Shown here: piece by piece, positions 1 to 64,000 of the stretch
Position numbering within the stretch: the stretch's first letter is position 1
How the letters are laid out: each line of letters starts with the position of its first letter
Source: a bacterium
GTDB taxonomy: Bacteria > Patescibacteriota > Saccharimonadia > Saccharimonadales > SZUA-47
DNA length: 64,000 bases
Assembly (NCBI GenBank): GCA_030427445.1
Contig: JAUIBQ010000001.1
Coordinates: 25,782-89,781 of the forward strand
Direction of reading: 5' to 3'
Notes under the pieces: model-generated
What the model saw: the letters and a program-made list of their open reading frames with translations, nothing else
What the model was told of the DNA's origin: nothing
The model's database searches: none
Position numbers and translations under genes: made by a program

Positions 1-129
1 CAGCAGATAGACTCGTTGAGTCGATCAGCATAGACCCAGAATTATTTGCCCTTCAGAGCCTACAAAGACAATTTAACCCCAACGAAAAAATCACAAAACC
101 GTCTGGTCCAAGTTACTGGTCCTAAGTTG

Positions 130-405
130 CTAGCTGTCGGTGGAATTCTCCTGCATGGTCCAGTTCAGGGTGCGGGAGTCGAACTTTAGCTTAAAGTACA
201 CTTGCTCTTGTTTGTCGCTCATCGAAAAATGATGAAGCGTCGTCGAACCTTTCTTTGTCTTGTGGTAGAAATCTACTTTTCCAAGCCGATAATCTACGTT
301 GTTCCAGGTCACTAAAAGTGGCTGGAATTGTTTGAATTTCGCGGAATAGCCAGCTAAAACAGACACTGGTTCATCCATATCTTCACGCATGTGTAGTAAC
401 TCCAT
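130..405 (-). CDS. hypothetical small protein (91 aa)
   Basis: Clean ATG ORF directly downstream of 481..1035 on the same strand. No motif I can name with confidence. Confidence 0.5.
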   Translation of the reverse strand: MELLHMREDMDEPVSVLAGYSAKFKQFQPLLVTWNNVDYRLGKVDFYHKTKKGSTTLHHFSMSDKQEQVYFKLKFDSRTLNWTMQENSTDS

Positions 406-480
406 TCGTTAGTTTTTACGGCTTATGCATAACCTACTAAAAACTATAGCAACAACTAAACAGTATTAATACTTAACGTG

Positions 481-1035
481 TTAAGCTACGAGACTAAGGT
501 GTCTATTTGTTGCTGCGGTGCCTCTGAGGTTCGTTACGAAATCGTCTGTGAACCGATCACCTAAGGGGCTCACTATCATCGATATATCATCAGGATGGGC
601 TAGTGGTGTATAAACACCCTCAACTAATACACTTGCGGACTGTAGGACACCTTTACAGGCCATAGAAGGAGCGCAGCCTTGACTATTCGACTGGATATCT
701 GTGTGTGAGGTTTCTACTCCTGTCAGAAGACAAAGTTGACTCTCCCATAAGTGCAGTTGAGCTGAAGCAACTTCCTGGGCCAACCCACTTACTCGTGCGG
801 AATCTCTTTCGTCTAAAGTTGCCCACCTGGGGTGCATATTCACCTCGTAAAAAATATTAAACCGTGGATTGCGAATATCGAGAGCTGTATAGCTCCGAGA
901 ACGATTGGTAGATAGGCTGAGGTAGGTTAGAGCAGCATCTACGTACTGCTCCTCGAGATCAAATCTGCTAATTTCATATGTTGTCATTATAGAGACCTTT
1001 TTGTTTTTTGATGATATATCGCTAATGTACTCCAA
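481..1035 (-). CDS. hypothetical protein (184 aa; alternative start M17 at 987)
   Basis: Long ORF with no competing ORF and no recognisable motif. Confidence 0.5.
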   Translation of the reverse strand: MEYISDISSKNKKVSIMTTYEISRFDLEEQYVDAALTYLSLSTNRSRSYTALDIRNPRFNIFYEVNMHPRWATLDERDSARVSGLAQEVASAQLHLWESQLCLLTGVETSHTDIQSNSQGCAPSMACKGVLQSASVLVEGVYTPLAHPDDISMIVSPLGDRFTDDFVTNLRGTAATNRHLSLVA

Positions 1036-1129
1036 AATTCTGACAAGACTGTGATATCGCTCACTAAATGATGATTAAAGCAATATTTACAACAGTGCGA
1101 AAATTCACAGACTGTAGAACTATCATGAT

Positions 1130-1732
1130 ATGCTACATCTAATGAAACGGTTGTACACTCTACAAGATTTTCTGATAGTGCTCTCGCTATCTGTATTTCT
1201 GGTCGTTCTTTTGAATATCACAGCTATCCTTGCAAAAGCATTCGGAGGGGAAGAAGTTGTCGCATTTTCGCAAACATTCATCGTAGAGATGTTTTCCGAG
1301 GCGTTCTTAACATATGCTTCAATGATATTTACACCTAGTTTGTTGACTATTGTCTTCTGGGGATTTGCCGGTTTTGTCATTTATCTTATTACAGAAATTA
1401 TGGTCAATGGGTTTTCTGGACTTAAAGAAACATTACAAGTTGACACTTCTTATCGGCACCCAAAATGGTATAGCAGAAAACGATACTGGATAATGGCAGG
1501 GCTAAACGCTGCTTTCCATGTTGGTATGGCGATGTTGATTGCACTCTGGACATATCTGTTCTTTAGTTATTTCGGCCCATTTAGTTCCTCATCTCTTTCG
1601 GTAGCACTCACAAGTTCAGATCAGCAGGAAATTATCACATACGGACTCTACTCAATACTCGGTGTATACACGGGACTTATGGGATATCTTGTGTACTGGC
1701 GAATCTTCCTCGCGTATCGCGAGAAATTCTAA
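1130..1732 (+). CDS. integral membrane protein, unknown function
   Basis: 200-aa ORF with several long hydrophobic segments (LIVLSLSVFLVVLL, FWGFAGFVIYLI, MAMLIALWTYLFF). Preferred over the antisense 1123..1380. Confidence 0.55.
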   Translation: MLHLMKRLYTLQDFLIVLSLSVFLVVLLNITAILAKAFGGEEVVAFSQTFIVEMFSEAFLTYASMIFTPSLLTIVFWGFAGFVIYLITEIMVNGFSGLKETLQVDTSYRHPKWYSRKRYWIMAGLNAAFHVGMAMLIALWTYLFFSYFGPFSSSSLSVALTSSDQQEIITYGLYSILGVYTGLMGYLVYWRIFLAYREKF

Positions 1733-1746
1733 GTCAGTTGTACTGG

Positions 1747-2415
1747 TTAAAGCAGAGAAAATAGTAAGAAAGCTACGATTGAAGCTCCGAATATAGCGAT
1801 AGGCACCTTGTTTCTGAATGAATATGAACTAGTGCTATACCCAGTAGTTTTGTAAACAAAGAAGTGTACTAGTAGTAATGCAATAAGGCCTAGTTCTATG
1901 GTTAGCTCTGCGGTATTCGTTTCACCATTACGAGAACCTGCACCAGATATGTTGCCTAAGATAGCAATAGGTAAGATTACGATAGCTATGGCTTGGAGCA
2001 TGTTCAACGTAATGAGTAGAAGCTGACTCAAAGTAGAGAGGGTGAATGTCTCAATATCAAACATCTGTAGTAATGGCTTTTTGATTTTCACGCCATTGTC
2101 ACTCATTAGCTGTAGGTGGTTCATTAGTCCAGTATCGTTAATAGCTTTACGTAAGCGAACAAGCGAGCCTGCTTGTGGGTATAGGAAAAATTTTGTGCCT
2201 ACATAATCAAGTTTAAGTTCAGTATTATCACTGAAAGCGACCTTAATTTTTCCAATTTTAGAAAGGACTTTAACATAGTTAATATCGGTAATCGGCCTAT
2301 CAATGACGGTCTTATCATCCTCTTTGTAGACTATCTTTTTGGCATCTACACTAACTGAAGCCGACCAGCCGTTATCTTTTCTATTTGCTATAAATATTTT
2401 TGAAGCTTCTGACAT
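1747..2415 (-). CDS. membrane protein, unknown function
   Basis: 222-aa ORF with a soluble N-terminal half followed by 3-4 hydrophobic helices. Confidence 0.6.
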   Translation of the reverse strand: MSEASKIFIANRKDNGWSASVSVDAKKIVYKEDDKTVIDRPITDINYVKVLSKIGKIKVAFSDNTELKLDYVGTKFFLYPQAGSLVRLRKAINDTGLMNHLQLMSDNGVKIKKPLLQMFDIETFTLSTLSQLLLITLNMLQAIAIVILPIAILGNISGAGSRNGETNTAELTIELGLIALLLVHFFVYKTTGYSTSSYSFRNKVPIAIFGASIVAFLLFSLL

Positions 2416-2427
2416 AAAGTAATTATA

Positions 2428-3435
2428 TCATATTTTTCCGAGTTTTTTATCTATTTCAGCGTCAGGTGTTTCTATCTCTATCTGAAGATGATATGCCTGT
2501 GGAATCTCTCGTTTTATCTGTAGCCGGATCTCATCCAGAAGGTGCTCTATCTCATTCGTAGTCAGCGTATCTACGACATGGACTTCGAGCAAGATCATAA
2601 TTTTCTCACTGCCCAAGTACAGTGTCCTGAGGTCTAGAATCTCTTCTACTTCCTGATGGCTGAGTGTGCTTTTACGGATTTTGCGAACGATATCATCCGG
2701 CACTGACTTGCCCACGATTAGATCTCTCACATCTAAGACTAGAATCACAGCGGCAAACATCATCGTGACCCCGACGAACATACTTCCAAGCCCATCAAAA
2801 CGCACATCTCCAGTCACTACGTACACAAATAATGCAACAAATCCAATACCTGCAGATACAGTACCGAGCAAGTCTACGATAAACGTTGCTTTAGTCTCGA
2901 TTAACGACGAGCTACGAAACACATGCCACATGTGCTTACGTCTTTTGCCACGTAGGCGTTTCACACTTTTTTGGAATGCATAGTAGTTAGATACAAAGCC
3001 AATAGTTAGCATCAAAAATGCCAAGTAGATAGAGTCTAACTCTCCTGGATATAAGAATTGCTGAAGCCCGAGGTTGAGAGTGATAAGCCCTGTCCCGATA
3101 AACATTAATACACCAGCAATTAACACCCAGAAAAATATCTCACGACCATATCCAAGTGGATGTTTCTTGTCAGGTTTACGCTTGCTTCTCTTAACTCCAG
3201 CATAGAGGATAAATGCTGTAACTAAGTCAGAAAAGCCTTGTAGACTTTGAGAAAACATCACTCGAGAACCAGTGATAAACCCGATCAAGAGGTTCAACAG
3301 CACATCAGAAATACTGACTAAAAGAGAAGTGCCGACTACGTTTGAATCAGAATATGTTTTTTTGCTCACTGCTACGAATATTTTAGCATGCCTATCCAGT
3401 ATGATTCTTTGTGCTATACTTTGCGTATATGGCAT
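2428..3435 (-). CDS. cation diffusion facilitator (CDF) family metal efflux transporter
   Basis: Multi-pass membrane N-terminal part plus a cytoplasmic C-domain. The KKHPLGYGREIFFW block matches the CDF HPFGYGR signature. Confidence 0.85.
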   Translation of the reverse strand: MPYTQSIAQRIILDRHAKIFVAVSKKTYSDSNVVGTSLLVSISDVLLNLLIGFITGSRVMFSQSLQGFSDLVTAFILYAGVKRSKRKPDKKHPLGYGREIFFWVLIAGVLMFIGTGLITLNLGLQQFLYPGELDSIYLAFLMLTIGFVSNYYAFQKSVKRLRGKRRKHMWHVFRSSSLIETKATFIVDLLGTVSAGIGFVALFVYVVTGDVRFDGLGSMFVGVTMMFAAVILVLDVRDLIVGKSVPDDIVRKIRKSTLSHQEVEEILDLRTLYLGSEKIMILLEVHVVDTLTTNEIEHLLDEIRLQIKREIPQAYHLQIEIETPDAEIDKKLGKI

Positions 3436-3698
3436 TTATTGGTATAGACATAGGACCGAGCAACCCGAAAACTAGTTTGAGTCCAGAGATTTGGAGTTAT
3501 GAACCTACAGAAGCTGAGGTAGACGCGGTAGCACGTGGAGATTTTGAAGCATGGGCAAGAACTATACCCGATGATTTGCCGGAGTTTGAGCTTTCTGCAA
3601 AGCCAGGACTCCGTACGTGGCTACTAGAAAATGGCCTCGGGAGTGTTGTCGTATTTCTAGAGACTCAAAACCCCTCATGCTTTGAAACTGATACATAG
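3411..3698 (+). CDS. hypothetical small acidic protein (start uncertain)
   Basis: ORF diverging from the CDF gene. The 5' end overlaps the CDF start, so the true start is probably further downstream. Confidence 0.35.
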   Translation: MLYFAYMAFIGIDIGPSNPKTSLSPEIWSYEPTEAEVDAVARGDFEAWARTIPDDLPEFELSAKPGLRTWLLENGLGSVVVFLETQNPSCFETDT

Positions 3699-3718
3699 TA
3701 GACTATTATTTCCTACTA

Positions 3719-4660
3719 ATGGGAAAAGTGTTTACACCTGAACAGTTAGAGCAAGGAAGAGTACCTGAGCTAGGTGCCCACGAAAAAGCAGCCGAATTTG
3801 TCTGTGAGCAATTGTTTTTTGATCAGAATATATTCGACGATATTCCACAACTAAGCACTAAAGAAAGAAGTAAGATTATCGTAGCGGGACTCGTACATGG
3901 TTCTTCCACTCACGGAACCACGAATACACGCAGTGATCATGACAACCTCCTCATCGTAGATTCATCATATGTACCGCAAAGTTCTGCCACAGTCACAGAA
4001 CTTATTAGCAGTGTATTTCGAGAAACGTACGCAAGATTCAATATCGAAGTAGAATCAAACAGGATTGAGCTTGGCGACATAGAGCGTCGACTCCATAAGA
4101 TAGACCCTGTGTTTCTCAATTACCTTTTGCGCGCAGAACAGAACCCAGAGTTTAGCTGGAACTCTCCTGCGACGATGATTAAAGAAGGGTTTACTAACGA
4201 AGATTTTCAACCATATAAACTCGCAGATGTGCTTTGTCGCTATTCAGCAGAAAAAATTGCCAAATTCGACAAAGCGATAAATAGTGACGAGGTTGATTAC
4301 CATGCGATGCAACGAGCCTTCGAACTTCCAAAAAACTTAGGTCGAAAAGTTCTTTCTGCACTAGACCCCGATTTTGATGTACAGACCGCGTCAACACAGG
4401 AAATCTTGGATGGTATGCTGGAGTTCTACAACTCACAAATACTAGCTGCTGGCAGATCAATCGGTAATTTAGAGTCAATTGTTAGGCTAGACAGAGAGTA
4501 CAGTGAACTACTAGATGATGTCGTGAAAGGCCGCAAAACTATCGGTGACTATACAGCATGGATTACAAGATGCTATAGACCGACAATCTTGCTCGCTGCG
4601 GAAGGCACTCGTCAGTACAAAGTTGCGTTAGATAATCATTTGCAAGAAGTAAGTATCTAA
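3719..4660 (+). CDS. nucleotidyltransferase-domain protein (pol-beta superfamily)
   Basis: HGSSTHGTTNTRSDHDNLLIV fits the hG[GS]-x9-13-DhD nucleotidyltransferase motif. The C-terminal half is long and helical. Confidence 0.55.
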   Translation: MGKVFTPEQLEQGRVPELGAHEKAAEFVCEQLFFDQNIFDDIPQLSTKERSKIIVAGLVHGSSTHGTTNTRSDHDNLLIVDSSYVPQSSATVTELISSVFRETYARFNIEVESNRIELGDIERRLHKIDPVFLNYLLRAEQNPEFSWNSPATMIKEGFTNEDFQPYKLADVLCRYSAEKIAKFDKAINSDEVDYHAMQRAFELPKNLGRKVLSALDPDFDVQTASTQEILDGMLEFYNSQILAAGRSIGNLESIVRLDREYSELLDDVVKGRKTIGDYTAWITRCYRPTILLAAEGTRQYKVALDNHLQEVSI

Positions 4661-4664
4661 AAAT

Positions 4665-4934
4665 TTATATCATGTCTATTTGGTCACTAATCATTGTGTC
4701 GATTTCTACTTCTGTAAATAAACATCCTCGTCTTTTAAAATGATCTTTAGCAAGGATTCTTAACCCAAGAGACGCTTCTATATCTTCATCAGTAAGGGTA
4801 AACATCGCACCTGACTCTTTTGCAACAATTCCTCGAATATCTACAAGACTCGCTATGGCACTTGCTGTGTTTACAGACTTCGCGTAACATTCAGTCGGAT
4901 CTAAACATCTCTCACACGGGTTGAAATGTATCAT
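4665..4934 (-). CDS. hypothetical protein (89 aa)
   Basis: ORF in tandem with 4941..5234. No motif. Confidence 0.45.
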   Translation of the reverse strand: MIHFNPCERCLDPTECYAKSVNTASAIASLVDIRGIVAKESGAMFTLTDEDIEASLGLRILAKDHFKRRGCLFTEVEIDTMISDQIDMI

Positions 4935-4940
4935 TTTTGC

Positions 4941-5234
4941 TTAAAATTTAGCCTTAGCACATAAAGCATAAAGACGAGACTCGCAAAATTCCAGGTTCAT
5001 AAGTCTTAAAAATTCGCCCCCAACATAATTATAGAGAATTTCACCTTCTTCAATTTCTCCAGCTTTCATAATCTCTTGACTTCTTATTCTCTGTTGATGT
5101 AAATCTTGAAGCATTAGCTCTTCGCTACCGGTAAAATCCCATCCACGAGCATACCCTAGATCACAAATTTGTGTGATATGCACTGGCTGGTAAGGTCCAT
5201 AGACTTGTGGAATTATTTCTAAGGATTGACTCAT
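4941..5234 (-). CDS. hypothetical protein (97 aa)
   Basis: ORF in tandem with 4665..4934. No motif. Confidence 0.45.
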   Translation of the reverse strand: MSQSLEIIPQVYGPYQPVHITQICDLGYARGWDFTGSEELMLQDLHQQRIRSQEIMKAGEIEEGEILYNYVGGEFLRLMNLEFCESRLYALCAKAKF

Positions 5235-5313
5235 GCACTAATTGTTGCATTATATTATCTAAACAACAAGCATAAACGACTTGGCAGCCCTTGATAGACG
5301 AGCTTCGGAACAA

Positions 5314-5712
5314 TTAATAATTACCTTTGCCAGGTATTATATGTCGAATTCCACCACGCGGATCTTCAACGTCACCCTCATATCTAGGAATTAAGTGAAA
5401 ATGACAATGGTCTATTGTTCTACCTGCTGCTCGACCGTCATTTAAACCAAGATTGTATGCATCATCTATGTGAGCTTTTGCTAACTTAAGCATTGCATGT
5501 ACTGCCAACATCTCTTCGTCAGACAAATCAAACATAGATTCGACGTGCCTTTTAGGAACAACTTCTACATGTCCAGGGCTAACAGGAAAGTTATCAAGCC
5601 TCGTATAAACTACTGCGTTTTGAGTGATTACAGTATTTATTTCTGGGTTATCGAATTCACAAAATAAACATTCTTTAATCATAAAGCAATTAAAACATTG
5701 TAAATAATTCAT
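5314..5712 (-). CDS. HIT (histidine triad) family nucleotide hydrolase/transferase
   Basis: PGHVEVVPKRH followed by DHCHFHLIPR (HxHxHxx triad). M11 at 5682 (MIKECLFCEF) is a more typical HIT start. Confidence 0.85.
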   Translation of the reverse strand: MNYLQCFNCFMIKECLFCEFDNPEINTVITQNAVVYTRLDNFPVSPGHVEVVPKRHVESMFDLSDEEMLAVHAMLKLAKAHIDDAYNLGLNDGRAAGRTIDHCHFHLIPRYEGDVEDPRGGIRHIIPGKGNY

Positions 5713-5728
5713 GTAAATTGCTTAAGCT

Positions 5729-5823
5729 TGGCAGGGGAGACAGGACTTGGTGCACAACTTCTACTTCGCAAAACTAGTTGCGAGTGAAGTTGTTACTCTG
5801 AATGCCACCGGCATTCTTCCCCT
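5729..5823 (-). ncRNA. 95-nt tRNA-Trp-derived, tRNA-like element (non-canonical fold)
   Basis: The 5' AGGGGAA can pair with the 3' CTCCCCT, followed by G-CCA. The last 21 nt are identical to the tRNA-Trp 3' end. The interior holds a 7-bp hairpin (GAATGCC-GGT-GGCATTC) and a long hairpin (ACAACTTC...GAAGTTGT). There is no T arm and no 7-nt anticodon loop. Confidence 0.4.
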
Positions 5824-5856
5824 ATCGGTTCAAGTCCATCTCACCCAGTAGTATCA

Positions 5857-5890
5857 AAATAAAAAATCCGACACATTGGTCGGACGTTTT
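5857..5890 (-). terminator. intrinsic terminator after tRNA-Trp (hairpin usable on both strands)
   Basis: TCCGAC-ACATTG-GTCGGA hairpin. It is flanked by an A-run on plus (a U-run for the minus transcript) and by CGTTTT on plus. Confidence 0.75.
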
Positions 5891-5894
5891 ATTA

Positions 5895-5970
5895 TGGCAG
5901 GGGAGACAGGACTTGAACCTGCAACCAACGGTTTTGGAGACCGCTACTCTACCAATTGAGCTACTCCCCT
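5895..5970 (-). tRNA. trnW: tRNA-Trp (anticodon CCA), CCA encoded
   Basis: The reverse complement folds as a cloverleaf. Acceptor AGGGGAG/CTCCCCT, D stem GCTC/GAGT, anticodon stem GCGGT/ACCGT with loop CT-CCA-AA, T arm GCAGG-TTCAAGT-CCTGT. Confidence 0.93.
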
Positions 5971-6061
5971 ACATTTGGTATCTTGAGCAAAACTATTATA
6001 ACTGATAAAAGTAATTCAGGGTAGGGTTGATTGAATAACCGTCTTTAATCTGTTATAAATA

Positions 6062-6739
6062 ATGTCAATGAGTAAGCAAAAAATGCGCTTAGACAAGCCA
6101 ATCTTAATCATGCTCTATGGGTTTCCTGGAGCAGGTAAAACGCACTTTTCACATAATCTAGTTAATGATCTTGATGCAGCACACATTCATGGTGACAGAA
6201 TCAGAAACGAATTGTTCGAAGACCCACGATACGATGCTCAAGAAGATGCTATCGTAAAACAACTTATGACATATATGGCTGAAGAGTTTCTTAACGCGGG
6301 TGTTAGTGTGATTTTCGATGCTAACGCAATGCGCAAAACGCAACGGCATGAAATTCGAGAAATAGCCCGTAAGAAAAAAGCAAAAACTTTGCTTGTATGG
6401 TTCCAGATGGATCCAGACACTGCCTTCCAGCGACTAAAGAACCGTGACCGAAGAACAGCGGACGACAAGTATGCCGTTGAGTATACTCCTGAGACGTTCA
6501 AACAAATCGCTAGCCGTATGCAGCACCCCCTCAATACAGAAGACTTCGTCGTTGTGAGCGGAAAACACACCTATAACTCGCAAAGATCTGTATTTTTCCA
6601 TAAGTTAGTAGAGCTGGGCTACGCAAATAGACAAGAAGCATCAGTAAAGGTTGCAAAGCCAGGCATGATAAACCTCGTCCCTCACACACGCCGTGATCGA
6701 CTTGATATGACATCGCGACGTAATATCAACATAAGATAA
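6062..6739 (+). CDS. P-loop ATPase / predicted kinase (AAA_33-like)
   Basis: Walker A motif GFPGAGKTHF near the N-terminus. Size is typical of small zeta-toxin/polynucleotide-kinase-like ATP-binding proteins. Confidence 0.7.
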   Translation: MSMSKQKMRLDKPILIMLYGFPGAGKTHFSHNLVNDLDAAHIHGDRIRNELFEDPRYDAQEDAIVKQLMTYMAEEFLNAGVSVIFDANAMRKTQRHEIREIARKKKAKTLLVWFQMDPDTAFQRLKNRDRRTADDKYAVEYTPETFKQIASRMQHPLNTEDFVVVSGKHTYNSQRSVFFHKLVELGYANRQEASVKVAKPGMINLVPHTRRDRLDMTSRRNINIR

Positions 6740-6750
6740 ACCACCCGTGT

Positions 6751-7452
6751 ATGCGTAAAAAACTAGATATAACTATTGCTGGTCATGATGTCGTTTTCTC
6801 GCGTAGAAAAGGCACGAGACATCTTCGTATCTCAATCAAGTCAGACAGTACGATCATGCTCACTGCACCACATATCGTGTCTGAAAAAAAGGCGATTGAA
6901 TACCTGCTTTCTAAAAAAGATTGGATCGAGCAACATATTAAGCCAACTCCGAAATTTGAAGACAACTCACTGATAGGCAAGGGAGGCCGTGTCATCATCC
7001 TGACAGAAAACATAGAAGCTCCAACTGTGCGAGTCTATAAATACGACGTGATAGTAAAAGTTGCGAGCTTAGATCAGGTTGAAGAGCCAGAATTGCAAAA
7101 GAAAATTGCTACTTCAGCAGATAAATCGATTAAGAAACAGGCTGAGGTATTATTGCCCCAACGTCTCGAGCAACTCTCGAAGAAATATGGCATCAGCTAC
7201 CGCTCTTCAAGTGTAAGAAAACTTAAAAGTCGCTGGGGTTCATGCGACAGCAACAACGACATCACACTAAATATGTATCTAATACAATTAGACTGGTCGC
7301 TTATTGACTACGTCATAGTTCATGAGCTCGTGCATACCATTCATAAACATCATCAGAGTGAGTTCTGGGATGAGGTAACAAAAATACTACCCGAGCACAA
7401 AGAGTTACGTAAAAGACTAAAAGAACATAAGACCACTGCATTTGCCCAATAA
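6751..7452 (+). CDS. YgjP-like (DUF45/M48-like) metal-dependent hydrolase
   Basis: SRWGSCDSNNDITLN followed by the HELVHTIHKHH zinc motif. This layout is characteristic of the YgjP/DUF45 family. Confidence 0.8.
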   Translation: MRKKLDITIAGHDVVFSRRKGTRHLRISIKSDSTIMLTAPHIVSEKKAIEYLLSKKDWIEQHIKPTPKFEDNSLIGKGGRVIILTENIEAPTVRVYKYDVIVKVASLDQVEEPELQKKIATSADKSIKKQAEVLLPQRLEQLSKKYGISYRSSSVRKLKSRWGSCDSNNDITLNMYLIQLDWSLIDYVIVHELVHTIHKHHQSEFWDEVTKILPEHKELRKRLKEHKTTAFAQ

Positions 7453-7505
7453 CTTTGACAAAGTGCTCATGGTTTAGAATAATACACTCTTAGGAATAGA
7501 GAGAT

Positions 7506-8633
7506 ATGGCAACAAAAAAACCTTCGAAATCAGCTAATGGGAAGAAAGCCTCAGCTAAAGAATATGAGATTGATCACCAACGTCTCGAAAGTCTCGTTAA
7601 CAGCATGGCGGACGGTGTGCTTTCGACGAATGAAAAGGGTGAAATCGTCCTGTACAACGGTGCGGCGTTAAATGTACTCGACGTAAACGCTATTCAAAAA
7701 GGCGACCCGATAGAGAACGTATTAAAACTCACGAACGAGAACAAAGAGCCACTTGATGTAAAACGCATTATCCTCAACTGTAAAACTCAAACGATATCAC
7801 GCGACTATAAGCTAGTTTACGAAGATAGCAGTGTGGTCAGCATTTACCTGAGCATTTCACCAGTGCACTTAGGTTACGGAAAAACAGGTGAAAGTGGCTA
7901 TGTACTCATCATCCGTGACATCACCCGTGAGAAGTCACTAGAAGAAGAGCGAGACGAGTTCATTAGTGTTATAAGTCACGAACTTCGCACACCAGCCGCT
8001 ATCACTGAAGGTGCTGTTAGTAATGCGATCTTCATGCTCGAAAAGACGGGCGATTTGGAAAAGATTAATGATGCACTAGAAACAGCACATAAGCAAGCGA
8101 GGTACCTTGAGGATATGATTAACGACCTCTCCACTCTTTCCCGTGCAGAGCGAGGCGTACTCGAAAAGAACATTGAGGAGATAAATGCTCATGATTTCGT
8201 CAAGCAACTTGAAGATAGTTACAAAAAACAAGCTGAGGAAAAAGGCTTAGAGCTAAAAGTCGATATCGACCCACATCTTTCATTACTAAAGAGCGTTAGA
8301 CTCTACGTCACAGAAATCATGCAAAACTTTATCACGAACGCGATTAAATACACTGAAGAAGGCTCAGTCACGATTCATGCCAAGCAAAAAGATAATGGTG
8401 TGGAGTTTGCCGTGAGCGACACTGGCATAGGGATCAGTAAAGGAGATCAGGCAAGAGTGTTTGAGAAGTTTTTCCGCGCAGAAGATTTCCGCACTCGAGC
8501 TCAAAACGGTACTGGCCTAGGTCTTCACGTAACACGTAAGCTATCACAGTTAGCTGAAGCTAAGATTTCTCTAGAATCAGAACTCAACGAAGGCTCTACC
8601 TTCCGCATCTTCTTCCCAAATCTCTCAAAATAG
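7506..8633 (+). CDS. PAS-domain sensor histidine kinase (no adjacent response regulator)
   Basis: H-box ISHELRTP. ATPase N/G boxes (ITNAIKYT, DTGIGI, GTGLGL). The N-terminal region is PAS-like. Confidence 0.9.
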   Translation: MATKKPSKSANGKKASAKEYEIDHQRLESLVNSMADGVLSTNEKGEIVLYNGAALNVLDVNAIQKGDPIENVLKLTNENKEPLDVKRIILNCKTQTISRDYKLVYEDSSVVSIYLSISPVHLGYGKTGESGYVLIIRDITREKSLEEERDEFISVISHELRTPAAITEGAVSNAIFMLEKTGDLEKINDALETAHKQARYLEDMINDLSTLSRAERGVLEKNIEEINAHDFVKQLEDSYKKQAEEKGLELKVDIDPHLSLLKSVRLYVTEIMQNFITNAIKYTEEGSVTIHAKQKDNGVEFAVSDTGIGISKGDQARVFEKFFRAEDFRTRAQNGTGLGLHVTRKLSQLAEAKISLESELNEGSTFRIFFPNLSK

Positions 8634-8679
8634 TTCTAGTGCTTGCAATACAGACTGCACTACACAATAATCTTATTCC

Positions 8680-9168
8680 ATGAGATACGTAGAAGAATTT
8701 CTAGAGCTTGAAAAAATCGATGACTGTAAAGAAATTGCCACTAGACCTAAGCTAGCAGCCATGGCACTAATGGAGTTAAGTCTGCTAAAAGGCGACGAGC
8801 CAGTTTCTTTTAAAAAGCGTAAGCCGATATTTGAGCATGCGATCAATTCTAGAAATCGTAAACTAGCACGACTTGGTCACGAATTTCCAATCCGTGTGAG
8901 ACAACAGTCAGCAGTTGAACTGCCTTGCGATGTTCTTCTTTATGCTCGCTACGTCGCTTCAATGTCTGTTCAAACTCAACTAGGACAGGACGTATACGAG
9001 TTTAGTGAAGCTCAAACATCAATTTCAGGCAACAATAACTCGAGTACCAGAACTGTAGAGGGAATAACCGTTGTTGCTAACGCGTGGAGACAAGTAGATG
9101 ATTCAGTGAGGAATTATTTGCGACTGCAACATGACAATATCCTAGAATATGGTATCCCAACTACTTAA
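8680..9168 (+). CDS. hypothetical protein (162 aa)
   Basis: ORF with no competing frame and no motif. Confidence 0.5.
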   Translation: MRYVEEFLELEKIDDCKEIATRPKLAAMALMELSLLKGDEPVSFKKRKPIFEHAINSRNRKLARLGHEFPIRVRQQSAVELPCDVLLYARYVASMSVQTQLGQDVYEFSEAQTSISGNNNSSTRTVEGITVVANAWRQVDDSVRNYLRLQHDNILEYGIPTT

Positions 9169-9444
9169 TCATCAGAGCTTAGGAAACAGTAAGCAAAGAG
9201 TACTATACTTTATATATTATTGTATTTACGAGTGAAATTATTTCATTTCCCAGAGGATTTAATAGAGCTATGAATCTCTATCCTATTGGTTCACAACATA
9301 TGTCGAGTTAGCACGTCAAGCGAAAATCGCCACCCCAATCATGACTTATTTTATGAAATAGTTCATGTTCCAAACCCTATCAACAGAAAATCAACATTTC
9401 CTAAAAAAGCTATATTCGACGCCACGGTAGTCGACTAAAAAGAT

Positions 9445-9792
9445 TTAATCGCGTGAGCGTATTTCTTCGACAGCTTTGTACAAAGAATCTACAAGGTCAC
9501 CAGGATACTCATCGAAACTGAAAAACGCAGAAACTTGTATCGAGTCTTTTCCTTGATTAGGTGCAGCTATACCTACATCATCAGTCGTAACATCTACTGG
9601 TGGCTGCATTGCTGACAACACATCAACCAGCACTTGTGATGCTGTCGCACAAGCTGATGCAGGTGGAAAACTATCATTGCTATGACGTGCGGTTATTGGT
9701 GTAGCCCATAAGCTAGCACGCACTCGGGTTTCAGTGCCTACTCTCTCTACTTGCATATCTAAACTTCGCCCATCTCTTAATACGTCTGCCAT
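9445..9792 (-). CDS. hypothetical protein (115 aa)
   Basis: ORF with an SD-like GGAGAAA upstream. No motif. Confidence 0.5.
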   Translation of the reverse strand: MADVLRDGRSLDMQVERVGTETRVRASLWATPITARHSNDSFPPASACATASQVLVDVLSAMQPPVDVTTDDVGIAAPNQGKDSIQVSAFFSFDEYPGDLVDSLYKAVEEIRSRD

Positions 9793-9870
9793 GGTTTTTC
9801 TCCTGATTAATATTGTTTATTAAACACAGTACGAAGGAGCATGGCAAGCATATGCATAATTTACAGTATA

Positions 9871-9900
9871 TTGACTATCAACATCAGAAGGGTGTACAAT
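9871..9900 (+). promoter_or_regulatory. sigma70-like promoter upstream of secE
   Basis: TTGACT, 18-nt spacer, TACAAT. Confidence 0.5.
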
Positions 9901-9962
9901 GTAGCTATTGACTCCTGAGGCAGACTCAGGATTTTTTAATTTATAAGAAAAGAGACGAAGAA

Positions 9963-10379
9963 GTGGCGAAGAAAAAAGAAGAGAGTTCAAAGAAGCCAAG
10001 CACAAAGAAAGAGGTTAAAAAGCCTGTTTCTATGCGCGAATCAGCTGCAAAATCACGTGAAAAAGCGAGCCAGCCTAAGCGCGTACGTAAAGCAGCAACA
10101 GTTGCAAGTAAACCATTGAGTAAGACAGCAGAAGTAGCTACCAAGCAACGACACGTACTACCAAAGAGTGGAACCGACAGCTTCTGGCACCGCGAGCGTT
10201 CATTTGCACCAACATGGTTCAAGAATGCGTGGAACGAACTACGACAGGTGACATGGCCATCACGTCGTGAGACATGGCGTTTAGTACTTGCCGTATTTAT
10301 CTTTTCAGCACTTCTCAGCCTCTTCATCGCTTTGCTCGATAACGCATTAGAAACAATATTTAGAAACGTATTCCTATAG
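9963..10379 (+). CDS. secE: preprotein translocase subunit SecE with long Lys-rich N-terminal extension
   Basis: The C-terminal ELRQVTWPSRRETWRLVLAVFIFSALLSLFIALLD matches the SecE signature plus its single TM helix. It sits immediately upstream of nusG. The start codon is GTG. Confidence 0.8.
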   Translation: MAKKKEESSKKPSTKKEVKKPVSMRESAAKSREKASQPKRVRKAATVASKPLSKTAEVATKQRHVLPKSGTDSFWHRERSFAPTWFKNAWNELRQVTWPSRRETWRLVLAVFIFSALLSLFIALLDNALETIFRNVFL

Positions 10380-10397
10380 GATAACCAGGAGAAATTT

Positions 10398-10943
10398 ATG
10401 TCAAAACGATACGATACAAGTAAACAATGGTACGCAATCCACACCTACAGTGGATACGAAGAAAAAGTAGCTGAGAGCATCAAACAGCGCGCAGAGTCAC
10501 TCGATATGAATGACAAAATCATGCAAGTGCTCGTACCGAAAGAAAAAATGATTGAGATCAAAAACGGTAAAAGAAAAGTGGTTGAGAAAAAGATTTTCCA
10601 AGGCTATGTACTCGTCGAGATGAAAATGACAGAAGACGCATGGTACATCGTGCGAAACACACCGAGCGTTACTGGATTTGTTGGCTCAGGAAACGATCCT
10701 ACACCTATGAGCAATGATGAAGTTGAGAAAATCATGAAACGCATGGGCAAAGAAGAGCCTAAACACAAAATCGACTTCTCTGAAGGCGAAATCGTTAACA
10801 TCATCGATGGTCCGTTTAAAGGCTTTGATGGCTCTATTAGCGAGATTGACGAAGCGAAAGGTAAACTTAAAGTTCTCGTGAACATGTTTGGCCGTGAAAC
10901 ACCTGTCGAACTCGACGGTCTACAAGTAAAGAAGACTAATTAG
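10398..10943 (+). CDS. nusG: transcription termination/antitermination factor NusG
   Basis: N-terminal WYAIHTYSGYEEKV (NGN domain). C-terminal KOW (GEIVNIIDGPFKGFDGSI). Canonical secE-nusG-rplK context. Confidence 0.93.
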   Translation: MSKRYDTSKQWYAIHTYSGYEEKVAESIKQRAESLDMNDKIMQVLVPKEKMIEIKNGKRKVVEKKIFQGYVLVEMKMTEDAWYIVRNTPSVTGFVGSGNDPTPMSNDEVEKIMKRMGKEEPKHKIDFSEGEIVNIIDGPFKGFDGSISEIDEAKGKLKVLVNMFGRETPVELDGLQVKKTN

Positions 10944-10959
10944 TTAAGTTTCAGTGCAT

Positions 10960-10989
10960 TTGATTATTTATACAACTTTATAGTATAAT
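10960..10989 (+). promoter_or_regulatory. candidate promoter for rplK
   Basis: TTGATT, 18-nt spacer, TATAAT, followed by an 8-bp hairpin TCTGTTAG...CTAACAGA in the leader. Confidence 0.45.
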
Positions 10990-11052
10990 CAATCTGTTAC
11001 GCACTCTGTTAGAGCTTCAACTTACTAACAGATAAGCAAAGGAAATATAATC

Positions 11053-11481
11053 GTGGCTAAAAAAGTTACAGCTAATTTGAAAATGAAAATCCGAGGTGGA
11101 CAAGCATCAGCGGCTCCTCCTGTAGGATCTACTCTTGGTCAGTACGGTGTAAACATGATGGATTTTATCAACCCGTTCAACGACGAGACAAAAGACATGA
11201 TGGGGCAGGACTTAACAGTTCACCTATCAATTTACGAAGACAAATCTATGTCTTGGAGAGTCGTTGGTACACCTACAGACGACCTTATCCGAAAAGCGCT
11301 TGGAATCGACAAAGGTTCTGGTCGACCTAACACAGAGAAAGTAAGCAAGAAGCTTACTGACGCTCAAGTTACTGAAATTGCAGAAGCAAAAGCAGCAGAC
11401 ATGAACACAAACCGGATTGATTCAGTTAAGAAAATGGTCGCTGGTACTGCTCGAAGTATGGGCGTCGAAGTCGAAGGCTAA
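11053..11481 (+). CDS. rplK: 50S ribosomal protein L11
   Basis: GGQASAAPPVGSTLGQYGVNMMDF is the L11 N-terminal signature. 142 aa, GTG start. Confidence 0.95.
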   Translation: MAKKVTANLKMKIRGGQASAAPPVGSTLGQYGVNMMDFINPFNDETKDMMGQDLTVHLSIYEDKSMSWRVVGTPTDDLIRKALGIDKGSGRPNTEKVSKKLTDAQVTEIAEAKAADMNTNRIDSVKKMVAGTARSMGVEVEG

Positions 11482-11489
11482 TAAAGGCT

Positions 11490-11717
11490 ATGGTGCCTTT
11501 TCATCACTCACCTCCAGAACAGTACGCTATTGCATTCGACACTCAACAAAGCATCGATGAATTAAAAGCATTGATTAGAAAATACAGGGCAGTAGTGAAA
11601 TTTCTCTTTACGACTGAAAAAACAAACCCTTATGACCAAGATCTTGAATCACCGTACTTCGAAGATAGAGTAGAAATACTCAGAGGCATGGTTGAGCAAG
11701 AAGGACCTAAAGGATGA
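11490..11717 (+). CDS. hypothetical protein (75 aa), inserted between rplK and rplA
   Basis: Starts 9 nt after the rplK stop. Its stop overlaps the next start (ATGA). Confidence 0.5.
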   Translation: MVPFHHSPPEQYAIAFDTQQSIDELKALIRKYRAVVKFLFTTEKTNPYDQDLESPYFEDRVEILRGMVEQEGPKG

Positions 11718-11983
11718 GTGAAAACGCACCAAAAGAAGAAAACCAGAAGCCAACCATTGAAGTTTTTACTGATGACGAGCTAAAACAGCTTAAGGATGCT
11801 AACAAGCGACACAAAGCTGAAGAACTACAAAAATTGTTAAAACGCATTAAAGCACTGGATGCGATGGATGCTGCATATGATGAAAAGGCAGCTGCTCTAC
11901 GCGTAAACATGCGCAAACAACTTGGCAAATACGGCATAATAAGTGTTAGTAAGACAAAAATCTCTGACGATGACGATGAGTAG
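11714..11983 (+). CDS. hypothetical charged/coiled-coil-like protein (89 aa)
   Basis: Start/stop overlap with 11490..11717. Lys/Glu-rich helical sequence. Confidence 0.5.
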   Translation: MSENAPKEENQKPTIEVFTDDELKQLKDANKRHKAEELQKLLKRIKALDAMDAAYDEKAAALRVNMRKQLGKYGIISVSKTKISDDDDE

Positions 11984-12019
11984 TTTGACACCGATTAAAT
12001 CGTGTGTTTAATTTAAGTT

Positions 12020-12235
12020 ATGAATGACTCACGTAAAAAAATATTCATGAGCGACGGAGATCCTACTGGCGGCCCTGAAGCTTTTGATTTAGATATATCA
12101 AATGAGCACGACAGACTTCAGTGGCAGCGCGAAACTGGAGAAATGCCTATCATCGATGTTACTTCCGAAAAACCGATGGGTACCCATAATATGCCTGAAG
12201 TCGAAGTCGAACATCTAGAGAGTAGAGGGTATTAG
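12020..12235 (+). CDS. hypothetical acidic protein (71 aa)
   Basis: ORF in the same strand series. No motif. Confidence 0.45.
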   Translation: MNDSRKKIFMSDGDPTGGPEAFDLDISNEHDRLQWQRETGEMPIIDVTSEKPMGTHNMPEVEVEHLESRGY

Positions 12236-12239
12236 AAAC

Positions 12240-12587
12240 ATGTCACGAATCCAAGAGTTAGACATAGACCTACCATTCATAGATAGAATCTACCCTTACG
12301 CACAAGAATTTAATGGAGATACGGCAGCAATCGCTGCGCATTTTTATGATGAAGAAATCATAATAGGAGCCTTAGAACTAGCTACACAGGGTGAGCTACC
12401 AATGACACAATCAGAAAGAGTTCGCACAAGGATAAAATATATAGCAGGCAATATAATGCATGTTTTAACGAAGCCACTAGAAGGATCTGTTCTCACCACT
12501 GGTAAGCCAGAACTAACTCATGAACGAGCAAGGACCGTGGCAAATAAATATTGCACTGAAAGAATAGTGAATACTACTGTTTTGTAG
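12240..12587 (+). CDS. hypothetical protein (115 aa)
   Basis: Starts 4 nt after the previous stop. No motif. Confidence 0.5.
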   Translation: MSRIQELDIDLPFIDRIYPYAQEFNGDTAAIAAHFYDEEIIIGALELATQGELPMTQSERVRTRIKYIAGNIMHVLTKPLEGSVLTTGKPELTHERARTVANKYCTERIVNTTVL

Positions 12588-12657
12588 TATAATAACACTT
12601 ACAAATTAACCACGTGGGAGAGCTAGAAACTCGTTACCACCACAAAGGAGTACAACT

Positions 12658-13636
12658 ATGGCTAAGAAAGCCGATTTATTAGAGCAAGCAAACAAGCTTG
12701 GACTCGAAGTAACAGAAAAAAACACTATTGCAGAAATCGAAGCTGCAATCGCTGAGAGCGAAAACGCTACTGACGCAACTGAATCCAAGACTGATGACAA
12801 ACCTCTAGCAAAATCAGGCAAGCGAAGCGCTAAAGGTATCGCTGAAGCTGAAGCTAAGCAAGAAAAAATCGAAAAACAACACACTCGTGAAGAAGATGAA
12901 GCAGCGGAAGCTAACTCTAAGCCACGTTACGAGCAGAAAACTCGTTCGAAACTAGAGCGAGCTGGTAAGAAATACCGTGCAGCTGCAGAAAAAGTTGAAA
13001 AGGGCAAAGAGTACGGAGCTAAAGAAGCGCTTGACCTTGCTACACAGACATCTACAACCAAGTTTGACGCAACTGTTGAAGTACACGTGCGTCTTAACGT
13101 AGATCCTAAGCAAGCAGACCAGAATATCCGCGAAACTATCGTCCTACCAGAAGGAACAGGTAAGGAAGTCCGTGTCGCTGTATTTGCTGAAGCAGACGAT
13201 GTAAAAGCAGCAAAAGCTGCTGGTGCTGACGTAGCTGGCGCAGATGAATTCTTACAGCAACTTGATAAAGAAATTATCGACTTTGACGTACTGATCGCAA
13301 CTCCTGCAGTTATGCCAAAACTTGGTAAATACGCACGTACACTTGGTCCAAAAGGACTTATGCCGAACCCTAAGAGCGGCACAGTAACGACCGATGTAGC
13401 AGCAGCTATCAAGCAAGCTAAGGCCGGTAAAGTAGAGTTTCGTGTCGACGAAAAAGGTATCGTACACCTTGGAGTCGGTAAAGTAAGCTTCGGTACAGAC
13501 CGACTCTTCAAAAACCTACAAGCTGTGTTCACTACACTGCAAAATGCCAGGATCGATCAAAGGAAACTACGTAAAATCAATTTACGTAACTTCAAGCATG
13601 GGTCCAAGCATCAAGGTCCTCACAAGCGAACTGTAA
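12658..13636 (+). CDS. rplA: 50S ribosomal protein L1, with ~95-aa N-terminal extension; reading frame broken at the A-run 13541-13544
   Basis: The L1 core (TKFDATVEVHVRLNVDPKQADQNIR...LMPNPKSGTVT...GKVEFRVDEKGIVH) is in frame 1 up to ...AVFTTLQN. The conserved L1 C-terminus PGSIKGNYVKSIYVTSSMGPSIKVLTSEL-stop is in the +1 frame and ends at 13636. Confidence 0.85.
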
Positions 13637-13656
13637 AAAGTACAGCAAGAAACAGC

Positions 13657-13687
13657 AAACTCCCGTCGCGTAACGATGGGAGTTTTT
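13657..13687 (+). terminator. intrinsic terminator after rplA
   Basis: AAACTCCC...GGGAGTTT stem with inner GTCG/CGAT pairs, then a T-run. It lies inside the false 566-aa ORF. Confidence 0.75.
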
Positions 13688-13704
13688 GCTATGATACATT
13701 CAAT

Positions 13705-14358
13705 ATGATCAAAACTAGCCCGGAGCAATATGTACAGCTGCCGGATAATCCAGTCGAACAAGAACACGCTACTCTCTGGTTACGGCCTAACCAGCCTACC
13801 GAACATCCGAGAGAACTACACCTACCTATCTTCGCAGTGATAGAGGACGACGTTGTTCTGTTGCAAGCTCGTAGGGGAGCAATCCCGACTGTTCCTACTG
13901 TTGTTTTATGTTCCTCCGACCACCCAGACCCACAGCCAACTAACGGATGGAGCATCATCGAGAATGGCAAGTACGTCACATCAACGCACCTAGTTAACCG
14001 GTTTGTGGGTGAACATCTCATGCCGGATACAGACCGTACAGAAGTAGATACAGGTTTTATAGGATGTTACAAAGCTAAATCAATAGACCTACCAGAAAGA
14101 GCTCGATTCGTGGGGCCCGCAGCTTTATCCACCGCAAAAACTATGGTGAATGTTAAGCAGATACCATTTACAGCAGAGCTAGACGGTAATCAGACATTAT
14201 CAGAAACATACGATGGCCAGTTTATTAGACGAATGAATGTAAACTCCGTGCTGGACCAGATAGAACATATAGCACGAACAAGCAACCTCCCTGAAGGCTT
14301 AGGAGAGATGGAGCAGTTACTGCGAAAAATTAATAAATTTAGAGATTGCAGAGTATAA
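13705..14358 (+). CDS. hypothetical protein (217 aa)
   Basis: First ATG after the rplA terminator, in the frame of the 566-aa ORF (MIKTSPEQYV...). No Nudix box or other motif. Confidence 0.6.
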   Translation: MIKTSPEQYVQLPDNPVEQEHATLWLRPNQPTEHPRELHLPIFAVIEDDVVLLQARRGAIPTVPTVVLCSSDHPDPQPTNGWSIIENGKYVTSTHLVNRFVGEHLMPDTDRTEVDTGFIGCYKAKSIDLPERARFVGPAALSTAKTMVNVKQIPFTAELDGNQTLSETYDGQFIRRMNVNSVLDQIEHIARTSNLPEGLGEMEQLLRKINKFRDCRV

Positions 14359-14385
14359 GCAACTTTTATATTAAAAGAAAGAATT

Positions 14386-14826
14386 ATGGCAGAAAAACCG
14401 ACATTAAAAACTTCCACAATATGGGTCAATCACATGACTGACGATGGTGAGCTACGTACTTTAATGCATCTTCATGAAAATGAAGGTATATGGTTACCTC
14501 CTGGAGGAAAAGTAGAACCTCTAGAAACACAATACGATGCTGCGCTACGTGAGCTTGAAGAAGAGACAGGTCTTACAACAGACATGATAGCGTTTATCAG
14601 CGGAGTAATCGACACAGGTGACAAAGTGAGACCATTTTGGGAATCGCCACTGCCACACCTTCAGGCAGTTGATTACGGCTTTTTAGCTGTACTTGCATCT
14701 GATGTTATCGAGATTCCTGGTTTTAGGTGGTTGTCAGCGAGCGAATTTGAACATGCAAAGACTAACCAAAATGTACGCGACATAACTCGCCACAGCTTTG
14801 AATTAGTTCAAGCACATGTGGCGTAG
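14386..14826 (+). CDS. Nudix hydrolase
   Basis: GGKVEPLETQYDAALRELEEETGL fits the Nudix box GX5EX7REUXEEXGU. Confidence 0.85.
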   Translation: MAEKPTLKTSTIWVNHMTDDGELRTLMHLHENEGIWLPPGGKVEPLETQYDAALRELEEETGLTTDMIAFISGVIDTGDKVRPFWESPLPHLQAVDYGFLAVLASDVIEIPGFRWLSASEFEHAKTNQNVRDITRHSFELVQAHVA

Positions 14827-14920
14827 ACAAAACTACTTCGTTTTCTTTAGCGCTTATGCTTGGCAAATACCCACTAGATTAACTACACTTGTTAACATAT
14901 AAAGGTTTAGAGGGATTTAC

Positions 14921-15676
14921 GTGGACGAAAGTACTTCAAATATACTGCCTAATTTTGCGATTGGTGGTGTGTATAGCAACAAACAAATCAAAGAAGCTAT
15001 CAAAACAGGGCATATTGTTTGTACTCCGTATGAAGAAAAACATGTTGCTCACGCAAGTTTGGATGTCACGCTCGGCTACTACTATTACCGCACGGGGCAA
15101 GCTCAGCGTGGATACATCTACAACCCCTTTGATCAGCGTGATGTTGCTCGCTATTTCGGAGAAACACAGCAAGCGGTGATACACCAAGATTGGTGCGACC
15201 AAAATGGCGTGAAACTCTTCGACAACATCCCAGCAGACCACCCTGTTATTCCACTGCGCCCAGGTGAGCGGATCTTGGCACACACGCATGAATTTTTTGG
15301 CATTAAACCACCTGGGGCTTATATGGTAAAAGCTCGCTCAAGCTGGGGCAGAAATGGTGTTTCTGTTTGTTTCGACGCTGGATGGGTAGATCCTGGCTAT
15401 ATCAACAGGCTTACATTAGAAATCTACAACTTAAACGAGCACGAAACAGTGTTGCTACCAGTTGGTGAACGTATTGCACAGGCTGTATTCTTGCACACTG
15501 GCCCAGTAGAGGGTAGCTACGGCCAAGGCCGCGATGGAGGATTTAGTGGCAAGTACCAACAAGGCGATGACTTAGACGAAATCATCCGCTCGTGGACACC
15601 TGATCAAATGCTTCCACGAGCATACAAAGATGGGCGAAAACTCCCTGGTGATATCGAAGGATTGAAAGCACGATGA
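14921..15676 (+). CDS. dcd: dCTP deaminase family protein (possibly bifunctional dCTP deaminase/dUTPase)
   Basis: ASLDVTLG and SSWGRNGVSVCFDAGWVDPGYINRLTLEIYN blocks are typical of the Dcd/dUTPase fold. GTG start. Confidence 0.85.
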   Translation: MDESTSNILPNFAIGGVYSNKQIKEAIKTGHIVCTPYEEKHVAHASLDVTLGYYYYRTGQAQRGYIYNPFDQRDVARYFGETQQAVIHQDWCDQNGVKLFDNIPADHPVIPLRPGERILAHTHEFFGIKPPGAYMVKARSSWGRNGVSVCFDAGWVDPGYINRLTLEIYNLNEHETVLLPVGERIAQAVFLHTGPVEGSYGQGRDGGFSGKYQQGDDLDEIIRSWTPDQMLPRAYKDGRKLPGDIEGLKAR

Positions 15677-15689
15677 GCAATAGAAAAAC

Positions 15690-16481
15690 ATGGCGTACAC
15701 TCTAAGACCTCCAGAACTATCACAGCTAGAAGTAGAACCTGAGTTTCAAGCTCATGGACAAATTTGGACTATAGATAGTTATCGTGAGCCATTCAGCAAG
15801 ACAGCACATGCTCAAAATCTTAGGGATATGGAGCCACGGTTCACAAATAATTACGCTTTTGGTGACTTGGATAAATTTCGTGAATTAATGGGAATGGACG
15901 TCGACCCATATGAACATGGACCTTATCAAACACGAACAGTGACGGTACCACTCCTAAACAGACAACGAAATACTGACTCTTTTGGGGTTACTAAGCTAAC
16001 GCGTAGTCTCATACTACCTTATAGCATCACACATGACGATCATGAAGGCACGCACGCCAAAATAGAACACAGAAAGAAAGACGTGGCATATACAGACCAA
16101 ACTCTAGAAAATAAGCAAAGAGAGTGGATTACTTGGGAGGAAGTGACTATAGAAACTCATGGCGATATTTCAACGACAGCTCACCGAAAAAATTGTCGCA
16201 AATTTGCAGGCCCTCAAGCAAGCATGTCTGAAAGAAAGTTATTATGGGATTCAATCGAGAGAATAGGGTATTTTCTTACAGCAATGAGAGGATGGCAGGT
16301 ATACCAACACGAGCCGGGATTATTAAAGGCTGAGAGAGACACGATCAAGAAGCTTGCTATTGATGTTTTTGGAAGACATATTGATTTTATAGAAGAGACG
16401 AGAGACAAAATAGTATTCTCAGATGACGTGCTAAATGGATTGGCCAAGAATGTTAAAGAGTTAAGGAGTGCAACAAGATGA
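15690..16481 (+). CDS. hypothetical protein (263 aa), translationally coupled to tmk-thyX
   Basis: Its stop overlaps the tmk-thyX start (ATGA at 16478). No motif. Confidence 0.6.
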   Translation: MAYTLRPPELSQLEVEPEFQAHGQIWTIDSYREPFSKTAHAQNLRDMEPRFTNNYAFGDLDKFRELMGMDVDPYEHGPYQTRTVTVPLLNRQRNTDSFGVTKLTRSLILPYSITHDDHEGTHAKIEHRKKDVAYTDQTLENKQREWITWEEVTIETHGDISTTAHRKNCRKFAGPQASMSERKLLWDSIERIGYFLTAMRGWQVYQHEPGLLKAERDTIKKLAIDVFGRHIDFIEETRDKIVFSDDVLNGLAKNVKELRSATR

Positions 16482-18838
16482 ACGGGAGATTTTTTGTAAT
16501 TGAAGGAACTGACGGGTCGGGCAAAGCAACTCAGAGCAAATTGTTAATCGAAAGACTAGTCAAAGAAGGCTATGATGTCGTCACGCTTGATTTTCCACAA
16601 TACGACAGTGACTCTAGTTATTTTGTTCGTGAGTACTTAGCAGGCAACTACGGTACTCTTGATGAAGTGAGTCCTTACTCAGCAACCGCGTTTTATGCAC
16701 TTGACCGCTATTCAGTAAAACTTGAAGTGCAAAAAGCACTTGATGAAGGAAAAGTGGTTATCAGCAATCGGTATGTTGGTAGTAATATGGCCCACCAAGG
16801 ATCGAAGTTTACTAAGAAAGAAGACCGACGCGGATTTTTCTTATGGAATGACAGCTTTGAGTTCGAGCTTCTCGGCTTACCACGACCGACTGCAAGTATC
16901 GTGCTCGTCGTAGATGAAGAGACGACTCTGAACCTTATCGAAGAACGCTCTAAAAACGACAACCGTAAAAAAGACATTCACGAAGCAGATCCGAATCACA
17001 TTAAGAAATCGATTGAGACATATTTAGACCTTACGTCACTCTTCAAGAAGGACTTTATCCGCATCGACTGTTCTCGCAACAAGAAACTTATGACTCGTGA
17101 GCAAGTCCACAATTTAGTATGGTTTGTAGTTGAGAAAATGCTTCATGATGCACCTAATCCATATGGAGAAGGAAGCGTTTCTGAGATTACTTCAAGTCAA
17201 AATGGCGTGGAATCCAAAGAAGTTAAAAGCTCAAATGGCGTGAAATCAGGAGAAAAACTAGTTGAAAAACTCGACTCCGGAGTGACTGTCATGACTGAAG
17301 CTGGGAAAGAATATTTACGAGCGTACATCACTTCAACTGAAAGCAATGTATACGCGTTTAACGATCAAATTAGTCCAGTAACTATCGCAGCAGCCATGGC
17401 ACGACTCAGCCGTCGCGGTGACGACATGCGTGTCACAATCTTGGATGAATTTGCAAGCGAAGATGCACGTAAGGATGAGAAGCTGTTGCAGCGCGTCATT
17501 ACAGCATATGGAGATGACTCCGTACAGCAGCTCGTCGGTCAACACGTAGTTGTAGAAGGTGCGAGCAACTTACTTACGAAAAAACTAGAGTGGGGAAGAC
17601 TTGCCAGCTACTTAGAGCAGTCAACACGCTACATTTACTTTGATCAGAAAGATGAAGATGGCAACTATAAATACGTCATACCAAGTGGCATGAGTCCTAA
17701 AACAAAGCTTAAATACATCCAAACGATAGATAAGATTTTTGATCTGTACTCTACGATGGTGCGTAAGCTGACTGATTACTGTCGAGAGCAATCTACTGTC
17801 CCGCAAGAGGAGCGTGATGTTGCGTGGAAGGGTGCAACTCGCGCACAAGCATGCGATGCAGTGCGCCCTGTACTACCAGTCGCCACGAAATCTACAGTGG
17901 GTATATTCGCGAGTGGTCAAGCTTTAGAAAACATGATTATGAACCTCCTCGCTGATGAACTGCCTGAGTCACGAGAGACTGGTCAGAAGATTCTAGACCA
18001 GAGCAGAAGCGTACTAAAGACATTCTTAGAACGTGCAGATAAGCCAGAACGAGGTGGCGCAACGGTTGCCTACAGAAGTGAGACCAAAGCTGGGGTGAAA
18101 AAGCTCGCTGATGAGATGCTGCCTACGACGCATTCACATGAAGAAACTGGCGCGACACTAACAAGCTACTGGCCGAAGAATGAGCTGGATCTTGTGCCGA
18201 ATATTCTCTACGAGCACTCTGACATGAGCTTGCAGAACATCACCAAGGCAGTTGAAGAGTGGAGCTACTCTGAGAAAGAAAAAGTCTTTACAGCCTATGT
18301 TGGGGAACGGCTTAATCGTCGCCACAAGCCAGGGCGAGCATTCGAAGTGGCTCACTACAGCTGGGACATTATCTGCGACTACGGGATTTTCAGAGACCTA
18401 CAGCGACATCGTTTAGTTGACGACCTTAACTGGCAGAAACTTACGCCTCGATACGGTTACGACACACCTCAGCTTATCCAAGATGCTGACCTCACAGATA
18501 TGTTTGATGAATGCTTCGAGCTAAGCCTCAGGCTGCATGGTGAATTAATGGCCGAAGGGCTCGAAGACACTGCTCAGTATGCGACACTCTTAGGCCACAA
18601 GATGCGATGGAAGATTACGTACAACGCACGCCAAGCATTTCACTTCCACGAGCTACGCACAACTCCACATGGCCATCCTGGGTACCGTAAACTTGTCAAA
18701 GAAATGCACGAAAAAGTCGCAGAAAAGCATCCACTCATTGGAGCTGCGATGAAATTCGTTAACCAAGATGAAGATCCTGAGCTAACACGCCTCGCCGCAG
18801 AGAGATATACACAGTTTAAGTTGAATAAACTAAGCTAA
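16478..18838 (+). CDS. tmk-thyX: fusion protein: dTMP kinase (N-terminal) + extended FAD-dependent thymidylate synthase ThyX (C-terminal)
   Basis: N-terminus FVIEGTDGSGKATQ (Tmk P-loop). The C-terminal ~500 aa carry ThyX-type blocks (ASYLEQSTRY, FRDLQRHRLVD, FHFHELRT). Confidence 0.85.
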   Translation: MNGRFFVIEGTDGSGKATQSKLLIERLVKEGYDVVTLDFPQYDSDSSYFVREYLAGNYGTLDEVSPYSATAFYALDRYSVKLEVQKALDEGKVVISNRYVGSNMAHQGSKFTKKEDRRGFFLWNDSFEFELLGLPRPTASIVLVVDEETTLNLIEERSKNDNRKKDIHEADPNHIKKSIETYLDLTSLFKKDFIRIDCSRNKKLMTREQVHNLVWFVVEKMLHDAPNPYGEGSVSEITSSQNGVESKEVKSSNGVKSGEKLVEKLDSGVTVMTEAGKEYLRAYITSTESNVYAFNDQISPVTIAAAMARLSRRGDDMRVTILDEFASEDARKDEKLLQRVITAYGDDSVQQLVGQHVVVEGASNLLTKKLEWGRLASYLEQSTRYIYFDQKDEDGNYKYVIPSGMSPKTKLKYIQTIDKIFDLYSTMVRKLTDYCREQSTVPQEERDVAWKGATRAQACDAVRPVLPVATKSTVGIFASGQALENMIMNLLADELPESRETGQKILDQSRSVLKTFLERADKPERGGATVAYRSETKAGVKKLADEMLPTTHSHEETGATLTSYWPKNELDLVPNILYEHSDMSLQNITKAVEEWSYSEKEKVFTAYVGERLNRRHKPGRAFEVAHYSWDIICDYGIFRDLQRHRLVDDLNWQKLTPRYGYDTPQLIQDADLTDMFDECFELSLRLHGELMAEGLEDTAQYATLLGHKMRWKITYNARQAFHFHELRTTPHGHPGYRKLVKEMHEKVAEKHPLIGAAMKFVNQDEDPELTRLAAERYTQFKLNKLS
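17197..17250 (-). repeat. Rep-A copy embedded in frame in the tmk-thyX linker
   Basis: AAAATGGCGTGGAATCCAAAGAAGTTAAAAGCTCAAATGGCGTGAAAT differs from the intergenic copy at 42783 at about 6 positions by eye. It encodes SSQNGVESKEVKSSNGVKSG. Confidence 0.8.
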
Positions 18839-18839
18839 C

Positions 18840-19565
18840 CTACAGTGACAGTAGCTGAACGTCACCTACGTATTTTTGAGCTTCATTTGCCGATAAGACA
18901 GCGAATGTGGTGAGTGATCGTAAATTCGTTGGAGCATACTGACCATAATGCGTTGGATAAAAATTAGAATACTCGTTAAACGCACCATTTTCTACATCTA
19001 CGTCCATGCATTGAGCAACCAGTAAACCACCTGCACCATGAGCGATAACTTCTGGAGCAGAGAATCTGTATTCGGAATTAATTTTACTCTTGTCTAAGAT
19101 TTCGATGTCACGGGTACGATTCAGCACATTTAGTCCATAAAGATATCCTTTGTACATTGGATTGTTGGCTAGCAACAGTTCGTCATCTTCTCCGAAGAAG
19201 AATGGATAAGGCATCTCTTTAGTTCGTGTGTCATCATTGTCTGTATCATCAGTAATATCATGTGTTATAAAGGTTCTAGGCTGCTCATCACCAGTTAGTT
19301 GAGCTACTGTATGAACGATTAAATCAAAGCCTTTCAAAGAAGGGTGAGTTGCTTGTTTTACTTGCTCAGGAGTCTTACCGTTCATATAAGTTAACGGTAC
19401 TTCTCCAGTAATTTTTTGACGTTCATAAAATTCAGGATCAAAACTTTCTAAAGTAGTGATCACTTTTTTTCTACTTGCATCGTCAGGTAACACACCAAAT
19501 AACTGAATTTGCTGTTCATATGTAGAAGGGTCGTTCTCACGAATAAGTCTAATGCTTTTACTCAT
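18840..19565 (-). CDS. hypothetical protein (241 aa from M17)
   Basis: Long ORF. I prefer the MSKSIRLIREND start at 19565 over the Cys/Leu-rich upstream extension. Confidence 0.6.
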   Translation of the reverse strand: MSKSIRLIRENDPSTYEQQIQLFGVLPDDASRKKVITTLESFDPEFYERQKITGEVPLTYMNGKTPEQVKQATHPSLKGFDLIVHTVAQLTGDEQPRTFITHDITDDTDNDDTRTKEMPYPFFFGEDDELLLANNPMYKGYLYGLNVLNRTRDIEILDKSKINSEYRFSAPEVIAHGAGGLLVAQCMDVDVENGAFNEYSNFYPTHYGQYAPTNLRSLTTFAVLSANEAQKYVGDVQLLSL

Positions 19566-19622
19566 ACAGCATAACATTATAGCATATTTACTACATTTAA
19601 GCAATAGCAACATACTTTATAC

Positions 19623-19651
19623 TTGACATGTATTAAAACTACGAGTAATCT
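19623..19651 (+). promoter_or_regulatory. consensus-like promoter
   Basis: TTGACA, 17-nt spacer, TAATCT, in a divergent intergenic region. Confidence 0.55.
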
Positions 19652-19803
19652 AAAAACCATTGTGAAAACTTTAATCAACTCAGTTAAGAACCTCGTGATT
19701 CTCGTGAAGAGGCTAGGTTTGTATTGGGTTGAAGTATAAATAAAAGACAAACACTAGCCGACAACCACAAATCTTCAGCCCAATAGCTGAAGATTTTTAT
19801 TTT
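19652..19803 (+). promoter_or_regulatory. structured 5' leader with terminator/antiterminator alternative (riboswitch- or attenuator-like, class unknown)
   Basis: Terminator AATCTTCAGC-CCAATA-GCTGAAGATT followed by TTTTATTTT at 19770-19803. ATTGGGTTGAAG (19723-19734) can pair with CTTCAGCCCAAT (19773-19784). A further helix is GGCTAGGTTTGT (19711-19722) with ACAAACACTAGCC (19747-19759). Confidence 0.5.
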
Positions 19804-19816
19804 AAGGAGACGAAAA

Positions 19817-20035
19817 ATGAGTATGCAAGTTAGAGAAGGACAAAAAATCAACTGGGATAGAGTTGACGTGAGAGAAATGGATACATACCCGCAAGACACA
19901 GCCGGTGTAATAGCAAATAGTGCCGTAGGCAGTGTTTGTCGTGTCGTTGCACCATGTTCAGCAATGCCAAACCTTTCTAATCCTCGAAGAGATGATTTAT
20001 CCGCAGAAAGTATGTGGGCAACCAGAAATGATTAA
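19817..20035 (+). CDS. hypothetical small protein (72 aa)
   Basis: AAGGAG SD 8 nt upstream of the ATG. Its stop overlaps the next ORF's start. Confidence 0.5.
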   Translation: MSMQVREGQKINWDRVDVREMDTYPQDTAGVIANSAVGSVCRVVAPCSAMPNLSNPRRDDLSAESMWATRND

Positions 20036-20285
20036 TTTAGAAGTCCACACAGATTTAGATGGAGCAAGGGGCGGTTCAATGTACTTAGAACCTGGCCAAG
20101 ACCCTTATATATTCGTCGTCACAGTAGATAGAGATGATTTTATGCGCAGAGACGAGATCAATGTACTGACTGTTGCTGATGATCTTCCACATATTCCATT
20201 TAACTTCAATAACTATGATGAAGAGGTCACACCACCGATAAAAGTAGTGGAAGGATGTGGTAACACAGCTTGCTTGGGGTATTGA
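20028..20285 (+). CDS. hypothetical small acidic protein (85 aa)
   Basis: The ATG at 20028 overlaps the 3' end of the previous ORF. I prefer the MINLEVHTDLDG start over the longer 19932 start. Confidence 0.5.
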   Translation: MINLEVHTDLDGARGGSMYLEPGQDPYIFVVTVDRDDFMRRDEINVLTVADDLPHIPFNFNNYDEEVTPPIKVVEGCGNTACLGY

Positions 20286-20292
20286 AAACTGC

Positions 20293-20491
20293 TATAATAC
20301 CCCTTAAGTTACCGAAGACAGTGGCTGAGGAAACTCTTAATCGCGCCACCGAGGACAAAATCACACTTTTGTTTTTGAGCATTAAAGCGCGTCTTCGATT
20401 AAAAGAAGACGTTTTTTATTTCTCGGTAACAAAGTTGACTTAACAAAGGTCGATACAGTCAGCAAACAAAGCTAAAGAAAGGAATACAACC
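20293..20491 (+). promoter_or_regulatory. rplJ leader (probable L10-leader autoregulatory RNA) with extended -10 and attenuator hairpin
   Basis: TGCTATAAT (TGn-TATAAT). Structured segment CCGAAGACAGTGGC...GCCACCGAGGAC. Terminator CGTCTTC-GATTAAAA-GAAGACG plus T6 at 20390-20417, upstream of rplJ. Confidence 0.5.
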
Positions 20492-21013
20492 TTGGCTTTA
20501 ACAAAAGATAAGAAACAAGAGATTGTTGTAGAACTAGCAGATCTTTTGAAGTCTTCAAAAATGACAGTTGTTAGCAAGTACGAAGGTACTACTGTGAAAG
20601 CGATGCAAGAATTGCGACGCAAAGCAGAAGAAAACGGCACCGTCATTAAAGTCGTGAAAAACCGACTTGTGAAGAAGGCGTTTGAGTCTACAGACTCACA
20701 TAAAGACGCCGACACATCAGAGCTTGCAGGCATGCTTATGTATGTTTTCAATGCTGATGATGAAGTCGCACCTGCTAAAGTTGTCCACGAAATGGCAAAA
20801 ACTGAGAAGCAGCTTGAGTTTATCGGAGCTTTCGATGAAACTGGCCGTATGCTTTCTGCTGATGAAGTAAAAGCACTCGCTCAGCTTCCAACACGTGAAG
20901 AACTTATCGCAACAGTCATCAACACACTTAAGTCTCCGGTCAACAATGTTGTCACAGGACTTGGTGGTAACCTACACGGTCTACTCGACGCAGTAGCCGC
21001 TAAAGCAAGTTAA
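20492..21013 (+). CDS. rplJ: 50S ribosomal protein L10
   Basis: TTG start. KQEIVVELADLLKSSKMTVVSKYEGTTVKAMQELRRK is the L10 signature. Directly upstream of rplL. Confidence 0.92.
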   Translation: MALTKDKKQEIVVELADLLKSSKMTVVSKYEGTTVKAMQELRRKAEENGTVIKVVKNRLVKKAFESTDSHKDADTSELAGMLMYVFNADDEVAPAKVVHEMAKTEKQLEFIGAFDETGRMLSADEVKALAQLPTREELIATVINTLKSPVNNVVTGLGGNLHGLLDAVAAKAS

Positions 21014-21031
21014 TTAAAGGAGAATCCCAAC

Positions 21032-21412
21032 ATGGCGGATGTAAAGAAACTAGCTGAAGAGCTAACAAAACTATCAGTTCTTGAAGTAAAAGAACTACAA
21101 GATATCTTAAAAGATGAGTACGGCATCGAGCCTGCAGCAGCAGCTGTTGCAGTAGCTGGTCCTGCGGCTGGTGGCGACGCTGGTGCAGCAGAAGACGAGA
21201 AGAGCGAATTTGACGTAATGCTCAAAGACGCTGGTGCTCAAAAAGTAGCAGTTATCAAAGCTGTTAAAGAAATCACTGGTCTTGGACTCGGTGAAGCAAA
21301 AGCAATCGTTGACGGCGCACCAAAAGCTGTTAAAGAAAAAGTAGCTAAAGACGAAGCTGAAGAAGCTAAGAAGAAGCTTGAAGAAGCTGGCGCTACAGTA
21401 GAACTAGTGTAG
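21032..21412 (+). CDS. rplL: 50S ribosomal protein L7/L12
   Basis: N-terminal dimerisation helix, Ala/Pro/Gly hinge, and C-terminal domain [28 protein letters not shown]. Confidence 0.95.
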
Positions 21413-21430
21413 TACTACTCTACTAACGAA

Positions 21431-21462
21431 AATGGATAAGATTGACTTCTTATCCATTTTTT
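21431..21462 (+). terminator. intrinsic terminator after rplL
   Basis: AATGGATAAG-ATTGACTT-CTTATCCATT followed by a T-run. Confidence 0.8.
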
Positions 21463-21478
21463 ATTTTAATTAGTTTTA

Positions 21479-22813
21479 ATGAGAGCAAACATTGAAACCC
21501 TAGACAACGGCATAGATGCAGTTTTTATGCATCGACCACATTGGCAAACTTCATCTGTTTATTTAAGAGTGAATGCAGGTGGACTGCATGAAGACAGGAG
21601 TGGGCCTCAAGGAGTTGCACATTATTTTGAACATGTAACATTTCAAGGTAGTAGAGATTTTTCTGATTATACTGCATTGAATGAATTCTGCGACAACCAT
21701 TTTATCGATTACTCAAGCGGTAAAAGAAATGCAGGTACCGGAATATTAGACACAACTTACTTCGTAAACACGTACGATCTAGAGCCAGCTATGTTAGTGG
21801 TAGCGAATCTAGCCTTAGGGCCAACATTAACAGATAAAGCTATTGATAACGATCGAGACGGAATTATAAGTGAAGCACGAGGGGTATTAACGCAGCCAAA
21901 TAGAGAATTAGCTGTACAGAAAATTAAAGCTGTCTATGGTGACGAACTCAACCGATTAATCGTTGGGACTCCTGAAGACGTAAGAATGATAGATGAGAAA
22001 ATTCTTCGAGCTTTTCACGAAAGACATTACAGAACTGATAATATGCTATTGGTTATTTGTAGCGGAGAAGACGAGGAGACACAACGAAAACTAGCATCAG
22101 AAATTACTTCAGGATTTGACTTAGCTAAAGTGGGAGAAGCTACTGAAATACACCTCGATTGGCTCACTCGAGAAAATGATGGCGTACATGTATTTCATGA
22201 TGAACGAGCTAATCCTGAATCAGAAACTGAGGTTGCAATACTTTACAGTGTAGAGCCACCTAAAAGCTTAAGGGATGTGTATATACGAAATATAGCTACT
22301 ATGGCTCTGAACGGAGCAACACATGCAGTTATAAGAGATCAGTTAGGCCTTTCTTATTCAGCGTCAGCTACGCCACTTTCGATAATTAATCGAAATTTTG
22401 GAGCTGGACAAAAATACGAGTCTTTAACAACTATGACTAAGGTTTTTGGACTTGAGAATATTAAAATTGCTACTCAAGCACTAATATCCAGCGTTGTAGA
22501 CACAGCAACTTCGGAAGACCGCATTGGCAGGATATTACAGTCTTCTGCATTACAGATAAGAGACGAAGAGCAAGCAGCCCCGAGTGTAATAGCTTCAAAT
22601 ATACTTAGTAGTCCATCAGTTGAAGCGGAAGGATACTATGATACGAGAAAATCCCAGCAAGTTATAGAATCAATTTCTGTAGACGAAATTCAATACTACA
22701 TAAGAGAGATCACTGATGCACCTTCTCAAATCCACGCCACTGGACCAGACGCTAACCAGCTAAAAGAATACAAAGAGTGGGCAAGTAACGAAGTAGACGG
22801 CATAAGTTATTAG
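21479..22813 (+). CDS. M16 (pitrilysin) family zinc peptidase
   Basis: Inverted zinc motif HYFEH (HxxEH) near the N-terminus. The ~440-aa two-lobe size fits. Confidence 0.8.
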   Translation: MRANIETLDNGIDAVFMHRPHWQTSSVYLRVNAGGLHEDRSGPQGVAHYFEHVTFQGSRDFSDYTALNEFCDNHFIDYSSGKRNAGTGILDTTYFVNTYDLEPAMLVVANLALGPTLTDKAIDNDRDGIISEARGVLTQPNRELAVQKIKAVYGDELNRLIVGTPEDVRMIDEKILRAFHERHYRTDNMLLVICSGEDEETQRKLASEITSGFDLAKVGEATEIHLDWLTRENDGVHVFHDERANPESETEVAILYSVEPPKSLRDVYIRNIATMALNGATHAVIRDQLGLSYSASATPLSIINRNFGAGQKYESLTTMTKVFGLENIKIATQALISSVVDTATSEDRIGRILQSSALQIRDEEQAAPSVIASNILSSPSVEAEGYYDTRKSQQVIESISVDEIQYYIREITDAPSQIHATGPDANQLKEYKEWASNEVDGISY

Positions 22814-22939
22814 TATTTTATAAACTTATCCACAGTTTTTAGCATATTTTTGACAATATAGATTTAGCGTGATACTGTGGCTATGTATATAAAGTGTTTT
22901 TACAAATAGAAAAAACAGAAAGAACGACAGAGGCGAGAC

Positions 22940-23452
22940 ATGTCGGATATACCAGAGAAACAAATTAAAAGATTACGAAGCCTTATTGAAGAGGCTGAGA
23001 CGTCATTGGCAGCTGCAAAAGAGCTGTTGATTAGTTTAGTTGGTGACGATCCAGTAATAACAAAAAGTGTAAGCGACGATAACATCGGAAAAGTTATCGA
23101 AGGTGTTTTTGATGGCCAAAATATGGCTGGTGGAGACGGGAAAATGTACCCAGTACCTGCGAACTACGCAAGTAAATCTAAGCTTGTGCAGGGCGATATC
23201 TTAAAACTTACTATTGCAGACGATGGTAAATTCCTTTACAAGCAGATTGGCCCAATAGCTAGAAAACAAGTAGTTGGGACTTTGACGCAAAAAGAAGGAC
23301 ACTACGTCGTAACGGTGGGAGAAAAGGAATACAGAGTATTACTTGCGAGCGTTACGTACTTCAAAGCAAAACCAGGCGACCAAGTAAGTGTAAATGTGCC
23401 AGAAGACGATTCTATGGATGTCGAATGGGCAGCACTCGAAGCAGCTCTGTAA
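22940..23452 (+). CDS. hypothetical protein (170 aa)
   Basis: ORF with an N-terminal helix and a beta-rich C-terminal part. No motif. Confidence 0.6.
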   Translation: MSDIPEKQIKRLRSLIEEAETSLAAAKELLISLVGDDPVITKSVSDDNIGKVIEGVFDGQNMAGGDGKMYPVPANYASKSKLVQGDILKLTIADDGKFLYKQIGPIARKQVVGTLTQKEGHYVVTVGEKEYRVLLASVTYFKAKPGDQVSVNVPEDDSMDVEWAALEAAL

Positions 23453-23461
23453 GAAGTAGGC

Positions 23462-23881
23462 ATGTCACGTATACAAACGTATGATGCTACAAAGCATCTA
23501 AGAGATAGCCGTGCGGCAGTGCCTGATGATTTTCCATTTGAACGATTTGAAGGAGTATCTCCAGCAGTACTCAAAGGCTACCAGGAGTTATGGGTGCCTA
23601 TCCATATGCGAATGTGGTTAATGGATAGACTCCCAGAAGCTTCACAGAGAAGAATATTTGAAAATAAAACTAAAGCAATCCTCCATCGAGTTGGCGATCA
23701 AGTTGATAACCAAAGAGCGTTGGCGGAATCAGCTCTTTCAGCTGGTGATTTAGAATTAGCCGAAAATCATGAATTTCTTATTCATAGATATACAAGAGAA
23801 CACCTTGATTTATCAAACATTCATAAGTACTCAGTAACTGCTGAGCTAGGCAAGCTTGCAGTAAACCCTTTCGGGGCTTAG
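23462..23881 (+). CDS. hypothetical protein (139 aa)
   Basis: ORF 9 nt after the previous stop. No motif. Confidence 0.55.
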   Translation: MSRIQTYDATKHLRDSRAAVPDDFPFERFEGVSPAVLKGYQELWVPIHMRMWLMDRLPEASQRRIFENKTKAILHRVGDQVDNQRALAESALSAGDLELAENHEFLIHRYTREHLDLSNIHKYSVTAELGKLAVNPFGA

Positions 23882-23921
23882 ATAGCTCCATTAGCACACC
23901 TTTTACTATATAATTGAAGTA

Positions 23922-24518
23922 ATGGCTAAGTTGTATTTTAGATATGGGGCGATGAACTGCGGGAAAACTACAGCATTACTTCAAGTAGCTCATAACTACG
24001 AGGAACGTGGACTTAACGTGTTAATTATCAAGCCTAAAGTAGACACAAAAGGTGGCGACACCATAGTCTCACGCATCGGTGCCAGCAGAAAAGTGGATTT
24101 CCTCGCAGATGATGACATGCAACTTTATGACACGATTCATCAGTGGGATAAAGATGTTGAGGCCATCGACTGCGTGCTCGTAGATGAGTCGCAGTTTTTA
24201 TTGAAACTTCATGTTGAGCAGCTTTTTAACACAACAGTGTACGATGACATACCTGTAATCTGCTATGGACTCAGGACTGACTTTAAAACTCAGCTTTTCC
24301 CAGGTGCTGAGAGACTTTTAGCGCTTGCACACTCTATTGAAGAGATGAAAACGATCTGTCGATGCGGTAAAAAGGCGTTATTTAACGCTCGCTTTGCAGA
24401 TGGGCGATTCTCAATCGAGGGATCACAAGTTGAGATTGACAACCAGGCTGAAATCGAGTACATCAGCCTTTGCGCAGATTGTTACTTCAGAGAACTTGAA
24501 CATACAATCAAACACTAA
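23922..24518 (+). CDS. tdk: thymidine kinase
   Basis: YGAMNCGKTTALL P-loop, VDESQF, and a C-terminal zinc ribbon (CRCGKKA...CADCY). Confidence 0.9.
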   Translation: MAKLYFRYGAMNCGKTTALLQVAHNYEERGLNVLIIKPKVDTKGGDTIVSRIGASRKVDFLADDDMQLYDTIHQWDKDVEAIDCVLVDESQFLLKLHVEQLFNTTVYDDIPVICYGLRTDFKTQLFPGAERLLALAHSIEEMKTICRCGKKALFNARFADGRFSIEGSQVEIDNQAEIEYISLCADCYFRELEHTIKH

Positions 24519-24575
24519 ACGTTGTAATTTCAAAATTGCGAAAACACTCTCTTCTACTGCATAATTTATAGCTAG

Positions 24576-26087
24576 ATGAGTAAGGTACTTTACAGGGAAT
24601 ACCGCCCGCGTTCTCTTGACGACGTCAAAGGTCAGGATCACATCGTTAATGCACTGAAAAATGCACTAAAGAACGATGCAGTCGCTCATGCGTACCTTTT
24701 CACAGGCTCTCATGGAGTTGGCAAAACATCGGTCGCTCGAATACTAGCGCACCTTATCAACGACCTTGAGTACACAGGAGAAAATGAACATCTAGATATT
24801 ATCGAAATCGATGCTGCGAGTAACCGACGAATAGATGAAATCCGCGAACTACGAGAAAAAGCGTTCGTGGCACCAACGAGTGCAAAGTATAAAGTCTACA
24901 TCATCGATGAAGTTCACATGTTAACTCGTGAAGCGTTTAACGCGCTACTTAAAACACTAGAGGAACCACCCGAGCATTCAATCTTTATCCTAGCGACAAC
25001 CGAAGCTCACAAAGTACCTAGCACTATCATCAGCCGTACTCAGCGCTTTAGCTTCAAGCCTCAGGAAACTGACTCACTTGAAAGCAGACTCAAACACATC
25101 GCAGATAAAGAAAAGATTACAATAGACCCAAAAGCACTCACTCTGCTAGCGCGGCATTCGAATAGCAGTTTCCGTGATGCAATCAGCCTGCTTGATCAGG
25201 TTAAAAATATTAAAGATGGGGGTGAAATTACTGAGGATGATGTATCTCAAGTGATTGGTGTGCCTTCAACTGAACTTCTCGACAGCCTAACTGCAAGTTT
25301 AGATAAAAATGATTCTACGCTGTTGTTCACTACGACAGAAGAGCTCCGCAACCAAGGAATATCAGCTTCTGTTGTCGCACAAGAATTACTACGTGAACTA
25401 CGAGGTAAACTAAAGACTAACAGCAATCAATCATCGACGTATGTGACGGTCATGAAAACATTGCTGGAAACTATGAACCATTCTACATTTGACATTATCG
25501 AAGTTGCCATGTTGCAAGCAATGCAAGGCGAGAAGAATGACGGTGTACCAGCGCCGAAAAAAACCACAGAAATTCAACCTGAGCCAGTAAAAGTACAGCC
25601 TGAATCACACTCAAAACAGGAAGTAGCACCAGAGCCTGAGCCAGAAAGTAAGGCAACAGAAGAAAACGAGCCTGAAAAACAAGCTGAATCAGTGGCTAGA
25701 CCTGTGAGCAGCAATAAGTCCACGAACGGAATTGTAACATGGGATGATGTACTTTTAGCTCTGAAAGGCCACCACAACACGCTTTATGGCGTACTGAAGA
25801 TGTCTCAAGCAACACTTCGAGATGATTCAGTGGACATCACGTTTCGTTTTGCATTTCATGAGAAGCAGTTCCTGCAATCTAAACACACAAGTGTTCTAAA
25901 AAATATTCTGAAAGAAAGGTCAGGCAAAGATTTCTCAATCACTACAAATGTGAATTCAGCCCAACAGACACCCAGCACTCCTTCACCACAGCCATCGCAG
26001 CCACAAAGCCAACCTCAGTCTGGTAAAAAAGAAACAGAAATAGCAAACGTAAGCAATATTTTCTCAGGAGCGGAACTGCTAGAATAA
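24576..26087 (+). CDS. dnaX: DNA polymerase III subunit gamma/tau
   Basis: YREYRPRSLDDVKGQDHIV, GSHGVGKTS Walker A, IIDEVHML, SRTQRF. The C-terminal linker is low-complexity and Pro/Glu/Gln-rich. Confidence 0.9.
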   Translation: MSKVLYREYRPRSLDDVKGQDHIVNALKNALKNDAVAHAYLFTGSHGVGKTSVARILAHLINDLEYTGENEHLDIIEIDAASNRRIDEIRELREKAFVAPTSAKYKVYIIDEVHMLTREAFNALLKTLEEPPEHSIFILATTEAHKVPSTIISRTQRFSFKPQETDSLESRLKHIADKEKITIDPKALTLLARHSNSSFRDAISLLDQVKNIKDGGEITEDDVSQVIGVPSTELLDSLTASLDKNDSTLLFTTTEELRNQGISASVVAQELLRELRGKLKTNSNQSSTYVTVMKTLLETMNHSTFDIIEVAMLQAMQGEKNDGVPAPKKTTEIQPEPVKVQPESHSKQEVAPEPEPESKATEENEPEKQAESVARPVSSNKSTNGIVTWDDVLLALKGHHNTLYGVLKMSQATLRDDSVDITFRFAFHEKQFLQSKHTSVLKNILKERSGKDFSITTNVNSAQQTPSTPSPQPSQPQSQPQSGKKETEIANVSNIFSGAELLE

Positions 26088-26116
26088 CTAGCATAGAGAG
26101 CAGGGCGTAAAAATAA

Positions 26117-27466
26117 GTGGATAATAAATCTCAACCTAACAGTGTAGATGTCGAGGCAAGTGTACTCGGCGCGATTTTGATAGACCCAGATGCAATTGTC
26201 AAAATTGCGGATACCCTGCGACCTAACGACTTTTATGATGAGCGTCACCGTGTCATTTACGAGGCATGCATTAGTCTTTACGACGAAGGGCAGCCGATAG
26301 ATGTCATTACGCTAAGCGAAGAACTGCGTAAAGAAGGAACATTGCAAGACGTAGGTGGAAGTAGTTACATAACACAGCTTACAAACACTGTTCCATCTAG
26401 CGCCAACGCAGAGCAGTACGCGTCAATTATCTCTACTAAGTCAATTCGTCGTCGTCTAATCAACGCAAGTAATGAAATTGCGAAAATCGGAGCTGATGAA
26501 AAACGCACAATAGCAGAGCTCGTCGAAGAGGCTGAGTCTCGTCTGTTTGACGTAAGCAAACAGCACGTTGGAAATGACTTAGTGTCACTGGAGGATATCC
26601 TCTCGGATAGCTTTGATCGTCTCGACTCACTACACAAAGATAAAGGGAAGCTCCGCGGCATCCCGACAGGATTTAAAGATCTCGATAGTATGCTCGCAGG
26701 GTTTCAGAAGAGTGACTTAATCATTCTAGCTGCACGTCCTGCGATGGGTAAGACTGCGATGTCACTCAACTTAGCGCAAAACATTTCGATAAAAGCGAAA
26801 GAACCCGTGCTACTTTTTGCGCTTGAAATGAGCAAGGAACAATTAGTCGATAGAATGCTTGCGAGCGAAGCAGGCGTTCACTCATGGAATCTGCGTACTG
26901 GTAACCTTACTGACAGCGATTTTGAAAAGCTAGGTCATGCGATGGGCTCGTTAGGTGAAGCAAAACTTTATATTGATGATACTCCAGGTATCACTGTGTC
27001 TGATATTCGTACAAAGGCACGCCGTGAAGCTCACAAGCACCCACTTGGACTCATTATCGTCGACTACCTGCAGCTTATGAGTGGTGGAAGTCGATTTAGC
27101 GGTAGCGATAACCGTGTACAAGAGATTTCCGAAATCTCACGTGGCCTCAAGCTAATTGCTCGAGAATTAAATGTTCCAGTTCTTGCATTAAGTCAGCTCT
27201 CTCGTTCTGTCGAGAGTAGAACACCTAAAATCCCGCAGCTAGCCGACCTTCGTGAATCAGGATCTATCGAGCAAGACGCCGACCTTGTGATGTTCCTCTA
27301 TCGTGACGATTACTACAATCCAGAAACAACCGAAAAACCTAATGTGCTAGATGTATTAATATCAAAGCACAGAAACGGTCCAACCGGCAAAGTAGAGCTC
27401 TACTTCGATAGAGAAAAACAGAAGATTTTTAACCTCGACCGTAAACACGAAGACCCATTTGAATAG
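26117..27466 (+). CDS. dnaB: replicative DNA helicase DnaB
   Basis: N-terminal EASVLGAILIDPDA. RecA-like core ARPAMGKTA, IVDYLQLM, SQLSR. GTG start. Confidence 0.93.
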   Translation: MDNKSQPNSVDVEASVLGAILIDPDAIVKIADTLRPNDFYDERHRVIYEACISLYDEGQPIDVITLSEELRKEGTLQDVGGSSYITQLTNTVPSSANAEQYASIISTKSIRRRLINASNEIAKIGADEKRTIAELVEEAESRLFDVSKQHVGNDLVSLEDILSDSFDRLDSLHKDKGKLRGIPTGFKDLDSMLAGFQKSDLIILAARPAMGKTAMSLNLAQNISIKAKEPVLLFALEMSKEQLVDRMLASEAGVHSWNLRTGNLTDSDFEKLGHAMGSLGEAKLYIDDTPGITVSDIRTKARREAHKHPLGLIIVDYLQLMSGGSRFSGSDNRVQEISEISRGLKLIARELNVPVLALSQLSRSVESRTPKIPQLADLRESGSIEQDADLVMFLYRDDYYNPETTEKPNVLDVLISKHRNGPTGKVELYFDREKQKIFNLDRKHEDPFE

Positions 27467-27529
27467 CCCTTGGAAGATTGCATTTTATTCGAGTAGTATA
27501 ACTGTTATACTTGAGACAACGATAGAGAT

Positions 27530-28780
27530 ATGAAACGAATAAAAAGTCTTTTTAGTGGTGGGGTACGTAACGAGAGGATAGCTCAGTTTTTTAGTAACAT
27601 GCGCTCAAAAATCCCTAAAAAAACACCACAAATTATCGCTGGGTGTATTTTTTTTAGTGCAATTGCAGGATTCAGCATTTGGGTACTGTCGCAAATACCA
27701 GAGCGCGCTTCATCTTTGGAAGTTGTAAATACGATGCAAGCAGAATCCTGGGAAGAGATTTTACGCAACCCATTATATCTGCCATATAAACTAGCATCCT
27801 TCTTACTGCTACTCTTTACCGACAGTGTTCGTTCTGTGCGAGCTGTAAGTATCGTCGTGTTTATGATGTGCGGAGTAGCTTTATTTAGCCTACTCAAACG
27901 ATGGCACTCTACACGCGTAGCAGTGCTCACTTTATTGCTTTTCGCAACGAATGCAACAGTACTGACCATCTCTCGTCTCGCAGACCCGTTAGTGATGCTG
28001 TTTTCATGGTCTATTTTATTAAGTATTCTTTTGTGGCTACTTCACAGCAACTCTAAGCATATTGCGCCAGTCTCACTTGCTATCGTCGGAGTTTTGCTAC
28101 TCTATATACCTGGATCTATCTATGTGTTTTTTGTTCTTGCTTTATTGTTCTCTAACAGGATAAAAGGATTCTTGCGAGGGTTGTCACTACGCTCGATTAT
28201 CATCTCTACGATAGTTCTTTTCATTGCGGTGGGACCACTGATTTTTGCGAGCATGAATGATGTTGGTGTTATTCGTGCATGGCTACTACTGCCTGAAAGT
28301 ATTATCCTCTTTGATATACCGAAAAATATCTTGGCTGTCCCTAGTAGCTACTTCTATCGTTTTCAGATAGCCGACCCACTCATCACCGTCGGCAGACTTC
28401 CTATCTTAGATATCGCAAGTGGTGCGCTAATGATACTCGGCGCGTATAGTTACTACAGAAACCGTGTGCTTGAGCGGACTAAAATCCTTGTTCTAGGAAG
28501 CTTACTCGCAGTTTTACTCGGAGCTCTCGGGCAAGTCAGACTAGGAGTTGCGATATTTTTGCCGTTTGCTTTTATCCTCATGGCGGGAGGCATTTCTTAC
28601 CTACTAGACCTTTGGTATTCAGTGTTCCCTAAGAACCCGCTCGCGCGCACGATTGCATTCGTGTTTATAGGATTAATCGTTCTTGCAAGCGCCTCGTACC
28701 AGCTAAAGAAATTCTTCGTCGTCTGGCCAAACACACCTGAAACATACGAGACGTATGACCAGCCTCGTTTGATACAATAA
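27530..28780 (+). CDS. polytopic membrane protein (possibly a GT-C type glycosyltransferase)
   Basis: 416 aa with about 10 or more hydrophobic helices. The family assignment is a guess from architecture only. Confidence 0.55.
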   Translation: MKRIKSLFSGGVRNERIAQFFSNMRSKIPKKTPQIIAGCIFFSAIAGFSIWVLSQIPERASSLEVVNTMQAESWEEILRNPLYLPYKLASFLLLLFTDSVRSVRAVSIVVFMMCGVALFSLLKRWHSTRVAVLTLLLFATNATVLTISRLADPLVMLFSWSILLSILLWLLHSNSKHIAPVSLAIVGVLLLYIPGSIYVFFVLALLFSNRIKGFLRGLSLRSIIISTIVLFIAVGPLIFASMNDVGVIRAWLLLPESIILFDIPKNILAVPSSYFYRFQIADPLITVGRLPILDIASGALMILGAYSYYRNRVLERTKILVLGSLLAVLLGALGQVRLGVAIFLPFAFILMAGGISYLLDLWYSVFPKNPLARTIAFVFIGLIVLASASYQLKKFFVVWPNTPETYETYDQPRLIQ

Positions 28781-28818
28781 ATACATTAAGTAATTCTATG
28801 CACTAAGGGAGTACATGA

Positions 28819-29112
28819 ATGAGTAAGTTCGATCAAGCGAAAATGCTGATGCAGATGCGTAAAGTACAAAAAGAACTTCAAAAAGAAGTCATCAGAGCTG
28901 AAGCAGGCGATGGCGCTGTCACAGTAGATATCAACGGTGAGATGAAAATCAAAAATATTTCTATTGATCCAGAAGCTGTGGACCTCGACGACATCGGTCA
29001 ACTCGAAAATTGGGTTGAAGAAGCTGTCAAAGCTGCAATGGAGCAAAGCCAGAAACTAGCTGCTGAGAAAATGCAACCAATGATGGGTAGCCTCGGCAAC
29101 CTAGGCATGTAA
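28819..29112 (+). CDS. ybaB: YbaB/EbfC family nucleoid-associated protein
   Basis: The MLMQMRKVQKELQKE start, ~97-aa size, and position upstream of recR. Confidence 0.88.
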   Translation: MSKFDQAKMLMQMRKVQKELQKEVIRAEAGDGAVTVDINGEMKIKNISIDPEAVDLDDIGQLENWVEEAVKAAMEQSQKLAAEKMQPMMGSLGNLGM

Positions 29113-29126
29113 GTAAGCTTCTCACC

Positions 29127-29738
29127 GTGAAGTATGTACCAAAAGCAGTTCAAGACGCTATTGATGCGTTATCTAAACTCCCTGGCGTAGGCCCAAGGAG
29201 TGCTGAGCGCTATGCATACTTTTTGTTTAAAAATGATGCTCGAATAGCTTCAGCGCTATCAGATAGTCTTTCTTCACTTCATGAAGATGTGAAGTATTGC
29301 CCAGTTACACATGTACTCATTAATAAAGACCAGGAAGTTTCACCACTTTACGAGAATCCCAATCGCGATAAAAAACTCATCGCTGTCGTCGCTGAACCAT
29401 TCGACGCTATTGCACTAGAAAAAGCTGGCGTGTTTAAAGGCACGTACCACTCGCTAGGAGGTTTACTCTCTCCTTTAGATGGAATCTCTGAAGACTCCTT
29501 GCACATCACGTCACTGTTAGAGCGGATTGAAACAGATGAAGTAAACGAAATTATCCTCGCTACTAGCTCATCGGTGGAAGGTGAGAGTACTGCACTCTAC
29601 ATCCAAAAACTCGTGAATGATAAATACCCCGACGTGACTGTCACTCGTCTTGCTAGAGGGCTTCCGATGGGTACTGATTTAGAATACGCAGATCACGTAA
29701 CACTCGGTCGTGCTTTTGAGCATCGCCAACACTTCTAG
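29127..29738 (+). CDS. recR: recombination protein RecR (zinc-finger cysteines largely absent)
   Basis: HhH LPGVGPRSAERYAYF. Toprim region (LIAVVAEPFDAIALEK, ILATSSSVEGESTALY). GTG start. Confidence 0.88.
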   Translation: MKYVPKAVQDAIDALSKLPGVGPRSAERYAYFLFKNDARIASALSDSLSSLHEDVKYCPVTHVLINKDQEVSPLYENPNRDKKLIAVVAEPFDAIALEKAGVFKGTYHSLGGLLSPLDGISEDSLHITSLLERIETDEVNEIILATSSSVEGESTALYIQKLVNDKYPDVTVTRLARGLPMGTDLEYADHVTLGRAFEHRQHF

Positions 29739-29757
29739 TGGTATACTGTTATCTATA

Positions 29758-30741
29758 ATGAGTTACGCAAACGTAGGTAAGATTGTTGATGAATCACAGC
29801 ATATCGTAGTGCTTCAAGCAGATAACCCAGACGGAGATTCTGTTGGTTCTAGTTTAGCGCTTGAAGCTATCCTGAGCGAAATGGGCAAACAAGTAACTCT
29901 TGTCTGTGCAATCGACATACCTGCACACCTTAAATACTTGAGCGGTTGGGACAGAATCCAGCGTGATGTACCAAACTCTTTCGACGCGACGATAATCGTG
30001 GACAACAGTACTGAAGCACTGTTTGAAATAATTGAGGGTCGTGAAAGCTTCGCATGGATTAAGACGAAACCAGTCATCGTCATCGATCACCACACAACAT
30101 CGAATGGGCTTTCATTTGCTACTGAAAGTATAGTCGAACCTGTAGTTGCGACAAGTGAACTGCTTTATAAGATTGCTAGTGAGTTAGAGTGGCCACTACC
30201 AACAGATGCTTGCGACATGATGGCAGTATCAATCATGAGCGACAGCCTTGGCCTGACAACAGATGCTACAACCGCTGATTCATTTCGTGTCATGGCCAAG
30301 CTTGTTGAACGTGGGGCTGATATAGCTAAACTTGACGCAGCAAGACGGGAAATGGGGAAGAAGGAACCAGAATTGCTGCCCTACAAAGGTGAATTACTCA
30401 GAAGAGTAGAATTTAGTGTCAACGGTAAGCTTGCCAGTATAACCATCCCCTGGAAAGAAATCGAAAAATACAGCCCGATTTATAATCCGACGATGCTCGT
30501 CATAGATGATATGCGTTCAACTATTGGTGTGGTTGTTGCAATAGGTTATAAGGTATATAGCGACGGTAAAATCACCGCAAAAATACGCTGCAACTATGGC
30601 ACACCTGTTGCTGACGCACTAGCAAGTCACTTTGGAGGTGGTGGGCACCCGTATGCTGCAGGATTTAAAATTCTCGACGGCACACCGATAGTCGACATCA
30701 AACGCCAAGTAGAAGAAAAACTAGAAGAACTACTAGCATGA
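29758..30741 (+). CDS. DHH-family phosphoesterase (NrnA-like oligoribonuclease/pAp phosphatase)
   Basis: DGDSVGSSLAL, VIDHHTTSNG (DHH) and GGGHPYAAGF (DHHA1) motifs. The ATG at 29758 avoids overlap with recR. Confidence 0.8.
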   Translation: MSYANVGKIVDESQHIVVLQADNPDGDSVGSSLALEAILSEMGKQVTLVCAIDIPAHLKYLSGWDRIQRDVPNSFDATIIVDNSTEALFEIIEGRESFAWIKTKPVIVIDHHTTSNGLSFATESIVEPVVATSELLYKIASELEWPLPTDACDMMAVSIMSDSLGLTTDATTADSFRVMAKLVERGADIAKLDAARREMGKKEPELLPYKGELLRRVEFSVNGKLASITIPWKEIEKYSPIYNPTMLVIDDMRSTIGVVVAIGYKVYSDGKITAKIRCNYGTPVADALASHFGGGGHPYAAGFKILDGTPIVDIKRQVEEKLEELLA

Positions 30742-32108
30742 AACTCTATAATACGCTGACACGATCTATTGAACTTTTCAAGCCAATACACGGCAGTCAG
30801 GTGTCGATGTATACATGTGGTCTAACAGTCTATTCACACCCCCATATTGGTAACTGGGTCGCGTATATTTACTGGGATATCCTCCAAAGAATACTGACTC
30901 ACCACGGGTACGACGTGAAACGGATACAGAATATCACCGATGTTGGCCACCTCACTAGTGACGATGACGCCGGAGAAGACAAGATGCAAGTACGCGCAGC
31001 AAAAGAAGGTAAAACTGCTTGGGATATAGCAGATACATATTCGTCGATTGCGCTTAATGAGTCTCAAGAGCTAGGACTTATCACCCCTACACTTATTAGA
31101 GCTACGAGTTGTATAGACAAACAAATAGAGTTCGTTAATCAGCTAGAAGACAAGGGCTATACCTACATAATCAAAGATGAAGGTGTGTATTTCGATACAA
31201 GTAAACTACCTGACTACGGCAAGCTTGCGCAGCTCGATATTGACGGACTAGATGCAGGTGCAAGAGTTTCTGTCGACGGTAAACGCAATCCAACCGATTT
31301 TGCATTATGGAAATTCAGCCCTAAGAATGCCAAACGAGATATGGAGTGGGAAAGTCCCTGGGGAGTAGGATTCCCAGGATGGCATCTTGAATGCTCAGCA
31401 ATCGCACACGAGTCGCTAGGCGAGCATATCGACATACATACAGGAGGTATCGACCACATACCTGTGCACCATACGAACGAAATTGCTCAAAGCGAAGCAT
31501 TATACGGACCAAACCTCGCGAAGTATTGGGTACATGCGAATCATATCAAGGTAAATGGTACAAAAATGAGTAAAAGCCTTGGTAACGTATACACACTTGA
31601 GGACATTAAAGAAAAAGGCTACAGTGTCGTCGCATTTAAATTACTAATCCTAAGTAAGCACTATCGCACAGAAGGTAATTTTTCATGGGAGATACTCGAA
31701 AGTTCACAAAATAGGCTACAAAACTGGCAGGCGCAGCGAGATAAAGTATGGCAGATCGACCAAGATACAGAGCACCAGCAAGCGTTGCAGCGCATTAAAG
31801 AGTCACTATACGATGATCTTGATACGCCTAAAGCACTTGCCGCAATCGACGAGTACTTCGATGCAGCAGAAAAAAGACAAAAAGCTCCAAACATTGAAGT
31901 GTTCAACACCATCGAAACATTACTCGGTATCAAACTGATAGACATCGATGCGCCTGACGAGATAAAAAAACTACTAGAAATGCGCTCAATCGCTCGTGAT
32001 AGCAAAAACTGGGAAGAGTCCGATAACATCAGACAACAGCTACATGAGTTAGGATACGGCGTGTCAGACGGTCCGCATGGACAGATCTGGTCACGTATTA
32101 AAGCTTAG
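30738..32108 (+). CDS. cysS: cysteine--tRNA ligase
   Basis: Class I motifs HIGN and KMSKS. CysRS blocks GFPGWHLECSA. Confidence 0.93.
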   Translation: MKLYNTLTRSIELFKPIHGSQVSMYTCGLTVYSHPHIGNWVAYIYWDILQRILTHHGYDVKRIQNITDVGHLTSDDDAGEDKMQVRAAKEGKTAWDIADTYSSIALNESQELGLITPTLIRATSCIDKQIEFVNQLEDKGYTYIIKDEGVYFDTSKLPDYGKLAQLDIDGLDAGARVSVDGKRNPTDFALWKFSPKNAKRDMEWESPWGVGFPGWHLECSAIAHESLGEHIDIHTGGIDHIPVHHTNEIAQSEALYGPNLAKYWVHANHIKVNGTKMSKSLGNVYTLEDIKEKGYSVVAFKLLILSKHYRTEGNFSWEILESSQNRLQNWQAQRDKVWQIDQDTEHQQALQRIKESLYDDLDTPKALAAIDEYFDAAEKRQKAPNIEVFNTIETLLGIKLIDIDAPDEIKKLLEMRSIARDSKNWEESDNIRQQLHELGYGVSDGPHGQIWSRIKA

Positions 32109-32116
32109 GACGTTTA

Positions 32117-33205
32117 CTACGCAGTTGGTTTTTCTTTTTCTCTACTCTTGATCCACTCTTCTAATAAGATTTTAAGACATCCAACAACAGGTATTGCGAC
32201 AAACGCACCAAGTATACCGCCAAACCCTACTCCGATTATTGCAGCGATAAACACAAGCATTGGAGTTAAGTCATTGCCTCGTGACTGAATGATAGGCTGC
32301 ACTGAAGCATTTTCTATCTGCTGATACACGATAAAGTAGACAAGCACAACTGCTGCCATAGGAAGACTTGCAATTGCTGAAAATGTAATAACAATGAGAC
32401 TTCCTAGAATAGTACCAATCGTTGGTACGAGGCTGAAAAGAAACACAAGCCCTCCAAGTGCGACGATGTTGAGTGATGTCACGCCAAATATTTTTGTGAT
32501 AATCAACAACGATATCATTGCAAATGTTGCGCCTATCCCAGCTACAATTACTTGACCGTTTACATAATTAATAACTACTTCATACATCCTATGAGCGACT
32601 CGCTCATGATCTTTGCGCCTCTGCTTCGGATAGTGTCTCCAGAATGTCTTAATCCACCGAGGACCCTCAGATAGCATCATAAACGTAAGAATCAACACAG
32701 TCACAATAGATATCAAGTTCGACACGACACGATTAGCGACACTCACGGCACTATTGCTCACACGTGAGAAATCACTCGTCCAGCCCGAGACGAACTCTTC
32801 AACCTGTTCATCTATCTCGTTCTCGCTTATAAAGCTGCCGATGGTACCTTCATTTTCCTCTACATTGCTAATTGTATCTGGTAGTTTGTCTATAAAATCT
32901 GAAGTTTGAGAGAAAAGCGGCGGCAAAACGAGGCTGAAAAATAGTATCAAAAAAGATATAACACCTACATATGCAATTGCAGTCGCGGCTGTACGGCTTT
33001 TAAGCTTCAAAGATCGAGAAAGCTTTGTCACGATCGGGTTTAAGGCAAGTGCAAAGAAAAAAGACACGAAAATGAGTGTAATTGGATGAATCATCGCTTC
33101 AATTATCTGGAATGCAAACAATGTTGCGGCCACGATCAACACGATCGTCACAACTGTCTTTACTGATACTGTAATTTCTTGTGGTTTGTCTTTTCGTCCA
33201 AGCAT
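32117..33205 (-). CDS. AI-2E family transporter (PerM/UPF0118)
   Basis: ~360-aa polytopic protein with the typical AI-2E helix layout and C-terminal conserved region (VPTIGTILGS...QQIENASVQP). Confidence 0.8.
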   Translation of the reverse strand: MLGRKDKPQEITVSVKTVVTIVLIVAATLFAFQIIEAMIHPITLIFVSFFFALALNPIVTKLSRSLKLKSRTAATAIAYVGVISFLILFFSLVLPPLFSQTSDFIDKLPDTISNVEENEGTIGSFISENEIDEQVEEFVSGWTSDFSRVSNSAVSVANRVVSNLISIVTVLILTFMMLSEGPRWIKTFWRHYPKQRRKDHERVAHRMYEVVINYVNGQVIVAGIGATFAMISLLIITKIFGVTSLNIVALGGLVFLFSLVPTIGTILGSLIVITFSAIASLPMAAVVLVYFIVYQQIENASVQPIIQSRGNDLTPMLVFIAAIIGVGFGGILGAFVAIPVVGCLKILLEEWIKSREKEKPTA

Positions 33206-33245
33206 AGAATAATTATCTCTTAGTCAGCTAATTAGCGCAACTTTC

Positions 33246-34349
33246 TCATCGTTCATAAGCTTTTTCAAGTGTATCTACGATTCTTTGTATATCAAATTCA
33301 TGTACAAAATCGTGTTGTTTACCGCCTATGCTGGTTCGCAGTTTGTCGTCGGTCAGGAATGACTCAAGAACGCGAGCAAACTCTTCAAAGTTATTAGGGT
33401 TAAATAACGTACGTGGCTCTAACCCTAAGACACTTCGGTACCCAGGATTATCACCGCCGATCGTTACCCCCGCTTTTGCACTCATCGCTTCAGCCAATAC
33501 GATGCCGAAGCTCTCGCCACTCGTAGAAGGGAACACAGCTACATCTGCATCTGCTAAGTACTGAGCCTTTTGTTCATCGCTTACGAAACCAGGGAAGTGT
33601 ATTGCGATCTGTTTTTGGTCTGCTAACTGCTTCATTTCATCTAACAAAGGTCCTTTACCGCACATCGTGAGTTCTGTGTTAGCTTGGATTTTTTCTGGCA
33701 ACAAACTATACGACTCGACAAGTTGCCTCACACCTTTACGCTCGTCAAATCTACCGACATATACAACTTGTTTTTTATCAGATTTTTGCTTATTGAACGC
33801 ACTGTAAAATGCATAGTCCACAGGGTTTGCAAGCACCTCACCGTCCACGCCAAAGGTATCTTTCATGAAAACACGCGCAGGTTTTGATACGGCAAAAAAT
33901 CCATCAAATTTATTAAGATTCTTTTTCAAAAAAATACCAAGTAATTTTGTTCCAATCGACGTTAACCTGTCATACGGCAAGATATGAAATGTTCCAAATA
34001 CTTTTGTATCTTCACCTGCACTAGCCACAACTCTTCCAGCCATCAACGGACTATACGGCATCTGGACATGCAGCACATCCAAGTCCAGGCTGTTGAGAAG
34101 TTTTTTAATAGTACGCCTGCTCGCAGGTTTTGGAGTACGCACAGAATTACCATTAAAAGGCAATGAAACGAACCCTCCTAGAGAGTGCACATTCTTGATG
34201 TCGTCACGCTTTGTATCCGTGACGAGATAGTGTACTTCATGACCTCTACTCGACAATTCTTTACCAATATCAAGCACTGCTGCTTGCACACCGTCAGGTT
34301 TATCTAGAGTATCATCAAGTACTAATCCGATTTTTAGTCTATTGTTCAT
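33246..34349 (-). CDS. glycosyltransferase family 4 (GT-B)
   Basis: PSTSGESFGIVLAEAMS block (EX7E region). N-terminal MNNRLKIGLVLDD. Start moved to M33 of the listed ORF. Confidence 0.8.
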   Translation of the reverse strand: MNNRLKIGLVLDDTLDKPDGVQAAVLDIGKELSSRGHEVHYLVTDTKRDDIKNVHSLGGFVSLPFNGNSVRTPKPASRRTIKKLLNSLDLDVLHVQMPYSPLMAGRVVASAGEDTKVFGTFHILPYDRLTSIGTKLLGIFLKKNLNKFDGFFAVSKPARVFMKDTFGVDGEVLANPVDYAFYSAFNKQKSDKKQVVYVGRFDERKGVRQLVESYSLLPEKIQANTELTMCGKGPLLDEMKQLADQKQIAIHFPGFVSDEQKAQYLADADVAVFPSTSGESFGIVLAEAMSAKAGVTIGGDNPGYRSVLGLEPRTLFNPNNFEEFARVLESFLTDDKLRTSIGGKQHDFVHEFDIQRIVDTLEKAYER

Positions 34350-34373
34350 TAAAAGATAGTTTATACTACTATC

Positions 34374-35315
34374 ATGAAAGATGATAATTATACAATCAAT
34401 AGTGGTCACCTCGACGTAGGAGACGGACATCAAATCTACTATCAAGAGTGGGGCGACAAGACAGCTGCACCCATACTTTCATTTCATGGAGGACCAGGAA
34501 GCGCCACTAAAAATAAACATAAAAATATATTCGACCCTAAAAAGCACCATGTTATCTTTTTCGATCAACGCGGGTGTGGTAACAGTAAGTACATAGACCC
34601 ACTTAAAAATAATACGACTCAACACCTATGCAGGGATGCAATAAGGCTGCTTGATTATTTATCAGTGGATAAGGCTCATATATACGGGTATTCCTGGGGT
34701 TCAACGCTAGCTTTGTATTTTGCCACTAAACACACCAGCAAAGTCTCATCAATGATTATCGGCGGTGTATTTCTTGGTACGAACGAAGAAATCAACTACT
34801 TATTCAATGGCGGATATAAAGAATTTGCACCAGAAGCATGGGATTACTACTGCGAACCTGTACCGAACAAAGAACGCGATAACCCACTCGCTTTTTACGC
34901 TACAAACTTACTAGACCCTAATATCGACGACAATCACAAGCTAGACTTAGCGAAACACTACTCAATCTTAGAGTCTTCTATGGCAATGCTCGATAATGAC
35001 TACTACACGACGAAAATTAATTCCGATGATGTTGACCTGGAAGATATAACGAGTATGACTATCGGTCTACATTATTTTTCGAATGATTGCTTCATACCTA
35101 GTGCGTACTTCAAAGATAATTTAGTTAAACTTAAAAAAATTCAGTGTGTTATAGTGCAGGGCACTATGGATTTCGTATGCCCGCCAGCGACAGCTAAGCT
35201 TGTAGCTGACACCCTCGGAGAGAGTGCACATCTGCACTTAGTGCCTACTTCTCATGCACGCGAAGGAGCGATGAGAGAGACGATTAAGGCATATGTATGG
35301 AGTGTCTATAATTAG
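34374..35315 (+). CDS. pip: prolyl aminopeptidase (proline iminopeptidase, alpha/beta hydrolase)
   Basis: HGGPGS, FDQRGCGNS and nucleophile elbow GYSWGS. Confidence 0.8.
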   Translation: MKDDNYTINSGHLDVGDGHQIYYQEWGDKTAAPILSFHGGPGSATKNKHKNIFDPKKHHVIFFDQRGCGNSKYIDPLKNNTTQHLCRDAIRLLDYLSVDKAHIYGYSWGSTLALYFATKHTSKVSSMIIGGVFLGTNEEINYLFNGGYKEFAPEAWDYYCEPVPNKERDNPLAFYATNLLDPNIDDNHKLDLAKHYSILESSMAMLDNDYYTTKINSDDVDLEDITSMTIGLHYFSNDCFIPSAYFKDNLVKLKKIQCVIVQGTMDFVCPPATAKLVADTLGESAHLHLVPTSHAREGAMRETIKAYVWSVYN

Positions 35316-36424
35316 CTCAGCGCTGACTTATACAGCTTTTCGTATTCATCGACTACTTTTTCGTAGTCAAATTGCTTCACGTATTCTTTAGCCCATTTCT
35401 GCCATACTTTTCGAATGACTTCGTCTTCCATCATAAGCTGCATACGTTCTGCATATGCAGTAGCATCGTTACAATCTACCAAAGATAATCTACCTGTTTC
35501 TGACAGCACCCATTTATAGCCATCGTTATGATGAGCGACAATCGGTGCCTGCATTGCCATAGCCTCAGCGAGTACGATGCCGAAGCTCTCGCCATAGAGG
35601 GCAGGTGAAGTGTATATAGAACACCGACTGAGTAAATCAAGTTTCGTCTCATCATCGATGAACCCAAGGAATTCTACATCTTTGATTTCATAATCTTGGA
35701 CATATTGTTCTAAGCTTTTCTTGAGTGGTCCGTCCCCGGCAATTTTAAGAACTACCTCAGGCTTCGATTGTTTTAGCTCGGCGAATGCTCGGATAGCTTG
35801 TTTTGCACCTTTGCGTTTTTCAAGTCTTCCTATGAACAATATCAAGTATGGGTCTCGTTCAGCTTTCCGAGCTTTATAGGTAGTACTGTCATAGCCATTC
35901 GGAATATAATTGATATCTTTCTCTGTGTATTCTTGAATATAACCAATCGCAGCAGGGGATACTGCAGTGATGACATCAACATGCGGAAGAACCGCACGTG
36001 CGTATGATTTATATGTGGAGACTAACGATTTACCCAATCGGTTACCAGGCAATGCAGCGTGAAATGTACCCACTCTGACTATATCGAGCTCTTCTGCTCG
36101 AGAAAGAATTTGTCTTCCACCTATAGGAACCATGGGCTCATGCACATGTATTATGTCGTAGTCATTTGCGAGAACCTCATCTATAGCTTCTACATCTAGG
36201 CTTATGGACACATCTGCTGAAGTTGCATGAGGTGCTCGTATCCTTGCTGAGTTACCTAAATAGAGTATACCTTCGGGTAATTCGTCATCATGATTGCGCG
36301 GTTTAGGAGTAATGACATCAACATGATGACCACGCTTTCTTAAGATTTGTGCTTGATACTGCACATGCTCTTGCACTCCACCTCCTTTAAATATGTTGTA
36401 TGGTGTAAAGAGTGCGATTTTCAT
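35312..36424 (-). CDS. glycosyltransferase family 4 (GT-B)
   Basis: PALYGESFGIVLAEAMA block. MKIALFTPYN start typical of GT4. Confidence 0.8.
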   Translation of the reverse strand: MKIALFTPYNIFKGGGVQEHVQYQAQILRKRGHHVDVITPKPRNHDDELPEGILYLGNSARIRAPHATSADVSISLDVEAIDEVLANDYDIIHVHEPMVPIGGRQILSRAEELDIVRVGTFHAALPGNRLGKSLVSTYKSYARAVLPHVDVITAVSPAAIGYIQEYTEKDINYIPNGYDSTTYKARKAERDPYLILFIGRLEKRKGAKQAIRAFAELKQSKPEVVLKIAGDGPLKKSLEQYVQDYEIKDVEFLGFIDDETKLDLLSRCSIYTSPALYGESFGIVLAEAMAMQAPIVAHHNDGYKWVLSETGRLSLVDCNDATAYAERMQLMMEDEVIRKVWQKWAKEYVKQFDYEKVVDEYEKLYKSALS

Positions 36425-36429
36425 GATAG

Positions 36430-37386
36430 CTATTTTACTAACTTTCTAAGTTCTTTTTGCAGGCTAGCAGGGAGTAATTGTGATGCCTCTTCAGGATCTG
36501 CCAAAATACTTGGTGCATGGTTCGGCATCGAAGCGTGATGCTCTTTGAAGTCATCAAAAATAATACGCATGTGCTGTTCAACTCTGTTGTTATCGAAATA
36601 TTGATCGTTATCGACACTTACGTGATGAACGACAAGTGGCACACGTACTGTACTGTTGTTTACAAATAACATTTCAGCGGCCGTCAGAAGATACGTTCTT
36701 GCATCATTATTCCTCCAAAGCATTACTTCAAAATCAACGGCATTAACGCGCTGCTCTTCTGTTAGATGATCAAGCTTTCTTCTCGCATTCTCACGTTTTG
36801 TGTACATTGTTTTAATAATAAGAGGGTGAAGTGCGACATTATAGTACACCCAAGAAAGTGGTCTTATCGCTACAAGTTTTGCACTACGAGCGAGTCTCTT
36901 CCGCTTCTTTTCACTCATCAAAAAATCATTTCCGTTAGAGAATCCGGCAAGTGAGACGAGCAACGTTACTTTTTTGCTCAGTTCTGGGTATCTTTGCAGC
37001 ATACGAGTCACGATAACGAACCCAAGAGACATACCAAATACAACCACTTTTTTATTACGATACTTTAACTTTACGAACGATGCTAAATAATCGGCTAAGT
37101 TATCGATTGTCGGTGGGATTCCGTGGTTTTCTATCGACTGCATCCCGCCACATCCAGGTATATCAGGCAGAGTTACATTGCCAAACTTTGACAAATACAC
37201 AGCGAATCCATACATCCTTTCAATGCTTGCATGAGAACCATAAATCAATAAAATTTCTTGCTTAGCAAATTTCTTCTTATCTGTTTTTACGCGAAGCATT
37301 CGGCCTTCTAGACCATTCATATTCAACGGCTGAATATTTTCTTGCATCGGTAGCAATACTTCTTTGAGTGTTGATTTTTTTGACAT
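36430..37386 (-). CDS. alpha/beta hydrolase fold protein
   Basis: GMSLG nucleophile elbow (GxSxG) at a suitable position. 318 aa. Confidence 0.6.
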   Translation of the reverse strand: MSKKSTLKEVLLPMQENIQPLNMNGLEGRMLRVKTDKKKFAKQEILLIYGSHASIERMYGFAVYLSKFGNVTLPDIPGCGGMQSIENHGIPPTIDNLADYLASFVKLKYRNKKVVVFGMSLGFVIVTRMLQRYPELSKKVTLLVSLAGFSNGNDFLMSEKKRKRLARSAKLVAIRPLSWVYYNVALHPLIIKTMYTKRENARRKLDHLTEEQRVNAVDFEVMLWRNNDARTYLLTAAEMLFVNNSTVRVPLVVHHVSVDNDQYFDNNRVEQHMRIIFDDFKEHHASMPNHAPSILADPEEASQLLPASLQKELRKLVK

Positions 37387-37454
37387 AATTATTACTACTA
37401 TTCTAAGCGATATCGCATATTAAATCAATTTATTTCAACACTATTTACAATATT

Positions 37455-38318
37455 TTACAATAGATTAATTTCTTGTAGTATTTCCGTACCGACATAGTTG
37501 TATTCCCATGGTTCAGGAACGGGGCCCTGCACATCAATGTTTTTTGGATAACTTGGGATAAAGCCGAATTTCTTTGCATTTGCGAAATCATCTGCTGATA
37601 ACCATTCATCACAAGCTGTACCGATGAAATTCTGGGCACCCAATCCTGCGCATGTCATATCAACTGTATAAGCCGAGTGATGCTTAGAATACCCGGGAGG
37701 GGCAGCGCCTTCTAGCACAGCGTTTATTGCTTCAATCTCTGTAAGACCACTAGCTATTTGTGCACTGTAGCGACCATAGAAAATAACTTCTTGCTCATCT
37801 AATGTCCGATACCCTGAAGAAATCGATAACTCTAACCCCTCTAAGGAAGCCTCCTGTACTATATTGGTCAGCGGCTCGACTACATCCTCCGCTACAACAA
37901 CACCTCGAAACGAACTCAAACTGTCACCAAAGTATATCTTTTGCAGCTTATACCCTCGTGACTCAGCAGTAGCGGAAACTAACCGGCTAAACTCAGTATC
38001 TTCATTAATATCAGGAGCAACCATTGGTGTCTGGGTGTCTGGGATAGGCAGTGAATACCAAAGTGACTGATATTTCTCATCACCCGATGCCTCTCCGACT
38101 TGCTCCTGGTTAGCCTGTTCAGCAGTGATAGTATCCTGTTCATCGACTAATTGCAGAGAAGGCGCTTCGTCCATACCTTTATTGTTTATAAACAGAAAGA
38201 TGCCTAGAACTACTATGGCAATAGAAGCAACAGCTATTGCCTTTCTACTGCGTGAAGACTTTCTCTTGGCAGCACTCTCTGTATTTTTATGTGTATCTCC
38301 TGGCTCTACAACTCTCAT
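37455..38318 (-). CDS. VanY-like D-alanyl-D-alanine carboxypeptidase (M15 family), membrane-anchored
   Basis: N-terminal TM helix and a low-complexity linker. SGYRTLDEQ and SKHHSAYTVD motifs. Confidence 0.75.
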   Translation of the reverse strand: MRVVEPGDTHKNTESAAKRKSSRSRKAIAVASIAIVVLGIFLFINNKGMDEAPSLQLVDEQDTITAEQANQEQVGEASGDEKYQSLWYSLPIPDTQTPMVAPDINEDTEFSRLVSATAESRGYKLQKIYFGDSLSSFRGVVVAEDVVEPLTNIVQEASLEGLELSISSGYRTLDEQEVIFYGRYSAQIASGLTEIEAINAVLEGAAPPGYSKHHSAYTVDMTCAGLGAQNFIGTACDEWLSADDFANAKKFGFIPSYPKNIDVQGPVPEPWEYNYVGTEILQEINLL

Positions 38319-38334
38319 TCCACCCCTAAGTATA

Positions 38335-39198
38335 TTACAAATAGTCAGGCGCCGCTGGCTTACCTAGATATGACTCGAGTGAAGATGCATTCGATTCATG
38401 GTACGCAGTGGCATCACTAACACCTATGTAGCGTATATGCCACGGCTCATATGTGTACCCAGCTTCTGCTTTATTAGTTTTTGTATAGCGAATGATAAAA
38501 CCATATTTGTAGGAGTTCTCAGCGAGCCATTTGCCTTCAGGCAGATCGCCAAAGCAAGCTTCTAAACTACACGTACCACTCGGCACGATAATATCTGCAG
38601 CAAGGCCGGTTTGATGCTCACTATGACCGGGTCGTGCAGAGTAAGTATCTGCAGCTGCCTGGCCGTCTCGAGCGACATAATTGTTGTACAGCGTTTGCTG
38701 AGTTGTGTAACTACGAAACGCGTTTGAAAGCATGAGCGAATGTCCATCATCTTTTGCAGCGGCAAACATTTCTTCTAAAGATTGTGCAGCTCGTGCATCG
38801 ATCACAGCTCCTGATCGTTTCGTCACATCAGGGCTAGTAAGGTTACTTGGTGAGTAACTAAGCGGGGAGATGGCTATTCTTTTATTCACTAGCGTAAGCA
38901 CTGACAGCATTCCCGAAGTGCTAGGCTCTGGGGCAGGGGTTGTTTGGCTAGTTGGCTCTTCTTCGACTACTTCTTGTGATGAGCTGTCTTGTGCGGCCTC
39001 CTCTTTATCGTCATCTTGAGATGTAAGCACCACTACATCTTCATCGTAATTAGCGCTTTGACTCGTCAGAGTTTCGTTGTCGCTGCTCGTTGACACTAGT
39101 ACGCCTGCAGCTACAATAATTAAAAGCATAGAAATACCTAAAATGATTATCCAGTACGCCTTAAAAGCTGTTCTTAACGTTGTGAACGACAAACTCAT
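38335..39198 (-). CDS. VanY-like M15 family peptidase, membrane-anchored
   Basis: N-terminal TM helix and an acidic/Ser-rich linker. SNAFRSYTTQQ, PGHSEHQTGLAADI and EPWHIRY motifs. Confidence 0.8.
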   Translation of the reverse strand: MSLSFTTLRTAFKAYWIIILGISMLLIIVAAGVLVSTSSDNETLTSQSANYDEDVVVLTSQDDDKEEAAQDSSSQEVVEEEPTSQTTPAPEPSTSGMLSVLTLVNKRIAISPLSYSPSNLTSPDVTKRSGAVIDARAAQSLEEMFAAAKDDGHSLMLSNAFRSYTTQQTLYNNYVARDGQAAADTYSARPGHSEHQTGLAADIIVPSGTCSLEACFGDLPEGKWLAENSYKYGFIIRYTKTNKAEAGYTYEPWHIRYIGVSDATAYHESNASSLESYLGKPAAPDYL

Positions 39199-39212
39199 CT
39201 AGGGTGTGGCTA

Positions 39213-39389
39213 CTATTCTTCTGTCACTTCTGCATCAGTTGCATTTTTCTTGACCGTTTCAATACTGCGCATACAACTATCTTTAGTAGCAAACCCTTCT
39301 TCAGCAATCGCAATTATTTCACCGTTTCGAGCTTTCAGGCGCCATCGAAACTCACCTTTTTTGTCTTGGTATACTTCAAATTTTCCCAT
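39213..39389 (-). CDS. YegP/DUF1508-family small protein (58 aa; below the ORF-track cutoff)
   Basis: Hand translation: MGKFEVYQDKKGEFRWRLKARNGEIIAIAEEGFATKDSCMRSIETVKKNATDAEVTEE. The FEVY..K.GEFRWRLKA.NGEII...EGY pattern is the DUF1508 repeat. Confidence 0.7.
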   Translation of the reverse strand: MGKFEVYQDKKGEFRWRLKARNGEIIAIAEEGFATKDSCMRSIETVKKNATDAEVTEE

Positions 39390-39414
39390 CGTTTCATCAC
39401 TCCTTTTTAGGCAT

Positions 39415-39463
39415 ATTTCACGCCATTTAGTGCTTTAACTCTTTACAATTTCACGCCATTTTA
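39415..39463 (+). repeat. Rep-A copy
   Basis: ATTTCACGCCATTTAGTGCTTTAACTCTTTACAATTTCACGCCATTTTA. Confidence 0.8.
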
Positions 39464-39477
39464 GATATATACCTATC

Positions 39478-40167
39478 CTAAAATGGACTCTGTGTTACAT
39501 TCTCTGGCCTTTCTATCGATACTGGCTGATACGAAAACACTGCAACGAAACTTGTTGTATTGCTTGTACCTTCAGCCTTGCTTATCCTACCATCACTCGC
39601 TACGTAAATGGTCGCATCGATATCATCTGGTTTTGTAACACTCCATATATCACAGGTGCCGGCAGGGCAGTCTGACTCACCAACGTACTCAGCATATTCA
39701 CTGTATTCCAAGATAGCGTCTTCGGAGTACATATAAGTACTTGCATCAACGCCGTTCTCGCTTGTCGTGAGAGAAAAGCAGGTATCATTTTGGCATGAGA
39801 TAAACTCATCTCCGAGCTGGTACACCCGTAAATTATCATTTTTAAACGTACCTTCAAGGAGGTAATTACCTTCACCGTCATAGTTTACAGTTCCAGTATA
39901 TGGCACGTCGTTTTCTGTGTCCTCAGCTTCCAGCTCAACTACGAAAGACTCTGAGGTTGTTGCGATAGGCTCAAACGTCTTTTGTTCGCCTACAGGTATC
40001 TCATCTACTTCTTGAATCTCTGACTGAGAAGATTCACTAGTAAGTTGCTCAGTATCCTTATCTGCTTCATTCATCGAGAAGAGAAAATATCCTACAGTAC
40101 AGACTAGAATTAATACAAGCAGCCCTACAATTATTTTTTGCGTTCTTGTCACTATAATCTCCCTCAA
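39478..40167 (-). CDS. hypothetical exported/membrane-anchored protein
   Basis: N-terminal TM helix (IIVGLLVLILVCTVGYFLF) followed by an acidic, Cys-containing domain. Confidence 0.55.
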   Translation of the reverse strand: MREIIVTRTQKIIVGLLVLILVCTVGYFLFSMNEADKDTEQLTSESSQSEIQEVDEIPVGEQKTFEPIATTSESFVVELEAEDTENDVPYTGTVNYDGEGNYLLEGTFKNDNLRVYQLGDEFISCQNDTCFSLTTSENGVDASTYMYSEDAILEYSEYAEYVGESDCPAGTCDIWSVTKPDDIDATIYVASDGRISKAEGTSNTTSFVAVFSYQPVSIERPENVTQSPF

Positions 40168-40285
40168 AGCTTATAATTGCTTAACTATAGTATACTCCTG
40201 TAAATAACGTAATGCCACTAGCCTTTTTTAAAGTGTTGAGAAGATTTGATATACCAAGTATAATATCTCCTGCAACTTAAGGTAA

Positions 40286-40359
40286 TGGGAATTAGCCAAG
40301 TGGTAAGGCAGTGGGTTCTGGTCCCATGATCGGGGGTTCGAATCCCTCATTCCCAGCCA
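40286..40359 (+). tRNA. trnQ: tRNA-Gln (anticodon CTG), CCA encoded
   Basis: Acceptor TGGGAAT/ATTCCCA. Anticodon stem GTGGG/CCCAT with loop TT-CTG-GT. T arm GGGGG-TTCGAAT-CCCTC. Confidence 0.93.
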
Positions 40360-41407
40360 AGCAAAGAAGAGTCCTTTAGGGCTCTTTTTTGTTTGATTGA
40401 GTTTGGGATTCGCCCAGGGTTCGCCTCGCCGATTTTATCGGCCATCCCTCATTCCCAGCCAAAATTAAAAGTCCATGTTTACCATGGGCTTTTTGTTTTG
40501 ACTGCGACAGCAGTGAGGGTTCGAATCCCCGCGGGTGGTTCGTTTCGACAGCTGCAGCTGTCCATCTCTCATACCCAGCCAAATTAATTTGATCTGTTTT
40601 TCATCTATTGAACCAGTTTAGTTTTTAGCATAATTTGGTAATATTTTATTCATTTGTGAAATACTCTCTGATAATAAAGTTCGAATTCTATCGGTTGCTT
40701 TGACACTGCATAATACTAATGGTTTGAACAGGATTAAAAGTATGGTATAAAAACAACATGACAGATAGAAGAGCACCATACACTAAATTTGAGACCCATT
40801 CTTCATATGAGGTTAGGTTCACTTCACCTAGCGAAGACCTAGAGGAGTTGAGGCCAAAAACCAAAAGAATAAGAGATGCCAGAAGTGCGGTACGTGGTGT
40901 ATGCAGCGAAGCCGAAAGAAGGTTCGATAAGCTTCTTGAGAAGCGCGAGCCTAAATGTACGCGTATCGGTGGTTGCGTTTTGGAAGGCTGCGTCACTTTG
41001 AACCCTAATTTTTTACCAGACTTGCAAGGTGAACTTGATGTGCTCGCAGTTTGCGAGACAAGCGAGGAAGCTGGACTAGTAGGATGTGCACTTAGGAGTG
41101 AGGATCCTTCGGCATTCGCCAATGAGGTGATTGTTGTTCTAGAGCCTAGGACACCCCAAAGCGAATAGACTTTGTATATTTTCTTGAACACATAAGCGTA
41201 ATTTTCAGATCCAAAAGCTTTACTGTGCTTCGTACCTATTTTTACATCATTTTCAGTTTCCTCCACTCCTATTAAAGTTCGATGATCATCCCTCATTCCC
41301 AGCCAAACTAACAACCGTCCTTCAGGGCGGTTTTTAGTTTGATTTAGAATGGGATTCACCCAGGGTTCGCCTCGCGAGCTTGCTCGCCATCCCTCATTAC
41401 CAGTCAA
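40344..41407 (+). repeat. array of five direct copies of the tRNA-Gln 3' end with tRNA-derived units and hairpin terminators
   Basis: CCCTCATTCCCAGCCAA occurs at 40344, 40446 and 41290. Copies with 2 mismatches occur at 40566 and 41391. Units 40393-40462 and 41338-41407 are ~85% alike by eye. Confidence 0.8.
40758..41168 (+). CDS. possible Cys-rich hypothetical protein (136 aa) inside the tRNA-Gln repeat array
   Basis: The ORF has plausible codon usage, but a 239-aa ORF overlaps it on the opposite strand. Neither has a motif. Confidence 0.3.
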   Translation: MTDRRAPYTKFETHSSYEVRFTSPSEDLEELRPKTKRIRDARSAVRGVCSEAERRFDKLLEKREPKCTRIGGCVLEGCVTLNPNFLPDLQGELDVLAVCETSEEAGLVGCALRSEDPSAFANEVIVVLEPRTPQSE

Positions 41408-41476
41408 ACAAATATACAGTCGTAACCCACTATGCTATGCGAACGTATACATACTGTGTAAAATATAACCATAAGC

Positions 41477-42772
41477 ATGGATTTAGACAGAAAAATTCAA
41501 CCATCTGCAGGATTGTTCGTAAGCTTTTTGATAATAGCTGTGCCTATGTTTGGCTGGAAGTTCTGGTATCCATTTACTGAATTATCTACAATCGACGCTT
41601 TCATTGTATCGATCGCTAAAATTGGCGCATTTGGAGGGCTAGCGATGTTTGCCATGTCGTTAGTCTTAAGTGGTAGATATACATTTTTTGAGAAGGCATT
41701 TGGCGGACTCGACAAAGTCTACATCGCTCACCGTATGTATGGGACTGCAGGCCTAGCGCTACTCGTGCTTCATCCGATCGCTCTTACACTACTGACAAAT
41801 AACCCAGGGGTCGTCAGTTCTGTCGAGTTTTTACTCGGCGTGAACGACCTATCAATACTACTTGGCGCTGTAAGTCTCTATGGGTTTGTCGGCTTAATTA
41901 TTTGGTCAATAACGACAAAAGCTTCATATGAGACATTTCTTAAAGTTCATAAAATCACCGGACTACTATTTATTGCAGGTGCCATCCATGCTTTCGCTAC
42001 TGGCAGCATCTTAGAGCAGAGTAGATTCATGGCAGGGTATCTTGGTGTACTAAGTGTAGCCGGAGCAAGCACCTATGTTCTCTATACGTTATTGGGAGAT
42101 GCGCTTCATCGGCCTTACAGATATACGGTAACTTCTGTAAAAGAAAGCAATGGTGTTGTTGAACTTATCATGGAGCCACGATCAATGTTCATCAAGTTCA
42201 CCCCCGGACAGTTTGTATATGTTTCTATACCAGACATCGACTTAACGTACCATCCTTTTTCAATTGCATCAGGAAAGTTTGACGGTAAGTTACGTTTTGC
42301 GATACGTATGTCTGGCGACTACACACGAAAACTGACTAGCATACACTCCGACGCTAAGGCCTACATTAAAGGACCCTATGGAGGCTTTACATTTTTACAG
42401 CACAAGAATAAAAAACAGCTATGGATTGCAGGTGGGATTGGTGTAACTCCATTTTTAAGCGGAGCACGCTCAATGAGAAGGTCGCATGAGAAGGGTATGG
42501 TCGAGATGATTTATGCAAGCGACGACACTAACCCATATGGTCTTAAAGAGTTGGAGACTATCGAAGACCAGAACCCAGCATTTAACGTGACGCACTTCCA
42601 CAAAGAGAAGTTTGGCCATGTATCACTTGAAGTACTCCAGGAACAGCTAAAAGACTTACATGAGCGTGTCATCTATATTTGTGGACCACCAGTAATGATG
42701 AATGTCCTAAAAGACGAAGCTGAACGACTTGGTCTATCTGAAAACATCCACACTGAGGAATTCGCCTACTAA
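41477..42772 (+). CDS. ferric-reductase-like transmembrane oxidoreductase with FAD/NAD(P)-binding domains
   Basis: N-terminal six-helix domain. HPFSIAS (FAD-binding) and GGIGVTPF (NAD-binding) motifs. Confidence 0.8.
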   Translation: MDLDRKIQPSAGLFVSFLIIAVPMFGWKFWYPFTELSTIDAFIVSIAKIGAFGGLAMFAMSLVLSGRYTFFEKAFGGLDKVYIAHRMYGTAGLALLVLHPIALTLLTNNPGVVSSVEFLLGVNDLSILLGAVSLYGFVGLIIWSITTKASYETFLKVHKITGLLFIAGAIHAFATGSILEQSRFMAGYLGVLSVAGASTYVLYTLLGDALHRPYRYTVTSVKESNGVVELIMEPRSMFIKFTPGQFVYVSIPDIDLTYHPFSIASGKFDGKLRFAIRMSGDYTRKLTSIHSDAKAYIKGPYGGFTFLQHKNKKQLWIAGGIGVTPFLSGARSMRRSHEKGMVEMIYASDDTNPYGLKELETIEDQNPAFNVTHFHKEKFGHVSLEVLQEQLKDLHERVIYICGPPVMMNVLKDEAERLGLSENIHTEEFAY

Positions 42773-42782
42773 ACATAGAAAT

Positions 42783-42830
42783 AAAATGGCGTGAAATCCT
42801 AAGGAGTTAAAATGCCAAATGGCGTGAAAT
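42783..42830 (-). repeat. Rep-A copy (inverted orientation) between convergent genes
   Basis: AAAATGGCGTGAAATCCTAAGGAGTTAAAATGCCAAATGGCGTGAAAT. Confidence 0.85.
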
Positions 42831-43174
42831 TATGCATGCAACTCGTCTACCCTGAGAGCTATCATTGCTTCAATTATATCCTTTGTTATGACATTGTCGC
42901 GTGTGAACCGTATTACCCCTTTTGAGTACTCATAGCCTGTCAGGTCAGGGGATAGAGCCGTGATAATCTTTGGGCTAAACGGGTACACACTCATGTGCTG
43001 TTTACTAATCGAGAACCCGATAAGTGGTCTTCCGTTCAATTTCAATGCAGGAAGTCCATAGCTTAGACCTTCAGATGCACGAGGTTCAACGGACTTCGCA
43101 TACTCCCATAGCTCAAAAACAATCTTCAAGTCTTTTTTGTCCGCGCTTTTGTAATAGTCTTCAAGGCTTATCAT
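42830..43174 (-). CDS. DUF1801 (YdhG-like) domain protein
   Basis: ASEGLSYGLPALKLNGRPLIGFSISKQHMSVYPFS pattern and ~115-aa size. Confidence 0.65.
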   Translation of the reverse strand: MISLEDYYKSADKKDLKIVFELWEYAKSVEPRASEGLSYGLPALKLNGRPLIGFSISKQHMSVYPFSPKIITALSPDLTGYEYSKGVIRFTRDNVITKDIIEAMIALRVDELHA

Positions 43175-43181
43175 ATATGTA

Positions 43182-43682
43182 TCACACTTCTATTTTTCGT
43201 AACCGTGCCCTCACTGAAGGAGCCTCGTCTTTACTGCCTCGCTCTAGTATGGCCTGGGCATTTTTGAATAACCCAGGATATTCAACAGTAATTTTATATA
43301 GCACTGTGTAGCTCCAGGCTCTGACCATCTTGTTTTCATGCGTTGTCCACTCAATAATCGACTTACCCATAGTCGCAGCCTGTGATTTAGAAAGTGTGAG
43401 TGTGTTTAGTGCTTGAACAAGATGCAGCACAGGAGGCCAGGTACCACTTAAAATAGTAAACTCATACCATTGCCGCAACAAAGTGTCATCAATCTGACAC
43501 CCTTGATCAACCCAAGCCTTTAGCACCCAGCTTACGGCTTCTTGAGTTCGCTCGTTACGATTAAAACTATGCAATAACTCAGCAATGTCACTGTGAGTGG
43601 GTGACTTTTTAACGATCTCTTCCAAGACGTCCGTATGTTTTCCATCGTATTTATCGATGTTTTCAGACAGTGAAGCATTCAT
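43182..43682 (-). CDS. hypothetical helical protein (166 aa)
   Basis: ORF adjacent to 42830..43174. Helical-repeat-like sequence with no firm motif. Confidence 0.5.
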   Translation of the reverse strand: MNASLSENIDKYDGKHTDVLEEIVKKSPTHSDIAELLHSFNRNERTQEAVSWVLKAWVDQGCQIDDTLLRQWYEFTILSGTWPPVLHLVQALNTLTLSKSQAATMGKSIIEWTTHENKMVRAWSYTVLYKITVEYPGLFKNAQAILERGSKDEAPSVRARLRKIEV

Positions 43683-43809
43683 ACAATAAGTTAAACATAC
43701 ATATTATTGTGTTTCTAGCGTTCAGCCCTGCCTGAAACTAACCTATCCTACACTCCATTGTAGATTTTATTGTACAATGAGGGTAATTTTGAAAAGAAAA
43801 GAGAGATGA

Positions 43810-44862
43810 ATGAAATTATCGAGTTCTGAGAAATCAGTTTTAAACAAAGCAGTGATTATAGCGTCAATAGTACTACTCATTATATTTTGGCAGTTTATAG
43901 CACCGATCGTCACTGCATTAATATTTGCTGTTATTTTTGTGCCGATCTACCAGTGGTTACACAAGAAAACTAAACGTAACGGATTATCACAATTTTTGAC
44001 AGTGATGCTTAGTATTTTCGCTATTATTATCCCGCTCATTCTTGTCGTGTGGATCAGTGTTGATCAAGTTCAGAATATGATCAACGACATTACGCGCCTA
44101 CTAGACAACGGCGATACAACACTTTCTGAAGATAAAATTCTACAAGGCCTCAATGACGTCTTGAGCACGGTTACCAATGATCGTGTACAGATATCACTTG
44201 ATCAGTTTGAGTCAGCTATCTTGACTGCTGCACGTACAATAGGTGAAACAGCACTCAACTTCATGACAAATACTGTTAGCAGCGTTCCCAAGCTCGTCAC
44301 GAACATCATAATATTTTTCTATGTCTTTATTGGACTTTTAGGAAACTACAAAAAAGTACTCAACTACCTACGCAAACTCAACCCACTAGGAGATGAGGTT
44401 TCTACGATGTATCTAGAACGTGCTAAAGTCATGACAAACAGCATGGTGAAAGGGCAGTTTGTCGTTGCTATCGCACAAGGTATTATTGGAGCGATTTCGT
44501 TACACATCGCTGGCATAGACTACTTCACGTTTTTCGCACTCTTACTATCTGTACTTTCTATCGTCCCGCTCGGTGGCGGTATATTGACCATACCTATCGG
44601 TGTCGTCATGATATTGCTTGGTAACATCCCTGGTGGTCTTATCGTACTTTTGACGCATTTTATCATCGTTACAAATATCGACAACTACATCAGACCAAAG
44701 CTTGTTCCCGAGGAACTTTCGCTACATCCAGCGCTTGTGATGATCTCTGTATTCTCAGGGTTGGCACTGTTTGGATTCCTCGGTATCGTTGCGGGACCAG
44801 TTATCCTGATACTCGCACTTACGACTCAACAGATTTACATTAAAGCAACAGCTAAAAAATAA
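43810..44862 (+). CDS. AI-2E family transporter (second paralog)
   Basis: 350-aa polytopic protein with the same architecture as 32117..33205. Confidence 0.8.
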   Translation: MKLSSSEKSVLNKAVIIASIVLLIIFWQFIAPIVTALIFAVIFVPIYQWLHKKTKRNGLSQFLTVMLSIFAIIIPLILVVWISVDQVQNMINDITRLLDNGDTTLSEDKILQGLNDVLSTVTNDRVQISLDQFESAILTAARTIGETALNFMTNTVSSVPKLVTNIIIFFYVFIGLLGNYKKVLNYLRKLNPLGDEVSTMYLERAKVMTNSMVKGQFVVAIAQGIIGAISLHIAGIDYFTFFALLLSVLSIVPLGGGILTIPIGVVMILLGNIPGGLIVLLTHFIIVTNIDNYIRPKLVPEELSLHPALVMISVFSGLALFGFLGIVAGPVILILALTTQQIYIKATAKK

Positions 44863-45668
44863 TGGCAACTAAACCAACTAAGCTTCGACACATCCTTGAT
44901 ACCGTCCTGATCATTAAAAGATTAGCCGTCATCGCATTGATTGCATTTACTGCGTTCATTCTTTACCGACTACTCATAAACACTGTCTTGAGTCGCAGTG
45001 TTATATTTGGGATCATTACGCTCTGGGCGTTCAGCGCTTACATCGTACTCCCACGCATCCATCGATTACTCACAAAGATTTACATCCCAAATTATTTTAT
45101 CGGCAGGACAAGAACTGGCGACGGCCTACTTGGCGACCCGGTAAATCTTGCTTTACTTGGAAGTAAAAGAGACATTGAGCAAGCTATGAAGAAAGCTGGG
45201 TGGATAGAGGCAGATCAGCTAAACGCTACATCGACCTGGAAAATGATTACTGCTTCACTGAGGCGTAAAAGCTACCCCAACGCACCTGTGAGCTCTCTCT
45301 ATTTATTCGGGAACAAACAAGACCTAGCGTTCCAGCAAGAAGTAAATGGCTCGACTAAGTCACGCCATCACGTCCGCTTTTGGAAAGTTCCTAGAGGCTG
45401 GTATTTACCAGGAGGGTATACGTGCGACTACCTTGGGGCTGCAACGTTTGACACTGCAGTAGGGGTGTCGCTCTATACTTTTCAAGTCACACATCGAATC
45501 GAAGAAGACACCGACATTGAACGCGACTATGTCATACAATCACTTACCGATTCAAATAAAAAAATTACAGTCGATATAGTCAAAAACTTTACGACTGGAT
45601 ATCATTCAAGAAATGGCGGTGGAGACACTATAAAAACGGATGGTAGCCTCCCGTTCATACATCTTTAG
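44862..45668 (+). CDS. LssY C-terminal domain protein
   Basis: N-terminal TM helices. GDPVNLALLGSKRDIEQAMKKAGW block typical of LssY_C. Confidence 0.65.
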   Translation: MATKPTKLRHILDTVLIIKRLAVIALIAFTAFILYRLLINTVLSRSVIFGIITLWAFSAYIVLPRIHRLLTKIYIPNYFIGRTRTGDGLLGDPVNLALLGSKRDIEQAMKKAGWIEADQLNATSTWKMITASLRRKSYPNAPVSSLYLFGNKQDLAFQQEVNGSTKSRHHVRFWKVPRGWYLPGGYTCDYLGAATFDTAVGVSLYTFQVTHRIEEDTDIERDYVIQSLTDSNKKITVDIVKNFTTGYHSRNGGGDTIKTDGSLPFIHL

Positions 45669-46045
45669 TTAGATTCTGTTGGTGCGCCTACATACTTCGC
45701 CTGTCCCCAACCCAAGTACATATACCCAAAATAAGAGAACAGGATGAGTACGACAGCCATGCCAAACCCTTTACCGAATGCTTTAGCTATTCCCAATGAA
45801 ATTAATGCAATGCTCACGACATTCACGAGTGGGATAAACAAACAGATAAAAACCCACAGTGGTTGTCCTGCGATTTTAGTGAGTATGTAGTTGTTATAAA
45901 CAGGTATTAGAGACTTCCACCCTTCGTAACCCGCCTTCACGAACATCTGCCAAAGAGATAACACACCGATTAACCATATGATTATCCCTACCGTAAAAAT
46001 ATAACTTGCTGTTGAGAGATCCATTGTCCCACTCCTTTTTTTCAA
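45665..46045 (-). CDS. DUF5684-like small membrane protein
   Basis: WQMFVKAGYEGWKSLIPVYNNYILTKIAGQPLW pattern. Confidence 0.6.
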   Translation of the reverse strand: MKKRSGTMDLSTASYIFTVGIIIWLIGVLSLWQMFVKAGYEGWKSLIPVYNNYILTKIAGQPLWVFICLFIPLVNVVSIALISLGIAKAFGKGFGMAVVLILFSYFGYMYLGWGQAKYVGAPTESN

Positions 46046-46137
46046 TTATTACTGAAAGTATAACAGATAACAGTTTATAAGCTTTGTAATAGAACTTTTT
46101 GTGGTATATTTTAAGCATAAAAGAGGGAGCTACACTA

Positions 46138-46560
46138 ATGGCAACAACATCAAACAACCAAATCGAAACACCAACCTATCTCAGATTCTCAAAAGTCATC
46201 GTCTGGTTAATGTATTTTTGGGTGATGATAGGCGTAATCGCACTGAGCTTGCGGGTGTTTTTACTACTATTCTCAGCTAACACTTCTGCAGGATTCGCGA
46301 ACTTTGTCATGAATGTTTCCGGAGATTATCTGCAACCATTCAGAGGTATCTTTGACTATCGTCCAGTAGGCGAAACAGGTTATTTGGATGTATCGGCGAT
46401 TTTCGCAATCATTATTTATCTATTTATCGTCTGGGGCTTTAAGGCATTAATTGACTACGTGCAAAACAAGATAGACACAAGCATGCATGAACAGAAAATG
46501 GAGCGCCTACGCCAAGAGCTTTCGACTGCTCGCAAGGGAAAAACAACTGCGAAAAAGTAG
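46138..46560 (+). CDS. YggT-like membrane protein
   Basis: AGAGGGAG SD before the ATG at 46138. Two TM helices flank the DYLQPFRGIF-type loop. Confidence 0.5.
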   Translation: MATTSNNQIETPTYLRFSKVIVWLMYFWVMIGVIALSLRVFLLLFSANTSAGFANFVMNVSGDYLQPFRGIFDYRPVGETGYLDVSAIFAIIIYLFIVWGFKALIDYVQNKIDTSMHEQKMERLRQELSTARKGKTTAKK

Positions 46561-46561
46561 A

Positions 46562-47371
46562 TTAGTCTACGTTTCGGATAGCATCGACCGCATTCTGTAC
46601 TGGCTTAACGTAGGCTTTAGCAAGTTCATGCCCAGCCGCTACACGAACTAGTTTAACATGACTATTCGTGTTTTGGATTCGCTTGTAATTTTTCTTAATC
46701 ACTAGTGGGTCAACCACACCATAGATAATCGTGGTCGGTTTACGAATCTTTTTTATATCCTCGTACGATGTCTGATGCAGTATGCTCGACTCTAGGGCCG
46801 CCATGTACACAGCCACATTTTCCTGTGTAAGCTCAAATGCTTCACCTGTAATCTTAAGCTTTGCAGCAACTGGCGCAAGACTTGTCATTAGTTCTGGATT
46901 TTTGATTGCATAGCGATAGAAATTTTTAAGTATTTTGCCGTTTTCTGGCAAGATTGCTTTACGCTGACTTTCATTGTAGATCGGCGGTCCACACAAAACT
47001 AAACCACGCACAAACACTGGGTATTTTTTGGCAAGTTCAATTGCAGTTAGTCCTCCCATAGAATGACCGATTACGATTACACGTTGTTTAACACCGTACT
47101 TTAGAAGAGTTCTTGCTACTGATTTTGCTTGAATCGAAATATTGTATTTTGTCTTCTCTGGCTTAGGAGATTTACCAAACCCTAATAAATCAATGGAGAT
47201 GACCCGTAAGTCGTCAGGAAGTTCTTGAGCGATTTTATCCCAAGCTCGTGAAGACTCGCCAAGGCCATGCAGTAATACGACAGTCGCTTTATACGCATCT
47301 GATTTTCTGTCCTCATGCACATGGAGTATGTAAGGGATTTTAAATAGTCTGTAACATATGCTTTTAAACAT
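46562..47371 (-). CDS. alpha/beta hydrolase
   Basis: VVLLHGLGES and the GHSMGG nucleophile elbow. Confidence 0.75.
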   Translation of the reverse strand: MFKSICYRLFKIPYILHVHEDRKSDAYKATVVLLHGLGESSRAWDKIAQELPDDLRVISIDLLGFGKSPKPEKTKYNISIQAKSVARTLLKYGVKQRVIVIGHSMGGLTAIELAKKYPVFVRGLVLCGPPIYNESQRKAILPENGKILKNFYRYAIKNPELMTSLAPVAAKLKITGEAFELTQENVAVYMAALESSILHQTSYEDIKKIRKPTTIIYGVVDPLVIKKNYKRIQNTNSHVKLVRVAAGHELAKAYVKPVQNAVDAIRNVD

Positions 47372-47523
47372 CGATAGTAGTGTACCTGTTTATGGCAACT
47401 GCTCCAATTATGTCGAGGCAGAAAATTGATATTTATCACAGTCGTATCTGTAACATTTCGCACACATTTGGCCAGAGAACACATGCATACTACTATGTAG
47501 TCAACATAACACGTGGAGGTATT

Positions 47524-48189
47524 ATGGAAGATAATGTACTAGATACATTAAAAGATTCATCATTGGATCTCGTAGACGGTGGAGTAGAGTTTCTGCCTAA
47601 ATTATTAATCGCGATTTTGCTACTACTCGTAGGATTTTTTGTAGCAAAAGCTGTGGGCAAGCTCGTTGGTAAGGCTGTCGATTATGTCGAAAACAGCAAG
47701 CCGGTAACTGCCACGCTATCAAGCATTGGGGTAAAGTCTGTTGATATCGACAGCATTGTAGAACTGTTCGTGAAATGGTCTATCATCTTGATATTCCTAA
47801 GCGCATCAGTCGACGTACTCGAGCTCGATCCTCTCACACAAACATTTAACTCGTTAGTTGAGTTTATACCTAACATCTTAGCGGCAGTAGCTGTAGCAGG
47901 GCTTACGATATTTGCAGGAAATGCAATGTACGATATCGTCTTCCAGTCTGCTGAAAAAGCGCGGGTAAATGGTCATAAAACACTGGCTAAGATCTCACAG
48001 ATAGCCGTATGGGTATTTGGTCTTCCGCTAGCTGCAGCTCAGCTCGGACTTAACCTCACTATCGTGACGAACAACATCACTGTTGTTGTCGCGGGTGTCA
48101 TGCTTGCGTTCGCTCTCGCATTTGGCCTTGGTGGTCGCGATACTGCAGGAAAGATCGTGAGTGACTTACACAAAAACTGGAAGAAGTAG
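47524..48189 (+). CDS. membrane protein with TM-helix repeats (MscS-N-terminal-like)
   Basis: GGAGG SD before the ATG at 47524. Repeated LLLVGFFVAKAVGKLV-type helices. Confidence 0.55.
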   Translation: MEDNVLDTLKDSSLDLVDGGVEFLPKLLIAILLLLVGFFVAKAVGKLVGKAVDYVENSKPVTATLSSIGVKSVDIDSIVELFVKWSIILIFLSASVDVLELDPLTQTFNSLVEFIPNILAAVAVAGLTIFAGNAMYDIVFQSAEKARVNGHKTLAKISQIAVWVFGLPLAAAQLGLNLTIVTNNITVVVAGVMLAFALAFGLGGRDTAGKIVSDLHKNWKK

Positions 48190-48212
48190 TCTTTATCGAC
48201 TAACTCTAAGAA

Positions 48213-48240
48213 CCGGCAGATACTTTCTGCCGGTATTTTA
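48213..48240 (+). terminator. intrinsic terminator
   Basis: ACCGGCAG-ATACTTT-CTGCCGGT followed by ATTTT. Confidence 0.75.
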
Positions 48241-48255
48241 GTGTAGTATGTAATC

Positions 48256-48822
48256 ATGAAAAGAGTAATCATCGTTCATGGGTATACAGGTCATCCTGGC
48301 AAAAACTGGTTTCCATGGCTTAAGGCTAAGCTAGAAGAACTTGGACACGAAGTGTTAGTGCCTGCAATGCCTAGCCCTGATAAACCACTCTTGAGTGAAT
48401 GGCTACCGCATCTACATGAAGCTGTTAGTGCTCCAGATAAAGACACTTACCTCGTAGGGCACAGTTTAGGTTGCCCGACTATTTTAAGATACATTGAATC
48501 TCTGGACGTCGATGAAAAAATAGGCGGAGCACTTTTGGTTGCTGGATTCGCCGAACCCTTGCCACACCTCCCACAGCTAGATAGCTTTACTTCCGACGAA
48601 TGGAACGACCAAGCAGTTGTATCGCATGCAAATAATATTACAATCTTAAACTCAAGAGATGATAAAGCTGTTCCTTTTTTCAATGCAGAACACGTAAGAG
48701 ATAGATTCAAGGCAAAGCTTGTTGCGATTGATAGTGCAGGGCATATAAACGAAAAATCAGGTCATACACAAGTGCCGTTTGTTTTAAATGAGCTCAAAGA
48801 CATGCTAGGATACCAATCATGA
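48256..48822 (+). CDS. RBBP9/YdeN-family serine hydrolase
   Basis: MKRVIIVHGYTGHPGKNWFPWLK start and GHSLGC elbow. ~188-aa size is typical. Confidence 0.75.
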   Translation: MKRVIIVHGYTGHPGKNWFPWLKAKLEELGHEVLVPAMPSPDKPLLSEWLPHLHEAVSAPDKDTYLVGHSLGCPTILRYIESLDVDEKIGGALLVAGFAEPLPHLPQLDSFTSDEWNDQAVVSHANNITILNSRDDKAVPFFNAEHVRDRFKAKLVAIDSAGHINEKSGHTQVPFVLNELKDMLGYQS

Positions 48823-49337
48823 AACTCATTTTTATCTATGGACCACCAGCAGTAGGAAAGCTTACGGTAGCAGAAAAACTGTCAGAACTTTCTGGTATAC
48901 CGTTGTTTCACAACCACGTAACACGAGATCTAGTACAGGATATATATGGAGATGGTATAGCTGAGAATTATGATTTAGTTAGAGATATCAGAAACCTGGT
49001 CCTCTCATACTGTGCCAAAAACGACACAGATTTAATATTTACATACGTATATGGAGGAGCGGAAGATGACGAGCATGTGCGTAAAATGAAGTCTAGCGTC
49101 GAAGACAATGGTGGTGAAGCCGTCTTCGTTGAGCTAACAGCTGAGCGTGCAGACCTCCTCGTAAGAGTGAACGGTGAATCGCGTAAACGCTACAAGAAGC
49201 TACATGATGCAAAAATTTTAGAGAAACTAACAGAAGACATGGAGAAGTTCTCAATACCTTTCATCGAAAAAACTGCTATAGATACGAGCAAATATTCATC
49301 TGACGAAGTAGCGAAAATGATACAGGAATTATTATAA
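48819..49337 (+). CDS. P-loop ATPase/kinase-like protein
   Basis: GPPAVGKLT Walker A at the N-terminus. The start overlaps the previous stop. Confidence 0.6.
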   Translation: MKLIFIYGPPAVGKLTVAEKLSELSGIPLFHNHVTRDLVQDIYGDGIAENYDLVRDIRNLVLSYCAKNDTDLIFTYVYGGAEDDEHVRKMKSSVEDNGGEAVFVELTAERADLLVRVNGESRKRYKKLHDAKILEKLTEDMEKFSIPFIEKTAIDTSKYSSDEVAKMIQELL

Positions 49338-49384
49338 TTCCACGCCGTTTGGCGTTTTAACACCTTAGAGTTTCACTTCATTTA
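49338..49384 (+). repeat. Rep-A copy
   Basis: TTCCACGCCGTTTGGCGTTTTAACACCTTAGAGTTTCACTTCATTT, immediately after the stop codon. Confidence 0.85.
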
Positions 49385-49420
49385 TATATTCATTAATTCA
49401 TCATACTACTAACGTATACT

Positions 49421-50149
49421 GTGAGTATGGATAAAATTGAGCATCATATTTCACATACCTACCAACCAACAAACACTACATGCAGTCAGACTGCACTATC
49501 TATACTACTTAGTCATTACGAAAACATCATCGAGCCATTAGAGCTTGAAGAGAGAATACCACAGACAACGAACGAGCTCGGTGAAAAACAAGGTACTATC
49601 AATCAGCACCTTGCAACATGGTGCTTATCTCAGGGCTTCAATGTCACTATGTATACCTTTGACTGCCAAATTATCGACCAGTCATGGTCAACACTGGAGA
49701 AAGATGAGTTAATTACAAGGCTAAAGCTTCGTAAAGATGGGTGGGTAGTACCTGGCATGGGTGAGCAATGGACAATAGAATACACGCAGGGCTATATAGA
49801 TTTCATGGAAGCAGGTGGTGAACTACATATACAGCAGGCAGTTACGTCTGATTTACTATACGAACTACTGCAAAAAGGGCCACTTCTTCCTTGTGTCAGT
49901 TTTAGTACACTATACGGCTCAGGCAGGACTGTGCTAACTCAAGAAGAAGATACCCCAGATGACATCAATGGCCGCGCGACAAATCACTCAATCGTTATTT
50001 ATGGCAACGATGAAAATGGTAACTTTCTAGTTGCTGATCCTTTTAAGAAACCAGGAAAGCTTGTTATTGATAAAGAACGAATGCTAGCTGCAATATCAAC
50101 TGCTCAAATAGAGTGCGATAATCTGCTTTTTCAACTTTATAAGAAGTAG
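49421..50149 (+). CDS. papain-like (C39-like) cysteine peptidase domain protein
   Basis: QPTNTTCSQTALSILL (candidate catalytic Cys) and a downstream NHSIVIYG (candidate His). The assignment rests on pattern only. Confidence 0.5.
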   Translation: MSMDKIEHHISHTYQPTNTTCSQTALSILLSHYENIIEPLELEERIPQTTNELGEKQGTINQHLATWCLSQGFNVTMYTFDCQIIDQSWSTLEKDELITRLKLRKDGWVVPGMGEQWTIEYTQGYIDFMEAGGELHIQQAVTSDLLYELLQKGPLLPCVSFSTLYGSGRTVLTQEEDTPDDINGRATNHSIVIYGNDENGNFLVADPFKKPGKLVIDKERMLAAISTAQIECDNLLFQLYKK

Positions 50150-50150
50150 T

Positions 50151-50198
50151 TATCCACGCCGTTTGGTGTTTTAACTCCTTAGGATTTCACCGCATTTT
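50151..50198 (+). repeat. Rep-A copy
   Basis: TATCCACGCCGTTTGGTGTTTTAACTCCTTAGGATTTCACCGCATTTT. Confidence 0.85.
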
Positions 50199-50445
50199 GA
50201 TAATTCTGGTAAGAGATTTCTCTGTAGGCACGTGCCAATTTGTCGATTTCCTGCATGAGTAGAAAAGCAGTTGAGAAGATACTTGGTAGCCCAGCAAAAT
50301 ACCGCTCCTGATTAGCAAATGTTATTAATGACAGCTTATTTCCGTTCAACCATATGTCGTGGAGGTTGTTTTGTTTTAGGGCATTCACTATTTTGGGTAT
50401 AAAGACTACAATCGATTTCACATAAGACACCGGTATTATTGACAC
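50179..50445 (-). CDS. doubtful hypothetical ORF (88 aa)
   Basis: The last six codons are supplied by the Rep-A copy. No motif. Confidence 0.3.
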   Translation of the reverse strand: MSIIPVSYVKSIVVFIPKIVNALKQNNLHDIWLNGNKLSLITFANQERYFAGLPSIFSTAFLLMQEIDKLARAYREISYQNYQNAVKS

Positions 50446-50475
50446 GACGTACGTTATTATGCTATAATATATATT

Positions 50476-51321
50476 ATGAAGAGATTAGCACCGCTTATTG
50501 CAACAGGAGCGATACTCACCGGTTGTGGCGGAAATACCGAACTTAATTTTCGAGAAGAAGCACAATTACTTACTGAACTAGGCACAAACAGTAATGAGTC
50601 TTATGATGATGCTGCGAATAACATCGCAAATGTAGCTGTCGACGGGAACATTACTTATGTTGAAGTAACAGAAGATGTCGAACACTTCGATCCAGAATTA
50701 GTATTTCAGGCGTACAGTTTATACGATTCATTCTCTTCATCTAATCCAGCTCGCCTTATCCCGTATGCAGTGGCAGACAAGGATATGAATGTCGTCGATA
50801 TAGGCAATATTTATGTAGAGATAGAGCAGTCCAAAAAAGATCATGTTGTATATTCGATACCAACAAATATTAATCCAAATCCATTTTATGGTCATCCTAG
50901 TGTTTTTACTGATTTCGATAACTTTGAGCAAACAGTATCAGTAGTAAGGCCGAACAACCAATCACCTCTTGAAGGTTTGCTAGTTGAGGCTTGTCAATCA
51001 AGTGTCCATGTACAGCTAGAGTCAAATGACGAACAGCTGCCGGTAGAGGATATCGATGGGTTCGAGTTGTTGGCTCAAGAAACAATATGTAACGGTATTG
51101 GGAAAGCACTTACTTCGAAGATTAGTGGATTAGATTATCAAACTTACATTAAAGTATACGAAACAAATAGCACTGTTCCGAATATTGGGTACCAACAATC
51201 TGACGGTCAAACAGACGTATTCGTAGATATGCCAATCCTTGACGAGGCAGCTTATGATAAATTGCCATCAATAAACGCAGCCACATTACATGGGCTTACA
51301 TACGGCACTTTGTACGAGTAA
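50476..51321 (+). CDS. lipoprotein, unknown function
   Basis: Signal peptide with lipobox LTGC (MKRLAPLIATGAILTGCGG). Confidence 0.65.
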   Translation: MKRLAPLIATGAILTGCGGNTELNFREEAQLLTELGTNSNESYDDAANNIANVAVDGNITYVEVTEDVEHFDPELVFQAYSLYDSFSSSNPARLIPYAVADKDMNVVDIGNIYVEIEQSKKDHVVYSIPTNINPNPFYGHPSVFTDFDNFEQTVSVVRPNNQSPLEGLLVEACQSSVHVQLESNDEQLPVEDIDGFELLAQETICNGIGKALTSKISGLDYQTYIKVYETNSTVPNIGYQQSDGQTDVFVDMPILDEAAYDKLPSINAATLHGLTYGTLYE

Positions 51322-51383
51322 AATTGTTCAGAAATTTTAGTACCATTGACATATAGTAGTTATTAATGTTATAATAATCTTTG

Positions 51384-52202
51384 ATGAATAGACTGATCCC
51401 CATAATCACAGCTGGCGCAGTTTTTGCTGGTTGCGGAGGTAGTCCAGAACGTGCTGAGCTTGTGCATGACGCACCAAAGAGCGTAAAAGCAGAGCTACCA
51501 AACAGCCAATTCGATAACGCCGTACAAGAGTATAAAGACAGCTTCGGTTGTGCGGTTCCGATTGAAGACATAGTTATCAGTTATGTCGACTATTCATATG
51601 AAGAGCGGGCGATTGCAGATGCGTATGGCATGGGCATAGAGGATGTGTCCATTGGTGGGCGCACATACTCAGACAACTCTATTGGGATCAACCCCGATCT
51701 TCCTGAAACTGAGCAGTTAGGGACTCTGCAACATGAAATCGGACATGCCTGCAACGACAGGATTAACTACAAAACTCTTGAGGAACCAATTATTCTTGAC
51801 CAAGATTTTCAAATAATTGGTTTCGAGGGCTTTACTGTATTGTTTGACGGGTATACAGGCACAGATGAGAGCCAAGACGGAATCAACATGTTTACGATTA
51901 TCGAGGAAGCGATGGTGGACCTGCAAGCATCACAGCTCAGCCACTTTCAGGGTGTTGAATACGGAGCACAAGCTAGACTAGACTTACTAAAACAGATCAA
52001 TGACGTGTCTGGCATCGATATCGACACAGCATCTGACCTGATGCAATCCGATAATCTAGATCAGTACTTAGGACTTGTATTTAACAAAAAAACTGAAGAC
52101 TTAACGCCAGCAGACTACATAACAGTTATCAATATGTTTGTCGGTGCATACGAAACCGGTGCTCTACCATCGAATCAAGAAATTGAATCATTACGACAAT
52201 AG
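51384..52202 (+). CDS. lipoprotein with HExxH zinc-metallopeptidase motif
   Basis: Lipobox FAGC (MNRLIPIITAGAVFAGCGG). LQHEIGHACN motif. Confidence 0.6.
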   Translation: MNRLIPIITAGAVFAGCGGSPERAELVHDAPKSVKAELPNSQFDNAVQEYKDSFGCAVPIEDIVISYVDYSYEERAIADAYGMGIEDVSIGGRTYSDNSIGINPDLPETEQLGTLQHEIGHACNDRINYKTLEEPIILDQDFQIIGFEGFTVLFDGYTGTDESQDGINMFTIIEEAMVDLQASQLSHFQGVEYGAQARLDLLKQINDVSGIDIDTASDLMQSDNLDQYLGLVFNKKTEDLTPADYITVINMFVGAYETGALPSNQEIESLRQ

Positions 52203-52246
52203 GCTAGCCAACAATTACTTAGCGTTATTTATTATAAAATATACTT

Positions 52247-53137
52247 ATGAAACAAAATTTTCTATCTAATTATGGCCTAGGCATCATTGATAAGTACAAG
52301 TCTCATGGAGACGTATTGCCTCCGATTGAAAAACTCGACTCATGGATAGATGTATTATCCAAGTCTAAAGATCCGATGAAAGTATGGCTCGCGAGCAACA
52401 TGGCAGTTGATTGTGCACTACACCCTGAGAGCATTGATGAAAGAGTAAGGCGACTCGATATAGCGACTGAAGAAATTGATACGAGTCTCGACTCATACAC
52501 GTATGGGCTTGAAGAGTACGGGGTAGACGGCAGTAGCCGGCTACAGCAATATGTAGCAGCGAATGCAATTTACGCTGCAAACATCGCAGCTATAAAAGGA
52601 CAGATCGACAGCGTACAAGATCACGATGAAACATATGAAGACGTCCTACAGAGACTTGATTGGCTGGCAGAGCACGATATGACAGGAAGGGGATCAGCAG
52701 GTGAAGCTCATGCTGCCGAGTTCGTTCCTCAGCTACTTGTGATGCGTGCTGGAGGGGCGATAGATGACATAGCTACCGGTAGACTTTCGCAATTTCGAGA
52801 AGATCAGCGATCAAAGGGTATTCGTGATGACATCAATAAAAGCTGGGATAGTGGCCTGACATTTGCTGGCGACTCGGATGGTCTGGTGCATCCTGCCGTA
52901 AAACTTCAGATCAAACTAAAGAAAGTGAAGTCAGCCGATACTTATAGACGAGCGCGTGTAATCCCATTCACTATGAGACAAATAGGGGTTCTCTGTGTGG
53001 AAGACCTGATTAATGGTGTCCTAGCTGAAAATGATTTGCCTGGCAGTGAAGGGCGAGCGTACAGTTCAGAACAGCTAGACGATATCACGGGCAATCTTAT
53101 TACTGTGCTTGAAAGTGAAATGCGTAAAACTACGTAA
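52247..53137 (+). CDS. hypothetical protein (296 aa)
   Basis: Long ORF with no motif. Confidence 0.6.
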   Translation: MKQNFLSNYGLGIIDKYKSHGDVLPPIEKLDSWIDVLSKSKDPMKVWLASNMAVDCALHPESIDERVRRLDIATEEIDTSLDSYTYGLEEYGVDGSSRLQQYVAANAIYAANIAAIKGQIDSVQDHDETYEDVLQRLDWLAEHDMTGRGSAGEAHAAEFVPQLLVMRAGGAIDDIATGRLSQFREDQRSKGIRDDINKSWDSGLTFAGDSDGLVHPAVKLQIKLKKVKSADTYRRARVIPFTMRQIGVLCVEDLINGVLAENDLPGSEGRAYSSEQLDDITGNLITVLESEMRKTT

Positions 53138-53410
53138 GGTTTAATGAGAAATAATAATACCTGAAGCATTGCACAAAGCTAAACACACTTTAATTTTCAC
53201 TACTATAGTATTTATTGCTTACAGATAGTACTACTCTCACATGAAGTAGCTCGCCGGGTATATTACAGCTGGAGTAGTAGACTTACTTTCTAGTATGGCA
53301 ATGCATAGACTTGTGAGGGCATACATTAAAAAAACAAATCGAATTCAGTCCCTGAATGCCCACCACCTAAGGCCGAGGAAGATTTATCAGAAGGGAGTGT
53401 AACTCTCTAA

Positions 53411-53460
53411 ATCCACGCCGTTTGGCAATTTAACTCCTCAGGAGTTCACATCATTTTTTT
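53411..53460 (+). repeat. Rep-A copy (left edge of island)
   Basis: ATCCACGCCGTTTGGCAATTTAACTCCTCAGGAGTTCACATCATTTTTTT. Confidence 0.8.
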
Positions 53461-53562
53461 AGATATTTATTTCGATGTCCTTTGTGCGACAAAGGACCAA
53501 AACATGGGGGTCCGGAGCATCTGTCTCTATAAAATTGTTGTTGAGAAGTACATGGCGACAAA

Positions 53563-53690
53563 AAGGCGTTTCACTTCCTCCTAGTTTTGCTCTTTAACAT
53601 GTATTTTCAACGAACAATTATTATCGGGTCAGATACTCTTTAAACCCCCATGCCCCAGGAAGTTGTGCAAATACATAATTTGCTATTTAA
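53563..53690 (+). repeat. partial family-B element (GGCGTTTCACTTCCTCC block and palindrome P1)
   Basis: GGCGTTTCACTTCCTCC recurs inverted at ~60705. GCAAATACATAATTTGC lies at 53667-53683. Confidence 0.65.
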
Positions 53691-53694
53691 TGAT

Positions 53695-53846
53695 GATCCT
53701 CAGAAGTTACTCTGAAGCTAAAACCTACTTTTCATCGGTATGAAGTCTTTATGCTGCAAAAACCACTCAAATATCAGGTATTAATAATTATCAAATATTT
53801 TCCAGTCAGCCTGGTAATTCTCACTGAACAAGGATAGTATGAAGCC
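53695..53846 (+). promoter_or_regulatory. island upstream module copy 1 (two hairpins plus TGGTAA-N17-TAGTAT promoter)
   Basis: CCTCAGAAGTTACTCTGAAG and TTCATCGGTATGAA hairpins. TGGTAA at 53812-53817, TAGTAT at 53835-53840, ATG 6 nt later. Confidence 0.55.
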
Positions 53847-54260
53847 ATGAATATGTATAAATCAAAATACAAACAACTACCGGGAACTTCGTATAGTGAA
53901 TTGATACGCTTGGCACGTAGTGAATATCATACAATTCAAAAAAGAACCCCTCGTCGCGTACCATATATTAGATCTGCGTATTTCACTAAAGACAAGATAT
54001 TTGTGAATAATTTCTGGGATCACTTGTCGCAAAAATCACCAAGAGATAGAGTAAGAAGGCTAAAACTCTACATAGCAGCTATAGATACTCTAAGAAATTC
54101 TAAAATACCACCAGAATCAATGCAAAACCCTAATAATCGAGAAGAGACGTTGCATCGTTTTTCCAGTATCACTGATGATGAGATTACATTTTATGTGCAA
54201 GTTAAAGAGAATAAGCGAACAAATAGAAAAGAATTTATTTCTTGTTTTCCTGCAAAATAA
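53847..54260 (+). CDS. hypothetical basic protein (137 aa), island cargo
   Basis: ORF directly after module copy 1. Blocks FWDHLSQKSPRDRVRRLKLY and FYVQVKENKRTNRKEFISCFP. I cannot name a family. Confidence 0.6.
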   Translation: MNMYKSKYKQLPGTSYSELIRLARSEYHTIQKRTPRRVPYIRSAYFTKDKIFVNNFWDHLSQKSPRDRVRRLKLYIAAIDTLRNSKIPPESMQNPNNREETLHRFSSITDDEITFYVQVKENKRTNRKEFISCFPAK

Positions 54261-54380
54261 AAAAGGCCTTCCGCTGTGTAGTTCAAAGACTACTGCCGAA
54301 GGTCTTAAATTAAATATAGCATAAGCTATTAGTTTATGTCAATATTTTGTCAATAGTTTATTTAATTGCCTTACTGCGGC

Positions 54381-54524
54381 TGGTCCTCAGAAATTATCCT
54401 GAAGCTATATCTTACTTTTCATCGGTATGAAGTCTTTATGATGATGAAACTCCAGTGTCAGTTATTAAATATCAAATATCTACCAACCTGGTAATTCTCG
54501 CTTTTAAGGGGTAGTATGTAAGCA
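54381..54524 (+). promoter_or_regulatory. island upstream module copy 2
   Basis: Same two hairpins. TGGTAA at 54489-54494, TAGTAT at 54512-54517, ATG 7 nt later. Confidence 0.55.
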
Positions 54525-54872
54525 ATGAGTGACTTGCAGAAATTACAAGAAAGAGTACTGAGGTTCCGGGATGAGCGAGACTGGAAGCAATTTCATAATC
54601 CTAAAGACTTAGCGATCTCACTTCTGGCGGAAGCTGCGGAGCTTCTAGACGAATTTAAGTGGAAAGATGAAAAACAGATAGCGCAACATCTCAGAGAAAA
54701 CAAAGAATCAGTATCAGATGAAGTCATGGATGTGCTTTACAATACATTATTAATTGCAGCAGACCTTGATATCGATATCTCAAAAGAATTTGAACGTAAA
54801 ATGCAGTCTAACGAAGCCAAGTATCCGATCGAGAAGTCGTCTGGAAATAATAAGAAATATACTGAGATATAG
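54525..54872 (+). CDS. MazG-like nucleoside triphosphate pyrophosphohydrolase
   Basis: RFRDERDWKQFHNPKDLAISLLAEAAELLDEFKWK and DVLYNTLLIAADLDIDI are the all-alpha MazG/dCTPase-type blocks (EExxE/D region). Confidence 0.85.
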   Translation: MSDLQKLQERVLRFRDERDWKQFHNPKDLAISLLAEAAELLDEFKWKDEKQIAQHLRENKESVSDEVMDVLYNTLLIAADLDIDISKEFERKMQSNEAKYPIEKSSGNNKKYTEI

Positions 54873-54900
54873 TTTCTGTCTTAGTTGTTCATCGATTGTA

Positions 54901-54948
54901 ATTTCACGCCGTTTGGTGTTTTAACTCCTTAGAGTTTCACTCCATTTT
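54901..54948 (+). repeat. Rep-A copy
   Basis: ATTTCACGCCGTTTGGTGTTTTAACTCCTTAGAGTTTCACTCCATTTT. Confidence 0.85.
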
Positions 54949-55051
54949 AGAATAATTCATCCGATAGAGTCTTAGTCCTGTAAACCATTTATAGAATTGC
55001 AAGGTGTTTTATTATATAATACTAAGCCATGAAAAGGAGCCTTACATATTA

Positions 55052-55528
55052 ATGAGCGAAGTAACCAATTTACACACTAACAAAACAGGATTCCCAGTGC
55101 AGTTTCCAGTTGAAACAATGAAGGACCTTGATGCTATATCTGCAATTGGCACATTTAATGACGGAGTTTATCAACCATTAGGATTCACTAAAATAATGGA
55201 TCAGATTATTGGACAGTACTTAAGTAGTGGACATGAAGGTCCCCTAGTCACTCACGATGAGGATACTGAGACTATTCAACGAGCAGTAAGATTAAGCGAT
55301 CAACATTTGGCTACTATGGAGGAAAGATTCCCTGGCATGCAACGCTATAGCCTAGTTGCTGGAGTAGCACTAACAGCGACACTACACTATAGCCACACAT
55401 GTATAGACTACGGAGAAAAACCACCGAAGATACATACCATTAGTTTAGGTCAAGAACCGGGAAGCTTTGCTGAATTATTAAGACACAAGCCGTTTCTTGG
55501 ATTCAAGCCACAAGATATAAAAGAATAA
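55052..55528 (+). CDS. hypothetical protein (158 aa), island cargo
   Basis: AAGGAG SD about 13 nt upstream of the ATG at 55052 (MSEVTNLHTN...). No motif. Confidence 0.55.
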   Translation: MSEVTNLHTNKTGFPVQFPVETMKDLDAISAIGTFNDGVYQPLGFTKIMDQIIGQYLSSGHEGPLVTHDEDTETIQRAVRLSDQHLATMEERFPGMQRYSLVAGVALTATLHYSHTCIDYGEKPPKIHTISLGQEPGSFAELLRHKPFLGFKPQDIKE

Positions 55529-55541
55529 AACTTCAATCAGA

Positions 55542-55590
55542 ACTTCACGCCGTTTGATATTATAACTCTTTAGGTTTTCACTTCATTTTA
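55542..55590 (+). repeat. Rep-A copy
   Basis: ACTTCACGCCGTTTGATATTATAACTCTTTAGGTTTTCACTTCATTTTA. Confidence 0.8.
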
Positions 55591-55599
55591 TTTTATAGT

Positions 55600-55892
55600 G
55601 CGTTTCTGCGGGTGGCTTCGCCCCGCACCCATGACTTACTTTTACCTACAGGTGCAAAAGTAAGCAAAAACCCCGCACCCAGTCATAAAAACACTATTGA
55701 GATAATAACCAAATACTACCGTGCCTTGCGGAACGCAAGCGGTCCAGAAAGTTTCTTTAGCTGATGTTTCTGGACTGGTCCTCGGCAATGACTCGCTAGT
55801 ATTTACTCACTTCCTCATCGGTTTTTATGAAGGGTAATTAAATACAAACCCGGACTGCAGGAATCTGTGCAAATACATAATTTGCTATTTTA
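55600..55892 (+). repeat. family-B element, full copy B1 (GC-rich hairpin core, degenerate module motif, palindrome P2)
   Basis: Core TGCGGGTGGCTTCGCCCCGCACCCATGACTTACTTTTACCTACAGGTGCAAAAGTAAGCAAAAACCCCGCACCC. Hairpin CTTGCG-GAA-CGCAAG. GCAAATACATAATTTGC at 55869-55885. Confidence 0.75.
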
Positions 55893-55895
55893 TGA

Positions 55896-56147
55896 TGGAC
55901 CTCAGAAATTATTCTGAAGCTAAAAACTTACTTTTCATCGGTATGAAGTCTTTATGCTGGTAATGCTAATCAAATATCAAGTATCACCACGGGTGATGTT
56001 GTCGATGACGACAACTTGCTCGTCGACTTCTTCTTCAGTCCGCGGATCCGACTTCTTAGATCCAAATAGCCAAGAAAATAATCCCATACCCCAATTATAA
56101 TCCCAAACAGAGTGGAAAAATATCCCGAACAGGGGTAGTATTAATTT
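55896..56147 (+). promoter_or_regulatory. island upstream module copy 3 (with a ~120-bp insertion)
   Basis: Same two hairpins at 55896-55958. TGGAAA at 56113-56118, TAGTAT at 56136-56141, ATG 6 nt later. Confidence 0.55.
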
Positions 56148-56792
56148 ATGAAAATGTCAGATAGACGTAAAGACCTCAGGCCAAGAGAAAAACTACAGGC
56201 TAAAGGGGTACGAAGTTTATCAGACTATGAACTCTTAATGGCCGTGATTGGAAGCGGAACACAATATGCGGATGTGTCGAAACTTGCACGAGACACTCAA
56301 AAACTTATCAAAGAAAAAGGCAGTAACCTTTCATATGAAGACTTACTAACCATTTCGAGCTTAGGCCCAGCAAAAGCATCAACCATAATGGCAGGATTTG
56401 AACTATGGCGCAGACAGTTTGAAGTAACGGAGCGACCAATTATTGACACACCGGAAAAAGCCGTCGAACAACTTACAGATATTCGTGACAAAAAACAAGA
56501 ATACTTCGTGTGTCTAACGCTTGATGGTGCAAATCGCCTAATCGCTAAGCGCATTATCACGATAGGTACGCTCACTGCTAGCCTTGTCCATCCTCGTGAA
56601 GTTTTCGCAGAAGCAATAACTGATCGAGCAGCAAGCATCATCGTTGCCCATAATCATCCCAGCGGCAATTTAAATCCATCATATGATGATATAGAGATAA
56701 CGAAACAGTTATCTCATGCTGGAAAGATTTTAGACATCAGATTGAATAGCCATGTTATCGTTTCGAACAATAAGTGGAGTGAGTTTGTTTAA
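56148..56792 (+). CDS. radC: RadC-like JAB/MPN domain protein
   Basis: N-terminal LSDYELLMAVIGSGT. JAMM motif HNHPSGNLNPSYDDIEITKQL. Confidence 0.88.
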   Translation: MKMSDRRKDLRPREKLQAKGVRSLSDYELLMAVIGSGTQYADVSKLARDTQKLIKEKGSNLSYEDLLTISSLGPAKASTIMAGFELWRRQFEVTERPIIDTPEKAVEQLTDIRDKKQEYFVCLTLDGANRLIAKRIITIGTLTASLVHPREVFAEAITDRAASIIVAHNHPSGNLNPSYDDIEITKQLSHAGKILDIRLNSHVIVSNNKWSEFV

Positions 56793-56793
56793 A

Positions 56794-58179
56794 ATGCATG
56801 AAATATATTTAACAAAAGAAGAGGTTCTTAAAAAAGCTGAGACTGCTTTAAATAAATCACTTCGTGAAGTTATATCTAAAGAATCAACCAAATTAATTGA
56901 AGAACAGATTGGGTACTATGGATTAAGGCGTAAAGGTCTACTAGGCGATATTACTGAAAAATATTTTTTTAATATACACCCCGGTAATGTTAGTAACCCA
57001 GATTTCGCAGTTGCTGAAGTTGAACTAAAAACCACTCCGCTAAAAAAACATAAATCATTAAAGTATGTGTCTAAAGAACGTCTGGTTTTTTCGATGATAA
57101 ATTATGAAAAAATTATCGAAGAAACTTGGGAGAAGAGCTCTTTTTTAAATAAAAATAAATCCGTTCTATTGATGTTCTATCTGTGGCTGGACAACCAAAG
57201 TATATTAGACTACGAATTTAAGTTTATTCACCTACTCAACCTTTTAGAAAACATATCCAGCGAAGATGCGCTTCAAATCAAGAAAGACTGGGAATTTATT
57301 GTAAACAAAATTAGACGAGGTGAGGCTCATTTACTTTCTGAAGGTGACACGTATTACTTGGGTGCATGTACTAAGGCTACGAACAGTCGAGTCGTTAGAG
57401 AACAGCCAGCAAATTCGATTCCTGCCAAGCCAAGAGCATTTTCTTTCAAACAGCAATACATGAACTACATTGTCCAGTCCAGACTACTTAGTAAAAGCAC
57501 AGATAAAGATTCGATATTTGCTAACGCTCAACATAAAGCTACAATCGAGGAGACAATACACAAAAAATTTACTCCATTCTTAGGAAAAACAGATAATGAA
57601 ATACTAAGTTCATTAGAGTCAAAATTATTGAAAAAGTCTAAGAGTTATAAAAGGCTAATTGTTAACCAAATACTAGGTGTTACATCGAACAAGATAGAGG
57701 AATTTGAAAAAGCAAATATCACATTAAGAGTGCTAACTCTTGAACACACAGGAACATTGAAAGAGTCTATATCTTTTCCAGCGTTTGATTACAAAGATTT
57801 AATAACTCAGGTATGGTATGACGATAAGGATGAGATAATGTCTGATTTTCATTCACAATTAGAGACCAAGAAATTTTTGTTCGTAGTCTTCCAGAAGCAA
57901 AAAAACATGAAAGACATAACTTTAAAAAAGGTTGCTTTTTGGAATTTTCCCATGAATGACTTAAAAGAGGCAGAAAAAGTATGGAGAAAGACCATCGAAT
58001 GCATTAATGAAGGGGAATACGAAAGTTTACCTAAAATCAAAGATAGTAGAGTTGCACACGTTCGACCACATGCAAAAAATGCTCATGATACACTTGAAAC
58101 ACCACAAAAAACACAAGAAATTAAGCGTAGTTTCTGGTTGAATGCTAAATACATAGAAAATGTACTAAAAAATCTATAG
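56794..58179 (+). CDS. Sau3AI/MutH-family type II restriction endonuclease (GATC-type predicted)
   Basis: KGLLGDITEKYFF...NPDFAVAEVELKTTPLKK...SKERLVFSMINYEK is the MutH/Sau3AI catalytic D...E.K region. ~460-aa two-domain size. The ATG at 56794 lies 2 nt after the radC stop. Confidence 0.82.
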   Translation: MHEIYLTKEEVLKKAETALNKSLREVISKESTKLIEEQIGYYGLRRKGLLGDITEKYFFNIHPGNVSNPDFAVAEVELKTTPLKKHKSLKYVSKERLVFSMINYEKIIEETWEKSSFLNKNKSVLLMFYLWLDNQSILDYEFKFIHLLNLLENISSEDALQIKKDWEFIVNKIRRGEAHLLSEGDTYYLGACTKATNSRVVREQPANSIPAKPRAFSFKQQYMNYIVQSRLLSKSTDKDSIFANAQHKATIEETIHKKFTPFLGKTDNEILSSLESKLLKKSKSYKRLIVNQILGVTSNKIEEFEKANITLRVLTLEHTGTLKESISFPAFDYKDLITQVWYDDKDEIMSDFHSQLETKKFLFVVFQKQKNMKDITLKKVAFWNFPMNDLKEAEKVWRKTIECINEGEYESLPKIKDSRVAHVRPHAKNAHDTLETPQKTQEIKRSFWLNAKYIENVLKNL

Positions 58180-58221
58180 TGCGGCATTGATCGAAATAGT
58201 TTTATTTGTTAATATTAAATA

Positions 58222-59481
58222 ATGAAAAATATTAAAGTTGTTGAATTATTTGCAGGTGTAGGGGGATTTCGCTTAGGCTTAGACGCGGCAAGCAATTACA
58301 AGACACAATTCAAGACAGTTTGGGCTAGCCAGTGGGAGCCTTCTACAAAGAAACAAGACGCTGCTGATATTTATGCTGCAAGGTTTGGCAAAAAGGGTTT
58401 GAGCGCTGAAAACATAGAAGATGTGATTGAAAATAACTTCGAATCTATTCCGAATCACGATTTACTAGTTGGTGGTTTTCCATGCCAAGACTATTCTGTA
58501 GCGGCGACTCTAAAAAACTCAAAGGGTCTAATTGGCAAAAAGGGTGTCTTGTTCTGGTCAATTTACTCAATACTAAAGAAAAAAGGTGAAAAAGCACCTA
58601 AGTACCTATTCCTAGAAAATGTAGATAGACTCCTGAAATCTCCGGCCAAACAACGCGGCAAAGACTTCGCCGTAATGTTGGCAGCATTGTCTGATTTGGG
58701 ATATGCAATTGAGTGGCGTGTTATTAACGCGGCAGACTACGGGTTCCCGCAACGTCGAAGGAGGATTTTTATTCTTGGCTATAAAGTTGGCACAAAACTT
58801 TATAAGGAACTTTTGCAATCTTCACAGGACACCACCAACTGGATTACAAAGGATGGTGTCTTGGCGGACGCCTTCCCTATATCCAATGAGTTGAGTAGAG
58901 TGAATAAGTTCGATATTAAAGGTACTCCGAAAACCATAACTGAAGAATTCTCATCAAATTCTCCAAAGATTAGCCCATTTGAAAATTCGGGCATTATGGT
59001 TAGTCGTCATATCATTACCGCCAAATCGACACCTAACTATGAAGGTAACATTACTAAACTGCGTAGTGTGTTGATTAGAGAAAATCAAGTACCAGAAGAA
59101 TACTTCATCGATGAGGAGCAGGTAGAGAAGTGGAAATACCTTAAAGGCGCTAAAAGTGAGGAAAGAACTGCAGCCAGTGGTCACGTTTATCATTACTCAG
59201 AAGGTCCAATGACCTTCCCAGACAATCTCGACAAGCCATCAAGAACCATAATTACTGGGGAGGGTGGCGCAGGTCCTTCTAGATTTAAGCATGTCGTAAA
59301 GACTAAAAGTGGTAAATACAGAAGGCTAACACCTATCGAGCTAGAGAGACTGGATATGTTTCCAGACAATCATACTAAACTAGAAGGTGTATCTGATATT
59401 CGACGTGCATTTATCTGTGGCAATGCATTGGTAGTTGGTGCAATCACTAAAGTGGGTGAATCTTTAGTAAAAAAAATTTAG
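58222..59481 (+). CDS. dcm: DNA (cytosine-5)-methyltransferase
   Basis: Motif I ELFAGVGGF, motif IV GGFPCQDYS, motif VI ENV, motif VIII QRRRRIFI, motif X GNALVV. Confidence 0.92.
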   Translation: MKNIKVVELFAGVGGFRLGLDAASNYKTQFKTVWASQWEPSTKKQDAADIYAARFGKKGLSAENIEDVIENNFESIPNHDLLVGGFPCQDYSVAATLKNSKGLIGKKGVLFWSIYSILKKKGEKAPKYLFLENVDRLLKSPAKQRGKDFAVMLAALSDLGYAIEWRVINAADYGFPQRRRRIFILGYKVGTKLYKELLQSSQDTTNWITKDGVLADAFPISNELSRVNKFDIKGTPKTITEEFSSNSPKISPFENSGIMVSRHIITAKSTPNYEGNITKLRSVLIRENQVPEEYFIDEEQVEKWKYLKGAKSEERTAASGHVYHYSEGPMTFPDNLDKPSRTIITGEGGAGPSRFKHVVKTKSGKYRRLTPIELERLDMFPDNHTKLEGVSDIRRAFICGNALVVGAITKVGESLVKKI

Positions 59482-59715
59482 AACCTTTATCTAAAGAAGT
59501 TTTACGCCTTCAGTTTTAGGCAACTCTTCAATTATGAGTTCTTTTATTTCCTCTCTAGACATCGTATCAACCAGCTTCACACCAGCCACCATGTTTATTA
59601 TTTTGACAACTTTATATTTTAATTAATTATTATTTGGATATTTTCCGATTCTAGAAATCCTATCTCCGAAGTTCAACGACTTTATAAATACTTTCTTCGA
59701 GAAAGTATAAACAAT

Positions 59716-59887
59716 TATTAGCAAATAATGTATTTGCACAGATTCCTAGGGTCCTGGGATTAATTGAATCACCCTTCATAAAAACCCTAGTAGTAGACTC
59801 TGTCACTATAGGGCGTAACCGATGAGAGAGTGAGTAAATACTATCGAATCATCGCCGAGATAATCAAATAGCAAATTATGTATTTGA
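59716..59887 (-). repeat. family-B 3' module, inverted copy right of the R-M genes (palindromes P3, P4)
   Basis: The reverse complement matches 55783-55892, except for a ~33-bp insertion. GCAAATAATGTATTTGC at 59721-59737 and GCAAATTATGTATTTGA at 59871-59887. Confidence 0.75.
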
Positions 59888-59945
59888 ACGGTTTATCTTA
59901 TCTATTATTAAGACTCCACAAGCTACAGAGTGTTATTATTAATTC

Positions 59946-60596
59946 ATGCTAACGGCTTTTCTATTTGTTCTGTTGTTCTTTTTATTTATTGTTCTTTTAA
60001 TTGCCTCAACAGTATTACAGAGTAGATCATTCATAGGAAAAAGTGGCGAAAACTTCATAGCGCATAAACTACAAAGGCTCGATCAGTCAAAGTACAAGGT
60101 ACTTAATAATATTGTGCTTTCTTCTAATGGCAATACAGACACTACTCAGATAGACCATATCGTAGTTTCAGTTTACGGCATTTTTTGCATTGAAACTAAA
60201 ATGCATAAAGGTTGGATCTTTGGAAGTGTACATAAAAAATATTGGACACAAGTACTCTACAAAAAGAAATACAGATTGTATAACCCGTTGAGACAAAATT
60301 ATGCACACATAAAATCTTTAGAATTTCTGCTAGGAGAGAAAATTAAATCTCCTATAATTTCATTAGTCGCTTTCCCTAGGGCATCAAGACTTAAAATAGA
60401 TGACCTCAAATTGATATCTAATGGCCAGGGGACTATAGCGAATCTACTTAAATACCAGGATGTTATTTATGATCAGACAGAAATCCAAACAATATACGAA
60501 GTGATAAAAAACTCTTCTATCAAAGATAAAGAAATAGATGCGGAGCACATAAGACAGATAAGAAACATTACTAATCTTTCATCAAATAATAACTAA
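59946..60596 (+). CDS. NERD (nuclease-related domain) protein with N-terminal TM helix
   Basis: GKSGENFIAHKL...IDHIVVSVYGIFCIETKMHKGWIFG...KYWTQ is the NERD D/E-x-K pattern. Confidence 0.8.
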   Translation: MLTAFLFVLLFFLFIVLLIASTVLQSRSFIGKSGENFIAHKLQRLDQSKYKVLNNIVLSSNGNTDTTQIDHIVVSVYGIFCIETKMHKGWIFGSVHKKYWTQVLYKKKYRLYNPLRQNYAHIKSLEFLLGEKIKSPIISLVAFPRASRLKIDDLKLISNGQGTIANLLKYQDVIYDQTEIQTIYEVIKNSSIKDKEIDAEHIRQIRNITNLSSNNN

Positions 60597-60600
60597 AATA

Positions 60601-60935
60601 CACGACAGCAAATTATGTATTTGTACAGATTCCTCAGGGTCCGGGATATAAAAGATTTTGCTTTCGACGATATTCGTTCGTAAAAATCACAAGAATTGCA
60701 GCAGCTCTTGGAGGAAGTGAAACGCCTAGCGTAAGCCTTGTGTTGTTTTACAACGAATTCATAGCCAAGCAATAATCCCAATCCCGGTGGTTTGCTACTT
60801 TGACATGCAAAGTAGTTCAAAAAATATTATTAAAAATGATTTGTTTTTTGTACTATCTCAATAGTGTTTTTATGACCGGGTGCGGCTCTTTTGCTTACTT
60901 TTGCACCTGCAGCTAAAAGTACCGCTGGTCAAGGG
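60601..60935 (-). repeat. family-B fragments, inverted (palindrome P5, GGAGGAAGTGAAACGCC block, GC-rich core remnant)
   Basis: GCAAATTATGTATTTGT at 60608-60624. CTCAATAGTGTTTTTATGACCGGGTGCGG...CTTACTTTTGCACCTGCAGCTAAAAGTA at ~60858-60920 is the reverse complement of the B1 core. Confidence 0.7.
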
Positions 60936-61121
60936 TGAGAAATCCCAGCGATATTTCGCAAGGCAGTCAACACCTGAGAACTTGTTTCATAGCAGTTGTT
61001 GCGGGGTCGCGGAACGTGACGGCATTGCTCTTTATATAAAATAAATCTCGGCGCTTTGGTACTTTGGCGTACAAAGTAAGATTCAGTGTACAATAGTACT
61101 AATGCTAAACACCACACATAC

Positions 61122-62345
61122 ATGGCGAAGCTAAAACGAACAATCACTTGGAAGATGCTGACGCTGTACGGGCTCGGCAATATTTTGGGCGCTGGCATCT
61201 ACGTCCTCATCGGCGAAGTCGCACAAGAAGCAGGCGACGCGCTGTTATGGTCATTCGTAGGAGCGGGAATAGTCGCGAGCTTCACCGCCATCACGTACGG
61301 GGCACTATCAAGTGAATATCCTGTCAGTGCTGGCGCTGCCATCTACACCGAACGAGCCTTCAAATCAAAAAAATGGAGTACGATCATCGGCCTTGCGATG
61401 GCGTTAACGGCAATTGTATCTGCAAGCGCTCTACTAAACGGCTTCAATAACTATTTCCAGGAGCTGCTGAGCAACCTTGGCGTTACTGTGAGTATACCGT
61501 CACCAGTAGTCATATTGACTCTACTAGCTCTACTCGGTTGGCTCGCACTACGAGGCATTGGTGAATCTACAAAATTTGCAGTCATCCTAACGCTGCTTGA
61601 GACGGGCGGACTACTCATGATTATCGGAGCAGCCACGCTCTACGGTAATCCAGTCAGTGCGCTAGAGACATCAGTTTCATCGCTCGGGTCTGTAACACCG
61701 TTAGCCATAGTGCTCGGATCATTTGTGGCATTCTATGCATTCATCGGATTCGAAGACATGGTGAACGTCGCAGAAGAGGTAAAACAACCAAAGAAGCAGA
61801 TGAAACGAGGTATGTTATCAGCGCTCAGCATTGCTGTACTCCTCTATATAGCAACAGTCATCGCGTCACTCGCCATCTTGCCAAGCAGTGAACTGGCAGC
61901 GAGCAGTGCACCGCTCGCAGACGTATGGCAAGCGGCCACGAATAGCAGCCTCCCAATAATCACGATCATCGGCATCATTGCCATTACGAACGGAGCCTTA
62001 ATCGGTATTATTACTGCGTCACGAATCCTCTACGGACTCGCAAGGGAAGGGTGGATTACAAAGACATTCGCACAGATCTCTCCAAAAACAAATACACCAA
62101 CCTATGCGAGCTACACGATACTTGCGCTCATCGCCGTTGCTTCTGTAGCATTACCTCTCGGCACGCTGGCACAAATTACAAGCTTCATTCTGCTGCTTAT
62201 ATTCACCTTTGTTCAGATATCCGCTATCAAGCTCAAGCGGCAACACGGCTTACCGCAACTGAAGTACTACATTCCGATACTCGGCCTCATAGCCAACGTT
62301 GGCGTCATCGCTGTACAAATCCTCGCTTGGCTACACATCGTATAG
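61122..62345 (+). CDS. APC-superfamily amino acid permease
   Basis: MAKLKRTITWKMLTLYGLGNILGAGIYVLIGEVA start and about 11-12 TM helices. Visibly GC-richer than the neighbouring island genes. Confidence 0.85.
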   Translation: MAKLKRTITWKMLTLYGLGNILGAGIYVLIGEVAQEAGDALLWSFVGAGIVASFTAITYGALSSEYPVSAGAAIYTERAFKSKKWSTIIGLAMALTAIVSASALLNGFNNYFQELLSNLGVTVSIPSPVVILTLLALLGWLALRGIGESTKFAVILTLLETGGLLMIIGAATLYGNPVSALETSVSSLGSVTPLAIVLGSFVAFYAFIGFEDMVNVAEEVKQPKKQMKRGMLSALSIAVLLYIATVIASLAILPSSELAASSAPLADVWQAATNSSLPIITIIGIIAITNGALIGIITASRILYGLAREGWITKTFAQISPKTNTPTYASYTILALIAVASVALPLGTLAQITSFILLLIFTFVQISAIKLKRQHGLPQLKYYIPILGLIANVGVIAVQILAWLHIV

Positions 62346-62460
62346 CACAGCCCGGGGTCTGGGGCATACAAGCATTGATGCCGATTCTGGTGTTCTTTCT
62401 CCATCAGTTTGGATCCTGATTGGTGAGATTGGAAATCGGTAGATTTCCGAGAACATCCGC

Positions 62461-62757
62461 ATTTCCGGGGGTATGGGGTTAAGGTATTTTACTCATGCAA
62501 ATAATATTTGCGTTTATCTCGCTCTAGCAAAACGCTTGCAGTGTGATGCAGAAATGAGCGAATCATTGCTGAGGACCAGCCCAAAAAAAGTAACTAAAAT
62601 AGCTTTTTGGGCCGCCCCTTGCGGGCGTTCCGCAAGCACGTTCATTTCAAGCCATCGGTGCAAAGCTGTTTTGATAGTCGCGAGCGGGGGTTTTTGCTTA
62701 CTTTTGGACCTGCAGGTAAAAGTAAGTCATGGGTGCAGGGGCGAAGCCGCCCGCATC
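62461..62757 (-). repeat. family-B element, copy B2, inverted relative to B1 (palindrome P6)
   Basis: The reverse complement carries TGCGGGCGGCTTCGCCCCTGCACCCATGACTTACTTTTACCTGCAGGTCCAAAAGTAAGCAAAAACCCCCG, CTTGCGG-AACGC-CCGCAAG and CTGGTCCTCAGCAATGATTCGCT. GCAAATAATATTTGC at 62497-62511. Confidence 0.75.
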
Positions 62758-62764
62758 AATAAAT

Positions 62765-62812
62765 TAAATGGTGTGAAAATATAAGGAGTTAAAATATCAA
62801 ACGGCGTGAATA
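62765..62812 (-). repeat. Rep-A copy (inverted; right edge of island)
   Basis: AAATGGTGTGAAAATATAAGGAGTTAAAATATCAAACGGCGTGAATA. Confidence 0.8.
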
Positions 62813-62873
62813 TTTCGTTTAAAAGCTCGTGCAGTAAATATAGTTTAAATTAAAGTAAAATTATTTAACAATA

Positions 62874-62903
62874 TTGACACTGATACAATTTATCTGTTAT
62901 AAT
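62874..62903 (+). promoter_or_regulatory. consensus promoter for the 62915 ORF
   Basis: TTGACA, 18-nt spacer, TATAAT. The ATG lies 12 nt downstream. Confidence 0.6.
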
Positions 62904-62914
62904 AGCTTTTCGAT

Positions 62915-64000
62915 ATGAAATCCTATACTTACGACTTTGACACAGGAACCGTACCTGGACTAGAAGACAGAAAACATGAAGTAGATCTTCTAAATCTGGG
63001 CGATATAGATAACATGATTATCGAGAGTCTCGGTGCAGCAGCAGCTTATACCGATCGCAGTGATACTATTAGTGAGTGTTTAGAAGCGTCAGAAAGACTT
63101 TCTGGCTTACTATATGTTGTAGAAGAATTTGTAGACGAAGTAGACGATGGAATGGTAGAGCGAGTGGAGCCAGTCGCATCCTCGAGGGTTACAACTCATC
63201 GTAATATGCTAGGAACTCATAGCAAGATACTTTCCGGTTTAAATGGGGATAGAGACTGGTATTATATGGGGGATCAAGAGAATGTAAGGGAGCTTGCGGA
63301 ATCAACGATTACGCATGTTGATCCTACTAGCATAGTTTCGAGATCATGGGTTGATTTATTAGTGGGCTCAGAAGAACTCGATACACTTTTATCGACAACC
63401 TACTTCATGCACCATCTAGAAAAGATGAAGTGTAGTGCTAGAAGAATAAGTACATTGGTACCGGGTAAGTTTACTGATGTTCTCCAGTCTATCCATGACG
63501 AAGCACCTGTATTTAAAATGACAGCTACGGGCACTAGACCATTAGATCACGATGAAGTGTTAGGTTTACTGCATTTTAACGAAAGAGAGAGTTGGAAGGA
63601 CAGCGCAACTCAAGATAAAATTGCCGTGCATTCACGAAACCTTCTAAACTTAATTATCGAATTATCAGAAAATCCGGACAAAATATACACTGAAGGGCTG
63701 CATCACAGTAATCAACAACGAACAGAGCTGCTCGTGCATGGCTTCGTAGATGACACTATTGCTGAAAGACATAGCGAATACTTTACACCACTCTCAGGTG
63801 CAAAAAAAAGAAAGAAGCGACTTTCACAATATGCAAAACGTCAAAAAGAAATTGATGGATTGCTGCCATCTACAAAGCCAGAGAGAGTAGAAAAGATAAC
63901 CGTAGAAGAGCCAGAGCGACCCGATAGCGGTTCAGCAGAAAATGAAAATATTAGGGAAATCGAGTTAGTGTTTCCTTGGATTGGTGAAGATCCAAAGCCC
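62915..64000 (+). CDS. hypothetical protein, 3'-truncated by the window end (>=362 aa)
   Basis: Hand translation from ATG 62915 (MKSYTYDFDTGTVPGLEDRK...) runs to the last base without a stop. Absent from the ORF track, probably because it is open-ended. Confidence 0.6.
   Translation, partial: MKSYTYDFDTGTVPGLEDRKHEVDLLNLGDIDNMIIESLGAAAAYTDRSDTISECLEASERLSGLLYVVEEFVDEVDDGMVERVEPVASSRVTTHRNMLGTHSKILSGLNGDRDWYYMGDQENVRELAESTITHVDPTSIVSRSWVDLLVGSEELDTLLSTTYFMHHLEKMKCSARRISTLVPGKFTDVLQSIHDEAPVFKMTATGTRPLDHDEVLGLLHFNERESWKDSATQDKIAVHSRNLLNLIIELSENPDKIYTEGLHHSNQQRTELLVHGFVDDTIAERHSEYFTPLSGAKKRKKRLSQYAKRQKEIDGLLPSTKPERVEKITVEEPERPDSGSAENENIREIELVFPWIGEDPKP

Follow-up and report, generated by a model that had tools for sequence, protein, structure and literature searches.

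B1 and B2, two elements that face each other in the 64-kb stretch of DNA analysed here (the window), are best regarded, with a probability of about 0.6, as intact convergent genes of an uncatalogued family of structured non-coding RNAs (approximately 250-290 nt) of Saccharibacteria, the product of which would serve as a scaffold in trans and the copies of which would recombine with one another. Among the three possibilities raised by the sequence-only reading, namely MITE-like ends, recombination sites or a non-coding RNA family of about 300 nt, the last is strongly supported by homologues elsewhere, at least six covarying helices, a pseudoknot and a strand-specific invariant G.U pair; covariation is abundant, and no Rfam or IS match was obtained. 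MITE-like ends are unsupported in this genome, where there is no target duplication, no transposase among 20 ORFs, and copies that share the RNA only, although the pseudoknot domain does ride on true MITEs in Sphingobacteriales.

Five elements make up the fold of the RNA strand (table 1): a 5' GC hairpin, an H-type pseudoknot, a long-range helix, a closing helix and a three-way junction. Across the family, the pseudoknot consists of an 11-bp A/U-rich stem (S1), the apical loop of which pairs with 3-5 nt lying just past a 5-6-nt A-rich linker; the long-range helix is CAGCC/GGCUG, the closing helix comprises 10-22 bp and is free to vary in sequence, and the single-stranded or junction nucleotides UGCGGRAC, GCAA, CUGGUCCUCRG and AUGAYUC are invariant. 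In B1, S1 is formed by 55635-55645 and 55654-55664, while the second pairing joins G55651-U55653 of the loop to A55670-C55672 across the linker 55665-55669; the junction core contains GUGCC/GGCAA, UGCGGAAC, the GCAA loop, a covarying hairpin (55741-55776) and the invariant CUGGUCCUCGGCAAUGACUC. A -10-like TATAGT is found upstream of B1 at 55595-55600, and a sigma-70 scan of the sequence preceding B1 and B2 gave no good promoter. The terminator-like module also follows other copies (53665-53700 and, on the minus strand, 59719-59744, 60607-60631 and 62496-62510).

Table 1. Features of the RNA family and associated repeats in the window.
Feature	Position	Strand	Evidence or remark
B1, intact gene	55607..55893	+	nhmmer E=1e-55; every family helix present; transcript limits inferred
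5' GC hairpin (UGCGGG...CCCGCA)	55607..55627	+	sequence varies, pairing kept among relatives
H-type pseudoknot domain	55635..55675	+	covariation; covariance model
Long-range helix, 5' strand CAGUC	55680..55684	+	partner GACUG 55853-55857; encloses 3' domain
Closing helix (hypervariable), 5' strand	55699..55718	+	partner 55797-55816
Conserved three-way-junction core	55721..55796	+	RNAalifold covariation
Closing helix, 3' strand, then UCGGUUUUU	55797..55816	+	RNAalifold; own/swapped partner test
Long-range helix, 3' strand GACUG	55853..55857	+	permutation test; by eye
Terminator-like hairpin GCAAAU-ACAUA-AUUUGC, then UAUUUUAU (U-rich tract)	55869..55893	+	function inferred
B2, second intact gene, facing B1	62496..62755	-	nhmmer E=2e-41
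B2 pseudoknot hairpin	62697..62726	-	covariance model, 52.8 bits for 62736-62673
Rep-A upstream of B1	55541..55592	+	outside the RNA; 82% identical to 62762-62812
Rep-A upstream of B2	62762..62812	-	repeat search; segment identity
'Mini' variant, then 3' fragment/leader upstream of 137-aa gene	53470..53763	+	by eye in alignments
3' fragment/leader upstream of MazG-like gene	54354..54450	+	nhmmer E=1e-3; alignment
3' fragment, leader upstream of radC	55897..55966	+	begins at invariant GGUCCUC
Pseudogene, 3' part of B1-like copy	59704..59859	-	inverted repeats I2, I8; nhmmer E=4e-4
Second 'mini' variant	60600..60822	-	inverted relative to 53470-53700; holds palindrome 60796-60814
Pseudogene, 5' half of B1-like copy	60842..60940	-	nhmmer E=4e-14, profile positions 12-110; 45.1 bits
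Second TACTTTG-N5-CAAAGTA palindrome	61060..61078	+	directly upstream of permease gene; resembles S1

Judged from the aligned relatives, covariation supports the family helices, the least firm being the long-range helix and the 5' hairpin, whose variants in relatives (GGGCGAUGCCUGCCC, GUGGGC..GCCCAC, CAAGGGC..GUCCCUUG) were compared by eye only. For the pseudoknot, 43 non-redundant cores from many taxa were used, in which 96.4% of cells are paired and the covariation score is 0.265, as compared with 0.069 in shuffles (none of 500 reaches 0.265) and at most 0.084 in slid controls; the search pattern had left the covarying columns as free Ns. Pair 28-48 is found as CG (23), GC (10), UA (3) and GU (1), and pair 29-47 as UA (12), GC (11), CG (8), AU (6) and UG (1). 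In copies recovered independently via the 3' motif, covariation extends to S1 itself, and up to 5 bp form in the loop pairing (GUCAG/CUGAC, GGCAG/CUGCC, GCCA/UGGC). The covariance model gives 65.7 bits to the B1 pseudoknot on the plus strand versus 16.4 on the minus strand.

In the 3' domain, 17 of the 27 pairs assigned by RNAalifold show double changes, which are also many in the closing helix (pairs 169-177/267-276), the mean length of which is 10.8 bp with its own partner versus 6.3 bp with a swapped one. At the junction, GUKCC/GGMAR covaries (GC 17, UA 10), GGR/YCC alternates between AU (17) and GU (11), and all 28 sequences have the same G.U pair at 206-248; the folding strand is, therefore, fixed by the invariant G.U and the AU/GU alternation together. 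The long-range helix occurs as CAGCC/GGCUG, CAGCA/UGCUG, CCGGC/GCCGG, CAGGC/GCCUG and UCCGCCAA/UUGGCGGG, and own partners beat swapped ones, with 7 of 20000 permutations doing as well; since this helix spans the U-run, the RNA extends beyond it. A.C mismatches outnumber G.U pairs in the MAFFT alignment of the variable helices, probably as the result of misalignment, and the RNA-only argument is thus weaker for these helices.

The inverted pair of arms described earlier, each made of Rep-A and the element (55542-55892 and 62461-62812), was recovered by a repeat search of the window (55621-55674/62687-62740, 54 nt, 94%; 55544-55602/62752-62810, 59 nt, 81%; 55739-55797/62557-62615, 59 nt, 78%) and by pairwise alignment of B1 and B2 (80% column identity). 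Identity is 75-89% in the structured part, with 89% in the 5' hairpin and pseudoknot segment and 75% in the three-way-junction core, and about 60% in the variable helices. In the outermost tail (55829-55893 versus 62526-62461) it is 53%, the level of shuffled sequence (57 +/- 3%), so that the similarity ends about 65 nt inside the outer limits first proposed. The core of about 75 nt that had been singled out as the best-conserved block is the H-type pseudoknot. The hairpins named at that stage are present in the sequence, but the one thought to keep its structure while changing its sequence (CTTGCG-GAA-CGCAAG versus CTTGCGG-AACGC-CCGCAAG) is not the helix conserved by the family, and is more properly a stem capped by GCAA, variable in length, that is inserted behind the conserved GCGGAAC. 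Compensatory differences between B1 and B2 are found in at least three helices, namely hairpin P (UCCAGAAA/UUUCUGGA to CCCAAAAA/UUUUUGGG), the junction helix (GUGCC/GGCAA to GUGCU/AGCAA) and the long-range helix (CAGUC/GACUG to CUCGC/GCGAG). B2 may be impaired, since its S1 is mismatched at two positions near the top and an additional C displaces the register of the pseudoknot. The joining of Rep-A and B in a single unit is not borne out, because Rep-A, a separate 48-nt repeat with nine copies across the window, seven of them without element B, is repeated genome-wide; it is unrelated to the RNA, and B1 and B2 each happen to follow one copy.

With an nhmmer profile built from 28 relatives, B1 and B2 are the only full copies in the window, the first 49 kb of which gave no further match. 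About 30 relatives with the same architecture are found on independent contigs (Saccharibacteria MAGs, the taxon labels of which are possibly unreliable, and metagenomes). The pseudoknot domain alone occurs at more than 116 loci in Bacteroidota, Gammaproteobacteria, Firmicutes and others, and in several phyla it forms the 5' module of elements that are multi-copy and lack ORFs. Saccharibacterial copies at different loci have in common exactly the RNA unit and nothing outside it, with a -10-like box in the left flank; paralogues are mosaics in which RNA modules are reshuffled, and the RNA allele as a whole has been exchanged, between near-identical flanks, at one orthologous locus. Convergent pairs recur elsewhere (L022, L039, L071, L072, L089, L116), and a bias towards them is only suggestive (7 convergent, 1 divergent and 10 tandem pairs). 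No conserved neighbouring gene or protein was found around the element loci, no IscB, TnpB or TnpA gene adjoins any of about 160 loci, Rfam 15 gave no family match at gathering or permissive thresholds, and plasmid, phage and viral-contig searches gave no match.

In the window, all copies and fragments lie in a 9-kb island together with a restriction-modification (RM) pair (Sau3AI-like endonuclease and Dcm methylase), RadC, a NERD protein and the permease, the region of which is, as first noticed, GC-richer (0.50 versus 0.36-0.39). The inverted core remnant previously placed at about 60858-60920 is confirmed as a 71-nt match at 90% identity (55637-55707/60851-60921), within a pseudogene that spans the pseudoknot domain to the start of the closing helix and in which, according to the covariance model, the base of S1 is broken. 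It is separated by the NERD gene from the 3'-part pseudogene (I2, 68 nt at 84%; I8, 43 nt at 88%), which contains CUCGG, the closing-helix 3' strand and the terminator module. RNA 3' fragments stand as leaders of three genes and all start at GGUCCUC, the most conserved stretch; that upstream of radC is 66-84% identical to 53694-53763, 54381-54450 and the 3' end of a metagenome copy (L124). The first 'mini' variant is made of a pseudoknot-like hairpin (GUCCUUUGUGCGACAAAGGAC-CAAAAC), closing helix and terminator module, and shares the modules GGCGUUUCACUUCCUCC and GUGCAAAUACAUAAUUUGC; in the second, the pseudoknot assignment is tentative because the covariance model scores only 6.7 bits. Both TACTTTG-N5-CAAAGTA palindromes reported before the permease gene are present (60796-60814 and 61060-61078), two against 0.02 expected. 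Elsewhere in the window, an att-like 88-nt duplication is found at tRNA-Gln.

It is unlikely that B1 and B2, with Rep-A, form the terminal inverted repeats of a transposon, composite or bounded by MITEs, that brought a 6.5-kb cargo (RadC, RM pair, NERD, permease) to this site, their structures being DNA-level transposase sites. Inward-facing inverted arms do flank foreign-looking genes, including the GC-richer permease, convergent pairs recur in other genomes, and the Sphingobacteriales carriers, in which 45-50 nt separate the left end from the pseudoknot domain, are true MITEs that have both terminal inverted repeats and target duplications of 9 bp. However, no target-site duplication is present at the outer edges of the pair, identity between the arms is no more than about 80%, their outer 65 nt being unrelated, Rep-A stands at seven other sites without B, and Pfam searches of 20 ORFs between 39 and 62 kb detected no transposase, integrase or invertase. 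Furthermore, saccharibacterial copies end exactly at the RNA, without terminal repeats, many are single and beside housekeeping genes, and the invariant G.U and strand-specific scores favour selection on one transcribed strand. That the pair is a decaying, functionless segmental duplication or inversion with incidental hairpins is very improbable: only two full copies in 64 kb, dead fragments nearby and moderate single-sequence folding z-scores (-2.6 and -3.8) would fit, but the same architecture recurs on the independent contigs, where every helix shows compensatory changes and the junction nucleotides are invariant, and conservation of the pseudoknot domain extends across phyla.

A cis-acting 5' leader, riboswitch-like or controlled by a protein, with closing helix and U-run as terminator and, for B1, the radC-RM operon as target, is also improbable. 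B1 lies 255 nt upstream of radC in the same orientation, UCGGUUUUU follows the closing helix, the pseudoknot resembles those of small aptamers such as preQ1-I, and the 3' fragments lie in leaders; yet B2 converges on the permease and has no co-oriented downstream gene, among 42 copies the next gene is often absent or on the opposite strand, with functionally unrelated downstream genes, the RNA goes on past the U-run, and it is multi-copy, allele-swapped and MITE-borne, as regards its pseudoknot domain, in other phyla. Still less is to be expected of the arms being sites for a site-specific recombinase, either bounding an invertible segment or as att sites within an RNA gene (cf. tRNA and tmRNA genes), with the 3' fragments as gene ends displaced by successive integrations. 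The common start of the fragments at GGUCCUC, the clustering of split and truncated copies in an accessory-gene island and the tRNA-Gln duplication would agree with it, but no integrase or invertase was detected in the 20 ORFs scanned (39-62 kb), two of the three fragment junctions belong to a single larger unit that was duplicated and are not independent, and fragment 55897 directly follows intact B1 with no island in between, a geometry that does not fit the order full gene, island, 3' fragment. Likewise, tRNA/tmRNA anchors share with the family a structured RNA gene at the edge of an accessory island and partial 3' copies scattered inside, but homologous recombination between paralogues explains the copy/fragment pattern better than integration of that kind.

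Several known systems resemble the B family in part. HEARO/IscB omega-RNA and the orphan IS200/IS605 RNAs (IS605-orfB, RAGATH-18-derived) are also multi-copy, pseudoknotted RNAs of 200-300 nt with a conserved core, variable helices, often no adjoining ORF, occurrence in several phyla and a link to mobile DNA; however, the B family has neither a conserved flanking tetranucleotide nor a guide-like variable single strand, a -10-like box takes the place of a transposon end in its left flank, and the Rfam HEARO, IS605-orfB and RAGATH models did not match it even at E<=10 (short inputs). Bacterial MITEs and REPIN-type repeats (Correia/CREE, RUP, ERIC, RPE, REPIN-RAYT) are short, ORF-less and intergenic, often in inverted pairs, and the Sphingobacteriales carrier falls under the MITE definition, whereas the copies in the window and other saccharibacterial ones lack terminal repeats and target duplications, and their conservation tracks the RNA fold (pseudoknot, three-way junction, invariant G.U). 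The core topology, with a hairpin, an A-rich 3' linker along the minor groove and a short loop helix, is that of preQ1-I, SAM-II and fluoride riboswitches, but the stem of those aptamers is of about 5 bp as opposed to 11 bp, the domain of the B family is the 5' part of an RNA that is far larger and has no consistent downstream gene set, and no Rfam riboswitch model matched. ROOL, GOLLD, OLE and raiA have a similarly ornate multi-helix fold, with pseudoknots, multistem junctions and invariant junction nucleotides and, at times, adjoining tRNA genes (L020 and L129 in the B family); no sequence or structure match to them was found, and the B family differs in being absent from viral contigs, multi-copy and allele-swapped, with its pseudoknot domain on a DNA transposon elsewhere.

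If B1 and B2 are genes of a trans-acting RNA, each copy would have its own promoter, with transcription beginning at the 5' hairpin, and the RNA would, as a best guess, be a scaffold for a conserved partner (protein or ligand) encoded elsewhere, and so would form the functional payload carried by a selfish or hitch-hiking element of many copies, like orphan HEARO/omega-type RNAs. The repeated copies in this genome would mainly be substrates for homologous recombination, driving recombination of the island, and the block between them, with the endonuclease, methylase, RadC, NERD protein and permease, would be horizontally acquired. Such recombination would explain why some copies are split or truncated, how 3' fragments came to serve as the leaders of three genes, and why the layout is a mirror image, with plus-strand copies to the left and minus-strand copies to the right of the acquired block; the three leaders and the orientation of B1 towards radC leave room for a cis-regulatory role. 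A family of about 250-290 nt that is in no RNA database is found in Saccharibacteria, with a pseudoknot core that recurs in multi-copy non-coding elements of several bacterial phyla.

The two inverted elements of the window, B1 and B2, are best regarded as copies of a structured RNA gene family, a reading to which a probability of about 0.9 can be given. The sequence-only reading had described inverted arms, each made of the genome-wide repeat Rep-A and a GC-rich structured element, and had left the choice between MITE-like ends, recombination sites and a non-coding RNA family; it is the last of these that the compensatory changes favour, as they support a conserved secondary structure on one strand.

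The inverted arms are real and are recovered, together with the inner remnant, by repeat detection (table). In a pairwise alignment of B1 and B2, 80% of the columns are identical, with 89% identity in the segment of the 5′ hairpin and pseudoknot, 75% in the junction core and approximately 60% in the two variable helix strands, the Rep-A segments of the two sides being 82% identical. The outer limits initially drawn were too wide: because the outermost 65 nt align no better than shuffled sequence, the similarity stops inside them. The tails of both copies contain a GCAAAU...AUUUGC hairpin, and no direct repeat indicative of a target duplication is found outside 55541 and 62812.

Coordinates of the features of the window, with strand and the associated measurements
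Feature	Positions	Strand	Remarks
B1	55607-55893	+	pseudoknot covariance model, 65.7 bits
B2	62755-62496	-	pseudoknot covariance model, 52.8 bits
Pseudoknot remnant	60933-60870		pseudoknot covariance model, 45.1 bits
RNA 5′ half	60940-60842	-	
RNA 3′ part	59859-59704	-	across the NERD gene from the 5′ half
'Mini' variant	53470-53700	+	no three-way junction; by eye
'Mini' variant	60822-60600	-	no three-way junction; by eye
First arm pair	55621-55674/62687-62740		54 nt, 94% identity
Second arm pair	55544-55602/62752-62810		59 nt, 81% identity
Third arm pair	55739-55797/62557-62615		59 nt, 78% identity
B1/inner remnant	55637-55707/60851-60921		71 nt, 90% identity
Outermost 65 nt of the arms	55829-55893/62526-62461		53% identity; shuffled 57 +/- 3%
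Rep-A (each approx. 48 nt)	17199, 39415, 42783, 49337, 50151, 53410, 54901, 55542, 62765		nine copies
Common leader (approx. 160 nt)	53694-53846, 54381-54524, 55897-56147		three unrelated genes
Amino-acid permease gene	61086-62345		
tRNA-Gln 3′ end + approx. 70 nt downstream	40286-40429, 41288-41375		repeated 946 bp on; 88 nt, 85%
Sigma-70 promoter	62874-62903	+	TTGACA-18-TATAAT + extended TG

The 'GC-rich core' of the sequence-only reading is indeed a conserved block, to be identified as an H-type pseudoknot, in which three loop bases just past CAG form pairs with the three bases on the 3′ side of GCAAAA. In an ungapped 64-column alignment of 43 non-redundant cores, 96.4% of the cells of the pseudoknot helix are paired, and both pair 28-48 (CG 23, GC 10, UA 3, GU 1) and pair 29-47 (UA 12, GC 11, CG 8, AU 6, UG 1) covary; the covariation score is 0.265 versus 0.069 in shuffles, none of 500 of which reaches it, and partners slid along the alignment give at most 0.084. 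The base of stem S1 is fixed by the pattern used to find these cores, which leaves the loop-pairing columns unconstrained, and therefore the pseudoknot signal is not an artefact of ascertainment. Copies found through the 3′ motif described below show S1 itself to covary (CUUAC/GUAAG, CAUAC/GUAUG, CUUCC/GGAAG, GGUAC/GUACC and GCCCA/CGGGC), with a loop pairing of 4-5 bp (e.g. GUCAG/CUGAC, GGCAG/CUGCC, GCCA/UGGC). A covariance model of the domain, the E-values of which are rough, scores the window copies as listed in the table and their opposite strands at 19 bits or less. The core topology is similar to that of preQ1-I-like pseudoknots. At several loci (L046:4080-4140, L076, L077 and L108, and also L081/L094/L113), short secondary insertions lie exactly within the pseudoknot's A-rich linker, following ..AAGUAAGCA, which suggests either an insertion hotspot or a tolerated expansion.

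For the 3′ domain, the fold was derived with RNAalifold from an alignment of 28 copies; other parts, namely the 'mini' variants, the 5′ hairpin and the long-range helix, come from alignment by eye. The closing helix carries many double substitutions and averages 10.8 bp with its own partner versus 6.3 bp with swapped partners; the GUKCC/GGMAR helix covaries (GC 17, UA 10); GGR pairs with the YCC of an invariant GGUCCUC (AU 17, GU 11); and the junction hairpin has a covarying stem on a basal G.U pair that is present in all 28 sequences. A long-range helix joins CAGCC, after the pseudoknot, to GGCUG, past the U-run, with variants such as CAGCA/UGCUG, CCGGC/GCCGG, CAGGC/GCCUG and UCCGCCAA/UUGGCGGG; in a permutation test with a G-C filter, applied against confounding by A and U runs, the own partners beat the permuted ones, which equal them in 7 of 20000 permutations. 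The 'second hairpin' previously proposed to keep its structure while its sequence differs does not stand, the relatives showing a variable insertion instead (compare L126, L139 and L148). The RNA has a strand-specific, conserved fold that combines a pseudoknot with a multistem junction, the junction nucleotides being invariant.

B1 and B2 both fit the family, with compensatory differences in hairpin P (UCCAGAAA/UUUCUGGA in B1, CCCAAAAA/UUUUUGGG in B2), in the GUKCC/GGMAR helix (GUGCC/GGCAA and GUGCU/AGCAA, respectively) and in the long-range helix (CAGUC/GACUG and CUCGC/GCGAG). The GCAA-capped stem is longer in B2 (GCCC-GCAA-GGGC), B1 having only C-GCAA-G, and it is this stem that had been taken for the 'second hairpin'. 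In B2 the top of S1 contains two mismatches and the linker an extra C, features that make its activity uncertain.

Relatives were retrieved with two patterns. The hairpin pattern (TACTTTT-N5-CAG-N4-AAAAGTAAGCA) matches more than 116 genome loci, among which only L020, L022 and L084, all from Saccharibacteria MAGs, the taxonomy of which may be wrong, align with B1 over 170-200 nt, the remainder having in common with B1 the 36-48-nt hairpin region only. The invariant 3′ motif CTRGTCCTCRGMARTGAYTC retrieved 41 metagenome loci, 30 with full or truncated elements. Neither pattern had any match in viral contigs, B1 had no BLAST match in plasmids and phages, and the gammaproteobacterial core gave only chance matches against plasmids and E. 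coli genomes; one Phocaeicola match was dismissed on inspection. The homologues of B and a 79% match of the tRNA-Trp region to L022 are the two grounds for a tentative assignment of the window to Saccharibacteria. No description of the RNA was met in the literature searched by sequence string and keywords; a 2026 preprint in which non-coding elements are mined with genome language models may be relevant.

What copies at unrelated loci have in common is exactly the interval that begins with the 5′ hairpin and ends with the GGCUG tail, the modules of the RNA being mosaic between such copies. One orthologous locus combines flanks of 93-99% identity with an RNA that differs in every helix, and the swapped allele matches a copy from another locus of another genome. 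The RNA is multi-copy, recombining and mosaic, and its 5′ module is found on a DNA transposon in another phylum, as discussed below. An excess of convergent RNA pairs was not significant.

Within the window, B-related sequence is confined to 53.4-62.8 kb, where a Sau3AI-like (MutH-domain) endonuclease and a Dcm methylase separate the + copies, all on the left, from the - copies, all on the right. Three 3′ fragments of the RNA begin exactly at GGUCCUC and form the leaders of a 137-aa gene, a MazG-like gene and radC. The leader common to three unrelated genes consists of such a fragment of the B RNA (two local hairpins) and, after it, a conserved block extending into the start codon (CAGCCTGGTAATTCTC...GGATAGTATG). 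The 'mini' variants present a pseudoknot-like hairpin, then CAAAAC, a closing helix and a GCAAAT terminator module, and make up a second, nested inverted pair. Two TACTTTG-N5-CAAAGTA palindromes had been pointed out before the permease gene and are confirmed (two seen versus 0.02 expected), as is the GC content of the permease region, 0.50 versus 0.36-0.39 in the surrounding island, which suggests a separate and recent acquisition. Outside the B-related segment, the duplicated tRNA-Gln 3′ end is typical of small elements that integrate at tRNA genes, and no integrase was detected near it with Pfam between 39 and 49 kb; beyond B2, a perfect sigma-70 promoter, divergent from it, lies upstream of a gene starting near 62915.

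Rep-A had been taken to form one unit with element B, a view contradicted by its distribution, seven of its nine copies in the window being without B; it precedes both B1 and B2 and is absent from the relatives of B in most other genomes. It consists of CCUAAGGAGUUAAAA flanked by two direct copies of AAAUGGCGUGAAAU, a layout that can also be given as direct repeats of AAATGGCGTGAAAT, 33 nt apart, on either side of CCTAAGGAGTTAAAA; it has no hairpin, and in 5-6 of the nine cases it starts 1-15 nt past the stop codon of a gene in the same orientation. A sequence like Rep-A, TTTTTAACACCTTAGGAT, is found directly upstream of a tRNA in L020 and L129. A factor-dependent terminator, a protein-binding site and an uptake signal are all possible roles for the repeat.

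None of the known families compared here accounts for the element. Rfam 15 gave no match at its position in the whole window at gathering thresholds or in the 49-64 kb segment at E<=5, only a 12-bit chance match to RAGATH-12 on the wrong strand for B1 alone at E<=10, and nothing at the element in 18 genome loci, 10 metagenome loci and the Daejeonella element. The sole real match is that of LOOT RNA (RF03000, 74.5 bits) beside two metagenome copies, approximately 80 nt downstream of the element (L121:342-453 and L154:566-677), in the 5′ region of a 307-aa ORF. A group II intron was considered for the Daejeonella element (domain-5-like GAGCC...GGUU) and rejected, there being no Rfam intron match and the geometry of domain 5 being wrong; attC, K-turn (C/D-box-like AUGA) and tmRNA-like readings were dropped by eye.

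MITE-like ends had been one of the readings offered, but in this genome there are no terminal inverted repeats, no target-site duplication and, among the 20 ORFs scanned with Pfam, no transposase; saccharibacterial copies at different loci also lack terminal repeats, and no target duplications surround L123, L129, L133 and L152. The OMEGA omega-RNA lies within IS200/IS605 ends, either immediately upstream of iscB or overlapping tnpB at its 3′ end, and one end of the RNA is a variable guide that abuts the flanking DNA. The ORF clusters neighbouring the present RNA contain, in contrast, housekeeping genes only, and RuvC, HNH, OrfB and Y1 transposase domains are absent by Pfam from the 20 ORFs scanned in the 39-62 kb part of the window, as are transposase, integrase and reverse transcriptase. 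The flanks of the putative transcript show a -10-like box before the 5′ end and a semi-conserved GCUAC(A) on the 3′ side; with the ends as predicted, neither resembles a free guide. IS110 bridge (seek) RNAs adjoin a DEDD/Tnp recombinase gene and expose internal loops complementary to target and donor DNA, whereas here the loci have no adjacent recombinase and the variable segments are paired helices rather than open loops. Integron attC sites are imperfect hairpins that carry R''(RYYYAAC)...R'(GTTRRRY) core sites and are arrayed with their cassettes beside intI; such core sites are absent from B and Rep-A, the repeats of Rep-A are direct and not inverted, and no integrase was found among the scanned ORFs. 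Riboswitches and other cis leaders hold a consistent 5′ UTR position before a functionally coherent set of genes, but among 42 copies the RNA is often followed by a convergent gene or by none, and the ORFs downstream of it belong to clusters unrelated to one another. More generally, ORF clustering around 116 and approximately 40 loci revealed no conserved neighbour gene, the neighbours being ABC transporters, response regulators, a HAD hydrolase, NrdR, PolA and similar proteins. Orphan HEARO/omega-type RNAs and MITE/REPIN-type repeats are the closest analogues; the window copies show none of their testable defining features.

In further phyla, multi-copy elements of a different kind, longer and lacking ORFs, carry the pseudoknot domain at their head. 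Among the organisms concerned are isolates of Bacteroidota (Daejeonella rubra, Carboxylicivirga and Labilibacter) and of Gammaproteobacteria (Aliikangiella), and MAGs labelled, perhaps wrongly, as Vibrio, Desulfuromonadales, Latescibacteria, Lachnospiraceae and Butyricicoccus. The Sphingobacteriales carrier is a MITE of 560-870 bp (L006, L019, L021, L046, L080, L090, L104 and L107), with terminal inverted repeats, CACTAGTGTCCGG.../...CCGGACAGCAATG, and a 9-bp AT-rich target duplication in seven of the eight copies. Long-range complementarity in its interior is suggestive of a large structured RNA. No autonomous copy was found, the terminal-repeat pattern occurring, in the DNA around the loci, only at MITE left ends, and no transposase ORF adjoins any of the 116 loci. 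A Saccharibacteria MAG contains a lone 439-aa reverse-transcriptase-like ORF with a YSDD motif (L084:408-1727, - strand), 2.4 kb from an RNA copy and not adjacent to it, which does not recur at other loci.

A possible mechanism can be outlined from the sequence. A TAnnnT box lies 7-10 nt upstream of the 5′ hairpin in most copies; transcription would start at the hairpin, and the 3′ end would lie after the GCAAAU hairpin; a scan for sigma-70 promoters and terminators was uninformative on the RNA. The RNA would act in trans on a conserved partner encoded elsewhere, and homologous recombination between copies would have produced the fragments and leaders as well as the island's mirror-image layout. 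Such a trans-acting payload is a tentative proposal, on balance doubtful. Similarly speculative is the broader idea that the pseudoknot domain marks new, phylum-spanning, RNA-encoding selfish elements, of which the payload would be a catalytic or partner-binding RNA and the pseudoknot the handle for a conserved factor, host- or element-encoded, the ORF-less units being MITEs in Bacteroidota and free-standing RNA genes in Saccharibacteria.

Multi-helix RNAs that are widespread and combine pseudoknots with multistem junctions and invariant junction nucleotides have usually proved to be ribozymes, riboswitch-like sensors or cores of RNA-protein machines; HEARO, for instance, became the IscB guide RNA. 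The present fold is found in three settings, namely as multiple swapped alleles in Saccharibacteria, the genomes of which are roughly 1 Mb (provided that the window belongs there), as a 5′ module shared with hundreds of ORF-less repeats of Bacteroidota, Proteobacteria and Firmicutes, and on a DNA transposon of Sphingobacteriales. If the selfish-element reading is true, it would represent an undescribed ribozyme, or an RNA-guided or RNA-scaffolded system with its partner in trans. If the RNA has a partner, a new RNA-based system would come with a ready-made comparative data set; if it has none, a structured RNA gene family would be the recombination scaffold of a defence/accessory island in a CPR bacterium.

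Follow-up and report, generated by a model that had tools for sequence, protein, structure and literature searches.

Inverted repeats around a restriction-modification operon in a Saccharibacteria genome: probable copies of a structured element in a defence-gene hotspot

Investigating a stretch of 64,000 nucleotides of a Saccharibacteria genome (the window), we found that the inverted repeats on either side of a radC-restriction-modification (R-M) operon are best explained, with a probability of roughly 0.6 for the explanation as a whole, as oppositely oriented copies of one structured element, the left one full length but divergent, the right one a truncated piece of a split copy. According to this explanation the locus would be a hotspot in which defence genes replace one another as alleles and copies of a new candidate structured RNA are interspersed; the operon would then be neither a mobile nor a flipping cassette. 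The gene content proposed in the first-pass annotation (radC, a Sau3AI-like endonuclease and dcm) was confirmed by domain matches, and the promoter-like module described upstream of radC is present and repeated in the window:

56148-56792, plus strand: radC-like gene with a JAB domain (Pfam PF04002, 2.5e-38)
56752-58179, plus strand: type II restriction endonuclease of the Sau3AI family with a MutH domain (MutH/Sau3AI-like, 3.3e-27)
58222-59481, plus strand: C5 cytosine DNA methyltransferase (C5 DNA methylase domain, 1.4e-60)
55897-56147, plus strand: upstream module common to three genes, with other copies at 53694-53846 and 54381-54524
59648-59715, no strand assigned: segment F, part of the conserved frame, immediately inward of the right arm (78% identity to 7436-7503 of contig L031)
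59946-60596, plus strand: NERD-domain gene between two minus-strand element copies
61122-62345, plus strand: amino-acid permease, a vertically inherited Saccharibacteria gene serving as the anchor of the locus

The inverted repeats are real. They had been noted as a ~115-150-bp pair with inward-facing, palindrome-containing ends and a ~33-bp interruption of the right copy, and gapped alignment of the two arms gave 93 matches, 13 mismatches, a 34-nt insertion in the right arm and two 1-nt gaps (88% identity overall, with the 34-nt indel), the palindromic ends (TGTGCAAATACATWATTTGCT) pointing inward as claimed. A repeat search resolved two inverted blocks, 55781-55823 with 59817-59859 (43 nt, 88%) and 55820-55887 with 59719-59786 (68 nt, 84%). 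Chance is excluded as the cause of the recurrence by shuffling: a 21-mer core with up to three mismatches has five matches in the window, at 53664(+), 55866(+), 59720(-), 59870(-) and 60607(-), against none in 100 shuffles. Both arms thus exist, but the pair is not unique and the repeat is larger than described, the left block 55544-55887 having its inverted partner in two pieces, 62810-62557 (203/274) and 59859-59719, so that the right arm represents only the distal piece. Direct repeats at 59845-59859 and 62557-62571 enclose the 2,697-bp segment splitting this partner.

55781-55887, plus strand: left inverted-repeat arm, the 3' part of element copy 2 (apical remnant, rod 3' strand, linker and core hairpin); nhmmer 55778-55889, E=1e-9; covariance-model (CM) fragment 55829-55890, 40 bits
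59719-59859, minus strand: right inverted-repeat arm, a 5'-truncated element copy without P1 and the rod 5' strand and with the 34-nt insertion; CM 59716-59815, 45 bits; fold without rod, z=-2.3
59845-59859, plus strand: 15-nt imperfect direct repeat CGAATCATCGCCGAG, 13/15 identical to its partner at 62557-62571

Altogether, at least six copies or fragments of the element lie within 53.4-62.8 kb, on both strands; the CM search recovered two full canonical copies plus fragments, all of them in 53.4-60.9 kb, and nothing in the rest of the window.

53478-53688, plus strand: element copy 1, canonical and full length (CM R1 187.9 bits, E=4.5e-41; fold z=-6.4)
55633-55892, plus strand: element copy 2, full length but divergent (fold z=-3.25, 0/200 shuffles; alignment)
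59870-59890, minus strand: solitary core hairpin immediately outside the right arm (CM 25 bits)
60603-60814, minus strand: canonical full-length copy in the interval between the NERD and permease genes (CM R1 164.9 bits; nhmmer E=7e-45)
60851-60923, minus strand: variant 5'-part fragment (hairpin and CAAAAG...CACTATTGAG), 88-90% identical to 55637-55713
62350-62440, minus strand: core-less fragment of the element 3' strand (CAGAAUCGGC...CCCCAGACCCC), adjoining the permease stop codon
62557-62810, minus strand: proximal piece of the split partner, inverted relative to 55544-55797 (203/274 identical) and comprising the C repeat and the variant 5' half of the element

Copy 2 consists of a P1 variant hairpin (55635-55665), CAAAAAC, a rod (TCATAAAAAC/GUUUUUAUGA and UGAG/CUCA) and the core at 55866-55886; its stem correspondences were assigned by eye, and the predicted fold has the same architecture. 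Internal insertions occur at fixed places, as the 34 nt in the right arm and ~60 nt in the third copy of contig L006. Besides this element, the genome contains a second, shorter intergenic repeat family (family C) in nine copies.

The complete element measures ~210-260 nt and is composed of a 5' hairpin, the motif CAAAAC directly before a stem base of GGGGGU/ACCCCC, an imperfect rod of ~45 bp whose tip varies, then a C-rich linker and finally the core hairpin GCAAAT-ACATA-ATTTGC, a 6-5-6 palindrome 3' of whose TTTGCT the bases differ between copies. The tip often carries CUUCCUCC, which in most copies is exposed near the tip of the predicted fold. RNAalifold predicted 50 pairs from eight sequences, 20 of them with compensatory changes; 92.3% of the cells are paired compared with 42-54% when the strands are slid, and none of 500 shuffles was as good. 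In an alignment of 11 sequences, which had been fitted to the model, 25 of the 50 pairs change on both sides (75 cells) and 92.4% of the cells are paired versus 36-50% slid. Two neighbouring positions have conserved G-U pairs (9/11 and 8/11 sequences), which render the fold strand-specific, and CM scores amount to 165-226 bits on the forward and 17-32 bits on the reverse strand, although covariation together with such a G-T wobble pattern would equally fit single-stranded DNA. Several unpaired motifs are conserved as well (CAAAAC, CUAUCUG, AUCGG, the C-runs and CUUCCUCC). The core is absent from both copies in L031, in which the rod is retained, and from the 62350-62440 fragment, whose counterpart is kept at both ends of that contig.

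Homologues were found in two Saccharibacteria MAGs (L001, L004) and in the metagenome contigs L006, L009, L011 (two copies), L014, L017, L021 and L031; the collection scans were queried with the 21-mer core only, and each of the three GTDB genomes matched contains just one exact match to it. Searching Rfam at the gathering score returned no match in the window; up to E=5 there was none over 53300-56200, and over 59400-63000 the sole match was a chance snoRNA inside the NERD gene (E=2.4). The element is a candidate for a Saccharibacteria-specific structured family without an Rfam match. Most likely it would be a small RNA made from the strand running from the 5' hairpin to the core, even though scans of the element for promoter and terminator consensus stayed at background and yielded no convincing candidate.

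Comparison with related contigs places the arms in the frame of the locus. In the contig L031, with a permease of 85% identity, this position is taken by a Type I R-M system, likewise bracketed by element copies, in the order plus-strand 3' element fragment, promoter motif, hsdM-S-R, segment F, minus-strand element, permease; segment F again adjoins an element copy, with different cargo on its left side, and the contig ends inside the repeat, leaving the left boundary of the swapped segment outside the comparison. Since the element and the 68-bp segment F are kept there with other cargo, the arms belong to the locus and not to the cargo, and since a Type I R-M system fills the same slot in a close relative, the operon is replaceable cargo of a defence hotspot. 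The suggestion to look for the same repeats around other genes was fruitful in two further contigs, L011 and L006, where the repeats flank cell-envelope genes and three direct copies separate modules of one to three genes, an arrangement that looks like a cassette array. At least three lineages have the element at the borders of modules in their variable regions.

We therefore favour replacement within a conserved frame. The element copies would mark where gene modules meet in a variable region beside the conserved permease gene (a region containing, in this genome, the radC and Sau3AI-type R-M genes, the NERD gene, a MazG-like gene and small genes of no known function), and the R-M swap probably proceeded by homologous recombination within the frame. 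Saccharibacteria are ultra-small epibiotic bacteria and naturally competent, which makes such recombination plausible. The inverted layout and the mosaic of partial copies would be scars of past duplication, insertion and recombination among copies, and they do not look like working transposon ends or a working switch. The operon itself would be expressed from the common promoter-like module TGGWAA-N17-TAGTAT, which ends in front of radC as TGGAAA-N17-TAGTAT-N6-ATG (56113-56150) and also precedes hsdM in L031; its location 6-7 nt before the ATG would result in a leaderless mRNA. Allelic substitution of R-M systems at one locus has been described (Furuta, Abe and Kobayashi 2010, PMC2853133), and our case resembles it in the non-homologous systems occupying one slot (Type II, Sau3AI-like, here and Type I in L031), in the conserved flanks and in the flanking repeats. 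It differs in that the frame holds structured element copies and a common promoter-like module, and in that the relatives compared are metagenome contigs instead of complete genomes.

The first-pass annotation had suggested that the operon is a mobilisable or invertible cassette, perhaps of the MITE-pair or composite type, the flipping of which could uncouple the genes from their promoter module. Inverted arms of ~110-140 nt with inward palindromic ends would suit such a unit, the left copy's mosaic likeness to three right-hand copies could trace old inversions, and R-M units between inverted repeats are documented: in those of X. oryzae and N. gonorrhoeae the long inverted repeats occur only in the unit, are missing from the genome with the empty site and are bounded by 8-bp target duplications (PMC2853133). 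The operon shares with them the imperfect inverted repeats and the lack of a transposase inside, but departs from them in all three respects. The arms are multi-copy (five cores in the window) and are found in L031, together with segment F, around other cargo, so that the operon lacks both transposon-like features used in that study, and the proposed check for target-site duplications revealed no exact direct repeat of at least 5 bp in the +/-6 bp around each plausible outer boundary. Being diverged members of a multi-copy structured family, one of them 5'-truncated, the arms are not matched transposon ends; MITEs and composite elements require such ends and near-identical whole units, while here we see 88% identity, a 34-nt indel and diverged copies with different tips. 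Inversion fares no better: the arms share no perfect run above 20 nt, a poor substrate for homologous inversion, and no invertase was found nearby. In two contigs from independent samples, L023 and L024, the operon is connected to the NERD gene in the window's orientation, with colinearity at the right junction and across the segment interior; both are consensus assemblies, in which minor variants would be invisible, and they do not span the left junction. Nor would an inversion uncouple the operon from its promoter module, which is located between the arms and would turn together with the genes. The earlier remark that no recombinase is encoded here agrees with a Pfam scan of 28 of the larger ORFs between 32 and 64 kb, in which domains of recombinases, integrases or transposases did not turn up; a few ORFs, 45665-46045 and 46099-46560 among them, were inspected by eye only. 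The transposon or invertible-cassette reading is thus largely refuted, and we regard it as very improbable.

Two further explanations concern the element rather than the operon, and we consider each of them unlikely, though clearly less so than a transposon. The copies might be passive or selfish palindromic repeats of the ERIC, BOX or BIME kind, propagated or maintained as DNA, whose influence on mRNA stability or termination would at most be incidental and which would not constitute a dedicated RNA gene. Like those repeats they are long imperfect palindromes (100-250 nt), intergenic, on both strands, modular, RNA-foldable and partly truncated or mosaic, with internal insertions at fixed places, and family C demonstrates that this genome does carry intergenic repeats. 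Against this speak the compensatory changes and deep conservation seen among distant Saccharibacteria, the conserved unpaired motifs and strand-specific G-U pairs, the single exact core match in each matched GTDB genome and the clustering of the copies in one 10-kb region. Alternatively, they might act as recombination sites in cis, either as folded single-stranded DNA similar to attC or with the palindromic core serving a tyrosine recombinase, Xer-type or another, that acts in trans; modules such as the operon would then be captured, excised or inverted at the cores. The element-gene-element arrays of L011/L006 would fit, as would the 129-bp mini-module between the cores at 59720 and 59870, the NERD module between two cores, the variable sequence left of a core with a constant right half (the 59870 copy and the third L006 copy), the attC-like variable tip and the occurrence of one promoter module right after the element in front of different genes. 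The window and L031 both have an R-M system with inverted copies on its two sides; this could indicate that the copies participate in the exchange. With attC/CALIN arrays and Acinetobacter pdif modules the locus has in common structured or palindromic sites punctuating modules that contain no recombinase and, as in pdif, inverse site orientation. An integron attC site is nevertheless a poor match, the stem base being GGGGGU/ACCCCC, RYYYAAC/GTTRRRY (R''/R') boxes not being seen there by eye, the G-U strand being the coding strand (the reverse of the integron convention), no IntI having been found among the larger ORFs scanned and the element, at 210-260 nt against 57-141 nt, being far longer and more conserved in sequence. 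A pdif site of the Xer/dif type (28 bp, two 11-bp arms around a 6-bp centre) was likewise rejected given the 6-5-6 core, the unconserved bases beyond it and the rods lacking a core; in addition, the modules possess their own promoter, the swapped cargo stops ~68 bp short of the core at its right end, and the larger ORFs scanned in 32-64 kb include no integrase or recombinase. Slightly less probable still is an integrase-free Saccharibacteria cassette platform, made up of the rods and the TGGWAA-N17-TAGTAT module, in which the rods, as folded DNA or through their RNA, would govern how defence and cell-surface gene modules are captured, exchanged and inverted, the R-M operon being one cassette.

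By itself, the R-M swap follows a known pattern in which the defence genes of a hotspot replace each other as alleles, and the finding as originally posed is mostly ordinary. The more interesting by-product is a conserved Saccharibacteria structured element, supported by covariation and without an Rfam match. One possible role is that of a regulatory RNA, such as an anti-Shine-Dalgarno RNA associated with competence or defence genes, and another is that of a boundary element aiding module exchange in naturally competent cells; either role, if true, would provide a testable handle on how reduced genomes regulate or reshuffle accessory genes. To our knowledge, non-coding RNAs and mechanisms of genome plasticity in Saccharibacteria are little described. 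Multi-copy families of small RNAs with anti-Shine-Dalgarno loops, such as the streptococcal csRNAs, are paralogous structured RNAs of 100-250 nt. The element would resemble them in its several paralogous structured candidates and in the conserved CUUCCUCC exposed near the tip of most copies, but its rod is far longer and truncated fragments occur among the copies.

The radC and R-M trio is also present in the contigs L028 and L029, and the element is absent around the R-M homologues in L028-L030. The nearest relatives of the restriction endonuclease are only 73% identical, all taxon-named ones belonging to a CPR group or to an unclassified bacterium, and the GC content of the R-M region is 0.368, compared with 0.41-0.43 in most of the remaining window.

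The inverted repeat that the first-pass annotation placed around the restriction-modification (R-M) operon is borne out by the sequence of 55.5-60.2 kb and by a repeat search, which returned two arm pairs, 55781-55823 with 59817-59859 (43 nt, 88% complementary) and 55820-55887 with 59719-59786 (68 nt, 84% complementary). Aligned with gaps, the arms show 93 matches, 13 mismatches and two 1-nt gaps; the right copy carries a 34-nt insertion, and the longest unbroken identity between them is 20 nt. Their palindromic ends (TGTGCAAATACATWATTTGCT) face inward, as had been described. Between the arms lie the genes for a RadC-like JAB protein, an endonuclease of the MutH/Sau3AI family (its closest named relatives bear a Sau3AI-family type II annotation) and a C5 cytosine methyltransferase. 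The pair thus exists, but it is neither unique nor as small as reported: its 21-nt core hairpin occurs at five sites in the window with at most three mismatches, against 0 in 100 shuffles, and the left arm is part of a block spanning 55544-55887. Flank alignment showed that the core closes, on the 3' side, a larger conserved unit, which consists, from 5' to 3', of a P1 hairpin, the motif CAAAAC, a long imperfect rod (GGGGGU.../...ACCCCC), a C-rich linker and the core hairpin. The covariance model of this element (R1) matched at five places, two of them canonical full-length copies and the other three fragments, and nowhere else in the 64 kb.

Repeat copies and promoter-like motifs in the window
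53664 (+), 55866 (+), 59720 (-), 59870 (-), 60607 (-): core sites from the 21-mer scan
53478-53688 (+): full canonical element copy, 187.9 bits with R1
60603-60814 (-): full canonical element copy, 164.9 bits with R1
59716-59815 (-): R1 fragment
55829-55890 (+): R1 fragment
59866-59916 (-): R1 fragment
55633-55892: divergent full-length copy holding the left arm
62350-62440: core-less 3'-strand fragment adjoining the permease stop codon
62810-62557: inverted partner of the left block, piece one, identical at 203 of 274 positions
59859-59719: inverted partner of the left block, piece two, the right arm
60921-60847: third matching piece, against 55637-55713 (68 of 77 positions)
53812-53849: promoter-like motif directly 5' of a gene for a 137-aa protein
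54489-54527: promoter-like motif directly 5' of a MazG-like gene
56113-56150: promoter-like motif directly 5' of radC
17199-17246, 42783-42830, 62752-62812 (all -): C repeat, a second family of ~50-60 nt
39415-39470, 49335-49398, 50149-50212, 53408-53471, 54899-54962, 55540-55603 (all +): C repeat

A self-comparison of 49-64 kb revealed that the inverted partner of the left block is split into two pieces, which overlap by 17 nt in left-hand coordinates and are separated by 2,697 bp containing a solitary core, a NERD gene, a canonical element copy and the permease gene. This segment is flanked by a 15-nt imperfect direct repeat, CGAATCATYGCYGAG (13/15), at 59845-59859 and 62557-62571. Insertion of the 2.7-kb segment into an inverted copy may account for the pattern, as may recombination among copies; likewise, the direct repeat could mark an old insertion with target duplication or be a product of inter-copy recombination. 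The divergent copy at 55633-55892 has the canonical architecture with other stems (TCATAAAAAC/GUUUUUAUGA; UGAG/CUCA), the stem correspondences being drawn by eye, and its fold z-score is -3.25 compared with -6.4 for a canonical copy. The right arm, preceded by a solitary core, lacks P1 as well as the entire 5' rod strand and therefore cannot form the rod. Interleaved with the element copies are two other repeat families, an upstream module and the C repeat. The latter, with nine intergenic copies across the window, mostly directly 3' of genes and in three cases directly upstream of a rod element, has two TTCACGCCRTTT half-sites ~31 nt apart flanking AACTCCTTAG, and may act as a terminator-like element or be bound by a protein.

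The fold of the element is supported by covariation. Applied to eight sequences, RNAalifold yielded 50 pairs, of which 20 show compensatory changes; 92.3% of cells pair, sliding the partners lowers this to 42-54%, and none of 500 shuffles reached the observed values. With eleven sequences, whose alignment was fitted to the covariance model and hence favours the structure, double-sided changes occur at 25 of the 50 pairs (75 cells), and the paired fraction is 92.4% of cells, as opposed to 36-50% for the slid controls. Of two neighbouring conserved G-U pairs, one is kept in 9/11 and the other in 8/11 sequences, and the model scores 165-226 bits on the forward and 17-32 bits on the reverse strand; the fold is therefore that of one strand. 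Searching Rfam at the repeats gave no match at gathering score, nor did relaxing the E-value produce one. The rod tip is variable and holds AAGGCGNUNNNCUUCCUCC in most copies, for example at 53563-53583, 60708-60728 (-) and 55803-55815, and also in L001, L004, L006, L011, L021 and L031 (contigs of other genomes and metagenomes); the complementarity of CUUCCUCC to the Shine-Dalgarno sequence hints at an anti-SD regulatory RNA. Two coding readings were rejected by eye: a small ORF from the core GTG (MQIHNLL...) has a GTA start in two copies and varies in length and C-terminus, and the opposite-strand AGGAGG of the tip motif lacks a start codon at usable distance. Scans for sigma-70 promoters (30 against 27.3 expected) and intrinsic terminators (5 against 6.6 expected) stayed at background.

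Among one genome per species, the core 21-mer was found in three Candidatus Saccharibacteria MAGs (L001, L003 and L004), a Sphingobacterium match within a gene being taken as a chance hit. A metagenome scan added the contigs L006, L009, L011 (two copies), L014, L017 and L021; its other matches, in coding sequence or unrelated DNA, were regarded as chance. Both scans queried the core 21-mer only, so that core-less or diverged copies escape. Neither the core 21-mer nor the rod motif was found in IMG/VR viral contigs, and the phage and plasmid collections gave no blastn match to the element; a phage or plasmid origin is therefore unsupported. The contexts vary. On L011 and L006, overlapping contigs from two samples, whose joining is an inference and whose gene names were read from translations, three direct copies spaced 1.7-2.1 kb apart divide two gene modules, the first with an O-antigen-ligase-like gene, the second with GtrA-like, LexA-like and metallophosphoesterase-like genes. 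L004 has a single copy between dnaE and a convergent gene, and L014 a single copy with a divergent gene on one side and a convergent gene on the other. The element is therefore an independent unit, not consistently a 5' leader, and stands often, not always, beside accessory genes. As to the short LexA-like HTH protein encoded in one of the rod-bounded modules (L006, 548-1042), it is pure speculation to name it as a candidate binder of the palindromic core.

The operon and its surroundings have different relatives. Homologues of the endonuclease are absent between 100% and 73% identity, and those with a taxon name belong almost all to CPR groups. The radC-R-M trio (window 56148-59481) is also present on two further contigs of CPR origin, L028 (2653-5384) and L029 (1191-4525), which have coding sequence alone in common with the window and carry no element. 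There, with an endonuclease 73% identical to that of the window, the radC-like JAB gene again stands directly 5' of the Sau3AI-type endonuclease and C5 methylase genes; judging from this gene order, RadC appears to be a functional part of the R-M module. The GC content of the R-M region is 0.368, compared with 0.41-0.43 in most of the remaining window. Homologues of the permease are graded from 85% to about 45% identity; some are named Candidatus Saccharibacteria, and L001 shares its 531-kb contig with one of them, which makes the permease a resident gene. Together with the homologues of the element, they suggest that the window belongs to Saccharibacteria. On the contig with the 85% identical permease, L031, the slot is taken by a Type I R-M system (HsdM, HsdS, HsdR). 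In order, this contig has a plus-strand 3'-strand fragment of the element, a hairpin, TGGAAA-N17-TAGTAT-N6-ATG, the ATG being the hsdM start, and the remaining Type I genes with hsdR last. Next come segment F (68 bp, 78% identical to its window counterpart at 59648-59715), a core-less element copy on the minus strand (78 bits), the permease and a minus-strand 3'-strand fragment. Two different R-M systems thus occupy the same frame, each flanked by inverted element copies, and the right limit of the variable part is segment F, inside the right arm. The ends of this 9-kb contig (1-30 and 8971-9000) are identical 30-nt inverted repeats, and the orientation of the whole block is therefore ambiguous in that assembly. 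Farther permease relatives (L032, L034 and L035; permease 72-78% identical) show neither element nor synteny and so provide no empty site.

We consider the arms to be copies of a structured element, conserved but new, which is most likely a small RNA and punctuates a defence/accessory hotspot beside the permease, with the R-M operon as replaceable cargo and the inverted mosaic as a record of past duplication, insertion and inter-copy recombination; we give this reading a probability of about 60%. The element would be transcribed and have a regulatory role, and the operon would be exchanged by homologous recombination following natural transformation. That the elements are themselves the recombination sites of a cassette platform would fit the arrays and the inverted bracketing, but we regard it as unlikely, with no recombinase among the ORFs scanned and no attC or dif features, core-less copies on L031 and a cargo boundary away from the core. 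A dif-like reading of the core was dropped (6-5-6 palindrome, putative XerD arm not conserved, L031 copies without core), and an attC reading was set aside on account of box sequence, length and the lack of an integrase among the ORFs scanned. GC skew showed nothing indicative of a replication terminus. We are similarly doubtful that the elements are passive repeats of the ERIC/BOX kind.

The reading first proposed, a MITE pair, composite transposon or invertible switch, has become very improbable. No target-site duplication of at least 5 bp was found at any plausible boundary, and a Pfam scan of 28 of the larger ORFs in 32-64 kb revealed no recombinase, integrase or transposase. In transposon-like R-M units (Furuta, Abe and Kobayashi 2010; PMC2853133) the flanking repeats are unique to the unit, are missing from the other genome and come with an 8-bp duplication; the present locus shows none of these features. 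It resembles the allelic substitution of R-M systems at one locus described in the same paper. Two contigs from other samples, L023 (SRR34706595; window 55930-60665 with one mismatch, which most likely alters the methylase sequence) and L024 (ERR3428546; window 59127-62576, exact), are colinear with the window and connect operon and NERD gene in the same orientation, both being consensus assemblies with the left junction outside them. Nor would inversion uncouple the operon from its promoter-like module, as had been suggested, since the module lies inside the arms and would travel with the operon.

This "promoter module" is a real repeated unit. Its copies begin at 53694, 54381 and 55897, and the motif TGGWAA-N17-TAGTAT, with an ATG 6-7 nt on, occurs at just three sites in the window and at one on L031 (128-165), upstream of hsdM. 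The spacing from motif to ATG suggests leaderless transcripts, so that the genes may be expressed in this way from the shared module, and the presence of the motif at the module genes suggests that they share a regulator or sigma factor. The module copy at radC is longer by ~145 nt (55967-56112), a stretch with three short hairpins and two sites that contain GATC (GGATCC and AGATCC), on which the R-M system might act in regulation. Across the whole window GATC, the target to be expected for a Sau3AI-type enzyme, is only mildly depleted (observed/expected 0.70), and the depletion of CCGG (0.48) and GGCC (0.67) equals or exceeds it. Convergent with the methylase gene, a 33-codon ORF (MVAGVKLVDTMSREEIKELIIEELPKTEGVKLL; 59491-59592, -) was called by gene finders in two independent samples; Pfam gave no match to it, and L031 carries no homologue. 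Elsewhere in the window, the 3' end of tRNA-Gln and ~70 nt downstream are duplicated (40342-40429 and 41288-41375, 946 bp apart, 85% identity); the interval contains no convincing ORF and no Rfam match, and the duplication looks like an att-type scar left by a small element, integrated or decayed.
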